Of a stretch of 64,000 bases of DNA, positions 1 through 64,000 are shown in pieces. The DNA is from Mytilus edulis (lineage: Eukaryota), in contig NC_092348.1 in the NCBI RefSeq assembly GCF_963676685.1, forward strand, positions 992,001 through 1,056,000, read 5' to 3'. A program made the translations under genes and the position numbers. The notes beneath the pieces are model-generated. The model was not told the origin of the DNA and ran no database searches. It saw only the letters and a list, made by a program, of their open reading frames with translations. Positions within the stretch are counted from its first letter, which is position 1; the number at the start of each line of letters is the position of its first letter.

Positions 1-464
1 TACTTGTATAATCATTAATGTATGAGTATGTGCAAGGATAAAATGTTTCTAAAAGTCTTGTACCTTAGTATAGTTATAAAGAGAAATTTAAAATAACATG
101 TATGATAACTTTTTAATTTGAAAGAATATTTGGGTCCTTTGACTCTGATGTCTAACTGTAACGATTACTTTCGTTGGGCCTATGACTTTTGTCGCTAAAG
201 CTAGACATAGTGATTCGACATTCAGGCATCTTCTGCTGTGGCTTCCACTAATATTTACTCTGTGGTTAAAGTTTTTGATAATTTTAATCACTTTCTTAGA
301 CTAAACTGGATTTGTAACAGACTTGGATGGATGCTTGTTTAAAATCAAAAGCTGGTATCTAGAAGGATTTTTTTTATTTTTTTATTCTATTACTTATAAA
401 TGGTCTTTGGCATCACATACAGTCTGAAGTTAAAGTTTTGAAAACATTTATTAATTTCTTTAAC

Positions 465-2048
465 CAGTGTTCTCCCCAGGCTGTTTTAGCACAGCGCTAT
501 TGCAATTCCCTGCTGTCCTATTGCACTGACCTCGTCGCTATCCAAAGCAACTGCATCGCTATATTTTTTTCCGTATTTTTCAAATTTCCTGCTTATTTTT
601 CACTTCGTATCACGTGATCGACTGGTTTACAATTTTTGAATGAATTATTTCCGCTTTGTTAAAGTAACTCTGGGGGACCAGTCTAATAAATTTTACAAAA
701 TGGTGTATTTTTCAAATTTCTCACTTATTTTTCACTTCGTATCACGTGATCGACTGGTTTACAATTTTTGAATGAATTATTTCCGCTTTGTTAAAGTAAC
801 TCTGGGGGACCAGTCTAATAAATTTTACAAAATGGTGTATTTTTCAAATTTCTCACTTATTTTTCACTTCGTATCACGTGATCGACTGGTTTACAATTTT
901 TGAATGAATTATTTCCGCTTTGTTAAAGTAACTCCGGGGGACCAGGTTAATAAATTTTACAAAATGGCGTATTTTTCAAATTTCCCGCTTATTTTTCACT
1001 TCGTATCACTTGATCGACTGGTTTACAATTTTTGAATGAATTATTTCCGCTTTGTTAAAGTAATTCCGGGGGACCAGTCTAATAAATTTTACAAAATGGC
1101 GTATTTGACAGATCAAAATAAACAAAGATTTCAACATTGACATCTATTTTTTTAATTTAAAGAAAATATAGAGGCAAATATGAATACAATGAGATGAAAT
1201 GAATTGATTGCATTTCCCGACATCACTCACAAACTTGTTTTACGAACTTTGAACAAATAATGATTTTAAAAACAATCAAACACAGGGGTTTGTTCCAAAT
1301 TATTTGCTGGGTTTACTATCCATACAAACCCTGAAAATGAGCAAGTCTTTTAGGTATTAAATATCCCCTATTCGAACTTATAATTGTTAAGTCAGAAATT
1401 CTACCATTTGATAACAATTTGAGAGGATATGATTAGAAAAACAAACCCCAAGCTGATACGACTTGAGAAATTTACTTTCTCGATGTCCAGCTTGGATGAA
1501 GCCATTTAAATATTATAAAACGTTTAGTTCATAAAAATGTAAAATCTTTATGCTAAAAAATGTCAATTCCTGTCAAACATCGTAAGGTTAACAGTACACT
1601 GCTACAGTTGGTTACAAAACCAAACAGAAACTGACAATGACTTTATTGTTGGTCCTACATGTTCTGCAACATTACCTGATGGTGCTAAGAAATCTTGGCA
1701 CAGGCAGTTTGGTGTAGATCCATCATGGAAAAAGACTTCTCCTTCAGTTTTATACATAGATAGTATGAGGATTTAATATATGAACTTACAATGGAGAAAA
1801 AAAAACTCTTCTTCTATATCCAGACAATAACATGTCATAAACAAATAAAGCCTCATTAAGGGGTACACTGTAACTTCCATGAGCATGACAAGGACATCAT
1901 AACAAGAGGAAACATCAACAGCATGATATAATAAAAACACATAACAAATTGATAACAAACAAACCGCACGCCGCGATAAAGTTACTGAGAATTGTTAAAA
2001 AATACGCTCTTACCACAGCGCTATCCAAAATTCCTGGGGAGAACACTA
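465..2048. mobile_element. Non-autonomous hAT-like DNA transposon (~1.6 kb) in a TPX2 intron
   Basis: TIRs CAGTGTTCTCCCCAGG (465) and CCTGGGGAGAACACTA (2048); flanking direct repeat CTTTAAC(C) at 458-465 and 2049-2056 (7-8 bp TSD); no intact transposase ORF. Confidence 0.75.
572..1104. repeat. Tandem repeat, 132-bp unit x4, inside the hAT-like element
   Basis: CACTTCGTATCAC recurs at 601, 733, 865 and 997 (period 132). Confidence 0.95.
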
Positions 2049-2303
2049 CTTTAACCATCCTGGATTTTTACCAAATTTTGATTTAAGCTTCTTACAATCA
2101 AAAGATAGTATCTAGAGTAAATTTTCCACCATTTTGATTGAGCATACAACTAACAGCAAAAGTAGGACGTAGGACACTGGGTTCTGTGTAACCTTTACAT
2201 TTTTTTTCTTTAAAGCAATATATTATTGTTCACAAAAATGATAACATCAAATAGTGTTTTAATGATAGCCTACTAATATTAAAATGTTTACTATTGCATC
2301 TAG

Positions 2304-3289
2304 ATTGAAGAAGAATTGCATCCCAAAGTACAGTTTAAAGCCAGACCACCTGAAGTTCTTAGAAAAGAGCCTTTTATACCAGAAAAATCTACCAAACCTT
2401 TAACAGGTAACTGAAATTTTACATATTCTAGAATGATACATAACACAAAAAGAAAACTTAAAAATTTTGTATATATATCTTCACTAAAACACCTCAGAAA
2501 AAGTTACTAGTCAATAACTGCCTCCAGTCAACAATCCTCTAAAAAGCCGGGACATCAGTGTAAAACTAAATTGTACACAAATATTAATTTGATTCAATTT
2601 TTTATTAATAATTTGTTCATCAGATATTTTATTGGTGAATTTACACTCTGGAAAGACTTGTAAGCCACTAATTCACAGATTATTTTACATTGTTTAACAG
2701 ATCATCATAAAAAGATCTAATTCTATTTATGTATAAAGATTTAAATGCTGAAACAATGAACTAAAGGCCTAAATCCAGCTTTATCTTTGTGTTGTTGTTA
2801 AACAAATACCTCTTGCACATGATTGTAGCGTATCATTGAGAAGACATACATGTGGTAAAAAATCTTGCTTTTTATTGAAACATGAAGCATCACTTTTAAA
2901 ACACCTCATATAGTTGTCTGCCAACTAAATGGTTGAATCATTTTAAAATTTCTATGTACAAACATTATGTAATGTAATTATTCTTTGTTACAGACATTAG
3001 TGAATTTTCCCTGAATACTGAGAAAAGGGCTTACAACCGAGAAGGTTTTGAAATGCATAAGAAGAGCAAAGAGGCTGAGATAGAAGCTGTGAAACGAAGA
3101 ATAGAAAAGGAGAAAGAAGAGGAAGAACAAATGGCCATAGCTAAACTAAGAGCAGAAATGGTACATAAAAGTAACCCTGTTAAAAAATATACAAACGTTG
3201 AAGTTCAACCAAGTGATAAACCTGTAACATATGCAATGTCACCAAAGTTTGAGACAGACAGACGATTACGTAGCAAAGTGAGAGTATAA
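2304..3289 (+). CDS. TPX2: Targeting protein for Xklp2 (TPX2), last two coding exons (2304-2406, 2994-3289); 5' part lies outside the window
   Basis: AG/GT-bounded exons with compatible phase translate to IEEELHPKVQFKARPPEVLRKEPFIPEKSTKPLT-DISEFSLNTEKRAYNREGFEMHKK...KLRAEMVHKSNPVKKY...SPKF, which matches the TPX2 C-terminal domain. Confidence 0.88.
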
Positions 3290-6200
3290 TAGTGTGTATC
3301 ATGTGTAATGATTGTAAATGTGTACATAAGACCAATTTTATACATGTGTACATTGTAACACATTTTAATTTTTTATAATAATGCATAAAAGAATGTGTAT
3401 TAATGATACTTATATTCCTCCCAATATTTCTATGTATATATTCTTAACTTTTATATTTAAATGAACTCTCAAAAAAAATCTTTAAATGTGTACAAATGCA
3501 TGTAAAGCTGCTTCTAGCAGATAGTTTAGTCCTGTCGCATACCCAAACATAGAGCATCATTCTCTAAGACTAATACATTGAAACTTTACACATTTCAGGA
3601 AGCCAATCGTATATCAATTTTATACTTATATTGCTTTGAAAATTTTCTGTAGATGTTTTCAGTATTAAAACTGAAAGCTCTGTTCATACTAAGAATTATA
3701 TCCTGTGTTTATGTGTGTGTTGTATTCCAATATGGATACAGTTTACTGGTATTATGTTGACATGTAAATACATTTTGAAGGTTGATTTATAGCAATCAAT
3801 CAATAAAGTAAGAGGTGGGTTTAGGAGAGGCAGGGTGCTAGCCCCATTTATGGAGCTTTATGTAAGGTTAACGCAGGCTTTCAACATGGTCTTGCCAATG
3901 AGTTCCCTTTTTCTAAAATCCTGGATCTGCACTGAAAAATATCAGTGTATGATTGTTAAGGGTCAACAACTTACTTTATAAACTGTATTTTTATTGTCTA
4001 CAAAGAGCTCTAAATATGTTTTCTCTTGGTTCATTTTTCTTTCTTTACCTATTGCAAGCATTAAATCACCTGTTTATTGTATTATAATTATTACAATGTA
4101 TGCATATAGATGATATAGTACATATTAAAAATTTTGGTTCAAATGATTTCATATTCATATAGTGCAGGCATTTTTTTATGCCGCCACCCATGATATAAAA
4201 TGTTCATGTCATCACTCACAATTTATTAATTTTGAATGTCTGACATACCAGTTGTTAAAATGCTGTTCCAAAATTTTTGTAGACCTAAATTCAACTGGAA
4301 TAAAAATTCATATCCTTAGAAATTCTACTACTAGGACATGTAACCCCCAACAATTAATTGATATGAGTTCCTCCCATCCCTTACCATGATAAATTTTGCA
4401 ACAACCCTTGCACAGCTACTGACAATTAATATTGCATCCTGAGATGTTCTCATTGAAGCCATGAAATTTAATAAAAATTTCTATTTAAATATAAAAATGT
4501 TGTTGTCGGTAGACAAGTGTTTGTACAATATATCAAGTTTTTTATGGTGCCTGATATCTGTACACTTTGACAAGCTGTCTTACCGCTGTAATGGGGAATA
4601 AATTCAGTGTGTATTATTATTATTTTAAATTGATTGTTTATGTTTGTTTTAAAAGTGTTTAAATTGTTTTAATTTTTTGTTTGTAGATCACTATTTATTT
4701 ATGTAAAAATTGTGTACAAGGATATAACTTTATAAAATACTTTAGTTCTCCTTCTTCACAGAAATGTTTACAAGTTATAATTTTGTTGGACATATGAAGT
4801 AAAAGGTTGGAACTTTTTTTTAATTTTATTTTGGTGACAAGGTGTCAATTCTAAATACCACTCCACTTTTAAATCAAGCATATGGGTGAAAAGCCTACAT
4901 ATAATTATTTTGGATACTTAATTCAGAATACAAAGAAATATCAAAAGCTACCTAAAGTTTTGCTTTAACTTCTGTGAAGGGAACTAACTTCAATTTTTTT
5001 CTCAAGAAAATGTACAAGAAAAACCTTCTCTTCATAAAGTAAAACTTTATAAAGGAAGGGCAATTTTAATGTAGTTGTCAAGTACAGATATAGATTTCTA
5101 ATTTTATAAAATGTCCTGCCCATTTATGTAGAATATGAAGTAATAACAAACAGAAGAAATCTCACTTATGAGGTGTCAATATTTTTCATATATTGAAACC
5201 CCCCTATATTATGTACTTGAATTGCTTTTCATTTGATTCTAATTTAACAATGAATTTATAGTTTTTAGCACATTGACTTTTGTGAGCTGTCTATTTCAAA
5301 TCTAATATATTCTTCAATGTTTTCCCTTTATTTTGTTTGCTCTTTCTGACATGGTCTTACTTTTCTGTTCTTTCAAGATTTCACTGTCGGTGTTGTATCA
5401 TATTTCTTCCTGAATTCACATTGAATTTGTTTTGTCCTGTTCTATAATACATAATTGAAAACATGGATTTCCAATGTTATCTATTTTAATATTTGTGTGA
5501 ATTCTATTAATCATTAGTCATAATTATAAGAAATGAAAGCTGCTTTATTTTTTTTCAATGTTATGTGTGGCAATGATTATTATTTTGAAAAAGATTTTGG
5601 CAACACATTTGAAAAATCTCCTACAGTTAACAGCAGAATTATAATTGTAAAAAGATTGTGTGGATATTTTAAGTTTTTTTTTATGGTTTTAAGTTGCTAC
5701 TCCTAACAGACGTGGTTTTATCCATCCACCGATACTTTAATTGATAAAGAGGAGAGTCTTGCAAGACAAAATGTGTATTTTACAATCGACAAAATCATGT
5801 TATTTCATTAAATACACAATTAGAAGTAATGGCAGATTGTTGGCAGAGCCATTTATAAAATGTTTGTTTTTGAATCAAACTTGGGAGTAAGATAAGTGTA
5901 TTTTTTGTCAAGCTTCTTTTTTTAAATGGGTTCTGCTTAATATGTGTTACAAGTGATATCAAACAATGGAATTATTGTATTTGCTATACAGTCAAGAATA
6001 TACATAGATGAGGAAACTTTACTTGAGTTTTGTCTAAATATTGAGAGATGGTCTAACTGTTTATGTAATATAAAAATACTTATAAAACCTCTCAGTAAAT
6101 TTGGTGTAAATGTAACCACTGCCAAATCATAGAACATCATCACACATATATATGTGAAACTTCTCTCAATTCAACAGAACTGTAACACAGGATTGCATAA

Positions 6201-7699
6201 GTTTTACGATCATGACAAATGACATAAGGCTTAATGGTAATAAGACATGCAGGATTCCTGTTAAATAAGGATTTATATAAAGAGGTTTTATACTAATGTA
6301 AAATTTGGCAAACAAGTATTTCTGTACCAGTTTTACTTTATATGTGATAGACTGAGATAAAATATGAAATAAAATTATAATAATGTCACATTGTTGTTAT
6401 ATAACTTTGCCAAATTAATTTGTTTATAATGTGTCTGTCATTTTCACCATGTCAGTGAGACAGCAGGCAAATGATAAGACTTTTTTTTTATTATCTTTTT
6501 GTTATCTTTGTTCAAGTTCGGGGTCACCCTGTTGAAGGCTGCATTGTTTATATTTCTCAAGTCATATTGTCTAAATAGTCAAAAGGGCCAGGAGACTTTT
6601 TACACTTAAAACTGTTTTAACCCATATTGTTTGCCTGTACCAAGTCAGGCTTTCTGGACTGCTCAGTGTTTAAAAAAAATTGTGTCTGGTGCAGTCTGTT
6701 GAACTGTGCAATTTTTGTCTAACTTTCAACATAAGTCACAAAAAGAGACACCAGGATAACAATATGGCAAAGGCTTAAACTATTGTATTAAGCGTTATAT
6801 TCTAGAAGGTATTAAAAGACCTGAATATTTCATATCTTGTATGCAGATGTCTTATCTTACAAATTTCTGTCCATCATATATGTCTCTTGTACTTAAACCT
6901 TAGTTTCATGGTTGAGTGCTTTAAAGAAATGTAAAGGTATTTTGTCATGTGAAATACTTTGAGTAAAAGGATATCAATGTTTTATGGCCTCACAGCAAAG
7001 TTGTCTTGCCATATAGTTATGTACATCAGCTTCCTGTTTGCCGATTGTTTGAAATTAAACTGCTCATTGATCAAGGAAATTTTCCATCAAACTAGTATTG
7101 GTCTTGAGACTTGCATAGTATCCATGCATATTTGTGTTCACATGTGTTGTTAAAATTGCAAATTTTTCAACTTTTTCAGACGGGGCCATTCGTGTCGTTT
7201 CTACACATCTAGTTTTATATGGTATTCTTGCAAGTTCTTACATACAGGGTTACCAGATCTTCACTTTATATTTTGGATTAATGACCAAGGTTAAGTAAAT
7301 TAAAGTTTAATGGAAAACTCAGAATCTCAAAAACTTAATACTATATTTGGTGTATTGAACAAATGTCATATATAATACATGTACAACTACATGACCTCAT
7401 TTTCATGGGTCATTAGTCAAATAATTTTTTTTTTGTGGTGGATCTGTTTCTCTGCTATACTATAATGTATAAGCAATAGATCAGCTGAATTTGTTTCACA
7501 GAAACTTTTTTTAAATGGATTCATTGCAAGGTGGAAATGTCTATCAGATTTCATCTGACCTTGACCTCATTTTTATGGTTTTGTACATTTATCAGATACT
7601 TTAAAAGTCAAGTATATTTGGAGTATGGAATGATTATAAGGTTTACATCTATATAACTAAATCAATATAAACAGGTAAAAAAGGTAATTTATTATAAAG

Positions 7700-10600
7700 T
7701 TAATGAAACAAAGTTCTATCGACTTGAGATCCAAACATCAGTTTCCAGGAGTACGGTACCTTCCATGACAAGCCAGGCATCTTCACTGATTTACCATCAA
7801 TACCCATCACTAGTTTGGGCTGTGAAAAAAAAAGTAAGTGCTAATTAAAGGTATGTCTTACATATTGGTCAGCAGAATGTTGAATAGGCTGATATATTCA
7901 TTTCAGTATGATAAAATGTATGAATCGTATTATACATTGATAATGAAATCTTACTTTGCAATACTGGCCATTGGAAAAAAGATTACCACAAAGGTAAATA
8001 ACTCATTGTCTTACATTCCTAGAGGAAAAGTTGGCAAACATTTCTTTTAGGTGACAAAGAATACACAAATTGACAATGGCATGGATTTTGTGAGATTTTG
8101 CAAACCTCTCAATCATGCACAACTGCATACGAATATCTAAACCTTAATTTATATAACTGTTTTACTTTCCAATGTATAGGTAATTTAATCTAAAAATAAC
8201 TTAAATACAAATGTTTAGAATACCTGTAAATATGGTTAAGGAAGAGTAATATAATTTTGGCTAAAATGCTATTTTACAAATGTTTGAAGAAACACTCCTA
8301 CATTTATATAGTTTGTTGATGAAAAATTACCAATGGGAGTATAATAGGCTGAATATGCTCTTCATATACCACAAAACATACCTTTTTCACTAGATTTGCA
8401 ACATAAAGAAAAACATGTTTTTCATAAGATTTTCAACAGCTGTTTTCATATGTTTTTCATATACATGTTTCAAAACACACAGAAAACATATGATTATCAT
8501 ATGTTGAACAAAACATATGAAAAACATATAAAAATGATATGTTGCAATTTTTCCTGTGTACATAGTTTCTTGATGAAATATTAACAATGTTATTACCACT
8601 AACAATTCAGTTATAACCTTCAGTATTATAACTTACCTCCATATCAATTATATTTAGCCAGCTGTTGGCATGTTTAGCCAGCTGTAAGGCATCACTAGCA
8701 TTGTCTCCCTCAGAACAAAACAATAACAGGATACACACTTTCACCTCTTCAGAACTGTAAATAATAATAATAAACAATAACAGGATACACACTCACTTCT
8801 TCAGAACTGTAAATAATATCATATAGCATCAAGATTTAACCGGCTATGTACAACGCATGTAGTGGGTTATTTAACAGTGCACCACATTTTTTATGTTATT
8901 TTGAATAGACAGAAAAAGTATTACAGTCATTTCTTACAATTTAATTCTAAATTCCATTTTCAACTGTAGAAAACCATGAAAAAACGTTGATGACATCACG
9001 GTCACATGACTAAATTATGTCTATGGGCTCATAACAAAGTAATGTCAACCAATCAGAAGACGCATTACATCCAAAATCAAATTATTATATAATGTCAGTA
9101 ACTAGATCTCTTAGTGTTGACATTTATTATCTGGCTATACTAATGGAATAATAATAATAATTATAATTTCATTACTTCATTCAGTTTGTGAAGAAGTCCA
9201 CTGAGTTTACACATAAAACACTCCTGTGTGGAGCAGGAGCTGCCTTCCCTTCCAGAGCAGCTGACAAGTACACTCCTGTTTTCAATGGGGTTGGTGTTGC
9301 TCAGTCTTTTTTGAGTTTTGTACACTGCTGATTGTCTTTGGTTTTTTTTTTTATCAATTTATGTTTGAATATCCCTTTGGTATATTTGGCCTCTCTGATA
9401 GGCTGTCAAAAATCTATAACCAATGTCAAGGTGACAGAATTACCTATACACTCCTAGTGTCATAAACTTACCAATCTTTAAACAAAGATTTAGCTATTCC
9501 TCCACCTGGAATGTAAGGTGATGAGATTTCTTCTGTCTCTCCGTTCTCTGATAATCTTTTCTCTAATTCTTGCCATTCTAATCGAGATTTCATGTCTTCA
9601 ATTTCATGTTTCTCAAATTTTGGACTGGCTACAAATCTAAACTGAGATCTACAACACAAGAAAGTATGATGTAATATGGATCATGCTCAATATTTTTATA
9701 CAATACATTGTCATGTTGTGTTTCCATTTTCTAAGAAATAGTGTATGTATAAAATTGATCTTCTTATATTGAGTCATAAGCATGATAAGGATTGTGTTAT
9801 CTGCATTGATGTATTAAATACAATGTTAGTCCACATTCTGTATTTCAACAATTTTGTGATCTTGTATAGTGGATTATTTTAACTTCATATGAATTTTGCA
9901 ATTACCACGACCAAACCTATTCCCTATTTATTAATTTTCAAATTTTTCTTGCCTATTAAAAGATTAAAGAAGGGCATAATTTTCAAATTCTTTATAAGAA
10001 TTGTGATATTAGAGGGGGTAGGAGGGTCCTGATCCCGAAATCCCAGGCTTAAAAACACAAAAATCCAGAGGTCCTGAATTTAAATAAATTTAATCCTGAC
10101 ATCCCGGGATTTGAACAAAGAATTCCCATATCCTGAAAGGGTCAATCCAAAATCCCGAGCTTAAGAACACCCGCTTACAGAATCTGAATAAAAGGTCCTA
10201 TCCCCTGCCATGTTAGTTAAAATAAACTATATCCTGAAAATTTTAAATAAACTAAAGGAATGCATAGGGATTTGATACTTGTGGAATTACAGATTTATTC
10301 TGAAATGACTACTTGTTAAGAGTTTGGATGATTTAGAGTTTGACATATTGTAAGGACATTTGTCCAATCAGTATTTTGGAAGAATGCATGGTGCCCTGTA
10401 GATGTCTTTTGGTTATTTTTGTCAATTTGTAATTTCTAACTGAGTCATATGCCAAATCTCCTTCTATTGATCACTCCACAACAAGATTTAGGTACCCTGT
10501 CATATAGGGAACTTTGTAGTGACCATCTCCAGCATTAAAGTGTATGTCATTACGTTTATTACTCACCCCTGTAATTGACTGTCAATTCTTTCATGAGCAT

Positions 10601-13600
10601 GGCTACTTGTTAGAATGACTAGTTGTGATATTTTCATTTCTACCATCCATTTCCTCAGCCACTGTTTAAAAGAAGCCCTTTTCCCCTGAAAAATATTCAC
10701 AAATGTCATTACCGGTAAATAACAAAGGTTCAGATTAATTTGGACTTTACATCTATTCTTAAGTGACAGAACAAATCCAAAATTGTTTCTTTTTGATTGA
10801 AAATTTATATTCTGCGTAAAGTAAATGAAGTAAATTGTACGTGTCTATTATTTTGCAGTTACACTTCTACCTCTGGCCCAAGTTGGAAAGGGTTTAGCCC
10901 TCATAAAAATGTTTTACCCTGCTACATTCTTTATGTGCTTGTCCAAAATCAGGATCCTGTAACTCAATGGTTGTTGTTAGTTCCTATTTGTTTTTCTTAA
11001 AATGCTTTGTCATGAGTTATGCCGTTGTTTAAATTGTTTCACATTTTTTCATATTGGGGCTTTTTATAGTTGACTTTAGAGTATGGATTATCTCATTATT
11101 AAATGCCTTGCAGTAACCTATAACTGCTTACATCTTCAGCATTTAAACTCTGGTGGATATTTGTCACATTGACATATATATATATAACATGTGATATGAC
11201 TACAATTTCATTTTAAACTAACAGCCTTCAATTTCATCTGAGAGGTACTAACAGATTGAAAACATAAATGTTTCATTCTATCTTGTCAGGATGTATTTGT
11301 TAACTTCTATGTGTTTTGGTCCCTGTGGAGTCTTGCTGGCAATCATATCACATCTTCTTATCTTAAATCAATTACAATCCAAGTTAAAACAAAACTACAT
11401 TTTTTATTTGGTATTTTATATAATACTAGAAAAGCATAGCCATACATAACTGAGTACATACTCAAATTATTACTTACTTGAACAAAGGGAGATCTTTGTT
11501 GTATTATTATTGTCTTGTTTTCTGTATTCTCATAAACTGAAATAGTCATCAAGACAACATCTAAGTTGAGGAAATTTGCCTAAATTTATTGTAAATTACA
11601 TACTTATTAACTTTGTCTATCTCTATGTATAAACCTTTATACTAAACAGTGGATTCTTTAACTTTAAAGTTACTAAAATGTTTAATGTGTCTAATATGTT
11701 TGTGGGAATTTTTGAAGAAGACATTTATTTATTTTTATTATCAATCTCAACTCAAACTTAAAAAACACCTCATGTTTACATAATAATTTTTAAATGCTAT
11801 CACATTTTACTATATATTTTAGATGAACTTTATTACCTTCACAATTTGTGACAATTTTACAGGAAATTGATTCAGGATGAGCAAAAGGATCATTTCCAAC
11901 CAATGGCAATATGCTATCATGATAGATATAACCAATTCTCTCCATCCATAATGTGGAGATAATCATATCAACTGCTAACTGTCCAACATTTCCTACTGAT
12001 ACTGCTGGCTGTAATAAAAACACATATGCACAGTCTGCACCAAAAACTTTTTCAACTACTAGTCCGAAGACCAATATTCTGACATTTTTCTTATTGGGCC
12101 AAACAAAGTTTTGCAAAAACTTACTAGTCCGAATGAAATATTACTAGTCTGGGGCATCGGACTAGTGGCTAACCGTGCAGACTGTATGCATGTACTTAAT
12201 GTAGAGATAATCATATCAACTCTGATACTGAAGGGGGGGGGGGGGGAGGGGGGGAAGGGTCCTGATCCTGAAATCCCGAACAAAAAAACACAAAATCCTG
12301 AGGTCCTGAAATTTAAATAAATTAAAATCCCGACATCCCTAAATTCGAAAAAAGAATTCCTGGATCCTAAAAGGGTCAATCCAAAGATCCTGAGCTTAAA
12401 AACACCCGATCCCAGAATCCTGATAAAGGTCCTATCAGGGGCAGATCCAGCCATTTAAAAAAAAAAGGGGGGGGGGGGGGGGTACCCAACACAAGTCAAA
12501 GGGGGATTCCATCTAAATGTCCCCATTCAAATACATTGATTGGCCAAAAAAACGGGGAGGAAGGTCCAGCCCCCGTACCCCCCCTGGATCCGTCAATGCC
12601 TATATTCTAGTATAGTCTTTTAAAAAATTGGCAAGAGTTATACCCATGAGAGAGCTAACAAGGCCATTTTCCATACATTTTTTTAAAGTTGACATAGGCG
12701 GATCCAGGGGGGGGGCCTGCAATTTTGTGGGGGAAATTTGGTTAATTATATAGGGAATCACTGAAGCATGACTGGAGTGCCCCCCCCCCCCCCCCCCCCC
12801 CCCCCTTTTTAGGTCAGTCAGCTGGCCCCCACCCTTATGAACAGATCTGGATCTGTCACTAGTTGAGCGGTCACAGTTTCAGAACTTGTCTGAGATATTG
12901 CTGATATTAACCTGTAGTAAAAAAAAAAATTTAAATCCCGCAAGACTGTCTCCTTGATAGTGGTAAGGAAGCCATTTTCCTTACATTTGATATAATCAAG
13001 GTGCATAAAAAAGTTGTCAGAGCTATTGCTGATATTAACCTATAGTAGGGCTCTATAAGTTTTTTATAAAATCTAGGAAGATCAGAATTATACCTGTGAG
13101 AGCAGAGTCTACAACTCCATGGATGAGACTCCGGTATTTCCATGTACCCCCACAACTCATTACACAGGGGATAATAACTATTACAGCAAACTAATATTTT
13201 CATCATCTAAACTTTAACAATATCTAATAAATTTTGAATGCTCCAGAAACATTAGTCCAAATAATTATGACATCTGGCAAGGCTAGTTATTTGGACTACA
13301 GAAACATCAGAAGTCTGAATTTTAATTTTATTTCCATTGTANNNNNNNNNNNNNNNNNNNNNNNNNNNNNNNNNNNNNNNNNNNNNNNNNNNNNNNNNNN
13401 NNNNNNNNNNNNNNNNNNNNNNNNNNNNNNNNNNNNNNNNNTTTTAAATGCATTTTATGTTTCAGAAATTTATAAACTTTTCTAGATTTTGCTATCCATT
13501 TTTTTTCGTTCCTGCAGAAGGTGCAAAAATTAACTAAGTAGTGAAAACGATTGAGAAGCTTCCCCTGGTATAATCAATGTTGTGAGTAGTATTGATTTAA

Positions 13601-14048
13601 ATGGACAATAGATGGACAATAGACACCTGTAAACAATAGGTGATTTAACAGGTTTAAACTGTGTAACTGAGTGGACCATATCAAATGAAACTCAGGTGTT
13701 TGTTTATTTTGCTATCTTCTGCAGACTGGAAAAAAATGCACATCAAAATGCAGGTAAGTTTTTAATTTTCTGAAACGTAGACTTCATATAACTTTTATAT
13801 ATCTAGTTCCTGCCATGCCTTAAAACTTTCCTAGATGTACCAGTTTGTTTGTACTCGTAGTAATTTTTGAGGTGTAAACACGGCCATATTTTTCAATTCC
13901 TTATGATGAACCTTAAGTTAAAAAAAAAAATCATACATATTTCTTCCCCATTCACAGGTAATGCCTGTCTCATATTAAAAATTAACCTTACAAAAATCAA
14001 TGTATATCCTTCAAAATCCTTCTCTTTACTTTCAGCTGAAATAAACAT
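7700..14048 (-). CDS. PSMG2: Proteasome assembly chaperone 2 (PAC2), 7 coding exons: 14048-13992, 12008-11837, 11536-11478, 10685-10567, 9648-9472, 8754-8637, 7819-7700
   Basis: Spliced translation MFISAESKEKDFEGYTLIF-PAVSVGNVGQLAVDMII...LVGNDPF...QQRSPFVQ-GK...ILTSSHAHERIDSQLQG...YIPGGGIAK...LLFCSEGDNASDA...WKVPYSWKLMFG; canonical GT-AG sites with consistent phases. Confidence 0.95.
10012..10207. mobile_element. Short dispersed repeat (MITE-like); second copy at ~12253-12437
   Basis: Near-identical GGGTCCTGATCC(C/T)GAAATCCC...AAAGGTCCTATC segments in two PSMG2 introns. Confidence 0.6.
13342..13441. other. Assembly gap (100 N)
   Basis: Run of N. Confidence 1.
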
Positions 14049-16200
14049 TATTTGTTTGTTATTTTTTCCTTTAAAAAAATATGACTTTTTTTTTCATGGA
14101 GGCTGACATCTTGGATTGTACTCTGCAGTCGCAACGAATTCGTACCATAGAGAAATTTAGATATTGCTTTCCATAACTTACAATATCCATATTTGATATA
14201 ATTTGAATTTAAAAATGAGTTATTTAATAGTCTCTGAATTTAAAAAGTTTTCAGAGAAGATGGAGTTCAATGATTGCCTTTAAATTGAGACCACAATCGA
14301 CCGAAGTGTGTATGTAAAGCAAAATTATATCCGGGTGAAATTTGATCCGGAGGAAAAAATGTTACAGTAGTTGTTGTTATTTTTTTATCCGGAGGGAAAT
14401 ATTTCCCTGGGATATTTTTTCCTTTGCCGTGAAATTTTATCTGGGTAGTTAACTTATTGAATAGTTATTAGAAAAAACTTATCCTTTAAAAATGCTATGA
14501 AATAATAATAGTTGTGTATTTGAAATAAAGCGAAATTGTTAAAAAAAATGTATTATAATGGGAAATAATTTTACAAATTATCCTTGAAAAAATTTCCTGA
14601 AATATTCAAGTCTATCATCCTTTTAAAAAGAAAATTATCATAAGACATAGGGAAGAAAACAGAGAAGTAATTTCAAAGATCGTAATTGTGAAAATAATAT
14701 CATGATTTAATAAGGTTAGTGAAATACACGTAAAAGTGAGTTGTTTTCAGATCTCAGTACAAATATAAATTTAAAAGTAAGGTAGAAATATAGTTGCATT
14801 ACTACTGTTAACAGTAATAGAAGAATTTGATTATGATGATATTTTTAACTATATAAATAGTTTCGTCTGGGGACAGAGATGTAGTTGTTGATTATATGGA
14901 AATCAGATAAATCATAGCATAACAATATATTGGAACAAAAGCATGTTTAACAGCTGGATAGTTTTTACCTGTGAAATGTTATCTGTCTTATTAAATCAAG
15001 TTGTAAGTCATCTTCTTATATAAATGAATATATAAAAAATAAGATTCAAGGAAAAATTTCACTATAAAATAGATTCAGAAATATATTATATTAATATCTT
15101 TAAAATATAAATTGCTCATAATTACCTCCCTTTGATAAATTATGCAAATTTGGTCTACCTTTGTGAAACATTTTATAATTATAGTCAGGTATATATTGAT
15201 TGTGAGTAACTTACATAGTAGTTAATGGGACACTATTTCACACGGTTCTGTGAAATATAGTAAGGCAAATATATACCGGTATATACTATCCGCATAACAC
15301 AGATAGATTTTCACTCCTCTGGAAAAAATCAACCTGTGAAATACCATGCCTGGAAAAAAATTACCGGGACAAATTATCCTCAGGATAAAATATCACAGAG
15401 GAAGAAATAAACCGTTACATGTACTGCTGTTGGGTACTAGGGTGTGTTGTTTTAGCATTTTTATTGTACTATGTTTTAAAATTCAAATAGTAAATCGTTT
15501 TAACGAATTGTCATCTCCATTCATATTTTCATTCCATACATATATTGATATTAATAACTGATTATCTTAAATAGTATTCATTTAAAGCACTGATGGTTCA
15601 ATGAAAAATATTCAAAAGTCGAACAGATTCCATATTACGAAACAGCTGATTGCGAACTGACAGGATCTTAGAGAAAGGTAAAACTTATAAATACGCAAAA
15701 TAATTTTAGGAAAACTGAATGACATTCAAGTTGAAGAGCGTGGGATTAATTAAAACTGGCAGAGAACGTAAAATAAAGCTAGCTAAATAGTAACTAGTCC
15801 AAATAATTATGAAGTCTGGCAAGGCTATTTCATTTTTTATTTGGACTAAATAGCAACGATAAAAATTAAGGTTAGAATAATTGCAATCCTAACTTTTATT
15901 TATCAAGCATATTTAAAATTCGAAATTAAATAAGCTTTATTTAGAGTCGGTAAAAAACTAAGATAAAATTAGCTCTAATGACCCACTTGTACATGTATCA
16001 AATTATCTGCTAGTTAAGTACATGTCTATGTAGCGTTTGGCTTCATAATTAAATACCTTGCATTGCATTTTAAGTTAAACTTTAAGAATTTACAAAAATA
16101 ATATAGTTTTAATCCAAATTTAAATCAGTCATTGCCAGTATTCATTTTCTGGACGTAGTCAATCTTCATTATAAACCAATATTTACTTATCATGCTTATA

Positions 16201-16994
16201 GAATCCGGGTCCGTTCGCGCCCATTCATGTTCGCACCCACTCATGTTCGCCCCCTTTCACTTTCGCACCCTACATGTTCACACCCAAAGTCCGTTCGCAC
16301 ACTACATGTTCTCGCCCAATTTTAATTGGTCTTAGGTTTAATAACTTTGTAATCAAGTTTTGGCAAGTAGTATTCTTATAAATATTATTGTTTTCGTTGT
16401 CTCAAAATAAAGTGAGACACTATTTTTTATTGTGTTGAATAAATCTTAATTATGTTTTGGATAGTGTATTGTTAAAAAAAATATATTCCTTTCTAAATAA
16501 AGTGGGATTCTGTCAACGTTTTAATTTGTGTTAAAAATAACTCTTAATCATGTTTTGGTTAGTGTATTGCTATAACTTTGTTTCATTGACTTGTTTCAAA
16601 ATTAAGTGAGATTCTGACTACGTTTTTTTTTTTGTGTGTTCAATAAATTTTATCATGTTTGATCATCATGATCATGTTTTGGTTATAATAGTGTGTTGAT
16701 ATATTTTATTGTTTTATTGTTTCAGATCAAAGGGACCAAGCTGTTAAAAACAAATTTTTTTGTGTTTTCATTTAAAATCTTCAATCTTTTACTCATACCA
16801 AGTTATAATTACATTCAGTATTTACACGAAAGAAATTAGAAAGAACAATTATCATGATTTTCCAATTATTCAACTGGAATTTCAATTAAAATTGGGCGCG
16901 AACGTGTAGAGTGCGAACGGACCTTGGGTGCGAAAGTGCAAGGCGCGAACGTGTAGGGTGCGAAAGTATATTGGGCGCGAACGGACCTGATACC
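16201..16994. mobile_element. MITE with 9-bp TSD (Mutator/MULE-like), ~0.8 kb
   Basis: TIRs GGTCCGTTCGCGCCCA / TGGGCGCGAACGGACC with subterminal TTCGCACCC repeats inverted at both ends; TSD ATGCTTATA at 16192-16200 and 16995-17003. Confidence 0.8.
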
Positions 16995-17698
16995 ATGCTT
17001 ATAGCAGTTAAGGTTGAGCACTTAAGAAATACTGCTGTTAGCATGGACATTGAAAGAAAATAAATATTTTGATAAGCTTGCCTTATGCAATATTTCTTTG
17101 AACATGTTGAAAGATATACAAACAGTCTCCAATATCAAATCTCTTCTGTCATTTACTTTTCTCACCGAAAAGTTGGACCTTAGTTGTTGTCAAGCCCTGT
17201 AAGATCTGACATTCTGGAAGTATTGAGCTCATTCATACTGTTGTTGACCACCCTTGTCTCGCTCTTTTTGGAAATCATTGCATTCCCTCAGATTTTGTTT
17301 ATTACATGTACCTTGAGATTTAAACATTTGTTACATCATGAACATGGTAAAACTACTACAATGACTGCATGTTGGCTAAAATAGAGAGTTGCAATGTAAA
17401 AAAATACAAGAAACTGGGGTGATCTCAGGCTCTTCTGAAGGATAAGCAGGTCCTGGTCTGGTCATAATCCTATACCATGTCACAGATTTTAAAGACACTC
17501 TTTTGAATCCTTTCCAATCACAATTATGTTGTCTAAATATAAAACTACCACATTTGAAATATCCAGATCTAAAGATGTGAACAACGAAGGATATTCATGA
17601 TATTTAAACAGTCTTAAATGCCAGGGATTAGATATGCATCTGTCATAGTTTTGTCATTCAGTTTTCAAAAGTCTACACATAAAATCTGATAATATTAA

Positions 17699-20521
17699 AG
17701 GGAAAATTCACAATTTTTTACTTATGGTTTAAATATGTTCATTATGACATAATATATATATTCACAAAGTTTTATCGCTATATGTGCAGTAATAAAGGAG
17801 AAATTCAATATTTAATGAAAAAATATTAACTACTTCCTGTAGGTCGTGACGTTTTCTCCTGGTTTTTGCATGCCGGGATTTAAAATACAATCATTAAAAG
17901 TCTTGGTTTTTAATCATATTTTAACGTAATCGTAAGCGCGTCGATGACTTATGCTTTATCTAATAACCATCCGATAATAAGAAGATAAAACGCACATACG
18001 TTCAATTGTACATATTCATGAGATAAATTTTCTATGTTAAACGTATATATTCGAATTATTTTTGTAGACAACACAAAAAGTTATAAATTTATTTTTAATT
18101 AATGTATTTTCGGACTGATAAGGTGAACAAAGTAAAGTACAATAATCTGTAAAGACAATATGTTGGTGTACTCTTATTGACCTTTTACTATCTCTGCCAT
18201 GACTAGGTTGATACGATGTGTGTATTCACGGTTCTGTGGCAATACTCGTAGATATGGCTTGTTGAAAGGTAAATTGTTATTTGCACTTCAGTATTTAACC
18301 ACGCCTCTCGGGCACACCTTGCCAGGTGTGATTGTCTATTCGGATCAGTGAATTATAAGACCAGGGAGCATTCAATACACATATTTAAAATATATATTCA
18401 AGTTGGTGACAAATAAAAATTGATCGCCGTGGAATTATTTAAGTTAATTTACTAAGAAATACACAATTTTCGGTTAAAGACGGGAAACTTAATTCATATG
18501 TCCGATTGAAATGATTTACACCTTTTGTCCTTGATTGATGTCTAATAAAAAGGAGAACTTAGAAATTATAAATAGCTTTACCAAAGTATTTTTATTTGTC
18601 TTTATTAGGCAAATAAATGAATGAGAACACTCAGATTTAGACTTTTTAAAAGCCACGTACAAATTAATAACTGGAACTCACTGAAGATAACTCTACCGAA
18701 GCGGAATATAATATGAACGAATAAAGAAAAAATACTTTTGTACTTGAGAAGTTTTAAAAAATTGACAGCAAATTTAAGGTCTTCTTGGAATGGAATCGAA
18801 AAATTACGAATAGATATTCTTTATCGAGTGTGAAAAACGTCAACCAAATTTAATCATAATCGGGGACGTCCTTATTAAAATAGTCTTCGTCTCACAACGT
18901 ATAATACTTTTATATAACTATTTGACCAAAGATGTTTAAAAACAAAAGACAACGAATTTAATGTCATCTTTCCCTATTTTTGAATGTAATTATAAGTCTG
19001 TTCAACTGGCAAGAATATCCCTAAAGCGGACAAATATCTGACAAGCAGTTTATTCTTTAAATTTGCTGTCATTGAATATCAAGAAAGAAAATAAATCCCG
19101 AAAATGATTTGAAACTTTAATACTCAATAGCTTTCCTAGAAAATATTCACATCCCTCGGGGATTATTAGTGTACGTCCAGTTGCATATGTCGGAACATTT
19201 GTGGTGATGACGAATTTCTTTCTTTATTCGAGAACAATCTTATTGATATATAAATCTGTGATTTTACTATGTTCATAACTTCGATGAACCAAAGCAAGTT
19301 ATAGATCGACCTGTATTTAAATCAAATTGGTCCTCTTCTTCTTCTTCTTTTGGTATACAATAGTCTATCGAATTGGATTATTACATACTGTTGGTATACG
19401 TGGACTAGTCTATTTACAAAACTTTTACCCCAATTTGCACAAAATGTATGTTTCTTTCTTATGTTCAATGTATACATGTATATATTTTAAATTGCGCTGT
19501 AGTTCCGTAACTTTCTATCCGGGCGTATAAACGAATCGTCGACAAGTGCGCACTTTTTTTAATCAACATTTCTGGAATGATCCAACTATTGACAACGAGT
19601 AAATATTACATTTTCCCAGAGACATATAATACAATTATATGTCTCTGATTTTCCCAAATTAACCCTTGGAAAAAATACGTATATTTGTATATCTTCAATT
19701 TTTTTAAATTTTATTTTTTTTTGGTATCATTTTTATTTTTTATAAATAATATTCTTTACACCAGAAATTTTATTTATAAACAAGCGTATGAGTTAAGTAA
19801 TGACTAGTATATTATATCACTTTCGGACACGCAAGACAGAGATGTATATTATACATGCACCTGATAGTTCAAAATGGAAAGTTATAAGTTATTGGCCGTG
19901 TACACTGATCAATACCTACAGAAGTGAAACGATGCATGAACTTGCAAGCCCGACAGGAAATCGCTTGAATACCTGGACGTGTCACCTTACACCCCTCACA
20001 ATACCTTTGGGAGTAATACCTTAAGCCATGCGGGTGATCAGTGGAGCGAAGATCCTAATTTATTTGAATAAAGTATATTACTTAAAAGAATTATGAACGA
20101 ATTAGATTTTCGAAAACAATTTTCACGGAACACTTATTTATGATTTGAACTTTGACTTTTTAACTAATTCCAATATTAACAGTTTAAAAATAACAGACTA
20201 TATGGTTATTAAAAAAATAAGAACATTTTCCGAATCAAGTTAGTTAGTCAGATAAAACAACCGTACGATTGACAAGATATCGACACGTAATTACGACTAC
20301 ATCGGTTACTGTAGTTTTGTTTCTTTGTGGTTTATAGACATATCGTGATTTTTATTTGGACAAGATAACAAAATGGCGGAACGCAAAGAACTGATACTCA
20401 AAATTTAAAATCGATGCTGATCTCTTATCTAGCGGAATAAAACTTTAATATTTATAAATTTGAGCATTTTTATACAGAATGGACATAATATCAATTTTTG
20501 ATTTTTTTGCGAAGTTTCCCT
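17699..20521. mobile_element. Putative non-autonomous Kolobok-like DNA transposon (~2.8 kb)
   Basis: TTAA|AGGGAAAATTCACAA ... TTGCGAAGTTTCCCT|TTAA: imperfect TIRs, RR..YY termini and TTAA TSD; no transposase ORF seen. Confidence 0.55.
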
Positions 20522-21015
20522 TTAATGTTAAATAATTTTTTTCTGTAAAATATTAAATTTTGTAAATCAGTGAGTACAAGATTCTCTATAATTTTTTTCT
20601 ATTCCAAAATATCTTCTATTTCTGTGCAAGTTATTTTTCTTGAAAAAATGACACTCCTCATGGGGACCCTTTTCCTCTAATTCATGCATTCTGAAAAAAT
20701 GTCACTCCAGGTTTACAATCATGTTCTGCCAAATTGAATATAAGTTGTTAATCTTCAATACTGTTTTAAAATTATCAACTTTATTATCTCCTACAAGTTA
20801 TATACCTTGTTGGTGTTCCTATATCTTTCCCTTTTACATTATACATTTAGGCATTTGTTTCTATTTTGAATTGGTTATGATACTCACCTCTTGAATGGTA
20901 AAGTACCATACTTTGAGTTTGAATGATGTGATTATTTTGTTTTCTGATTTGCAGTAGATTATGGCTATAAGAGTAGCTGTTATGTGATTTTTATTCTTCT
21001 TATTGACAGAAGATT

Positions 21016-24000
21016 ATGGCTATAAGAGTAGCCGTTATTGGAGCCGGTGCTGCAGGGCTGTGTGCTGTAAGACATCTCACTGCTCGTCCAAATATTTTCC
21101 ATACTGTGTGTTTTGATAAAAACCCATCAGAAGGTGGGACATGGATATACACAGAGGAAACAGGCAGTGATAAATATGGTCTTCCTGTACAATCAAGCAT
21201 GTACAAGAACTTGAGGTATATAAAATCATATACATGTATATGAAATGTAATGATAATCTTCCTTTTTATCAGGAATTTTATATGGAAATGAATTAAAAAA
21301 ACATCCCTCTGTAAGGGGATATATATTTGTCATTTATACAAACAAACAAATATTTTACAAATCTGTTGAAAATGATATGATAGAAATCTATATGAGGAAC
21401 CTCTACCACACTTTTTTTTTTTTTTTCTGGAGGGTATCACCAGCCCAGTAGTCAGCACTTCTGTACAGTCTAGAGTTATCATTGATATATTTATAAATAT
21501 AAATTAATGGTTAACAAAACTTTTGAAATATTAAGGCTTTTCTACCTCAGGAATAGATTACCTTAGCTGTATTTGGCAAAACTTTAAGGAATTTTTGGTC
21601 CTAAATGCTCTTCAACTTCATACTTTATTTGGCCTTTTAAACTTTTTTTTTTAATTGAGCGCTGCTGATGAGTCTTAAGTAGACAAAAAGCACATAAATA
21701 TAAAATTTTCATCCTGGGGTCTTTGATGAGTTTATTTATTCAACCATATTCTTTGCACATACAGACCAATTAAACAAATGAGGATTCAAGATTCTGCAAA
21801 ATGGAGACTATTTTTTTTAATACCCTTTTTCAAGTAATTTTTTTCTGTCAGTACTATATCTTTCAACATTTTGTATGAATATGAAAAGTCACAGTAATCA
21901 AATTAACAAGTTATTTAAGATATTTTGTTGTTAATCAATATGAAAATTACATGAATTATAGAACTTAATTTTAGTCATATTCTCACAGAAGAAATGAATG
22001 TTCAGCTTAAAGATGCCTGTAACCATGGTAATTATTATTCAGTAGGTTTAATTGAAAAAGAATAAAGAGATGTGATATGATTTTGTATGAAACAACTATC
22101 CAAAAGAGGCCAATGGATGTGAAATAAACATTTACTATCACAAAAGGTTAACACTTCGGTCAGAAAACAGCTTTTCTATATATATTTTCAGGACAAATCT
22201 ACCAAAAGAAGTAATGGCATTTCCAGGTTTTCCATTCAGATCCTCTCTTCCTTCATTTATAAAACATGATGATGTGTTAGAATACCTCCAAGAATATACA
22301 AAACATTATGATCTCCACAAATGTATAAAGGTATATATTTATATTTATATTTATTGAGCACTTGTATAGATTACATTTAGGTAAATAAAATTGGTATGAC
22401 TTCATATATATATATAGATATATAGATATATCAGTTTTTTTACTACTTTGAAGATAAAAAAACATGTTGAGCTCAACATAGTGCACATCCCACCCATTCA
22501 AGAAATATACACCTACATATTCTGGGTACAAAATTATGGGCAGGTGTATAAATGAAAGTAAATTATAAGCATTGTATTCAACAGTCAATGCAACTCAGGA
22601 AAATTTCATAAATTGTGCACAGTGCATGAATCTAGTGTCGATCTAAAAATTATGATATTGTTAAAGAAATAGTAAAATTTGTTGTCATGTTCTATTTTGG
22701 ACCCCAAAAAGGTCTAAATGTTGGTGTTCCTTAATATTTCACTTTAAAAAAAAGTAGTTAAGAACTACTAATTTAATTGTATTTGATGAATTATAAAATT
22801 TTAATTCATTGTTGCTTATATTTCATGGAAACTAAGAAAATGTTTATATATATTTAAAAAAAAAAAAATGCTATTACATGTATTGAATTTGAAATATAAT
22901 TTATTTGATGTAGTTTGAGACTTTGGTACAACATGTCCGTCCAGAGGTTGATGGTGACAAAACACATTGGCATGTGTCATACAGTAATGTAGGACAAAGA
23001 GATGAAACAAAAACAGAAATATTTGATGTTGTTATGGTTTGTAATGGGTAAATTTTATTATATAAATTAACAGCATGTTGTATAGGGGGTCTCATTGGGG
23101 GGTTCTGATCTCGGATCCTGCTTACTGTTTTGTCAGATTCCCGTATCCCGCTTACACTATGTACGTAAGCAATTCTCATTTTTTTGTCATTTCCTGGGTC
23201 CCGCGAGACCTCATTTCCATGTTTTCATGCCATAATAATTTGACTTTCACTTGTCACGCTTACAAAAAATAGGCAATCCTGCGTCACGCTTAGACCCCAA
23301 TGAGACGCACTGTAAATATAGGGGATCTCTCACTACTAAACATGAACATCGTAATGTCTGGATCCTATCTGAGAACTTGTGGGATTTCTGTGTTTAATAC
23401 CAAACGGGTTACAGCTATTTTTCAGAAGGGTATTTGATGACTCTCCAACTAGTTGACTGTATTTAGTAGTACGACCTTAGTTGAAAGTATGAAGAGCTTG
23501 TAAATACTGTAAATCAACCTATTTTCGCGAGCAATTTATTTTAGTGATTTTCGCGAATAGAAAAACAACGCAAATATGTTATATATGGTTCGTTCCTTAT
23601 TGAACTTCAGAAAATCGCAAAATTAAATAGCCATGAAGTGGTCTAAAAGGAGTAAAACACGAAATTAAGTATCCACGAAAATAAGTTGGTTTACAGTATT
23701 TCATTTTATAGGATATACATTTTACATGAACAGAATATGATTCATTGTTCTTTCATACCAGCAGGAAGTTAGCATGACAATATTTAGAATATATTTTTTT
23801 TCCATACACAATGTTTTGTTATGATTATGTATCGCCAGTTTACCAATACATTGATGTGCACTTCAGAAATTTTTGAAGAGATATCTTTTAGACAATTGTC
23901 TGATTATAAATCATAAAACCAATGTATATCATGTTTATTATATATTTTTCAGGCATTATGAGGTACCACTTTATCCAAAAATTCCTGGTCTTGATGACTT

Positions 24001-25399
24001 TGAAGGGGAGGTAATCCACAGTCATTGTTACAGACATCCTGAACAGTTTACTGGTAAGAGAGTTGTCTGCCTTGGTGCTGCTGCTTCTGGACAGGACATC
24101 GCTGTTGATGTGTCTTCTTGTGCTAAATATGTAAGTAAATTAACATCAAACTTGACTGAAGAGACATTTATTGTGGAAATGGTCCATCTTGTTAAAGGGG
24201 ATATAAACAAGTTTATTTACTCCTCAATGTTTGATGTACTGCAGGGTAGGGGACCATCCTTTAGTGAGTTCACTCGCACTTCTAGTTTAACTGGCAAATC
24301 TGATTTTTTATTTCAAACAATTTTAAATATTAAAAACAAATTTTTTTATGTCAGCATGAGTAAAATTTAAATCTACATTTTTTTAATTTAAGGTTTGTCT
24401 GTTAAAGCATTGACATTATTAATAATAGTATTATATATCCTATATTTTCAGTTATACATGAGTCACAATAAAGCCGTGTTACAGACAGTTGATATTATTA
24501 ATAATAAATAGTATTATATCCTATATTTTCAGTTATACATGAGTCACAATAAAGCCGTGTTACAGACAGTTGATATTATTAATAATAGTATTATATATCC
24601 TATATTTTCAGTTATACATGAGTCACAATAAAGCCGTGTTACAGACAGTTGATATTATTAATAATAGTATTATATATCCTATATTTTCAGTTATACATGA
24701 GTCACAATAAAGCCGTGTTACAGACAGTTGATATTATTAATAATAGTATTATATATCCTATATTTTCAGTTATACATGAGTCACAATAAAGCTGTGTTAC
24801 AGACAGTTTTACCAAATAATGTTGAACAAAGACCTGGAATTAAACAACTGAACAAACATTCTGTGATATTTAAAGATGATAGTGAAGAGGAAATAGATGT
24901 TTTACTCCTGTGTACGGGCTATCTATATAACTTCCCTTTCCTGTCAGAGGATATAGGTTTACAAGTAGAGGAGGAGAGAATATGGCCTCTTTATAAACAT
25001 GTGATACACACACACTACCCTTCATTGTCATTCATAGGTATATTAAAGACAATTTGTCCATTCCCAGCGTTTGATATGCAGGTTAGGTTTGTAATAGCAG
25101 GAATTGATGGGTCTATGCCACTCCCATCTGAAGAAGAAATGAAAAAGGACATTGATAAGGATTTCAAACTTAGACTGTCAGAAGGACTACCTGTTAGATA
25201 TGCCCATAATATGGGTCCAAAACAATGGCGTTATAATGATGGACTGGCAGAAATGGCCAAAATTAAACCTCTTCCTCAAGTGGTTGAAAAGCTGTATGAT
25301 TATGTGCATGAAACTCGTGTGAAAGATATAGCTGGTTATAAATCTGTTAACTATAGTATTGAGGGAGACAAGGATATGTTTAAAGTTGTAGAAACATAA
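21016..25399 (+). CDS. Flavin-containing monooxygenase (FMO GS-OX / senecionine N-oxygenase-like), 5 coding exons: 21016-21215, 22192-22330, 22914-23047, 23953-24130, 24770-25399
   Basis: FAD motif VAVIGAGAAGL, GGTW, SSMYKNLR-TNLPKEVMAF, VMVCNGHY, FMO fingerprint FEGEVIHSHCY (FxGxxxHxxxY), NADPH motif GAAASGQD, DVLLLCTGY; canonical splice sites. Confidence 0.95.
23084..23311. mobile_element. MITE in FMO intron 3
   Basis: Inverted termini GTCTCATTGGGG / CCCCAATGAGAC. Confidence 0.6.
23507..23696. mobile_element. Tc1/mariner-type MITE with TA TSD in FMO intron 3
   Basis: TA|CTGTAAATCAACCTATTTTCG ... CGAAAATAAGTTGGTTTACAG|TA. Confidence 0.7.
24410..24808 (+). repeat. Tandem repeat (79-bp unit x5) spanning the acceptor and first 13 codons of the last FMO exon
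   Basis: TATATTTTCAG|TTATACATGAGTCACAATAAAGC repeated, with the AG ending at 24451, 24532, 24611, 24690 and 24769. Confidence 0.95.
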
Positions 25400-26384
25400 C
25401 AAAAAGTGTGCAACAGAAATAAATATATATATAATGTGTAAACAAGTGTGCAATATTTATATTTATATTTATATTTATATAAAGTGTGTAAACTACAGTA
25501 CATGTGTATTGGTAGATCTCATCTGCTGTTATTCAAAACGAAATTAAACAGTTTTAACAGGAGATTGAGTTTATATGCTTTGCCTACAAAAGTAACATTT
25601 AGTTTTCAAGATAATAGGCAAAAGAGAATATAATGTGGAAAATTATGATTTAAGGACACTTACTCATGAAATAGTTGATCATCACTTTTAGCAATGTTTA
25701 CCTATTTGTAGATATTATTTGCTGTTTAAAGTTTCTGCTATCTATTACCATTTCAAAATAATACATGTAAGTGCCCAAAAAATTGGCAAAAAAATCAGTA
25801 ATGAGCAATATCACCAATAAGGAGCTGATCATGAAATTCAGTATTTTGTCTTTTTTGTAGATCTTGTCTTGCTGAATAATTTAACTATTTAAATTGTCTT
25901 GTCATTTATTAATTAGCTTTATTTAAAAACTTGTCTTTTTATAAATACTTTCCAAAAAATACTGATAGAGTTATGCATTTTCACGTTCAAAATTAGAGCA
26001 GTGGTCCTTCCTTAAGACTCCAACATTAAGTGTTGACTGAAGTATATCAATAGGATTCAATGGATGTTCGATCTATCACTAATCAATCATCAATGATATC
26101 CTTGCAACAACTGTTGCAGTATGTGGAATGTTAAACATATTGTATCCGCATTACATTAATTTTTATTTGTATCACTAAATATATGCTTCAGTCGATAATC
26201 AAAATATATTAAATCAGCAAACTGTACCATTTTAAGTACATTTTTATGCAAATTACGAAATAAAAGAGAGGATGATTTCAATGCATATGACTTATTAATC
26301 ACACACCACTTTTTATGACTGTATATAGTAAATATGTAAGTGAAGAAGATATTTTGGTTGATGTAAAAATTTTAAGATATACGA

Positions 26385-27382
26385 TTGCCAACTCTCAAAC
26401 AGAAACCAATTGAAGTACGAATTTGATAATGTGTTCTGTTGTAATTCTGTTGCCAATGAGAACACTCTCAAACAGAGACCAATTGAAGTAAGAGTTGGTA
26501 ATGTGTTCTGTTGTAATTCTGTTGCCAATGGGACAACTCTCAAACAGAGGCCAATTGAAGTACGAATTTGGTAATGTGTTCTGTTGTAATTCTGTTGCCA
26601 ATGAGACAACTCTCCACCAGAGGCCAATTGAAGTACGAATTTGGTAATGTGTTCTGTTGTAATTCTGTTGCCAATGAGACAACTCTCCACCAGAGACCAA
26701 TTGAAGTACGAATTTGGTAATGTGTTCTGTTGTAATTCTGTTGCCAATGAGACAACTCTCCACCAGAGACCAATTGAAGTAAGAGTTTGGCAATGTGTTC
26801 TGTTGTAATTCTGTTGCCAATGAGAACACTCTCAAACAGAGGCCAATTGAAGTACGAATTTGGTAATGTGTTCTGTTGTAATTCTGTTGCCATTGAGACA
26901 ACTCTCCACCAGAGACCAATTGAAGTAAGAGTTTGGTAATGTGTTCTGTTGTAATTCTGTTGCCAATGAGACAACTCTCCACCAGAGACCAATTAAAGTA
27001 CGAATTTGGTAATGTGTTCTGTTGTAATTCTGTCGCCAATGAGACCACTCTCCACCAGAGGCCAATTGAAGTACGAATTTGGTAATGTGTTCTGTTGTAA
27101 TTCTGTTGCCAATTAGACAACTCTCCACCAGAGACCAATTGAAGTACGAATTTGGTAATGTGTTCTGTTGCCAATGAGACAACTCTCCACCATAGACCAA
27201 TTGAAGTACGAATTTGGTAATGTGTTCTGTTGTAATTATGTTGCCAATGAGTTAACTCTCCACCAGAGACCAATTGAAGTAAGAGTTTGGCAATGTGTTC
27301 TGTTGTAATTCTGTTGCCAATGAGACAACTCTCCACCAGAGACCAATTGAAGTAAGAGTTTGGCAATGTGTTCTGTTGTAAT
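26385..27382. repeat. Minisatellite, 73-bp unit, ~13-14 copies
   Basis: Unit AATTGAAGTACGAATTTGGTAATGTGTTCTGTTGTAATTCTGTTGCCAATGAGACAACTCTCCACCAGAGACC; accounts for the repetitive ORFs at 26313-27438. Confidence 0.95.
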
Positions 27383-27413
27383 ACATACTTGAACTTGTCA
27401 GCAGTAGTGTCTT

Positions 27414-27950
27414 GGATTACCTTAGCTGTATTTGGCAAAACTTTTAGGAATTTTGGTCCTCAATTCTCTTCAACTTCGTACTTTTTTTGGCATTTTTAAC
27501 TTTTTGGGATTCGAACGTCACTGATGAGTCTTCTGTAGACGAAACGCGCGTCTGGCGTATATTCTAAATTTAGTCCTGGTATCTATGATGAGTTTATTTA
27601 CCACAACTGGGTGGATGCCACTGCTGGTGGAGATTTATTTCCCGAGGGTATCACAAGCCCAGTAGTCAGCAGTTTTTGTGTGGACATGAATGTCATTGAT
27701 ATGGTTATATTTATAAATTTAATTACTGTTTACAAATTTTAGAATTTTTTGAAATACTAAGGCTTTTCTACCTCAGGAATAGATTACCTTAGCTGGATTT
27801 GGCAAAACTTTTAGGAATTTTGGTCCTCAATGCTCTTCAACTTCGTACTTTATTTGGCCTTTTTAACTTTTTTGGATTCGAGCATCACTGATGACTCTTT
27901 TGTAGACGAAACACGCGTTTGGCGTATGTACAAAATTTAGTCCTGGTATA
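27414..27950 (+). mobile_element. Non-LTR retrozyme-like tandem (367-bp period, ~1.5 units) carrying hammerhead ribozymes
   Basis: GATTACCTTAGCTG...CTGATGA...GAAAC...TGGCGTA repeated with a 367-bp offset; further partial copies at ~21430-21740, 32030-32228, 44460-44670 (-) and 45715-45960. Confidence 0.8.
27516..27557 (+). ncRNA. Type I hammerhead ribozyme (intact core)
   Basis: CGTCA-CTGATGA-GTC-ttctgta-GAC-GAAA-C-gcgc-G-TC^TGGCG: stem I CGTCA/TGGCG, stem II GTC/GAC, short stem III with palindromic loop, GUC cleavage triplet (cut after 27552). Confidence 0.9.
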
Positions 27951-28403
27951 GCATAGAAATAAGGAAATGTAGTATGAACTATCCACCAAAGTTCAAATCA
28001 AGTGTCCAATTCTGCCTGAAACTCTTTGTTCTGTTCTGGACACATTAAAAGAGGGGTGACAGATACCGGAGGGACAGTCCAACTCATAGATCGAGCATAT
28101 ACAGATAGGGACCAAACCTTTATTTTAAAATTTTACAAACTTCATGCAGTTATAGGAATCCATGTATCTTGGTATACCCCTTAGGGTGTAAAGTTACAAG
28201 ACAGTTTTTATTTTCATAATTGTACTGACCACATCTGAGAACAAATGCATATGGCCTACTATCTGTAAGGTATGCAGGTGCTAAGCTTTGGAAGTAATTG
28301 TGTAAGCAATCATCTTTAAGTCAATTCAAGAATTTGATGAATTCTTGGTCTGGCAACTCATGCCAATGTTTCGGCTGCAAAACCAGTTAATTCTGTTAAT
28401 TTG

Positions 28404-29542
28404 TTTTTGTTGAGCCTCTGACTTTTGTTGCAGAAAACTCGATATAGGGATAGTGATCCGGTGGCGGTGTTAGCTAATTTCTTAGAAAGCTTTATATTTT
28501 AGGAGGTCTAAAACCTGGATGCTTCATACTTTGTATATAAATGCCTTATGTTACGAAATTTCTGTCTGTCACATGTCCATTGTCCTTGACCTCATTTTCA
28601 TGGTTCCGTGACTACTTTAAAAAAGTTTTGTTTTTTAGTAATGTTTATTTCTCTCCTATTGTATGTAATATTATACTGGTAACTATATTTGGTATGTGCG
28701 TAGTGTGCAATGTCCTCACGCCCGTCAGATAGTTTTCACTTGACCTCAACCTCATTTCATGGATCAGAGAACAAGGTTAAATTTTGGTGGTCAAGTCCAT
28801 ATCTCAGATACTATAAGCAATAGGTCTTGTATATTCGGTGTATGGAAGGACTATAAAGTGTACATGTCCAACTGGCAGGTGTCATCTGACCTTGATCTCA
28901 TTTTCCTGGTTCGGTGGTTAAAATTAAGTTTTTGTGTTTTGGTCTGTTTTTCTTATATTATATGCATGAGGTCTACTCTATTTGGTGTATGGAATGATTG
29001 TAAGGTGTACATGTCTAGCTGGCTGGTGTCATCTGACTTTAACCTCATTTTCATGGTTAGGTGTACTATATTTGGTGTAAGGAAGTATTTTATGATGTAC
29101 ATGTCAGTCTCGCAGGTTTTATTTGACCTTGACCTCAATTTTACGGTTCATTGCTCTATGTTTAGTTTTTGTGTTTTGGTTTGTTTTTCTTAAGCTATAA
29201 GCAATAGGTCAACTATATGTGTTGTGTGAAAGGATTTAAGCTCTACATGTCAGCCTGGCATGGTTCATCTAATCTTGACCTCATCTTCATAGTTCATTGG
29301 TCAATGTTTAGTTTCCTTGATTAAGACTGTTTCTACTGATCTATAAGCAATAGGTCAATTATATTTAGTGTATTGATTACATGTACTTGTATTTCTTGTT
29401 TTGTTTATATGACCTTGACTTCATTTTCTTGGATCTTGTTAAGTTTATGTGATAGTTGCAGTAAAGCTTTATATTAAGGACTATCAACATAAAATAAATG
29501 ATTAATAAGGAAGGCGAGACATTGCAGCGTGTGCACTCTTGT
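28404..29542 (+). mobile_element. Helentron-associated (HINE-like) non-autonomous element with internal degenerate tandem units
   Basis: Repeated TGACCTTGACCTCATTTTCATGGTT and CTATAAGCAATAGGTCAACTATATTTGGTGTATGGAA units; 3' end GAAGGCGAGACATTGCAGCGTGTGCACTCTTG; related relic at ~7230-7650. Confidence 0.55.
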
Positions 29543-29679
29543 GGTTTAATGCTTCATTTACAGCATGGCAAATTGTTTAGTTTTGTTTACTATAGTGCTT
29601 TTCCTTTTTTGTGCTTATTGTATCTACTTAACTAATCTCTTTGTGCATTTCATGTTAGGATGTAGTTGTTGAATGCTAT

Positions 29680-32600
29680 TTAATTAGTTTCATCTAGCAG
29701 CATTAAGAGAGGCACAATTATTGTTGGGAAACAATATACATTGACGCCATTTCTCTGACCAAATATTTTTATAGCTCTTTTCAATATTCTGGATGTCCAA
29801 ACTCTTTTGTCCGTATCATTCTGTGGCATCTGCGTCCCGTTTTGTGATGCAAACTTGCAAATACGGTTATCTATCAAAGAATACGATAATATTGGATCAA
29901 GCTCGTAGAATAGAGCGTTTTTTTTAACATGTATGATGTTATTAATTCTGGTTCTATTCCATCTGTTTTGGGTACACGACTAAGTAAACTTTTTGCCAAG
30001 GTATACCCGTCTTTCAGTTTGGAAAGTATGTTCCGTAATATCAATTTTTCTATACAGAAAAATGATAGCCGTGCATTTTTCTGTCTTACGATAATTTCCC
30101 ACTTGAGGACTTCTGAACTTTGTACAAAATGTTCAAATTTTGGGGGTATGAGATCCTTCAATCCATTCGGTAAATCGTCCAAGACGATTTTGGGGACTAA
30201 ATCGATAATGATGTCCAGGTCGGGGTCGGTCGGGGTGCCGATGTATGCCAAATGTAAAGGTGCAACCAAGTTTTTAGGAGGCGAGGTTTCTTTGTTATAA
30301 CAGGTTCTCCAGTAAAACAGGAGTTCTTCCAAAAATGAGCTGTGTTGAAATATGTTATAAACGGTAGCATTGAATGAGTTCATAAGCGCTTCATTTAAAG
30401 TTTGGTCATGTTCTTGCAATTCTTTTACCTCTTTCCCAAATTCCCTTTCTTGTGTTTCAAGACATAATTGAACTTTGTCTTGTACAGTGAAACAGTCAGC
30501 TCTGATGGACTGACTTATAGTCGTCAACTTGAACAGATAATCAAACTCATACTGTGGATTGATTTTTGTGCCCTCAACCGTGCTTCCAGCTAATTCAATA
30601 ATAGAAGTAAGTAGAGGATTATGTTGCTCTAATTGATTCTTGAGCCTTTCAACAAATTGTTGAACCTTTTGCATAATTTTCTTAACAAATTTGTTCTGTG
30701 TGTTCACTGGTTCTCTAAAAATTTTTGAATTTTTTTTTTAAACTTTAAGTAGGCCGTACAGATTTTTAACAATAATTCTAATTTCAGTTTGTCTTTCTTT
30801 GGTATTTCTCTACCATTTAAGATAAAAATGGACGGATCAAGTATATATCTCAGATTTGACAAGTTTTCAGTTTCGGGCCAGATATTCCAGGCTGGTTGAG
30901 TCATAGCATAATTTAAACATTCCCTACCGAAATTATCTTTCTGGATTTAGCTAATATATGTTTAACTACATCTGTATACCTCAACCAACAAGAAAAGTGT
31001 AGAATAGTCATGCCGTTGATATCTTTTGTGTTTATATCAATTTTGTGCTTCTCCACTATTTTCAACGCGTCATTATCAAACATAGAATTTTGCTTAATAG
31101 AGGCTACAGGATGAATTATCAGTCCGTGGATGAAAGGAAACGGCTAGTTTGAATAGATGATTCGATCATCCCAGCATATTTTGTTAAAAATTTATCTAAC
31201 TCGACTGTGTTTAAGTTGATTATGATAAAACGAAGAGCTGTACGACTAGTATTTCTACAATGTCAAGAATACTAGGTTGGCCTTTAATATCGCGTATTAG
31301 GTGTAGAGGGGAACCATAAAAGAACCGATCCAAACAATCGCCATAAGCACCCCGCTCAAGGAACAAATTTAAGAGTGGCACGTTAGATGTGGTGACAGCC
31401 CAATGTAGTGGACAATATATCGTAGCATTGCTATTGACCTTGTAATCTTTGATCAGCTCTTCCGCTAGATCCATAACGTCAATCTCCGATGCTTTTTTTT
31501 TTAGAGATACTTGGTTCAATTCTACAGAGTTCACATAGCAAATGTAGCCTTAACTTTATGACACTTTTCTCGGTACGTTCTTTCGTGTGTAATAACCAAT
31601 GTTTAACTTTTTTTTATTTGACATACATGTGTCTCAGCGGTTGGAACCTGTGCGTGTGTATATAAAAAAAAACATGGAGCTTGTAACTGTTGTTCAAATG
31701 ATTCCAAAATGGAATTCTCGCCTGCGAGTGTTTTTTCGTCAGCATATATATTTCAATAGAAGCTCCCATATTTCAAGTTGTACATCCTTGTCACTAGCCA
31801 GACCTATGCTTGATTTGCCATTTAACTTGGCGTCGATGAAAGTTTTTAGGTATGCGTTGTCGACCAACTGTTCAACCATTCTAATGTTATTTTCACGGAC
31901 GGCTTTTGGATCTTCTTTGTAAGCGATTTTTTATCATCAGCCATCCTCCATTATTTAGGATTTGTTTCTGATAAATTATATATTCAAATCAACATTGAAA
32001 AAACATAAAACATCTATATCATTCTTAAGGATTTTCTTATCCCAGACATGGACTACCTTAGCCGTATTTGGCACAACTTTTTGGAATTTTGAATCCTCAA
32101 TGCTCTTCAACTTTGTACTTGTGTGGTTTTATGAATATGTTGATATGAGCGTCACTGATGAGTCTTGTGTAGACGAAACGCGCGTCTGGCGTACTAAATT
32201 ATAATCCTTGTACCTTTGATAACTATTAGGAAAAGAGGATAAAGAGTAAGAACGTTTCGAATCTCAAGTCAATATATTCTGTTTGAAAAACTTCTCTGAT
32301 AACTCCTGGCGGATGAGAATATGTTGTTGCTATAATATCATGCCTTTTACAATAGAGGAGGCATTCAAGAAAATTGAGAATGAAAATGAAGAATGTGTCA
32401 AAGAGACAATAACCGGACCAAAGAGCAGGTAAAAAAACGTAGGCAACAAATGGTTATTAACACAGCGAGAAAATCTCGCGCCCAGACGTCGGTTTCAGCT
32501 GGCCATTTTTCCTTACACGACAAAACCAAAACTAAATTCAATTTCACTCATACAACCAGGAACATATATACTGTTCCCTGATAAACATGTGTATAGTCGG

Positions 32601-32786
32601 TAATATTATGATAGTTTGATTAATTAATTATTGGTTGCTTAACGTCTAGTGGCAAATATTTCATTCAGTCAGGTCGAAATATGTTAGTTTGCACTTTGAA
32701 TCTTAAAAGAAAGGAATATAATAGGTTACCTGAAATATTTTGCAAACCAATCTGAAAAAAGTATGCATACCCACGTTAGCTTCCAT
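29680..32786 (-). pseudogene. Ankyrin-repeat + cGAS-like (Mab-21) nucleotidyltransferase pseudogene (copy A); exon 1 32786-32771, exon 2 31967-~29680
   Basis: Paralog of 37166-41559 with the same MEANV micro-exon; ANK fragments (CPLHWAV, GSPLHLI) and NTase GSTVEGTKINPQYEFDY...IIIDLVP...RLSF...ITSYMLKK; early in-frame TAA, several frameshifts and internal deletions. Confidence 0.88.
32150..32191 (+). ncRNA. Type I hammerhead ribozyme (intact core), in a retrozyme fragment within intron 1 of cGLR copy A
   Basis: CGTCA-CTGATGA-GTC-ttgtgta-GAC-GAAA-CGCGCG-TC^TGGCG. Confidence 0.88.
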
Positions 32787-33439
32787 TTTCTTTCACTGTA
32801 TTGCATTGGAGTGTTGAGTGATGACTGGTATGAACATATGTGGGTCATTATAAAAAAAAACCATGCAAAACTATGTTATTTGGTATGTTTAAGTCAAAAG
32901 ACATGAAAATATATCAAAATATATCAAAACAAGACTTTTAAATGTTAGATATGAATGCTTTGTGATACAATATATACAATTTACAGTATGAAATGAAATA
33001 GATACAGTTTAGATTTTGTCGACATATATCAATTAAAACACATATAAATACACATAACGCACACAAACATGGTAGTTTTTTAATAGTATGAAGTCTTCTG
33101 TTATTTAAAGTTAAATGAGTTCATTGATGCACAATTCAATGCAGTAACTTATTAATGATTTGTCGCTTTATTAACAATATTGTTCGTATAGGAAAACGGC
33201 CAGTCTATAATGATAACTCCTACAAAGTAATATTTTGGAAGAGGGTTTAGACTGTTTATTCAAATATCGAGATTCACGACGCCAATCGGGGGGTCCTTCA
33301 TTGCTGTAATCTTTGTTTTTTTTTATCCAAATATACCGGTATACCTATTCTTTATTTTATCGGCCAATTATTCTTTACATTCATATTTTAGCATCCTTTT
33401 ATTTTCTAACCTTTAATTTTTGTGTCCATTTTTCTCATT

Positions 33440-34197
33440 TTTGGTCACCTGGCCCGAAGGTCGAGGTGAGCTTTTCTCATCACTAGGCGTCCGTCGTCCG
33501 TCGTCCGTCGTCGTCGTCGTTAACATTTTATATTTTAGAGAACAACTGAATGGAATTAAACCAAACATGGCATGAATGTGCCTAATGAGATGATGACCAA
33601 GTGTTGTTACTTTGTAGCCGATCCATCATCTAAGATAGCTGCCAGTGGGGAACTTAGTTTAACATAGGACCCTATGGTAAATGCATACAAATGACTTCTT
33701 TTAGAGAACCACTGAATGGAACGAAACCAAACATGGCATGAATGTGCCTAATGAGATGCTGACCAAGTGTTGTTACTTTGTAGCCGATCCATCATTTAAG
33801 ATAGCTGCCTGTGGGGAACTTAGTTTAACATAGGACTCTATGGGAAATGCATACACATGATTTCTTTTAGAGAACTGTTGAATGGAATGAATCCAAACAC
33901 GGCATGAATGTTCCTTATGAGGTGATGACCAAGTGTTGTTACTTTGTAGCCGATCCATCATTCAAGCTGGCCGCCAGCGGGGGTTTAGTTTAACATAGGA
34001 ACCTTGGGGAAATGCATACAAAAGTCTACTTTTAAAGAACCACTGAATGGAATGGAACCAAACATAGCATGAATGTTCCTTATGAGGTGCTGACCAAGTG
34101 TTGTAACTTTGTAGCCAAATTTTATCTTTTTGTAGATGATTTCAAAAACCTAAGTAGAGTCAGGTGTGTGATACAGGCTCTTGAGAGCCTCTACTTT
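33440..34197 (+). mobile_element. HINE-like non-autonomous element with (CGTC/GTC)n microsatellite and 166-bp internal tandem repeat (~3.5 copies)
   Basis: 5' TTGGTCACCTG, microsatellite at 33488-33520, CCAAACA at 33561/33727/33893/34058, 3' CAGGTG followed by hairpin GGCTCTTGAGAGCC. Confidence 0.7.
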
Positions 34198-34626
34198 TTA
34201 TGACTATCTTAGCACTTTATTCTACATTTCTTTATCCAATATTATCTTTTATGTAAATCTATAAATGGACGAATAAGAAGAATGTAAGAAAATGGAAGGA
34301 CGACGGTGAATAAAAGTGATGATTTCAACATCCAATTTGAGAACTTTCCATTTCTATGTAGCAACATTCTAGCAGCACCTCAATATGGAGTATATATCTA
34401 GTGCTGCATTTTAGATTGTGTATTTCCTATCATAATTTCTTGACAAGGGAGTTGTTGGAACCAATATCTCAAATTCGTGAAGTTGAAATAATCTATTTGA
34501 AAATAGTTGAGTGTTTCACAGAGGACGCCGGATATGTTCCAATTGTTGCAACCAAATCCCGGTCTATTTTCTACGAATGTGGCCTACATAATTATACTTA
34601 TTACTATGTTTTTACAGTAAACCATT

Positions 34627-34732
34627 ACAATCATGCTCTAAATGATTTCAAATATTTAGTTACAATCATGCTCTAAATGATTTCAAATATTTAGTTACAA
34701 TCATGCTCTAAATGATTTCAAATATTTAGGTA
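34627..34732. repeat. 35-bp tandem repeat x3
   Basis: TACAATCATGCTCTAAATGATTTCAAATATTTAG(T) x3. Confidence 0.9.
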
Positions 34733-34999
34733 CAAGGTATTTATGTATTCAGAGGCAATGAAAAATGCGACTTGTACTCTTTCGATATTGCCGTAAGTAT
34801 TTGTCAGCCAATTATTGCTAGACAAAAAAAAACATTATAACGTCATAGAAAAAATATGAATTATAACATAATTTTTATGAACATATACAAACATAGTTAT
34901 CGCATATATATGAAAAAAGATATCATAACGGTTTTACATTTGTTTGTCCTTCTTTAAGAATCTTAAAATATCGCGGAATAAAAATGTCTATTCTTTGAA

Positions 35000-35128
35000 T
35001 CTTTGAGTTAGAGGTACGATTTTTTGAGTCAGAAGTACGATTCTTTGAGTCTGAGGTACGATTCTTTGAGTTAGAAGAACGATTCTTTGAGTTAGAGGTA
35101 CGATTTTTTAAGTAAGAGGCTCGATTCT
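35000..35128. repeat. ~21-bp minisatellite, ~6 copies
   Basis: TTCTTTGAGTTAGAGGTACGA variants. Confidence 0.85.
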
Positions 35129-35670
35129 ATATACATTGAACGACAGATATATGTGACGTATAAAATTTTCTGACGTCTGACACGCGAATCAATGTTTGTA
35201 GATAGATGATTTGTGTTCTGTTCAATTGTTCCTTTTAAAATTGTTACACGATGATGGCTGCTGTACCCATAGTTTGACTATTTATTATGTCTGTTTAGTT
35301 CACACATCATTGTAAATATAACAGAATTTGATGAGACTGTCATCAAAGTGAGAGGGTTACCGCTATAAAACTAGGTCTAATCCACCATTTTTTTACATTT
35401 GAAAATGCCTGTAATAAGTCAGGAATATGACAGTTCTTGTCCATTCGTTTTTGATGTGTTTTGTTATTTTATTTAGCCATGTAATTATGGACTTTCTGAA
35501 TTGATTTTCCTCTACGTTCAGTATTTTTGTTATTTTACTTTTCATTGTGGTAAAGGCACGACTCTTCGAGGTAACGGTCGCATTCTTCGAGGTAGGAACT
35601 ATCATCAATCTTCGGGACATTGCTACTGAAAAGAACCAACTATTTTGTTGCACGTAAGAATGCCTAAGGT

Positions 35671-36330
35671 TTATTTAGTATCGGGTGTGAACAGAATGCT
35701 CGCCAGTTCGTTCTATGGTCGAAACTGAAATCAGTCAACGCATATGATATAATCATAGGCGACAAAAAAGCATGTGTACCTCATGGAATTGTGTTTGCAT
35801 TGTTGATGATAATACAAAGTCAACAGCTCATACATTCGATCACGTGTTCAAATACATTGTAATGAAATCCAGCCTCAGCAAACTTCTGAAAATCTTCATC
35901 GTCATCATCTTCAGTGAACAGATCTGAATTATCAAACTTCTTATGGGGTACTCGATACGGCGGGAATCTCTCTGGAGCTAATGTTTGTTGCACATAGAGT
36001 TATAGCGGCATGTAGCTTGCAAGATATAACATTGGTTCAAGGTCGACAGCTGATAAAGGAATATGCCATCCACATTGAAAGCACTGCATGTCAGGTTCAG
36101 CTATGCATACACATCCTGCCAGAGCAATCGTCTCTCTTCTACTCTGATCCTCTATGTTCTTAAGTACCCTCCTCTTCAAATTCTGGTAGAAATGGAACTT
36201 GCATTTTACTTGCTGCTTTATTTAACAGTGCATAAACGACACTACCAAACATATCATTGATGTAGTAGGTATGTGACGGCTTGTATTCTCCACTCACTGA
36301 ACAAGAAACAGACCACACATTACTTTTAGG
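35671..36330 (-). pseudogene. Truncated TIR-BIR gene pseudogene (copy A; only the BIR-containing 3' half remains)
   Basis: High nucleotide identity to 47265-48020 (e.g. GTATCGGGTGTGAACAGAATGCTC, CAGCTCATACATTCGATCACGTGTTCAAA, CATTGATGTAGTAGG) with several deletions; TIR-coding part absent. Confidence 0.9.
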
Positions 36331-37165
36331 TCTTTAAGTATTGTTTTATTGGTATTAATACAGATTTTGTTATCAATAAATGAAATATTATTGTCAAATA
36401 CATTTGCACATTCATGGGTCTACAATATGTCGATACCTGTATCTTAGCATTGTACAAAATCATGTGTTTCTCTGACAGTTTATGACATATTTACACTAAA
36501 TCCATTGGGTGTGTGATATATAAAGGCAACAGCAGTATACCGCTGTTCAAAATTCATAGATCGATAGAGAAAAAACAAATCTGGGTTACAAACTAAAATA
36601 TATATGTATACTCATTAATAATTTATTTTTATCATGCATAAAATTGAGAATGGAAATGGGGAATGTGCCAAAGAGACAACAACCCGACCATAGAAAAAAA
36701 AAAAACAACAGCAGAAGGTCACCAACAGGTCTTCAATGTAGCGAGAAATTCCCGCGTCCTTCAACTGACCCCTAAACAAATATATACTAGTTTTAATGAA
36801 GCATTTGACCTCTCACCTATGCCAACTCGAAAATGTAACTTGACAGGAACATTTCAAACATTGAAAATTGACTGACGCACATTCTGATACAAAGTGATGT
36901 ATTGGAAACAAACATTACTGATTGTTATTTGGATGGAGAGTTGTTTCATTGGCACTCACATCACATCTTCCTATATCTAATTACTAATGTTTAAACTAAA
37001 ATACAATTACAACTTTGCGAAAATTGTTTTCTTTTCCTGCTATATTTTCTTTGCGAATCAAACATTAGAAATCAATTTTCAGCAATCAATTTCTGGTGTA
37101 CGAGGGTAGTCGATGTAAACGAAATGTATACGTCTCATTTTTTTTTAATTTTGAGTATAAACATG

Positions 37166-40100
37166 TTACGGCAAACAGTCCTTGAAGGCTCTTTTATTAG
37201 TTTCATCTACCTGTTCGTTTAGAAGCTTTAAACACTGGTTCAGGACTCTGACATACTGGTTACATCCGAAGTCATCATTACCTGCCATGAAAATGAGAGG
37301 CACACTCATTGCTGGAAAACAATATATATTGACACTATCTTCCTGATCAAATATTTTTATTAGTCGTTTCAATATTTTGGACGTCCAGTTTCTTTTATCT
37401 GTATCCTGCTGCGCCATCTGTATCCCATGTTGTGTTGAAAACTTACAAATGCGGTTATCTATCAAAGAATACGATAAGATTGGATCAAGCTCTAGGAATA
37501 GTTCGTTTTTTAAAATGTATGATGTTATGTATTGTAGGAATGGTGACACTCTATTCATTTCGGGTACACAACCGACTAAACATTTTGCCAAGGTATATGC
37601 ATCTTTCAGTTTGGGCTGTAAGTTCCTTAATATCATTTTTTCTATAGAGGAAAATGATAATCGTGCATGGTTCTCTCTTACAATAATGTCCCACTTAAGG
37701 TGTTCTGAATTGTTTACAAAATGGACAATTTTTGGGGGTTGAGATCGTTCATTCCATTTGGTAAATAATCCAAGACGATAACTGGTACCAAATCGATACT
37801 TATGTCCAGGTTTGGGTATGTCTGTGTGCCAATGTATGTCAAACATAAAGGTGCAATTAAGGTTTGAGGAGGTGAGGTTGCTTTGTAATAACAGGTTCTC
37901 CAGTAAAACGGAAGACCTTTCCAAAAGGAGTGCTGTTGTAATATATTGTAAACTGCAGTATTGAAGGATCTAAGAAGGGCTTCATTTAAAGTTTTGTAAT
38001 CTTTTTCCAATATGTGTACCTGTTTCCAAATTTCACTTTTTTGTGACACGAGACATAACTGAACTTGGTCTCCGTAAATAAAACGGTCAGCTTTAACGCA
38101 CTGACTTATATGCGTCAGCTTGAACTGATAATCAAACTCGTCCTGCGGATAAATTTTTGTGCCCTCGCTTGTGCTTCCAGCTAATTCAATTGTAGAAGTA
38201 AATAGTACGTTATCTCTGTCTAAGCAGTCTTTGACCCTTTCAACAAATTGCTGAACTTTTTGCATAATTTCCATAACAAATGTGTTCCGTGTGTCTACTG
38301 GTTCTCTAATTTTTTTAACTTTTTTTTTTTTAGCCTTAATATAAAAGCCGTACAGATTTTTAACAATAAATCTAATTTCAATTTGTCGTTTTTTGGTATT
38401 TCTCTTCCATTTGAGAAAAATATGGACGGATCAAGTATATACCGCAGAGTCGACAAGTTTTCAGTATCGGGCCAGATATTAGGGGCCAGTTCAGTTATAG
38501 CATAGTATAAGCATCCCCTACCGAATTTATCTTTCAAAAGTAAAGGTAGTTTAGATTTGGCTAATATATGTTTAACTACATCTGTATACCTCAACCAACA
38601 AGAAAAGTGTAGAATAGTCATGCCGTTGATATCTTTTGTGTTTATATCAATTTTGTGCTTCTCTACTACTGTTAATTTCTCGATGATATCGTTTTGATCA
38701 TCCCGTCTTACCTTTAACGCATCCTTTTCCAGCATAGAATTTTGCTTAATGGATGCTACAGGATGAACTATCAGTCCATGGATGAAAGGAAATGGCATAG
38801 ACTGACTTGATGATTTAATTTTCTCACTATATTTTTTAAAAAATATATCTAACTCGACTGGATTTAAGTTGATTATGATAGAATGAAGAGCTGTATATCC
38901 CCTTTGATTTCTCTCAATTGTTAACGAAGCCCCACCATCGACTAGTATTTCTACAATTTCCAGAATTCTAGGTTGGCCTTTAATGTCGCATATTAAGTGT
39001 AGAGGGGAACCATTAAAGAACCGAACCAAACAATCGATATTAGCACCATGTTCAAGGAACAAATTTAAGAGTGGCACGTTAGATGTGGTGACAGCCCAAT
39101 GTAGTGGGCAATATATCGTAGCATTGCTATCGAGATTGACCTTGTAATCTTTGATCAGCTCTACCGCTAGATCCTCCACATCATCCGCCGATGCATTTAC
39201 TGTAGAGATACTTGGTATAATTCTACAGAGTTCACACAGAAAATGTAGCCTTAACTTTATGACGCTTTTCTCTGTTCGCTCTTTCGTTAATAGTAACCAA
39301 TGTCTAACTTTCTTTATTTGACATACATGTGTCTCAGAGGTTGGAACGTGTGCGTGCGAATGTAAAAAACATGGAGCTTCTAACAGTTGTTCGAATGACT
39401 CCAAAACCGGGTTCTCGCCTGCGAGTGTTTTCTCGTCAGCATGTTTCAATAACAGCTCCCATATGTCAAGTTGTACATCCTTGTCGCTAGCCAGATCTAT
39501 GCTTGATTTACCATTTAACTTGGCGTCGATGAAAGTTTTTGGGTATGCGTTGTCGACCAACTGTTCAACCATTTTAATGTTATTTTCACGGACGGCTTTC
39601 TGGAGCTTCTTTGTAAGCGATTCTTCATCATAAATCCTCCGCTTTTTGGGGTTTTCTTCTGTAAAAAAATATAGATATTCAAACCAGCATTGAAAAAAAC
39701 ATTTATATCATTCCTTAGAGAAAGAGGGAGAAAAAGTCAAAACGTTTCGAAGCTCAAGTCAATCTGTTCTGTTTGAGAAACTTCTCTGATAACTCCTGGC
39801 GGATGAGATTATTATGTTTGTTGTTGCTATGTCATGCTTTTTACAATAAACGAGGCATTCAGTAAAATTGAAAACAAAACTGAAGAATGTGTCAAAGAGA
39901 CAACAACCCAACCAAAGAGGAGAAAAAACGAAGCCCACCAATGATTCTAAACACAACGAGAAAATATTGCTCCCGGAGGCGTGTTTCAGCTTGTCATTTT
40001 CCAATGGAAACAAACTGTGCCCTTCTACTTCCGACTTGTTTCTTTATTATTATGAGGCTGACTTCAAGAAAAATGATAAGAAGTTAGCAATATCCTTTAA

Positions 40101-41559
40101 CTCTACTTTCCGCTATATAGATGATGTTCTTTCACTAAATAATTCAAAATTTGGTGACTATGTGGAACGCATCTATCCCATCGAGCTAGAGATAAAGGAT
40201 ACTACAGATACAGTTAAGTCGGCCTCATATCTTGATTTACATCTAGAAATTGACAATGAGGGTCGGTTGAAAAGAAAACTTTACGACAAAAGAGATGATT
40301 TCAGCTTTCCAATTGTGAACTTTCCATTTTTAAGTAGCAACATTCGATCAGCACCTGCATACGGGGTATATATCTCCCAATTGAAACTTTATTCCCGTGC
40401 TTGCATTTTCTATCATGATTTTCTTGAAAGAGGGTTGCTGCTCACAAGGAAGCTATTAAACCAAGATTTCCAAATGGTGAAGTTGAAATCATCCCTTCGT
40501 AAATTTTACGGACGCCATCACGAGTTGGTTGACCGTTCTGGAATAACCGTTTTACAAATGATATCGGATATGTTCCTTATGTCGTAACTACAACACCCTT
40601 CACTATTGACGGATTTGAACTACCGAATTAGACTATTTACCGGATTTGTTATCACATAAGCAACACGACGGGTGACGCATGTGGAGCAGGATCTGCTTAC
40701 CCTTCAGGAGAACCTGAGATCACCCCTAGTTTTTTGGTGGGGTTCGTGTTGTTTATTCTTTAGTGTTCTATGTTGTTTCATGTGTACTGTTGTTTGTTTG
40801 TCTTTTTCATTTTTAGCCATGGCGTTGTCATTTTGTTTTAGATTTATGAGTTTGACTGTCCCTTTGGTATCTTTCGTCCCTCTTTCCGTACACGACAAAA
40901 CTGAAACAACAAAAATCTAAAATTAAAAGTACAAAATGTTGTGTGATAGACTCATATGAATAAAACTAGTCATAACAAGAATGTGTCCATGGTAAACCAA
41001 TTGCACTATCATTTGCTATGTTCAATGAACCTATAAATATGGGTCAAAACTCTAATTTGGCATTAAAATTAGAAAGATCATATCACAGGAAACATGTGTT
41101 TTAAGTTTCAAGTTAATTGGACTTCGGTTTCATCAAACACTATCTTCAGCAAAAACTTTAACATGAGAAGGACGGACGAACAGACAGACAAACAGACAGA
41201 CGGACGGACGAACGAACGAACGCACAAACCATAAAACATAATGTCCATAAAAATATTCATAATAAAATTAGTGTTCACCAATTTCATTCGTACAACCAGG
41301 AACATAGATATTGTATATTAAATATATTATACCCAGATACAACATGTATATGATATGTACATGTAGTTGTTATCATTATGATAGTTTGATTGATTAATTG
41401 TTGGTTGCTTAAAGTCTATTGGTAAATATGTCATGCATGTTCAGGACGAAATTTGTTAGTCTGAACGATGAATCTTAAATGATAGGAGTATACTATGTAA
41501 GCTATGATATTCTGCAAATAAATCTAAACACAAAATTGCATACCCACGTTAGCTTCCAT
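37166..41559 (-). CDS. Ankyrin-repeat + cGAS-like receptor (cGLR, Mab-21 NTase) gene, copy B; exon 1 41559-41544 (MEANV), exon 2 39658-37166; two frameshifts at homopolymers (A12 at 38320-38331, C5 at ~37734-37738); ~836 aa if repaired
   Basis: ~6 ankyrin repeats (LQKAVRENNIKMVEQLV, CPLHWAV...LLNLFLEHGANID, GSPLHLI, GYTALH, DINTKDINGMTILHFS, KDKFGRGCLYYA), then NTase motifs GSTSEGTK..QDEFDY and ISIDLVP (catalytic E/D/D intact) and Mab-21 C-terminal motifs RLSFSSIEK and ITSYILKN. Gene versus young pseudogene is unresolved. Confidence 0.8.
39995..40870 (+). mobile_element. Penelope-like element reverse-transcriptase 3' fragment, antisense in intron 1 of cGLR copy B
   Basis: FRYIDDVLSLNN...IYPIELE...SYLDL...LYDKRDDFSFPIVNFPFLSSNI...YGVYISQL; degenerate second fragment at ~34305-34600. 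Confidence 0.85.
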
Positions 41560-42859
41560 TTCCGTTCACTTTATTGCATTGAAGTGTTGATCGATGAGTA
41601 GTCTAGAACCTTTTTTAAATCATTACATCAGTAAGAATCCAACTGGATCATTTAAAAAACATATTTTCAAATAAAAGATATGATATCATCTGCCTTCTCA
41701 ATATTAGTAACAGTGTGCACATTTTTTATGAATGTAACAGTATTAATTTTGTTTACCTATAAAGTAACTTTACGCTCTACTGAGAAAGTGGTCACTTGGT
41801 GGTGTATTCATGGTATTGGAATCCGATAAAACAGAAGAGAATAAATAAAATTATTTTAAGTCGATTTACATAAACGTTATAAACATAAAATCTGTTGAAA
41901 TTTTGTCGACATATATCAATTAAAACACATATAAATACATATAACACACACCACAAAAAATGGTAGTTTTTTTAGTAGTATGAAGTCTTCAGTTATTTAA
42001 ATGTTTAAAGTTGAATAACTTCATTGGTACACAATTCAATGCACGAACTTAATATTGTTTTGTCGCTTTATTCACAATACATCTTTCGGATCACATGACG
42101 TGTGGACAGGATACATATGATAGAAAAATAATGTAAATTAAAAACAAATGTCAGATAAAAATAAATTTATTTGGCTTCTGTCATCGGAGGATGATTCTGT
42201 AATAACTTACTCTATTTGAATGATATAAAAAGAGATCAGAAATATTAAACATTATCATCATTAGAACAATATGATATAGACATCGCGTCTGGCGTACTAA
42301 ATTATATTCCTGGTACCTTTGATAACTATTGTTGTCATTTGGTCTTAGATGGATAACTGTCTCATTGGCAACTACACCACATCTATTATTTTTGTAATGT
42401 ATAATCAGGATTTATTTTGATTGCAGGGTGAATCCTGATAGTAAAACAACATTGTTAGTAGTAAGGATTTTATAGTTTGAATAGATACTTATATATATAT
42501 ACAAATAGTACATCTCTGGTCTAAATTAGGGAAATAAGCCTGATGTAAAAAATACTTTTTAAAATCCAATCTCTCTCATTTAATTGTAGAAACCACTTAA
42601 GACACTGCGTTAAAACGATGATTTTCATATAATATTTTAATAACATTATAGTATACCACAAATTTAACATGTGACTATAAAAGTGAGACATGAATGTGTA
42701 TCATTTCTGATTAAGAATAACTTGTTTTTAGTTTAACAGCCATCCAGTCACCCAAGCAAAAACCGATGGAGTTACATGACTTGACACATTATAAAAACTT
42801 TATAGTTTGTTTTAGTTTGTATATGGGGTGCTTGGTTTTGAAAATGGGTGAGTCTTGTA

Positions 42860-43760
42860 TAACATTGCAACTCATTTGGGTATAACTAGAAGCTGGAAAA
42901 AGGAAGGAGAAATAAATGTGGCAAATAAAATAAATCTTGCAAGACGAACTTTGTATGCGCTAATGGGCTCCGGGGGTGCATGGGACAAATGGCTTAGACC
43001 CAATAACATCTTACAAAATCTACAACACATATGTTCTGCCAAGACTTCTTTGTGGTTTGGAAGCCATTCCTCTAAAAAAGACCTATATAACCCAGCTGTA
43101 ATCTTGTCATAGAAAGAATTTAAGACATTTTCGTCATATTTTACTTGCAGTCAAACGTTCAAAGAGTTAATGATATCATCATCAGACAAATGTCGGTTAA
43201 CTAAGATAACCCGAACAGTTTTTTTTTTCTATAATTGGAGAAATCCTATTAACGGACGATGCTCAATCTAGATCAATTATAAAATATATGGAAACTAAGC
43301 ATCTTCTTATTGGCAAAAATCATCCAGTTTGGACTATATTTGACAAAACAAAAGCTGAAGTTCGGAAAGATATTGTTAAAACTAGAATAGTTTCAGGAAC
43401 ATTTATACTAAATTCTAATAGAGTGAAATTTAATCGATCACCTTCTCAACTCTGTCAATTATGTAATCTTTTTGAGGGAAATATCTCTCATTTTCTTCTG
43501 GAGCGTCCACTGTTATCCAAAACTAGAATTACATACTTTGAAACGAGCAAGGACTATGTTACTCAACATACAACAGATGAAGTCTGGCACAGTGTCTTTC
43601 AATTCAAACCAAACATTATCAGGCTAATTATAGACAGCAGACATTTTTAACCAATATCAACAGATATCAATATAATGAACACGATAGAAGCCAAAAATAG
43701 GGAGATGTGATATAAACTATATATAAAGCGCTTAAAGTTGCTTGAGGCAATGGATGGTTG
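42860..43760 (+). mobile_element. Degenerate LINE (non-LTR) ORF2 C-terminal fragment
   Basis: HLGI...INLARRTLYALMG(SGVHG.NGLDP...YVLPRLL.GLE, frameshifted) and C-terminal CQLC...HFLL zinc-knuckle-like motif. Confidence 0.75.
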
Positions 43761-43822
43761 ACGGTCTGAAACAAAGAGTTTCCAATCCGTATAATTTGTG
43801 TTTTATCATTTACAAATGACAG

Positions 43823-43970
43823 NNNNNNNNNNNNNNNNNNNNNNNNNNNNNNNNNNNNNNNNNNNNNNNNNNNNNNNNNNNNNNNNNNNNNNNNNNNNNN
43901 NNNNNNNNNNNNNNNNNNNNNNNNNNNNNNNNNNNNNNNNNNNNNNNNNNNNNNNNNNNNNNNNNNNNNT
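43823..43970. other. Assembly gap (148 N)
   Basis: Run of N. Confidence 1.
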
Positions 43971-44951
43971 AATTGCAGTTATTCTTAAATTAATGAAATA
44001 ATTGGTGCTTGTTAATAACGAGTCGAGTATTTTTAAAACTTATAAATAGGAAGACAAAATAATAAAGGCAGCTGCATTAGTATACCGCTGTTGGAAAGTC
44101 ATAAATCGATTGAGACAAAAACAAATTCGGGTTACAAACTAAAACCGAACGAAACACATCAACTATAAGAGGTAAACAACGAAACACTGAAGTGATCATA
44201 ACCAAACGAAAATGCAACAAGCACAGAAACAAACTATCAGATAACAATTGCCATTTTCTTGACTTGGTAGAGGACATTTAAAAAAAAAGTAGATTGATTC
44301 TGGTTTTGCGGCTAGCTAAACATCGCACTTTTATGGCAATGTAAAATATATAAACACTAAAATGACACCATTACAATGACAGGAATATAGTACAAGTCAA
44401 TGCAAGAACATTCAAGACAGAGAAATACGCAAATAAACAATACAATAGCACATTTTGCGCCTAATAGTTATCAAAGGTACCAGACTTTAATACGCCAGAA
44501 ATGCATTTCTTCAACACAAGACTCATCGGTGACGCTCAGATCGAGCGACTAGTAATCAAGCAAAACATGTACAAAGTTTAAGAGCATAGAAGACTCAAAA
44601 TTCCAAAACGTTGTGCCAAATACTATGAATACGAATAAGGTAATCTATGCCTTGGATAAGAAAATCCTTTGTCTTCTTTTTATCAGGAATTATTCTCTTT
44701 TAACAGTAACCAAATATAATGGGATATATATGTCAATCAGTATCTTTGATTGTTCCAGTGAATATCATAACAAAGGGAAATGAAAATACGCTTATCTTAG
44801 TTTCAGTGTTCTACAGCTATCATTTCTTTTTTTTATGTTCATTGTCATTATTAATGCTGCTAAAATTATCGGCCATTTTTTGGGGGGTAATGCTTTTTTA
44901 ACTTTTGTTATGATTAATTATATATTATTGCTTTTTTGTATTTTTGTTTTA

Positions 44952-45610
44952 ATGGCGATAACTTCCAAAGCTGCGGTGTGTGTGACCCTCGAAACTTCAC
45001 TAAAACCATGCATCGTCTGGTGTACAGAATGCGATGAAGGACTATGCCAAAAAATGCCAAGTACACGATAGGCATCAAGAAACCATATAATTCTATGTAT
45101 TACCGAACGACCGAAATTACCAGCTGATGTACTGAAAATCAGCCAATACTGTAGTAATCACAATGAAAAGTTCAAACTGTATTACTGACAGCATGATTGT
45201 CCTTGTTGCAGCAAATATATTGTTGAGAACCATTCAAAGTGCAGGGGCGTCGTTAATACAGATGACGTCATTCAAAATGTCAAAACTGCTTATGCCCTGT
45301 ACGAGATGGAGACACCATTAATGAACAGCAGAAAATATACAGAAAATGTGCCAGCATCAACAAGATAAGCTTTCGACATTGAAAGAGAAAAGAAAAGAAA
45401 TTGTAAAAGAAATCAAGAAGACAAGAATAAAGATCAATAACCATCTCGACAAATTACAGGAAAATTTAATGAAACAACTCTATGCAGTCGAAGAAAAAGA
45501 AAACTCGAAAATTTGTCAGCTGTTGTTATCATTGTAAAAAAAGTGAAATAGCCGCATGTCAAATAAACATTGGAAACATCAAACAATACGCGACGGACAT
45601 TCAGGCGTTT
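44952..45610 (+). pseudogene. B-box/coiled-coil (TRIM-like) pseudogene fragment
   Basis: VWCTECDEGLC..C (B-box 1), YCSNHNEKFKLYY*QHDCPCC...NHSKC (B-box 2) and coiled coil KEIVKEIKKTRIKINNHLDKLQENL; contains stops and frameshifts. Confidence 0.8.
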
Positions 45611-46544
45611 TACCCTGTTAGCGATCAACTCGGTCGCGCTGCTTTTGAAGTTTATAATTTTATATGAGTTTTTTTTTTTGCTTTTTTGTTTTTACCTCGA
45701 CTCGTTTGTTTTAATATGGTAATTTTTATAAAATTCCGGTTACAAAACTTTGAATTGTTCGAAAAACTAAGGATTTTCTTATCCCAGGAATAGATTACCT
45801 TAGCCGTATTACGCACAACTTTTTAGAATTTTGGGTCTTCAATGCTTTCAACTTTGTACTTCTTTGTCTTTATAACTATTTTGATCTGAGCGTCACTGAT
45901 GAGTATTCGAATCGCGCGTCTGGCGTATAAAATTATAATCCTGGTACCTTTGATAACTATATTAAAAGATTTTAACATCGGTATACTCATTTTTTTTTTA
46001 AATTTTATATATTTGACTCTGTATGACAAGTTTTTGCTCCCTATGGTCCTATAGCTCCAAGGTATCTTTACATCCACGAATTTCGAATGTTTAGGCACTA
46101 TCTTACCTGATCTTACCTGGTGAAATAAATACAAATAAGCGCTTCTGATGCACGAAATTTATAAAGTTTTTTATTTTTCATTTTCGATTTACATGTTCAG
46201 AAATACTATAGAAAACCACTGTTACCCAAAACGTTATTTACACAGTTTTTTTAGTTGATCTACTCACTGGCCAAAAATAATTTCACTAGGTAACGCTTGT
46301 ACTCTGTTAATGTATAGCCTACAGTTTCTGTTAGCCAATTATTGCTAAATAACGTAAAAAAATAAATAAACACCATCATAATTTCACAGAAAAATTAAGT
46401 CTTTATATACAATTCATTTGATAATTCGACTTAATGAATTTCATTTTTTTGATAAGATGCGTTTCATCTGTAAATGTTATCACATATAAATAAAAAAATC
46501 TTTTCAATAGTTATCACATATAAGCAAAACTTTGGCACATAATA

Positions 46545-46940
46545 ATCGGATTTTATCACATATAAATAGTTAGCACATCAACATATATAGTTACCACGTA
46601 TAAATAGATAGTTAGTACATATAAATAGATAGTTAGCACATATGAATAGAAAAGCACATATAAATAGATAGTTAACACGTATAAATAGATAGTTAACACA
46701 TATGAATAGGTAGTTATCACATATGAATAGGTAGTTATCACTTACAAATAGATAGTTATCACATATAAATACATAGTTATCTCAGAAATAGATAGTTAGC
46801 ACTTACAAATAGATAGTTATCACATACAAATAGATAGTTAGCACTTATAAATAAAAAGTAATCGCATATTGATAAAAAGTTATCACATATGAATAAATAG
46901 TTATCATATTTGAAGAAAAAAAAATAGTAATCACATATTT
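46545..46940. repeat. ~21-bp minisatellite
   Basis: ATAGATAGTTA(G/T)CACATATAA variants, ~17 copies. Confidence 0.9.
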
Positions 46941-47264
46941 AAGAAATATCATAACGATTTAGCATTTGTATATGCCTCCATCTATAAAAATCCTCAAATA
47001 TCGTGTTATCAAAATATCTATTAGCGTGTGAGTCGTCAAGAAAACTTTCAGAATTTATACAGCCTCACATATAAGGTCAAAAAGGGCATTAACAGCAAAA
47101 TTATCAGGTAGAGGTAAAATTCTTGGAGGTAGTGGTTGTATTTTTGAGGTATTTGTAGAAATCTTTGAGGTAGGATTTATGATCAATCTTTGGGTTATAG
47201 CTACTGAAAAAGAACCAACTATTTTGTTGCACGTGATAATGCCCGTTAGTCTCGGTCTAAGGTC

Positions 47265-48794
47265 TTATATAGTATCGGGTGTGAACAGAATGCTCGGCCA
47301 GTTCGTTCTATGGTCGAAACTGAAATCAGTCAGCGCATAAGTTATAATTGTTGGTTCTTTATCTGTAGACCTTTGTGCATTAACCGACTTAATAAAGTCT
47401 ATTCCTTTCTTTTCCAGAACAAATTTACATGTAGGTGACAAAAGAGCATGTGTATCCCAGGGACTTGTGTTTGCATTGTTGATGATGATACAAAGCCCAC
47501 AGCTCATACATTCGATCACGTGTTCAAACCCGTTGCGATAAAAACCGGCATCAGCAAACTTCTGAAAATCTTCATCTCCATCATCTTCCGTGGACAGGTC
47601 TGAATTATCAAACTTCTTATGGTGTACTCGATACGGCGGAAATCTCTCTGGAGCTAATGTTTGTTGCACATAGGGACATAACGGCATGTAACTTGCATGG
47701 TATAACATTGGTTCAAGGTCCATAGCTGACAAAGGGATATGCCATCCACATTGAAAACACTGCATGCGGTCAGGTTCAGCTATGCATACAAATCCTGCCA
47801 GGGCAATCGTCTCTCTTCTACTATGGTCCTCTATGTTCTTTAAAGTTTCTCTTCTCTTGTCTATATCTTCAAACTCAGGCAGAAATGGAACTTGCATTTT
47901 ACTTGCTGCTTTGTTTAACAGTGCATAAACGACACTACCAAACATATCATTGATGTAGTAGGCATGTGACGGCTTGTATTCCCCACTCACTGAACAAGAC
48001 ACAGACCACAAATTACTTTTAGAATGGGGGTTATACGCATCCATAACACATTTCATCAACTCCAGTAAACCTTTACTCATCTCACTATCACCAAACTTTT
48101 CCTCCTCAGTTTCGAGGAAATCATCGGTAAATCCTAAACTAATTGTAGTGTTCAGATCACATAGAAATCCACAGTCTTCGCAAGCTTGTGGAATATTCAA
48201 TTTAGTATGTTCATTAATATGTTTATAGAATTCAGGCAGATCAATGAGAAAGTTCTTATTCCTGGCTGTTATCAACACTCCATACAGGTCCATGTCCATT
48301 TGTTGGAGGAGAAGGCCCTTCGATGAAACAAAATTAGATGCTCCGGTATTCGCATGTAAGATGGAATAACTTGGTATTATTGTCAATAGTTCAGTTTTTA
48401 GATTAGAAACCCAATTCGTGTTAAATCTTATAATTGATGTGTCCCTAAGACAAAATAAACCGTTGACGGATGAAACTTTGCCATCTGTAATCAGTGTGAT
48501 GATTTTTCGCCTTATACTTGGTTCCGTGCAGGCGGACTTTATCATATGGCTGCTTTTTTTGTTTACAGATAAACTTTTAGAAAATATAATCAGTACTTTT
48601 CTGGACTTTGCGACGAGACTAAATGCAGTATCGAAAGTGTTCGTGCCTGGCATGCCATTTTCTTGTAAAGAACTAAAGGAAATATGCTCTGATTCTAAGA
48701 CCGGAAGTATATCATCCCGAGCTTGTTCATCACTGTCGTCATAAAACACAAATAATTGATAATGTTCTGATCTCTGTACGGGACTTGCGTCCAT
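47265..48794 (-). CDS. TIR domain + uncharacterised central domain + two BIR domains (TIR-IAP-like protein, 509 aa, single coding exon)
   Basis: aa ~11-137 TIR-like (YQLFVFYDDSD...ILPVLE...GMPG...KSRKVLIIFS); BIR1 ALAGF..C346-X2-C349-X16-H366-X6-C373; BIR2 FADAGFY..C429-X2-C432-X16-H449-X6-C456 followed by FVLEKKGIDFI; no RING; uninterrupted ORF. Confidence 0.88.
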   Translation of the reverse strand: MDASPVQRSEHYQLFVFYDDSDEQARDDILPVLESEHISFSSLQENGMPGTNTFDTAFSLVAKSRKVLIIFSKSLSVNKKSSHMIKSACTEPSIRRKIITLITDGKVSSVNGLFCLRDTSIIRFNTNWVSNLKTELLTIIPSYSILHANTGASNFVSSKGLLLQQMDMDLYGVLITARNKNFLIDLPEFYKHINEHTKLNIPQACEDCGFLCDLNTTISLGFTDDFLETEEEKFGDSEMSKGLLELMKCVMDAYNPHSKSNLWSVSCSVSGEYKPSHAYYINDMFGSVVYALLNKAASKMQVPFLPEFEDIDKRRETLKNIEDHSRRETIALAGFVCIAEPDRMQCFQCGWHIPLSAMDLEPMLYHASYMPLCPYVQQTLAPERFPPYRVHHKKFDNSDLSTEDDGDEDFQKFADAGFYRNGFEHVIECMSCGLCIIINNANTSPWDTHALLSPTCKFVLEKKGIDFIKSVNAQRSTDKEPTIITYALTDFSFDHRTNWPSILFTPDTI

Positions 48795-51654
48795 GCTTTA
48801 TCACGTGCATTCCAATCAGCTACATGTGTTCAATCCATGATTGGAATCTTTAAACAAAAAACATAGAAAAAAAGTTAAGAGAAAAATTTAAAATTAAATA
48901 TTTGCGTCTTCGATATATACATGATTCTTGTTTTAGTTGTTATTGGCTTTGAACTACTAGTAGCTGTCAGTAACGAAGAACACTCTCAGATCAGTACTTG
49001 ATGTCTGTTTTATTTTTGTGATGTATAAGTACCGGTCCACGTCCACGCTGTGGTTTTGTTAGATGCTGATCTATTTGTATTCATCTAATGAGTTATGCCT
49101 TTTTCAACTTTTTGTTACAGTTTGTACTCATGTTGTATTGTTACATCACTATTCCAGATTAGGAGAGAGGTAAGGGCGACCGCAAACATATTTGACGCTA
49201 TCCCATGTTGTACTCTACTAAGTCAGGAGCATATAATTAAGTGGTTGTCGTTTGTTGCTGTACATTATATTTCCCCCATTGTTTTGTATACATAAATCAG
49301 GCTGCTTGTTTTCTTGTTTGAATTGTTTTACATTTGTCATTTCGGGGCCTTTAATAGCTAACTATGCGGTATGAGTTTTGCTCATTGTTGAAGGTCGTAC
49401 CTTGATCTATAATTGTTATAAACTTCTATGTCATTTGGTCCCTGGCGGAGAGTTGGAGTTGTCTCATTGGCAATAAAAACTTGCTAAAATCCTTTCTTTA
49501 TTATATAGTAATGTATCTGTTCGAAGTAATAACATCTTTTGAATCAGTTATTATTTTCGTTTGTTCTGTGGCAGATCTCTGATGGCCTAATAATTCACCA
49601 GAGTTCATGAAAAGTGGTGGTCCGAAGGTTTTGACCACCAAAATGTTCAATGGACTGACACAATTTTTGTATTTCTCAAAATGAATAATAGTATGATCGA
49701 GAAGACAATCAGATAGTGTCTATATCTGTGGAGTAAGATGCAAACATTTGTTTCGGGATGGGTTTCCTTTCAACGTGGAATAATAGATATAGGAAGATGT
49801 GATGTGAATGCCAATGAGACATCTCTCCATCCAAATAACAATTTATAAAAGTAAACCATTATAGGTCAATGTAAGGCCTTCAACACGGAGCCTTGGCTCA
49901 CACCGAACAAAAAGCTATAAAGGGCCCCAAAACAAACTACTAGTGTAAAACCATTCAAAGGGGAAAACCAACGGTCTACACTTCTTTGAGATGAACAATA
50001 AGTTTTAACTTATGATAACGGATGTGGTCCGAGAATGATAAAAATGTACAAGAAATGCATTTGATGACGTAAATTGGTCTTTCATTTTTGGTTGAGACTT
50101 AAAACGACACTTTACTCAGTATAACCATATTTACATGTTGCAAGAACAAAGGAGACTATGTTATTAAAAAATTGCTTGAATTATAACTTATAATTTCATG
50201 AAATACACCATTACATGTACCGTTGCAACGTGGTTTTCGTGTACTAAAAATTCTCATTTCTAATTATAGAAAAATAAATACCCTTTTTATTTCTCTATCA
50301 TTAACAATCTTGAATTGAGAGGGAAGTAAAAGTTTGGATAAAAAGTATTTCAACAAAATCAAAAATGATTTTATATAAATAACTATCTTACCGTTTCATG
50401 CCACAAAGTGTGAGGACAAAGCCATTTTGTTTCTTTCAATGAGCATGCCCAATGTATCAATAGAATTACTCTTGCATTAAATACTGTATGATATATTTAT
50501 AAACTTAATTTTTCCAATCAATAAAAGATAAGTAAATATTAATATTGTGTCTTATTCTGACGAACGGATTTATACAGTTTAAATCACGGACATGTATCTG
50601 GTGTGGTTGGATCTAAAAAAGAAATCATCTACATACTAAGTGGTTTCTTAGAGCCATTTATCACACCGTGAGAAAGAGACGGCTGATCAAACATATTTAA
50701 TAACATTATAGTATACCACAAACTTGATTCAACTAAATAACATGTGTCTATAAGAGCGAGACATAAATGTGTAGCATTAATGATTATACATAACTTGTAT
50801 TTAGTTACCTGTTGGGTAATTTTAAAATTTCCCATTTTTTTGTCCAAATTCAGTCACCCATGCATAATACGACTGATGACTCGACATATACAGACTTTTA
50901 AAACAGTATATAATATAGTTTGCTTTAGTGTGTTTATGGAATGTTTATTTTTGTAAATGGGTAAGTCATTTATATACATTGCTACTTACTTTATTTTCAA
51001 ATGTTCTTACATTGGTTTATCATACATTTACGATAGATCATAACATAGTGTGTCCTGTGGGTTTTGATACATAATTCACATAGTTTTTTCACTGACACCC
51101 CACCCCCCTCTTAACTTAATTTGGGAAGAATTGACTTACCAATAGGGATATATGTAAAAATTGATTTTAGATATACAAAACTTGTTGAATTTTAACCCCC
51201 CCCCCCCGACCCCAAACTATTTGATTTAAGTTTTTTTTATCCTACATCGATCTTTTGATGTCGTCCCTAAAGAACAAAATCAATTTATTTGTACATCCTC
51301 CTTTTCTTTCATCGATATTAAACTCATATAGATAAGAAATAAGGAAAGTGGATAAGTTGGTAAACCAGACACAGGTCTTGTGACACGTTGTTTGTTTTTT
51401 TCTTTAGCGTATTGCTACTTTTTTTTAACAAGGAAACACACGACTGTAGTTAGTTGCGCCTCTTTAACATGTTCCTTAATTAAGGCGAAAATACTAAAGA
51501 TAATAAAACCTTGGAAAAGTATCTAACAATATTATTTTTCCTAACTGAACTCATCAGTTGAAAGAGAACTAACAATGAACAAGCAAAACACGACAAACGT
51601 CAAAAATGCAGTATACAAAAAAGGGCACAAGACATTTGGGCTATACCATATGCA

Positions 51655-51950
51655 TGACGACGATATCATTTGGGCTACACTATAAGCGTGACCACGGTAT
51701 CACTTGGACTAAACCATAATTGTGACCAGTGTATCATGTGGGCTAAACCATAAGCGTGACCATGGTATCACTTGGGCTAAACCATAATAGTGACCATTGT
51801 AACCATAAGCGTAACCACGATATCATTTTGGCCTAAACCATAAACGTCACCACGATAGCATGTGGGCAAAATCATAAGCGTCATCAGGGATCATTTGGTC
51901 TTAAACCATAAACTTGACCAGGGTATCACTTGGGCTAAACCATAAGTATA
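51655..51950. repeat. ~33-bp minisatellite, ~9 diverged copies
   Basis: AAACCATAAGCGTGACCA(C/T)GGTATCACTTGGGCT variants. Confidence 0.85.
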
Positions 51951-53112
51951 CCGATTTTTCTTTTCTTTAAAAGCTTAACTTGTCATTATAATTTATATTC
52001 ATCACAGTACTGCCAACGAAGTGAAAAAAATATATATAAAAATAAAATAAATGAATGATTCGGATAAGATGGTTCAATTTCGAACCGGTTTAGTGTTAAA
52101 CCACAAAGAAGGGCTAGAATAAAATTCATAAATGTTAACATCGAACTAATAGGAGATGAGCATATTTAGCGATATTAGTCAAAATAATCAGACAAGAAAG
52201 GTCGCGTACGTTTCTATATGCATGGTTAGGGGTAGATAATTTATGTATTAGAACGTTTGAACCCCATGGCTGTCAAGAGATCATTTTCTATTTTACTTCG
52301 ATAGGACTATGCCCATATATATACGACTGAAAAGTTATGTTATAAAGTCACTATTTATTCAGGACTTTGATCAAGTTTGAAGTTCAATTATATATGCAAC
52401 CGTACGGACTTTAACAATTAGAAAAACCAATACCTTATTATATTTGGCTATAAAAGGCTATAGATTTTGAGAGAAACCTTTTACAAAAGACAAATAAATA
52501 AAATCAAATTGCATTAAGTAATATCACTCAGGCAAATGTCTACATTCTCGAGCAGCGGTTCATTAGTAATTTTACAAATCAGTACTTGTATGTTAACATA
52601 AATATTGACCTATAGAAAGCAAGAGTACTTTTGTAGTTTGTTTCATATCATGATATTGTATTAAGTCACTTCCTCGTTATGGGATGGGACTTGTCTGCAT
52701 ACACCATATATGAAGCTCCATAAAGGGAGGGGATGTCCCTCCTTAATCTACAGAGTTTAATCGTTTGTATCTCAACCAATTACCCCTTTAATGTAATTGT
52801 GGTTCTGTAAATAAATGCTGATGTTGTATTTCATATATATGACTAGAAAAAAAGATAAAGTTTTCTTATGCATCTGACAGCAGCTTGGGCAATTTTCCTC
52901 ACAAATGTGTAATGAAATAGTTGGGTGGTATTAAAAAATTCTTAATACACTCTATAACTATAAACACAATTTCACCAAAGTTGTGATATCATATTGATAA
53001 AAAAACACCGGACATCCACTAAAAAAAAACTATTTGTACAGAAAAACAAGTATATCTTTTCTTCAGATGCAGAACCTCAACTTTATAATTTGAACTAAAA
53101 CCAATACTAATC

Positions 53113-56100
53113 ATGACCAAGAAAAAGAAACAAAACAATGATCCAATGAAAGGACAGGTAAACAAAGGAATGGACACGTCAAGTGTGTTCACGATCGAAT
53201 CGAGTGCGTCCAATTGGCGCGAGTCAAGGGAAACACTCACAACAGATACACACACGCCAGTTCAAATGTCTCGAAGAAATTCTTTTTCGTCCGCAATGGA
53301 GAGTGGAAGTATATTTTCTGGCAGTATTGGTTCCGTGCCATCAAAGGCGAGTGCAGCATTATCTACGGACGCATTGTTATTGAAGCAGAAAACAGAAGAT
53401 ATTGAAGGACAATCGACTGAACGTGAATCGTGGGATAATAAAGTACAATATCTCTTAGCCGTCGTCGGGTTCGCTGTAGGACTTGGAAATGTCTGGAGAT
53501 TTCCCTACCTAGCACAGAAAAACGGAGGAGGTAAGTCAGGCTACACGAATTGTCTGTTAGGAATGGTATAATCTATGTGTGGTGGCATGAGATACAAGTT
53601 CCTTTATTATAATTGTTCAAATGTAATTTTATTTCTATGAATAGTCAGAGATTCCATAAAGAACTATTACAATATAAGTTTATAAACGGGTTAATAATAT
53701 AATTCCATTGATTCAGATAATTTTCTGTTTATATAAGAAAACAGATATGGTATGCTTACCTATCTGAAAACTCTTCACTCGATCAGTCAATGCCATAGAA
53801 ATTAACGACAATGAGCAAAACCATTGCCACAAGACTGGAACAACAAACTTTGATAGTGGTACTATTCCTCCCTCTTGGAGATCATAATCATTTCCATGAT
53901 AGTCCTTTGGCCTCTGGATCATTATTTTCTCTTTCTCTTTGTTTTCTCATATGTGTATTTTGTTTTTTCTGTTTTTAATTGACCCTGTTACATCAATGCA
54001 AATTAAAACAACATTAAACTTAGCATAAAACGTTTCAAAAAGGAATAAAATGCGAAGTCATATATTATATGACTAATTTGATGGGTGTGTATAACCTGTA
54101 AAATATATGCTTATTATCTTCTGAGAGAAGTTACAAAGAAGGCGATATCACATAATGGTTTATAATAACCAGTTTTGGCAACCACTTTGCAATGCTCTTT
54201 ACAATGCTCATCATTTGAAAGGAAAATATATGACAAAGCAAATGTTTAGAGACCCCAAAAAGTATTATAAATCTTTCAAATAATACCCTTCATGTGTTCA
54301 ACAGCAAGTTTGCAGTATCATTTATATCTAATTTACTTATTGGTTGTGTTCAGTGATTTTATACAACACTGTCAAACTCACTTTGAAATTTTTCAATAAC
54401 TTTTAAAATGAGCACACAGAAGAAAATACCAGTGTCATATTATGGTGAACTCTATGTCATAGAAGACATAGTTATGAAATATATGCCACTGAACCATCAA
54501 CAATTTTACAGTTCACCATTTCTGTTTATTTTTTAGAAAGTTTACAATTTTGAAAATTTTTAGTGATATTCATGCTTTCCAAGTTTAAAAAATGTAAGGT
54601 AATTTCAGACTTATACCTTTTAATTACAGGTGCTTTTCTTATTCCATATGTCATAATGTTGGCAATCGAGGGCATTCCTTTGTTTTACCTTGAACTTGCA
54701 GTAGGTCAAAGGTTACGGAAAGGAGCCATAGGAGCATGGAATGAAGTTAGTCCCTTTTTAGGCGGGATTGGAATAGCTTGCTGTTTTGTCTCGTTTTGGG
54801 TAGCGTTATACTATAACACTATTATTGCCTGGTGTCTGTATTATTTAGTGCTGAGTTTCCGAGCTACCTTACCATGGGCAGCATGTCCAGATCCGGTACC
54901 AAAGGAGTGCAATGTAAGTATGGTATAGGTATACAATATTGTTAGAGGCCAGCTGAAGCTTGCATCCGGGTGCGTGATTTTCTAGCTGCGTTGGCGACCC
55001 ATCGGTGGCCTTGAACTTTTTTCTTCTCTTCTGTCGGGTTGTTGTCTCCTTGACACATTCCCCGTTCCCGTATACTCTATTAAATGCATCATTTTCTTTT
55101 CGTTCCTGACTACAACTAGATTGACCTTACCCTGAGTGTACGACGGTGCTCCAGTGGCGGATCAAGGAAAAAAAGGGGGGTCCGAGTGTACGACGTGGTG
55201 CTCATAAAAATACCAACAAACTGACAGAGCCTATCTGCTGATATGACAAACTCATCTAGAGGTGTTTGTTTTATGCTTCATACAAAACAATGTTTTGTTT
55301 AGAGCCATATTTACTCAATCTTAAAGTGGCAGATCGATACATCTACAGTAAATTTAGATGTTCAAACATCAAAATCCCTGTCGAAGTTGGTCGGTGGAAA
55401 AATACACCAAGAGAAAATCGTATATGCTGTCACTGCGATTCAAATACCATTGGTGACGAATATCATTATTTTTTTGTATGTTCCAATAAACAAATTATGT
55501 CTTTAAGAGAAAGGTATATACCTACATATTACATAAAAAATCCTTCCCAATTGAAATTTATTGGTCTATTATCACACTGTAACGTGCCAGTGCTAACAAA
55601 AGTGTGCATGTTTCTAAGACATATTGAAAAAAATATTTTCATAATTCATAGCATGTTACTATAATTTCTAACCACGTTGCAATTAAGAATTTTGCAAACA
55701 AATCAACCAAATATATTTCAGTTTTATTGTATGATATCAATTATTAATCTATTGTGTGACTTTCTTGTAAATGTATAAGTATGTATGTAATTTTTAATGT
55801 ATAATTTTTATCCTCTTGTAGCACCATACGTGTGCCTAAGTTGTAATAAATTGTCTTGTCTTATCTTATTATTTTCTATTAATGAAATTTGACAAATTTA
55901 TGTTGACCCTATAATTTCCGTTTTATAGATGAGCAGTCCGACAACTTATTTCTGGTACAGAAAGACTTTAGATATTTCGTCATCTGTAGAGGAAACTGGA
56001 AACCTGAACTGGTGGATATTGGTTTCGTTGTTCGTAGCTTGGCTTATTGTGTTCATGTGCATGATTAAAGGGATTGCATCTTCCGGTAAAGTAAGTTATT

Positions 56101-59100
56101 ACAGAAAGACTGGACGATCATTTTAACTAATCAAATAGATATAGGAAGATGAGGTATGAGTGATAATGAGACAACTCTCCATCCAAGTCACAATTTATAA
56201 TGGCAAACCATCATTAATCAAGGTACGGTCTTCAACACGAAGCCTTGGCGCACATGATACATCGAACAACACGGTATAAAGGGCGCTATAAAGGGCCCCG
56301 ACAATTACTAGTGCAAAACCTTTCAAACGGGAAAACCAACGGTCCTATCTGTATAAAAAAGACCATTCCTCTTCAGTATTTTCCATATGATGTTTTTTTT
56401 TTAAATTGTAAACCTTTTCGAAAATTTCTTTCGTTTAATTGCTTAATTATTTTGGAAGTCTTATTTTACAAAGTAACTACCTTTGTTTTACTTTCAATGT
56501 TTCTTTTAATAGCCTAAAATGCATCAATCATGCATAATCCATCTCTAGCTAAGGGGGTAAATTGAAGTTCACACGAATACGGAATTAATGGGGTCAAATT
56601 ATTCACTTACAAGTGAATAATTCATCATCGATGTTTCTTAGCTGTTTCTTAGCTTATTTTGACAAAATTGAACTATACTGGCTGCAATAAGCGAATTATT
56701 ATCAATATTCCACTTTCATTAATAGACGAAAAAAAAATATGTATCTCGTAGCTAGTGTCCCTTTAACTCAGCTTTACTATTTCATAGGTTGTGTATGTCA
56801 CTGCAACATTTCCATATTTGGTGTTGATCATTTTCTTCTTCCGTGGAGTAACTTTAGAAGGATTTCAGCATGGCCTAGAATATTTCTTCGTACCGGATGT
56901 AAGTATTTACATAGATAAGTAAGTAAGTAAGTAAGTAATAAGTAAGTAATGACCTTATATAAGAGGGTGACTCAATTAGCAAACACTAATCAACCGTCAG
57001 ATATTGCTGTACAGACGAAAGCATTACTTTAATTGTACTAGTATGTGTTTTGATTTACTATGCGTTTGTTCTTCTTGTTACAAACAAAGGGACGGCATTT
57101 AACATTCTATGTTCATACGTAATAAGTTGAATGTTAATATTCCGTCTACACTCTGATTAGAACAAATGTTAATATGATTGTTATGCCCCACCTACGATAG
57201 TAGAGGGGCATTATGTTTTCTAGTCTGTACGTCCGTTCGTCTGTCCGTCCGTCTGTCTGTCTGTCTGTGCGTCCGTTCTGCTTCAGGTTAAAGTTTTTGG
57301 TCAAGGTAGTTTTTGATGAAGTTGAAGTTCAATCAACTTTAAACTTTGTACACATGTTACCCATGATATGATATTTTCTAATTTTAATGCCAAATTAAAG
57401 ATTTGACCCCAATTTCACGGTCCACTGAACATAGAAAATGATAGTGAAAAGTTCAGGTTAAAGTTTTTGGTCAAGGTAGTTTTTGATGAAGTTGAAGTCG
57501 ACTCAAAAATGAATCAACTTGAAACTTAGTACACATGTTCCCCATGATATAATCTTTCTAATTTAAATGACAAATTAAAGTTTTGACCCCAATTTCACGG
57601 TCCACTGAACATGGAAAATGAGTGGGCATCGGTGTACTATGGACACATTCTTGTTTTTACTTCAAACAAGGTAATAAAAATACAATACAGTTCTTATATT
57701 TATATTCAAAATTTATTTTTGTGAACTTGATCAAATCAAATATTTTATTGGATGAAGGACATATAACCTTTGTAATTTTGCGTCATTTATCTGTACAACA
57801 TATATACAACATGACAAATACAGACGTTAAATTGTTACATAAAACATGTTAACCGTGATAGATAAAACAAATCCGTTCAGTATATTGTTGTACATACATG
57901 TATGTCTATTGTTTTTATGCCCCACCTACGATAGTAGAGGGGCATTATGTTTTCTGGTCTGTGCGTCCGTTCGTTCGTTCGTCCGTCCGTCTGTTCGTTC
58001 GTTCGTTCGTCTGTTCGTTCATCCGTCTGTCCCGCTTCAGGTTAAAGTTTTTGGTCAAGGTAGTTTTTGATGAAGTTGAAGTCCAATCAACTTGAAACTT
58101 AGTACACATGTTCCTTATGATATGATCTTTCTAATTTTAAAGCCAAATTAAACTTTTGACCCCAATTTCACGGTCCACTGAACATAGAAAATGAAAGTGC
58201 ATGTTTCAGGTTAAAGTTTTTGGTCAAGGTAGTTTTTGATGAAGTTGAAGTCCAATCAACTTAAAACTTAGTACAAATGTTCCCTATGATATTATCTTTC
58301 TAATTTTAATGCCTAATTATATTTTTTATCCAATTTCACGGTCCATTGAACATGGAAAATGATAGTGGGAGTGGGGCATCCGTGTACTTTGGACACATTC
58401 TTGTTAATGGTATATGTCGCCTCTCTTTAGGAACTTTATACATTATGTACGAATTCCCCAAAAGGTGTAAATCTTTCAATTGGAGACCATTTTAAAATGC
58501 GTAGAGGCAACAATATATTTTACTTTAAAGAGGACGATAATATTATGATTGTGAGCAACTATAATTTAATGTGGCCCTTTTTCCTTCATTCGTCTATGGT
58601 TTCACCACTCAACTACCCCTTTAATATTCTAAAATACGCCACGGAATAATGTTCATTTAAAAACATTAAATAACCATTATGCTGAGTATCTGTTCAAATA
58701 CGTACGCATCAGAACTTTCTACGTTTTAGAAACAATTTTACATACATCATTTTCCTCATTTATTGCAGTTTTCTAGATTAGCAGATCCACAAGTATGGTT
58801 AGAAGCAGCAACACAAATCTTCTTCTCATTAGGATTAGCCTTTGGTGGGCTGATCGCTTTCTCCTCCTATATGCCAGTCAGAAACAACTGTTATGTTGAC
58901 GCCATCTTGGTTTCAGTTATTAACTGTGGAACCTCCGTGTTTGCTGGAATTGTCATATTTTCTATATTAGGTAGTAATTACCCAAATTAAATGCATAGCA
59001 TATGTTTTTCCTGGAATGGTCATTTATTTTAATGTAATGTGGTTATTAACTGCAGAGCATCTGTTTTCGTCATAGATTTTATATCAAGTAGTTTTAATAA

Positions 59101-62100
59101 ACAACACTGCGTGATTCGTAAAAATATAGGTAATTAAAAAAATTGTTAGGAAGGACATTGATTATCAAAACCAAACTTTTGGAGGAAATTATTATGCTTC
59201 GTTTAGAAAGGAGTGGGGTTTACTAGTTTACCCTCGTCAGTCTTTCCACAGCATTCTGACAGCGGCCGTTTCTATGCAATGTACGTATCATTTAAGAGAA
59301 AAAGAAAATAATGATTGACGGGAGTCAGAATTATGTGCCGAAGTAGGTTGGCACACTTCATGCAGACTGTAACATTGTGGGGATCATACTCATAATCAAC
59401 TACGGAATTATGTTCTCGTCTTGAAAAAAACACCCCACATAACTTGCCACTGGACGTCTTACGGCAACACTGTATCATCATCAACTAGTTTATCTAAGTT
59501 AATGTGCACCTCGATGCAATGTTTTACCCAAAAATTAAAAAAAAAAAACCGATATGTAGCAATGAAAGTCTTTTTGATAGTATGGGGAAATAAAAAAAAG
59601 TTTTGGATCTGTTTTTTTAAAATATAGAATATGTTCCTTTATATTAAAAATTAAGTGGGATTTGACACTTTGAGATTTCTAATCTGCTCATATAGGAGAA
59701 ATTGGCCCTTCTCCTTTATCATTATATTATTGTTTGTTATAGGTTTTAAGGCTAACAACTCCTACAACGATTGCTTAGCAACAAAGAATAGCCAGCTGAT
59801 AAGCCTGTTTAACACAACAGACCTGACAGTACCAAAAGCTGGAACACAAACAACATTTACCCAGTTCGAACCATCTATTCAACGATGGATACAAAGACAA
59901 GGGATAATGCCTGAACTTCCAGTCTGTGATTTGCAAGCAGAGCTTCAAAAGGTAAAACTAACTATTTTGTGTTTAGACGTCAGCTGAACACTGCACTCGG
60001 CGGCGATATTTTCTCGCTGTGTTTAAGACCCATTGGTGGCCTTTGGCTGTTTTCTGCACTTTAGTCGGGTTGTTGTCTCTTTAACATATTCCCCATTTCC
60101 ATTTTCAATTTTGTTGCTTCTCCTTTCTCTGTATGTAAATAGGCATTTCTCATAGTTTTGGTTAACAGTTATGTTTACAGCTATAACGGCGATATCTAAC
60201 ACACATGTTAATTATTATTATTATAAAGAAAAACATAGAACAATGCATTTAATTATAGAAACAAATACAAGCGAGGACTGCATGTAGAAAATCTTTATTT
60301 TTCTTTTCACTTTTAAGATGTTAGATGCTATGACGTTTCAGGAATTGTGTATATAATTTACAGCATGGTATGAAATACAAAATGTATTTTGCTAAGTTGT
60401 CTTTAACATTCCCGCATTTTTTTTATAAACCTGTGTATATTATCTTTTCAGTCGGGTTCAGGAACAGGACTTGCCTTTATTGCATTTACAGAAGCCATAA
60501 ACCAATTCCCAGCAGCACCATTCTGGTCGATCTTGTTCTTCCTGATGTTACTGACACTTGGGTTAGACAGTATGTTCGGTACACTAGAGGGCGTGGTGAC
60601 CTCTATAATGGACATGAACCTCATAACTAACTTGAGAAAAGATGTATTAGCAGGTAATTAGATTTGCCGTTTAGAATCACGACAAGTATTACTAGATCTC
60701 CATGTAATTTATTGTTAACTTACAGCATTATCATTGGAGATGTTAAAACAAACAAGACTGAATATTAAACGTGTCATAATACTAATTGCACAAAATAGTT
60801 TTATTGACAAGGTTTCTAAAACAATTAATACAATTCGGAATTTATTCGATTTATTCAACTCTTTAAAATTCGTATTTTGTTTGGCCTTCTAACAGTGCTG
60901 ATTCGATTGAATACATTATATTTCAGATCTACTATGTGCTGTTTCCCTAAACTATAATAATTGTTATTTAGTGAACAACTATTTCGTGTGTTATATTTCA
61001 GATCTACTATGTGCTGTTTCCTTACTATTGTTATTTAGTGAACAACTATTTCGTGTTTTTATTTCGTGTGTTATATTTCAGGTGTACTATGTGCTGTTTC
61101 CCTTCTGATGTCCTTTGGTTTTGCCACACAGAATGGACCATACATTTTTGTTCTTTTTGATGAATTTAGTGGCAATATTCCATTATTAGTTATTGCATTT
61201 TTCGAAGTCATTGGAATAAGTTACTTTTATGGACTTAAACGGTATGGTATGATTTATTGCTTGAAGTGTCGAATCTGCATTTAGATTGATAAGGGTTGTC
61301 AATCACTAAATAGTAGAACTTGAAATTATACGACAACGGCCTATGATATGGCAAATGCCGTCGGAATTACAAGCATGCAGGTCATAATTTCGAGTTTCTG
61401 CACATTCTTTTGAACTAGGAAACTTCACAAGTCTTCATCAAACTTTGCTTTGTTATACCCCATATAATGATTTAATGATCTGGAGGTAAAAACTTAAGGT
61501 CAAAGGTTAAAATTTGTGTAAATGTTTGAACTATAATTTCGACTTTTATCTAACAAGATGCAACGATGCCCCATTACGTCAGTTTAACGATGCCCCATTA
61601 CGTCAGTTTAACGATGCCCCATTACGTGAGTTTAACGATGCCCCATTACGTGAGTTTAACGATGCCCCATTACGTGAGTTTAACGATGCCCCATTTCGTC
61701 GGTTTAACGATGCTCCATTACGTGAGTTTAACGATGCCCCATTACGTGATTTTATCGATGCCCATTACGTCAGTTTAACGATGCCCCATTACGTCAGTTT
61801 AACGATTTTGGTGTCAACCTATGAAAAGTCAAGGTCACAGCAGTTATTTCATGTTATTTATAGACAGACATTTTGTTAAAAAATAAGTATTAATAGCCTG
61901 AAATAAATTCGAAATATTTGTGTGTTGGATAATATCTTTAAACCCTATGTCCAACTTTTACCAAACTTGCCTTGGTAAAACTTCATGAGATGGAGAATCA
62001 TAAACTAGATCTTTACAGCTTCTTATTTTTTAAGCTATATTATATTGCAAAGTCATATAATGATATAGGAAGATAGAACGAAACACTGAAATGCAGACCC

Positions 62101-63428
62101 TGATAATTTTGTTTACCTGGTAATCATACCACATCTTCTTTTTATAATGATTCGTCTTTTTGAAAAAGATGAATCATGTATTCTTAATTCCTTCATAATT
62201 CTAACCGATTTCATTTTAGATTTGGAGATGATATATCTTTAATGATTGGATACAGACCAAATTATTACTGGTTGATTATGTGGAAATATGTATCACCTTT
62301 AGCAATCATCGTCATATTCTTAGCGAGTGTGATAAAAATGGCGGTTACCGGTACAACATACGATGCTTGGGATTCTACAACGGTAAGTGAATAAAGATTT
62401 AAATTACATTTGCTCACATTACCAGAAGGCCATTTTGGCCAGAGTATTTAAGTAGTCATCGACAAATTATCATTAGCCTAAAAACTGAGGTTCTGTTACT
62501 TTATACCCCACTCGAGGTAGGTGCATTTATCTATCTTATCTATGACTGTTATGTTTTCCTGCCAAAAGTCGGTTGAGGTTCTCTTTAAACACCACGGCTT
62601 TCTCAGCCAACAAATAAAGGCAACAGTAGTATGCCGCTGTTCGAAAGTCGTAAATAGATTAAAAGAAAACTAATCCGGGTTACAAACTAAAACCGAGGGA
62701 AACACATCAACCATAAGAGGAAAACATATAAATCTAAAACAAACTGACAACGCCATGGCTAACAATGAAAAAGACTAAATAAATTTACAAGTGGAGGCAA
62801 TCCTTTTGGGTCAAATCAATTAAAGAATATACAATTATACATACATGTGAACCTCCCGATTGGCGTACAATAATTCCGTTTTCAGGTGTCTCAATATTTC
62901 ATTGGTAGCATCAATATTGTTTAGCTTGTGATGAGGTCACGCACACGAGACATATCCACAGTTTTATCCTTTAAAATGAATATTAACTCGGAAGTGGACC
63001 AAGTGTTATTAACAATATTTTGAATAGTATTGATCTGACTTTGGGAGGGATTAATTCTTTTGCTTGGGGTACATGTTAATGACTTGAATAATATCAACAA
63101 TTTAACTAGAACACGAGAATACAATTGAAAATGTTAAATTATTTACATAATTTAAAAAGTGTTTGCTATCATATTGTAATTCCAGGCAACAACGACAGCT
63201 TTATCATGGCCGGGAGGACATAAATTTGTTGCAGCATTTTTAATTCTTACTGCAGTTCTTTGGATACCAGGTGTAGCTTTAGTAAAGTATTTTCGGTTGA
63301 TAAAATGGGAACCTGAGACACCCGCTTATTTTCCTGAAGAAGAACTGAAAATAGAAAAGGAACTTAAAATATATGAGCCTTCAGATATGGAAAGAAAATT
63401 CTTCTACTGGAGAGAGGTTTTGGATTGA
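53113..63428 (+). CDS. SLC6 sodium-dependent neutral amino-acid transporter (B0AT / SLC6A15-20-like), 10 coding exons: 53113-53530, 54630-54913, 55929-56090, 56788-56898, 58769-58970, 59743-59951, 60452-60653, 61082-61241, 62220-62382, 63186-63428
   Basis: [43 protein letters not shown]...ELAVGQR; [16 protein letters not shown]; [13 protein letters not shown]; [26 protein letters not shown]; [13 protein letters not shown]; canonical splice sites; TGA at 63426-63428. Confidence 0.96.
55215..55870 (+). mobile_element. 5'-truncated LINE (RTE-X-like) 3' end in SLC6 intron 2
   Basis: [17 protein letters not shown]...NRICCHC...[10 protein letters not shown], then AATAAA and a (TTGTC/TTATC)n tail. 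Confidence 0.8.
57181..58405 (+). mobile_element. Two adjacent HINE-like elements (57181-57655 and 57912-58405), each with a CGTT/CTGT microsatellite and two internal repeat units
   Basis: Both begin TTATGCCCCACCTACGATAGTAGAGGGGCATTATG and end GGGCATC(C/G)GTGTACT(A/T)TGGACACATTCTTGTT; partial minus-strand copy at ~40975-41250. Confidence 0.75.
61559..61806. repeat. 24-bp minisatellite, ~10 copies, in SLC6 intron 8
   Basis: TTTAACGATGCCCCATTACGT(C/G)AG. Confidence 0.95.
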
Positions 63429-64000
63429 TGATAACTCCAAACGTAGTATCCTATTTAATAAGAAAATGTGATCTCATATTGCAGCATTTTAACAGTTCGA
63501 ACTATATATTCAGAATCTTCATATTAAAAGAGACATTAATTTTAATGCAGTAATGCAATCAGGATTTTATACATAGATATATTTTTATATGAGTGAATAA
63601 GTACAGTGATAGTGCTGATGAAAGATTTTATACATGGAGTTTTATATATGTCTGTCAAGAACAGTGATGAAAAATTGTATAGTTTGAAGAAAAATAGACA
63701 ATACATTTCATGTCAATCATGTAATCCGAGGCTTTTAGGATTCATGTAATTTATATTTTACTTGTAATATTTTGATTTTAGTGCAATAAAACTTATTTTT
63801 ATTTTGTACAATTATTTGTTGTGATATTAAGATAAAAAAATAAATCAATGGATTGCATAAAACCACAAATATAAAAGAACCTTTATTATATAGCTGTAAT
63901 TTTACCTCCATTGCGTATGAATAATCTAAAAAGTGTTGAAATACATTTAGGTTGTTCAAAAAAAAAATCATTAGAATTGAGAGGGAATCATTTGAATTTC

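Follow-up and report, generated by a model that had tools for sequence, protein, structure and literature searches.

On the minus strand of the window (the whole 64,000-nucleotide stretch of Mytilus edulis DNA analysed here) an ankyrin-cGLR gene, copy B, is divided among three stop-to-stop ORFs (39707-38295, 38430-37714 and 37969-37166). Is this a working receptor gene whose frame was lost in the assembly, or a gene that is genuinely broken? We consider it probable that the window carries a real null allele of B, one member of an ankyrin-cGLR tandem pair, that B is broken in every haplotype readable across its 3′ half, and that an intact sister type likely performs the function.

Joined to a 16-nt exon and read through, as the original prediction proposed, the three ORFs yield an ankyrin–NTase–helical-lobe (ANK-NTase-Mab21) frame of 836 codons with no further stop. 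The coding first exon (41544..41559, minus strand) supplies MEANV plus one base ahead of a GT donor, in agreement with the MEANVEENP start of RefSeq P0006. Its 16-mer, ATGGAAGCTAACGTGG|GT, is present twice, at 41559-41544 in B and at 32786-32771 in the paralog copy A, as had been predicted. A loose end of an X16 contig at 39659 matches 30/30 letters of 41545-41574 and shows exon 1 spliced to the acceptor AG at 39660-39659; exon 2 begins at 39658. An X11 loose end at 39665 (29/30 letters of 41764-41793) reveals an alternative upstream first exon (41757..41811, minus strand; outer limit estimated from 48+7 unaligned letters) that has no in-frame ATG and uses a donor GT at 41756-41755 with the same acceptor. 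In RNA-like runs the promoter of B is in use and its transcript is spliced. The GT..AG intron (39659..41543, minus strand) consists mostly of high-copy repeats, judged by repeat depth in bins 39852-41491; a decayed RT-like ORF lies inside it (40587-39850). A literature search on this locus found no paper.

Exon 2 (38295..39658, minus strand) encodes the ankyrin-repeat half (Pfam Ank_2, E 9.5e-18) and ends in a premature stop right after break 1, so that exons 1 and 2 together give 459 aa. RefSeq XP_071172342.1 (M. edulis, 459 aa) is 100% identical to this product and stops at break 1; automated annotation has thus fragmented the gene, as anticipated, and retains only the ankyrin half. The NTase lobe (37741..38319, minus strand), whose family profile matches cGLR1/cGAS, holds GS (G500-S501, 38178-38173), E513 (38139), D515 (38133) and D628 (37794), and the claim that GS, EFD and IDL are intact in B therefore stands. 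The helical (Mab-21 C-terminal-like) lobe with the stop (37166..37738, minus strand) is delimited by the ORF and by the fold of the sister protein P0010.

The frame had been expected to be restored by one base in the A12 run (38320-38331) and one in the C5 run (37734-37738), with copy A, itself dead, as the template; the second position does not survive closer comparison, and the first is not the only one possible. Break 1 is a 38-nt linker containing T4, A12 and A7 (38308..38346, minus strand) that is out of frame and whose run length varies among haplotypes. Between Ala (CTA) and Arg/Gly (REP) B has these 38 nt where P0001, P0009 and P0101 have 11 codons. The break need not sit in A12: homology (C-T-A-Y-x-K) places the frame switch at T4 (38346-38343). 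By contig arithmetic an unlisted net change near A12, assigned to the skipped segment 38306-38335, is +1 in X6, which brings the linker back into frame, and +2 in X4. Break 2 (37739..37740, minus strand) is one lost base adjoining the C5 run and not a C5 slip: X4, X6, X15 and X16 (four of the six runs with a listed contig across the site) carry an extra base and a change at 37739, and X1 and X2 match the window. The X1 and X2 contigs over 37463-37910 and 37882-38589 agree with the window in every letter and run through both breaks without a gap (depth 108.5 and 81.1 in X2), although the libraries of these two runs are without record and may be the source of the assembly itself. Because both breaks are confirmed in contigs, we file the window copy as a broken allele and not as a working cGLR. 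A continuous frame holding both lobes is absent from the window's B and present in P0009 and P0101.

The frameshifted B is not one individual's accident. All five informative haplotypes are broken, mostly by different lesions: the window; X4 (-1 at 38447, net +2 near A12); X6 (-1 at 38447, -7 at 38027); M. galloprovincialis VDI44950.1/VDI44949.1, which ends at SIFF and has its tail out of frame after YILK; and Logan P0018/P0013, which end at QHSF, ahead of a Trp codon, and were put on one contig solely from the equal size of their contigs. Lesions taken from protein records depend on the assemblies and gene models of others. P0091 and CAG2190299.1, an M. edulis model that omits the entire NTase, stand outside the count because the position of their lesion could not be located. 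Intact B was found in none of the nine members of the three B-containing clusters and in none of the five matches of a 371-2000-aa search. The contig comparison covers seven distinct runs out of the 17 main ones, X18-X24 (share ≤0.06) being outside it; missing coverage of break 1 in X11, X15 and X16, and of the 3′ half in X11, is not counted as evidence.

B alleles are 97-99% identical to one another, and B-versus-A dN/dS is 0.27-0.59 outside a block in which the two copies are identical; B therefore worked until recently. Contig depth is a hint that the 3′ half of B is hemizygous: it falls to 81-108 from 146-168 in the 5′ half in X2, to 7.1 from 12-14.6 in X4 and to 7.8 from 12.9-14.4 in X6, whereas in X1 (5.7 versus 7.3-7.9) the halving is not clear. 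The last 500 bp of B stand at 10.3-10.4 in X4 and X6.

Could B still work in part of the population, the window carrying one of several young null alleles in a balanced or recent polymorphism? Break 2 is open in four runs, X15 contigs run over 37341-38205, 38407-38768 and 38823-39659 without a frameshift, X16 shows exon 1 spliced, the catalytic residues are retained, dN/dS is below 1 and most lesions are private to a single haplotype. The parts of B covered in the RNA-like X15 and X16 are free of frameshifts, with the contigs of both runs ending short of break 1. We nevertheless regard a working B as improbable, given five broken haplotypes out of five and no intact B among the nine cluster members or the five long-protein matches. 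Moreover, T4 (38346-38343) is off the 11-codon register of all intact relatives; neither X4 nor X6 lists an indel there, and this lesion may be older and shared.

That B is kept as an ankyrin-only protein of 420-460 aa, acting on the intact receptor as a decoy or inhibitor, with catalytic loss tolerated or favoured, appears distinctly unlikely. Every lesion in B-phased sequence does lie at or 3′ of 38447, the ankyrin half is open in both phased cases (window, P0008), and junction-dependent decay should spare a transcript whose stop falls in its last coding exon. Six lesions in the 3′ 51% correspond to p of about 0.02 if independent, but they are not fully so, two of them falling in a slippery run. 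Against selection on the ankyrin half, P0096 (98% like the B ankyrin half, although its end could be a contig end) and P0100 both stop at ELDIF, in a T6/A6 run near 38838, so that lesions reach the ankyrin half as well, and conversion with the intact hybrid described below accounts for the open 5′ half with no need for B to be under selection.

The original prediction left open whether the gene bears consensus errors or is a null allele, and only the null allele stands. An intact gene with two homopolymer errors in the assembly consensus has very little left to recommend it: break 1 adjoins the A12 run and there are just two lesions in 836 codons, yet both breaks recur in X1 and X2 with identical letters, break 2 lies outside any run, and other animals carry different lesions. 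Since these contigs cross both sites with 0 differences, assembly error is refuted to the extent that contigs allow, and we reject it. Programmed -1 ribosomal frameshifting or polymerase slippage on A12, giving a short and a full-length product, is scarcely credible: break 1 needs a -1 shift and the run holds a heptamer (A AAA AAG) in the ankyrin frame, but there is no downstream structure (z = +1.27; 182/200 shuffles fold equally well or better), the run region differs among haplotypes, intact relatives without a conserved site read straight through in frame, and the helical lobe would still be lost through break 2.

Copy A (29650..32786, minus strand), a dead tandem paralog sharing the first exon of B and 79.6% identical in DNA over 2.4 kb, has about nine lesions. 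It contains eight indels that shift the frame and a stop, and its 35-nt linker is out of frame. A 104-bp block of B (38560..38663, minus strand) is identical to 30950-31053 in A. Intact relatives exist, among them P0009 (Logan, 783 aa) and P0101, which is M. trossulus XP_063442831.1 (784 aa, on a 91-Mb contig). The N-terminal half of P0009 falls in one clade (99/98) with three B alleles, which it resembles at 96.1-97.7%, and its C-terminal half is 66.9% like B, matches P0007 in 257/259 positions and clusters with A and P0101 (100/99); the switch from B-like to A-like falls at the 104-bp block. P0009 comes from a single Logan contig, which may have been chimerically assembled over this block; P0097, from a separate source, has the same junction. 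An intact third copy was not found in the assembly: a DNA search matched B and A only (two matches), and protein searches returned distant paralogs only, the nearest 35-36% on C4. A decayed partial copy (35565..36329, minus strand) of the TIR-BIR gene at 48797-47265 (self-BLAST 88% and 82%; Pfam BIR E 2.9e-17, TIR_2 E 0.008) indicates that the duplicated unit included this neighbouring immune gene.

Our verdict is that A and B are a decaying, recombining tandem pair. The identical block suggests gene conversion or unequal crossing-over between them, which would keep the ankyrin half of B about 96-98% like that of the intact hybrid while its catalytic half decays. The window's allele could yield no more than the 459-aa ankyrin fragment, which most likely lacks function. 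More tentatively, and on balance doubtfully, dead copies might donate sensor variants, the B ankyrin half being joined across the 104-bp block to a catalytic half from the downstream copy to rebuild working ankyrin-cGLRs, a shuffled population repertoire of receptors that do not sense nucleic acid.

The proposed cGLR identity is backed by profile and fold. The residues GS, [DE]h[DE]h and h[DE]h occur in order in B (LAGS, 11 residues, EFDY, IDL), and the same GS/EFD-type/IDL-type order is seen in 9/9 relatives checked. LAGS and the spacer of 110 residues before the third acid (99-118 in relatives) fall outside the written h[QT]GS, 50-90-residue pattern of Li et al. (PMC9980059). That pattern is not strict, since Pd-cGLR, which these authors found active, carries HCGS with about 129 residues in the spacer (hand count). 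At Pfam E ≤ 0.01, Mab-21 is found in 24 of 37 relatives and Mab-21_C in 11 of 37, with no Mab-21 match in either of B's own two catalytic pieces. Single-sequence PDB searches are uninformative (P0005 finds ankyrins only, P0010 reaches cGAS at E 0.065) and a profile was therefore needed; that of alignment A1, which includes both B pieces, covers residues 11-332 of 8GJW at E 1.1e-30. Fold homology to cGAS/cGLR was established on the sisters P0010 and P0009 and not on B itself: the model of P0010, 68% identical to the B 3′ half, has pLDDT 81.6 and Foldseek E 6.2e-11 and superposes on cGAS with Z 23.3 and rmsd 3.4 Å over 305 residues, and that of P0009 has pTM 0.83.

B's family thus resembles Cv-cGLR1 (PDB 8GJW) and vertebrate cGAS (e.g. 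5XZB) in profile and fold, but differs from them in its 15-19% identity, its N-terminal ankyrin module and a catalytic pI of 5.0-6.7 that is not basic. The catalytic part has pI 6.72 in B, 4.96 in P0009 and 5.00 in P0101, and 5.17-7.59 in six other full-length relatives (the P0001 value is that of a truncated domain). Nucleic-acid-sensing cGLRs have pI above 8.5 (PMC9980059, section 6), and B's family lies below this value. The acidic domain (pI about 5) of the intact sisters favours a putative non-nucleic-acid trigger and is shared with the non-nucleic-acid candidates of that study.

Ankyrin-fused cGLRs are already published: Table S1 of Li et al. (PMC9980059) includes M. coruscus CAC5362428.1, and 218 cGLRs were counted in M. 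galloprovincialis (PMC9980059). B's family shares with them the ANK, NTase and helical-lobe architecture, the GS, EFD, IDL/VDL triad and a bivalve expansion; the window copy differs in being a null allele. Its sub-clade was not found in the six supplementary files of PMC9980059 by five accessions or four peptide motifs. XP_063442831.1 and P0009 belong to the same locus family as B (N-terminal halves 85.6% and 96.1% identical, triad intact) but have open frames and an A-type catalytic half that is 67-69% identical to B's. Dispensable, hemizygous and pseudogenised immune genes are known in Mytilus (Gerdol et al., PMC7653742), in a text where ankyrin and Mab-21 do not occur; B resembles those genes in its haplotype-level decay, and in hemizygosity of its 3′ half as far as the contig-depth hint goes.

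As a single gene B matters little: mussels have hundreds of members of this family, and the copy here is a null allele. It does show that homopolymer-adjacent frameshifts can be genuine differences between haplotypes of mussel immune genes, and 'repairing' them would therefore invent genes. XP_063442831.1 and P0009 are natural intact members of an acidic clade of ankyrin-cGLRs that the accession and motif searches above did not find in the published catalogue. They offer direct test cases for the activator of cGLRs sensing neither DNA nor RNA, and for a possible effect of tandem-copy module swapping on ligand or product. For the intact protein we lean towards a mechanism in which the ankyrin repeats would bind a protein or other non-nucleic-acid cue, binding would close an active site of cGAS type (E, D, D with Mg2+), and the closed enzyme would make a cyclic dinucleotide for STING. 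The genome contains five STING-LBD matches above the cut-off, two of them with an internal stop.

Copy B, the minus-strand ankyrin-cGLR gene at 37166..41559, is carried by the window as a null allele; it is the decaying member of a recombining tandem pair, and its neighbour is copy A (29650..32786, minus strand). The ORF listing of the window gives copy B as three minus-strand stop-to-stop frames (39707-38295, 38430-37714 and 37969-37166). When exon 1 is joined to exon 2 from 39658 and an X is placed at both breaks, 836 codons are read, with the catalytic residues LAGS (G500), E513, D515 and D628. The feature is genuine and was rightly recognised in the original prediction: the three ORFs, both homopolymers (A12 and C5) and the first exon of 16 nt common to both copies were located in the sequence. 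Automated annotation does fragment the gene, RefSeq XP_071172342.1 (Mytilus edulis, 459 aa) being 100% identical to exon 1 plus the first frame and stopping there, so that copy B is truncated. In a Pfam search the first frame matches ankyrins (E 9.5e-18), and the second and third match no domain. A DNA search of the genome returned two matches, copy B itself and neighbour A at 80%.

Contigs of seven distinct sequencing runs among the 24 listed (X numbers) were aligned to copy B. Two contigs present in both X1 and X2, 37463-37910 (448 letters) and 37882-38589 (708 letters), show neither a differing letter nor a gap; their depths in X2 are 108.5 and 81.1, respectively. Since span equals length exactly, A12 and break 2 are present in reads; as X1 and X2 are possibly the assembly's own source (libraries unrecorded), this is support at the read level, not the population level. 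The breaks had been put down to consensus errors or a young null allele; these contigs reproduce them, which argues against consensus errors and for a null allele. Break 2 (37739..37740) had been ascribed to a slip in the C5 run (37734-37738). It is open in X4, X6, X15 and X16, which have one additional base beside the run and a change at 37739; the window has therefore lost one base next to C5 rather than slipped within the run.

The linker at break 1 is 38 nt long, versus 11 codons in the related proteins (P numbers) P0001, P0009 and P0101. The frame downstream reads Y-I-K-A-K.., like their Y-x-K-S/N-K.., and the sequence therefore favours a T4 insertion (38346-38343) over loss of one A. No indel is listed at T4 in X4 or X6; by arithmetic X4 is +2 and X6 +1 within 38306-38335, an interval lacking a base-level listing. 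We infer that the T4 insertion is probably an older shared lesion.

Copy B is broken in all five informative haplotypes: the window, X4 (-1 at 38447), X6 (-1 at 38447, -7 at 38027), M. galloprovincialis (VDI44950.1 stops at SIFF and VDI44949.1 finishes in the out-of-frame tail KRTIPRA) and Logan (P0018 stops at QHSF, ahead of a Trp codon, and P0013 resumes further on). This count omits P0091 and CAG2190299.1, a model that skips the NTase, as uninformative. No intact copy B occurs among the nine members of the three B-containing clusters or the five long-protein hits. X15 and X16, however, count against all copies being broken, as they are free of frameshifts in the parts covered, although break 1 lies outside their cover in both. 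Depth over the 3' half of copy B is about half that over the 5' half in X2, X4 and X6 (not clear in X1), a weak hint that the 3' half is present once and the 5' half twice; hemizygous dispensable genes are described in mussels (PMC7653742).

The RNA status of X16 and X11 is guessed or unrecorded, but a spliced junction means that the sequence is not genomic. The X16 contig ends at 39659 with 109 loose letters, the 30 shown matching exon 1 at 30/30. X11 joins the same acceptor to a different exon near 41.8 kb (29/30 letters), an alternative non-coding first exon at 41757-41811 (minus strand). It bypasses the ATG exon, so translation would begin at Met 39572, the annotated start position in P0009, P0099 and P0101.

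Copy A is itself dead, with eight frameshifting indels, an out-of-frame linker and one stop (11 non-triplet indels aligned, minus one belonging to copy B and two alignment ends). dN/dS between the copies is 0.41, 0.27, 0.44 and 0.59 in four segments, and both were thus constrained during much of their history. A minus-strand TIR-BIR frame of 510 codons (47265-48797; TIR-like domain E 0.008, BIR in two stretches E 2.9e-17) is found upstream of copy B and a decayed partial copy (35565-36329, minus strand) upstream of copy A, so that a block of immune genes was duplicated as one. A loose end of X6 at 37437 carries A-like sequence near ~29819 with 8/30 mismatches to copy A, a hint of a further paralog type.

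P0009 (Logan, 783 aa) and P0101 (XP_063442831.1, M. trossulus, 784 aa, on a 91-Mb contig) are open from the ankyrins to the end. The N-half of P0009 is identical to three B alleles at 293/305, 295/305 and 298/305 and falls in one clade with them (99/98). The C-half, 242/362 identical to copy B, clusters with copy A and P0101 (100/99). The trees had seven and nine rows with the distant P0011 omitted, and a separate analysis including it agreed. The change from B-type to A-type sequence occurs at a block of 104 bp that the two copies share without a difference (38560-38663 = 30950-31053). Although P0009 may be a chimera of assembly, the junction recurs in P0097, which comes from a separate source. 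Two neighbouring gene models of a further M. edulis assembly, CAG2190299.1 (B-type) and CAG2190298.1, match the halves of P0009 at 298/305 and 257/259, as would be expected from deletion or conversion between neighbours. P0100, P0097 and P0010 lie on ENA contigs of 2709 nt; if these are a single contig, it has an A-like start, a B-like middle and an A-type end, is broken twice and suggests that the copies have exchanged sequence by gene conversion. P0001 (CAC5371959.1, the M. coruscus ortholog) is open across the linker and ends out of frame just past the break 2 position; it may likewise be broken or mis-assembled. In the boldest reading, which is possible but rather unlikely, broken copies supply ankyrin modules for rebuilding working receptors.

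A profile including both copy B pieces matches cGLR1 (8GJW, E 1.1e-30) and cGAS, and 24 of 37 relatives have a Pfam Mab-21 match. Predicted models of the sisters, not of B, adopt the cGAS fold (P0009, pLDDT 82.7, pTM 0.83; P0010, pLDDT 81.6, Foldseek E 6.2e-11, with 305 residues aligned to cGAS at Z 23.3 and rmsd 3.4 A). The catalytic-part pI is 6.7 in copy B and 5.0 in P0009 and P0101, all under the 8.5 that marks nucleic-acid-sensing cGLRs in PMC9980059. That paper also describes acidic cGLRs with unknown ligands, bivalve expansions (218 cGLRs in M. galloprovincialis) and ankyrin-fused cGLRs, so the architecture of copy B is already published. None of five accessions and four motifs of its clade appears among the matches listed for six supplementary files (PMC version), and literature searches, as far as their sources were accessible, found no study of this locus. 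An intact protein would likely recognise a non-nucleic-acid cue through its ankyrins, synthesise a cyclic dinucleotide and signal through STING; the genome has five STING-LBD matches.

The window's allele can only produce the 459-aa ankyrin part. This fragment might act as a decoy, as the clustering of copy B lesions 3' of the ankyrin repeats would suggest, but conversion accounts for that clustering, and two proteins, P0096 and P0100, terminate at ELDIF within the ankyrin half. A programmed frameshift at break 1 is unsupported (z +1.27).

The nearest other paralog, L006 (G000:C4:82850559-82854668), has a 914-codon open frame with ankyrins and full triad, is 35-36% identical to copy B and P0010 and resembles CAC5425843.1 (913 aa). 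Five further ankyrin-cGLR-like loci were found, L008 (C8), L009 (C10), L010 (C9), L012 (C1) and L011 (C4); four join ankyrin-like and NTase parts in a single open frame, and in L011 these parts stand in two separate frames, as in copy B. Elsewhere in the window, tandem-repeat arrays yield long open frames at 26313-27459 (minus strand) and 61511-61879 (plus strand), and plus-strand exons at 23855-25399 and 53089-54928 resemble, by eye, those of a flavin-containing monooxygenase and of an SLC6-type transporter.

Follow-up and report, generated by a model that had tools for sequence, protein, structure and literature searches.

A mussel protein joining a TIR domain to two BIR domains belongs to a conserved bivalve gene family

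What is a mussel gene that places a TIR domain ahead of two BIR domains on one polypeptide, what might its product do, and how did it arise? The repertoires of TLRs and IAPs are very large in bivalves, and a conserved family that carries TIR and BIRs on one chain is a direct candidate for connecting the two, with a bearing on the disease resistance of farmed mussels, scallops and clams. The gene lies at 47265..48794 on the reverse strand of the 64,000-nucleotide stretch of Mytilus edulis DNA that was analysed (‘the window’, to which all positions refer unless a locus is named), and consists of one coding exon of 509 aa in the order TIR-X-BIR-BIR-terminal strand; the features of the gene given below lie on the same strand. 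An earlier reading of the sequence alone had noticed this intact single-exon ORF, which is real, but missed that TIR-X-BIR-BIR is a conserved multi-subfamily gene family common to mussels, scallops and clams.

Among the best 150 library matches, screened by profiles built partly from those matches, X is present in 30, of which 24 have a TIR as well. Thirty proteins were looked up, and all those with a species name are from bivalves; the named species with members are Mytilus, Pinctada imbricata, Pecten maximus, Mizuhopecten yessoensis, Mercenaria mercenaria and Sinanodonta woodiana. A quick tree of 41 rows gathers 29 into subfamily 1 (SH-aLRT 99) and sets apart subfamily 2 (SH-aLRT 100) and subfamily 3 (SH-aLRT 100). 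Because subfamily 1 unites sequences of mussels, pearl oysters and scallops with those of clams and unionids, which we take to belong to distant bivalve groups, the architecture is likely, on this phylogenetic pattern, to be older than the split of these groups.

The family is apparently not yet described as such, and it arranges two known immune domains anew around X. The expectation that the architecture would not be well catalogued was borne out within a full-text literature search covering parts of its sources (including PMC8917759, PMC7831173, PMC4346834, PMC9980059, PMC13093298, PMC9334734, PMC3308963, PMC8905726, PMC6321704, PMC6360406 and PMC8662601), in which no TIR+BIR protein is described; the bivalve TIR survey of Gerdol 2017 (PMID 28109746) may list one, and further supplements of PMC8917759 may be relevant too. 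The sections of PMC8917759 that were covered set out 14 IAP architectures, none with a TIR, and their alignments contain a TIR-less scallop gene model of the present family (XP_021372726) as ‘XIAP-like’; PMC7831173, in the portion covered, classifies IAPs by number of BIR and RING. IAP surveys seem to have listed members as XIAP-like or BIRC2_3 with the TIR unremarked. Several members in UniRef are named ‘TIR domain-containing protein’, so that the TIR has already been annotated automatically in some.

The N-terminal domain (aa 10-138; 48381..48767) has the flavodoxin-like five-strand, five-helix fold of a TIR, an assignment first made from the sequence alone and now supported by fold matching; Pfam finds in the 509-aa protein only BIR and a weak TIR_2. 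Its BB loop keeps the box 2 Pro49-Gly50, aligned through a subfamily-2 TIR to the IPG of TLR2, and thus the proline of adaptor-type TIRs; of the 26 rows in the subfamily-1 alignment, 23 have Pro49 and 21 have Gly50.

The middle region, left as unknown in the sequence-only reading, is where that reading placed it, but it is a conserved folded domain. Domain X (aa ~152-298; 47901..48341) is alpha/beta, is well modelled and has no match among solved structures or families. Within it, an H192-x3-H196-x8-C205-x2-C208 motif (48171..48221) is a candidate zinc site, complete in 18 of the 30 aligned rows that have a residue at each of its four positions and absent from subfamilies 2 and 3; H196 is conserved in 32/32 aligned rows. 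The C-terminus (47268..47405) consists of a helix and a conserved beta-strand (aa 482-490), with Thr482 in 23 of 27 rows, and each subfamily ends in a similar strand. In the full-length model both this strand and X strand 263-270 form, the latter being coil if X is folded alone; the C-terminal strand is thus predicted to complete the sheet of X.

Both BIRs have the complete C-x2-C-x16-H-x6-C zinc ligands originally reported, one such BIR being enough for an IAP/BIR protein, and their location after TIR and X, in the second half of the protein, is atypical for an IAP, as was also recognised. BIR1 (aa 303-380; 47655..47888) retains its first helix, with Arg314 in 31/31 aligned rows. A shortened linker (aa 381-406; 47577..47654) follows, made up of a degenerate BIR2 first helix, in which 3 of 28 rows have His instead of Arg, and an acidic loop; the distance from the last Cys of BIR1 to the AG motif of BIR2 is 42-43 aa in this orthogroup versus 50-72 aa in complete relatives, and model confidence is low (pLDDT <50) across residues 389-405, in agreement with the earlier view that an acidic stretch had taken the place of the BIR2 N-terminal helix. 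The BIR2 core (aa 407-463; 47406..47576) has a type I-like groove (H-A-L-L-S-P-x-C). In the sections consulted, type I BIRs are characterised by Leu/Val at position 80 and by lack of an IBM groove (PMC8917759, section 7) and bind TRAF2/TAB1 through the first helix surface (PMC6360406). BIR2 has L452 and S453, and across subfamily 1 position 80 is L, I or V in 25/27 rows and position 81 is Ser in 25/27; BIR1, with Tyr at position 80, fits neither type I nor type II. The lack of RING, CARD and UBA also held: a RING pattern occurs in none of the 30 X-bearing matches versus 68 of the remaining 120 among the best 150. Despite the database name BIRC2_3, given to a Mytilus edulis protein that is a 99% match, the protein is not built as a cIAP, which begins with BIRs and continues through UBA and CARD/death domain to a C-terminal RING.

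From these features we tentatively favour, at somewhat less than an even chance, a transcribed, conserved member of a bivalve family that would act in the cytosol on Toll-like-receptor/MyD88 signalling, as a non-enzymatic adaptor and most likely as a brake. The BB loop would let the TIR join TLR or MyD88 TIR assemblies, while X would combine with the two BIRs and the terminal strand into one structural unit presenting BIR surfaces. The intact first helix-turn-helix of BIR1, corresponding to the TRAF2/TAB1 surface of type I BIRs, could then recruit or sequester such partners; lacking a RING, the protein would not ubiquitylate them, and NF-kB output would therefore be damped or redirected rather than driven. 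The direction of the effect, brake versus activator, is proposed by analogy. Against such an adaptor, the first helix of BIR2, i.e. its TRAF/TAB1 surface, is degenerate in this orthogroup, which counts against binding of TRAF2/TAB1 by BIR2 here, and the faster change of the TIR could equally reflect relaxed constraint. Among non-catalytic TIR adaptors and regulators, the protein differs from MyD88, TIRAP/MAL, BCAP and the oyster TIR-only MyD88 variants in having no death domain and in having X and two BIRs as the partners of its TIR. The ecTIR-DC families (Gerdol 2017), as presented in the part of PMC6321704 covered, are likewise cytosolic invertebrate TIR proteins, hypothesised to act as adaptors or regulators.

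In the main rival, which we regard as unlikely, information flows the other way. X-BIR-BIR would serve as receptor or bait, its target being a pathogen effector, an IAP antagonist or a small ligand that X binds; clustering driven by the ligand would then allow the TIR at the N-terminus to nucleate MyD88 signalling, in the manner of TIR-STING and TIR-NLR layouts. An N-terminal TIR with C-terminal binding modules does resemble TIR-STING and TIR-SAVED, whose TIRs are among the fold matches, and X, conserved and unmatched in fold, would suit a receptor, as would the numerous tandem and broken copies and a BIR1 groove Trp retained in 16 of 28 subfamily-1 rows. N-terminal-TIR sensors known so far signal mostly as NADases, however, and the catalytic Glu is missing here. 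The match to oyster TIR-STING (PDB 6wt7) is limited to the TIR (model residues 7-139), with X and then two BIRs following in the mussel protein, and STING is not among the 50 listed fold matches of X alone, folded without its likely terminal strand. Furthermore, X and the BIRs are more conserved than the TIR in this orthogroup (74-77% versus 47-49% identity to two close orthologues), the reverse of most pathogen sensors. NAIP (BIR x3-NACHT-LRR), likewise a RING-less BIR protein of innate immunity, is the top sequence and Foldseek match by way of its tandem BIRs, but these are N-terminal rather than C-terminal, and the mussel protein has no NACHT or LRR. A more specific and more doubtful proposal is that X is a new fold, interrupted by insertion of the two BIRs and completed by the C-terminal strand, and that the X-BIR-BIR unit serves as an intracellular sensor. 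It would detect that IAP-binding proteins have been attacked by a pathogen or released by the host (or would detect a small ligand) and switch on TIR-MyD88 signalling. If true, this would be a bivalve-wide class of cytosolic immune receptors wiring cell-death surveillance directly to the Toll pathway.

To return to the adaptor reading, it competes further with a caspase-inhibiting IAP whose TIR would serve only for localisation to receptor complexes. We consider this improbable, zinc-complete BIRs, the name BIRC2_3 and a type II-like BIR2 in three of four subfamily-2 proteins notwithstanding. Type II, caspase-inhibiting BIRs need equivalents of Trp310, Asp/Glu314, Glu/Gln319 and Trp/His323, according to the portions of PMC8917759 and PMC6360406 covered; at positions 310/314/319/323, BIR1 has S/L/Y/Y and BIR2 has N/T/T/L. 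With the IBM groove absent from both BIRs, BIR2 fitting type I and no RING present, a caspase-inhibition assay on this member would be expected to be negative. The RING-less and BIRC2/3-like IAPs, and the bivalve IAP architectures named BIRC9-12 (Witkop 2022, PMC8917759) or types A-G (Song 2021, PMC7831173), share zinc-complete tandem BIRs, lineage-specific tandem expansion and intronless members in the parts of those accounts covered; the present protein departs from them in its C-terminal BIRs behind TIR and X, and in having no RING, UBA, death domain or IBM groove.

That the TIR cleaves NAD+, as an enzyme of SARM1 or TIR-STING type, is very improbable. Met84 occupies the catalytic-Glu column of helix alphaC, and Glu occurs in 0/26 aligned subfamily-1 rows, which bears out the proposal of a non-NADase scaffold and supports, as far as alignment goes, a non-enzymatic TIR. 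The column was placed via a subfamily-2 TIR whose CKYEL aligns with the CKYEL of TLR2, the Glu of which we take to be equivalent to the catalytic Glu of SARM1; TLR2, despite this Glu, is not a known NADase. A wider TIR alignment keeps Glu in 2 of 17 rows, including the C3 copy.

Two subfamily-2 members keep the catalytic Glu, and, with the type II-like grooves of this subfamily, a single mechanism common to the whole family may be doubtful. The subfamily-2 gene on C3 of this genome (G000; L038:1477-3555, reverse strand) has a 693-aa frame, keeps C-x-Y-E in its TIR and has a type II-like BIR2, making it the best candidate, judged by motifs, for an enzymatic or IBM-binding member. Subfamily 3 is represented by L046 and L047 (C8), L048 (C9) and L049 (C7), whose TIR is weak and X divergent, and which share the terminal strand; the first BIR of the C8 pair is degenerate. 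Also on C3, L060:1299-2324 (reverse strand) is a 342-aa frame with X, a single BIR, the terminal strand and an acidic tail, and no TIR in frame.

A non-functional retrocopy or chance fusion, to which an intronless coding sequence, many broken copies in the genome and the retroposed IAPs common in bivalves (PMC7831173, portion covered) might point, deserves almost no credence and is already contradicted by conservation across species: five Mytilus species have intact 509-aa orthologues, distant bivalves share the architecture, transcripts exist, and the allelic changes listed (at least 10 within the ORF) are mostly silent (seven, against three replacements, all within residues 1-52). Three RNA-like runs, each from a different study and of presumed RNA status, yielded contigs that cover the ORF at depth ~6-28, with zero depth in most intergenic bins from 50164 to 53000; in the ~6/100 that was read of one raw RNA run, no reads fell on the ORF. 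A 5′-UTR intron is likely because the match of two of the contigs ends, at 48849/48848, where a polypyrimidine tract with AG (48848..48880; 53 nt upstream of the ATG) forms a likely 3′ splice site; no upstream exon was located for their remaining 28 and 7 bases. A degenerate tandem repeat of ~20 bp (46507-46938) lies immediately downstream of the gene, in the region where the RNA-like contigs diverge.

The intronless coding sequence had been ascribed to retroposition or domain shuffling. Searching the genome with this gene gave 31 matches, with complete TIR-X-BIR-BIR frames on C5 (this gene), C9, C10 and C2 (two); a distant-relative query brought in one copy on C3, two on C8 with degenerate BIR1 and another C9 locus. 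Complete single-frame copies thus number at least nine, all with a single coding exon, and ~14 partial or broken copies lie beside them or elsewhere. A genome search with X found at least 10 loci, all family ORFs or broken copies and none a multi-exon parent, so that among the loci found there is no intron-containing parent of the kind that marks a processed retrogene; the likely 5′-UTR intron also speaks against one. Recent retroposition is therefore unsupported, since 9/9 complete copies are single-exon, distant bivalves share the family and local expansion is by tandem DNA duplication; what the evidence does support is an ancient shuffle, whether by retroposition or otherwise, with later birth and death of tandem copies. 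Such copy expansion and loss is typical of immune genes. The window also holds a tandem copy of the last part of the gene, its 3′ half (aa ~259-499; 35565..36329, reverse strand), broken by stops, a frameshift and a deletion; it matches the gene at 88% DNA identity over 591 bp and 82% over 206 bp, with stops inside the match, and was duplicated together with a neighbour gene. Canonical-type IAPs form large tandem arrays on C12 (L042-L045, L050-L056, L063, L064), with two BIRs within one frame of ~500-580 codons.

The duplicated block comprises two genes in each copy, two tandem intronless ankyrin + nucleotidyltransferase genes (37166-39707 and 29707-32006, reverse strand, motif GSTSEGTKIYPQDEFD) accompanying the TIR-X-BIR-BIR gene and its broken copy. 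We take these two genes to belong to the cGLR/Mab21-like family, a label that draws in part on the portion of PMC9980059 covered; Pfam NTase has no match in either gene. Both are frameshift-split in this assembly, one at an A-run, and a C4 paralogue is a single open frame. An SNF-family transporter (53089 onward, forward strand) stands head-to-head with the TIR-X-BIR-BIR gene, and the window further contains a flavin monooxygenase (23855-25399, forward), a TPX2-domain exon (2978-3289, forward), a PAC2 exon (11790-12140, reverse) and a tandem repeat of ~73-bp units (26389-27382) that gives several spurious long frames.
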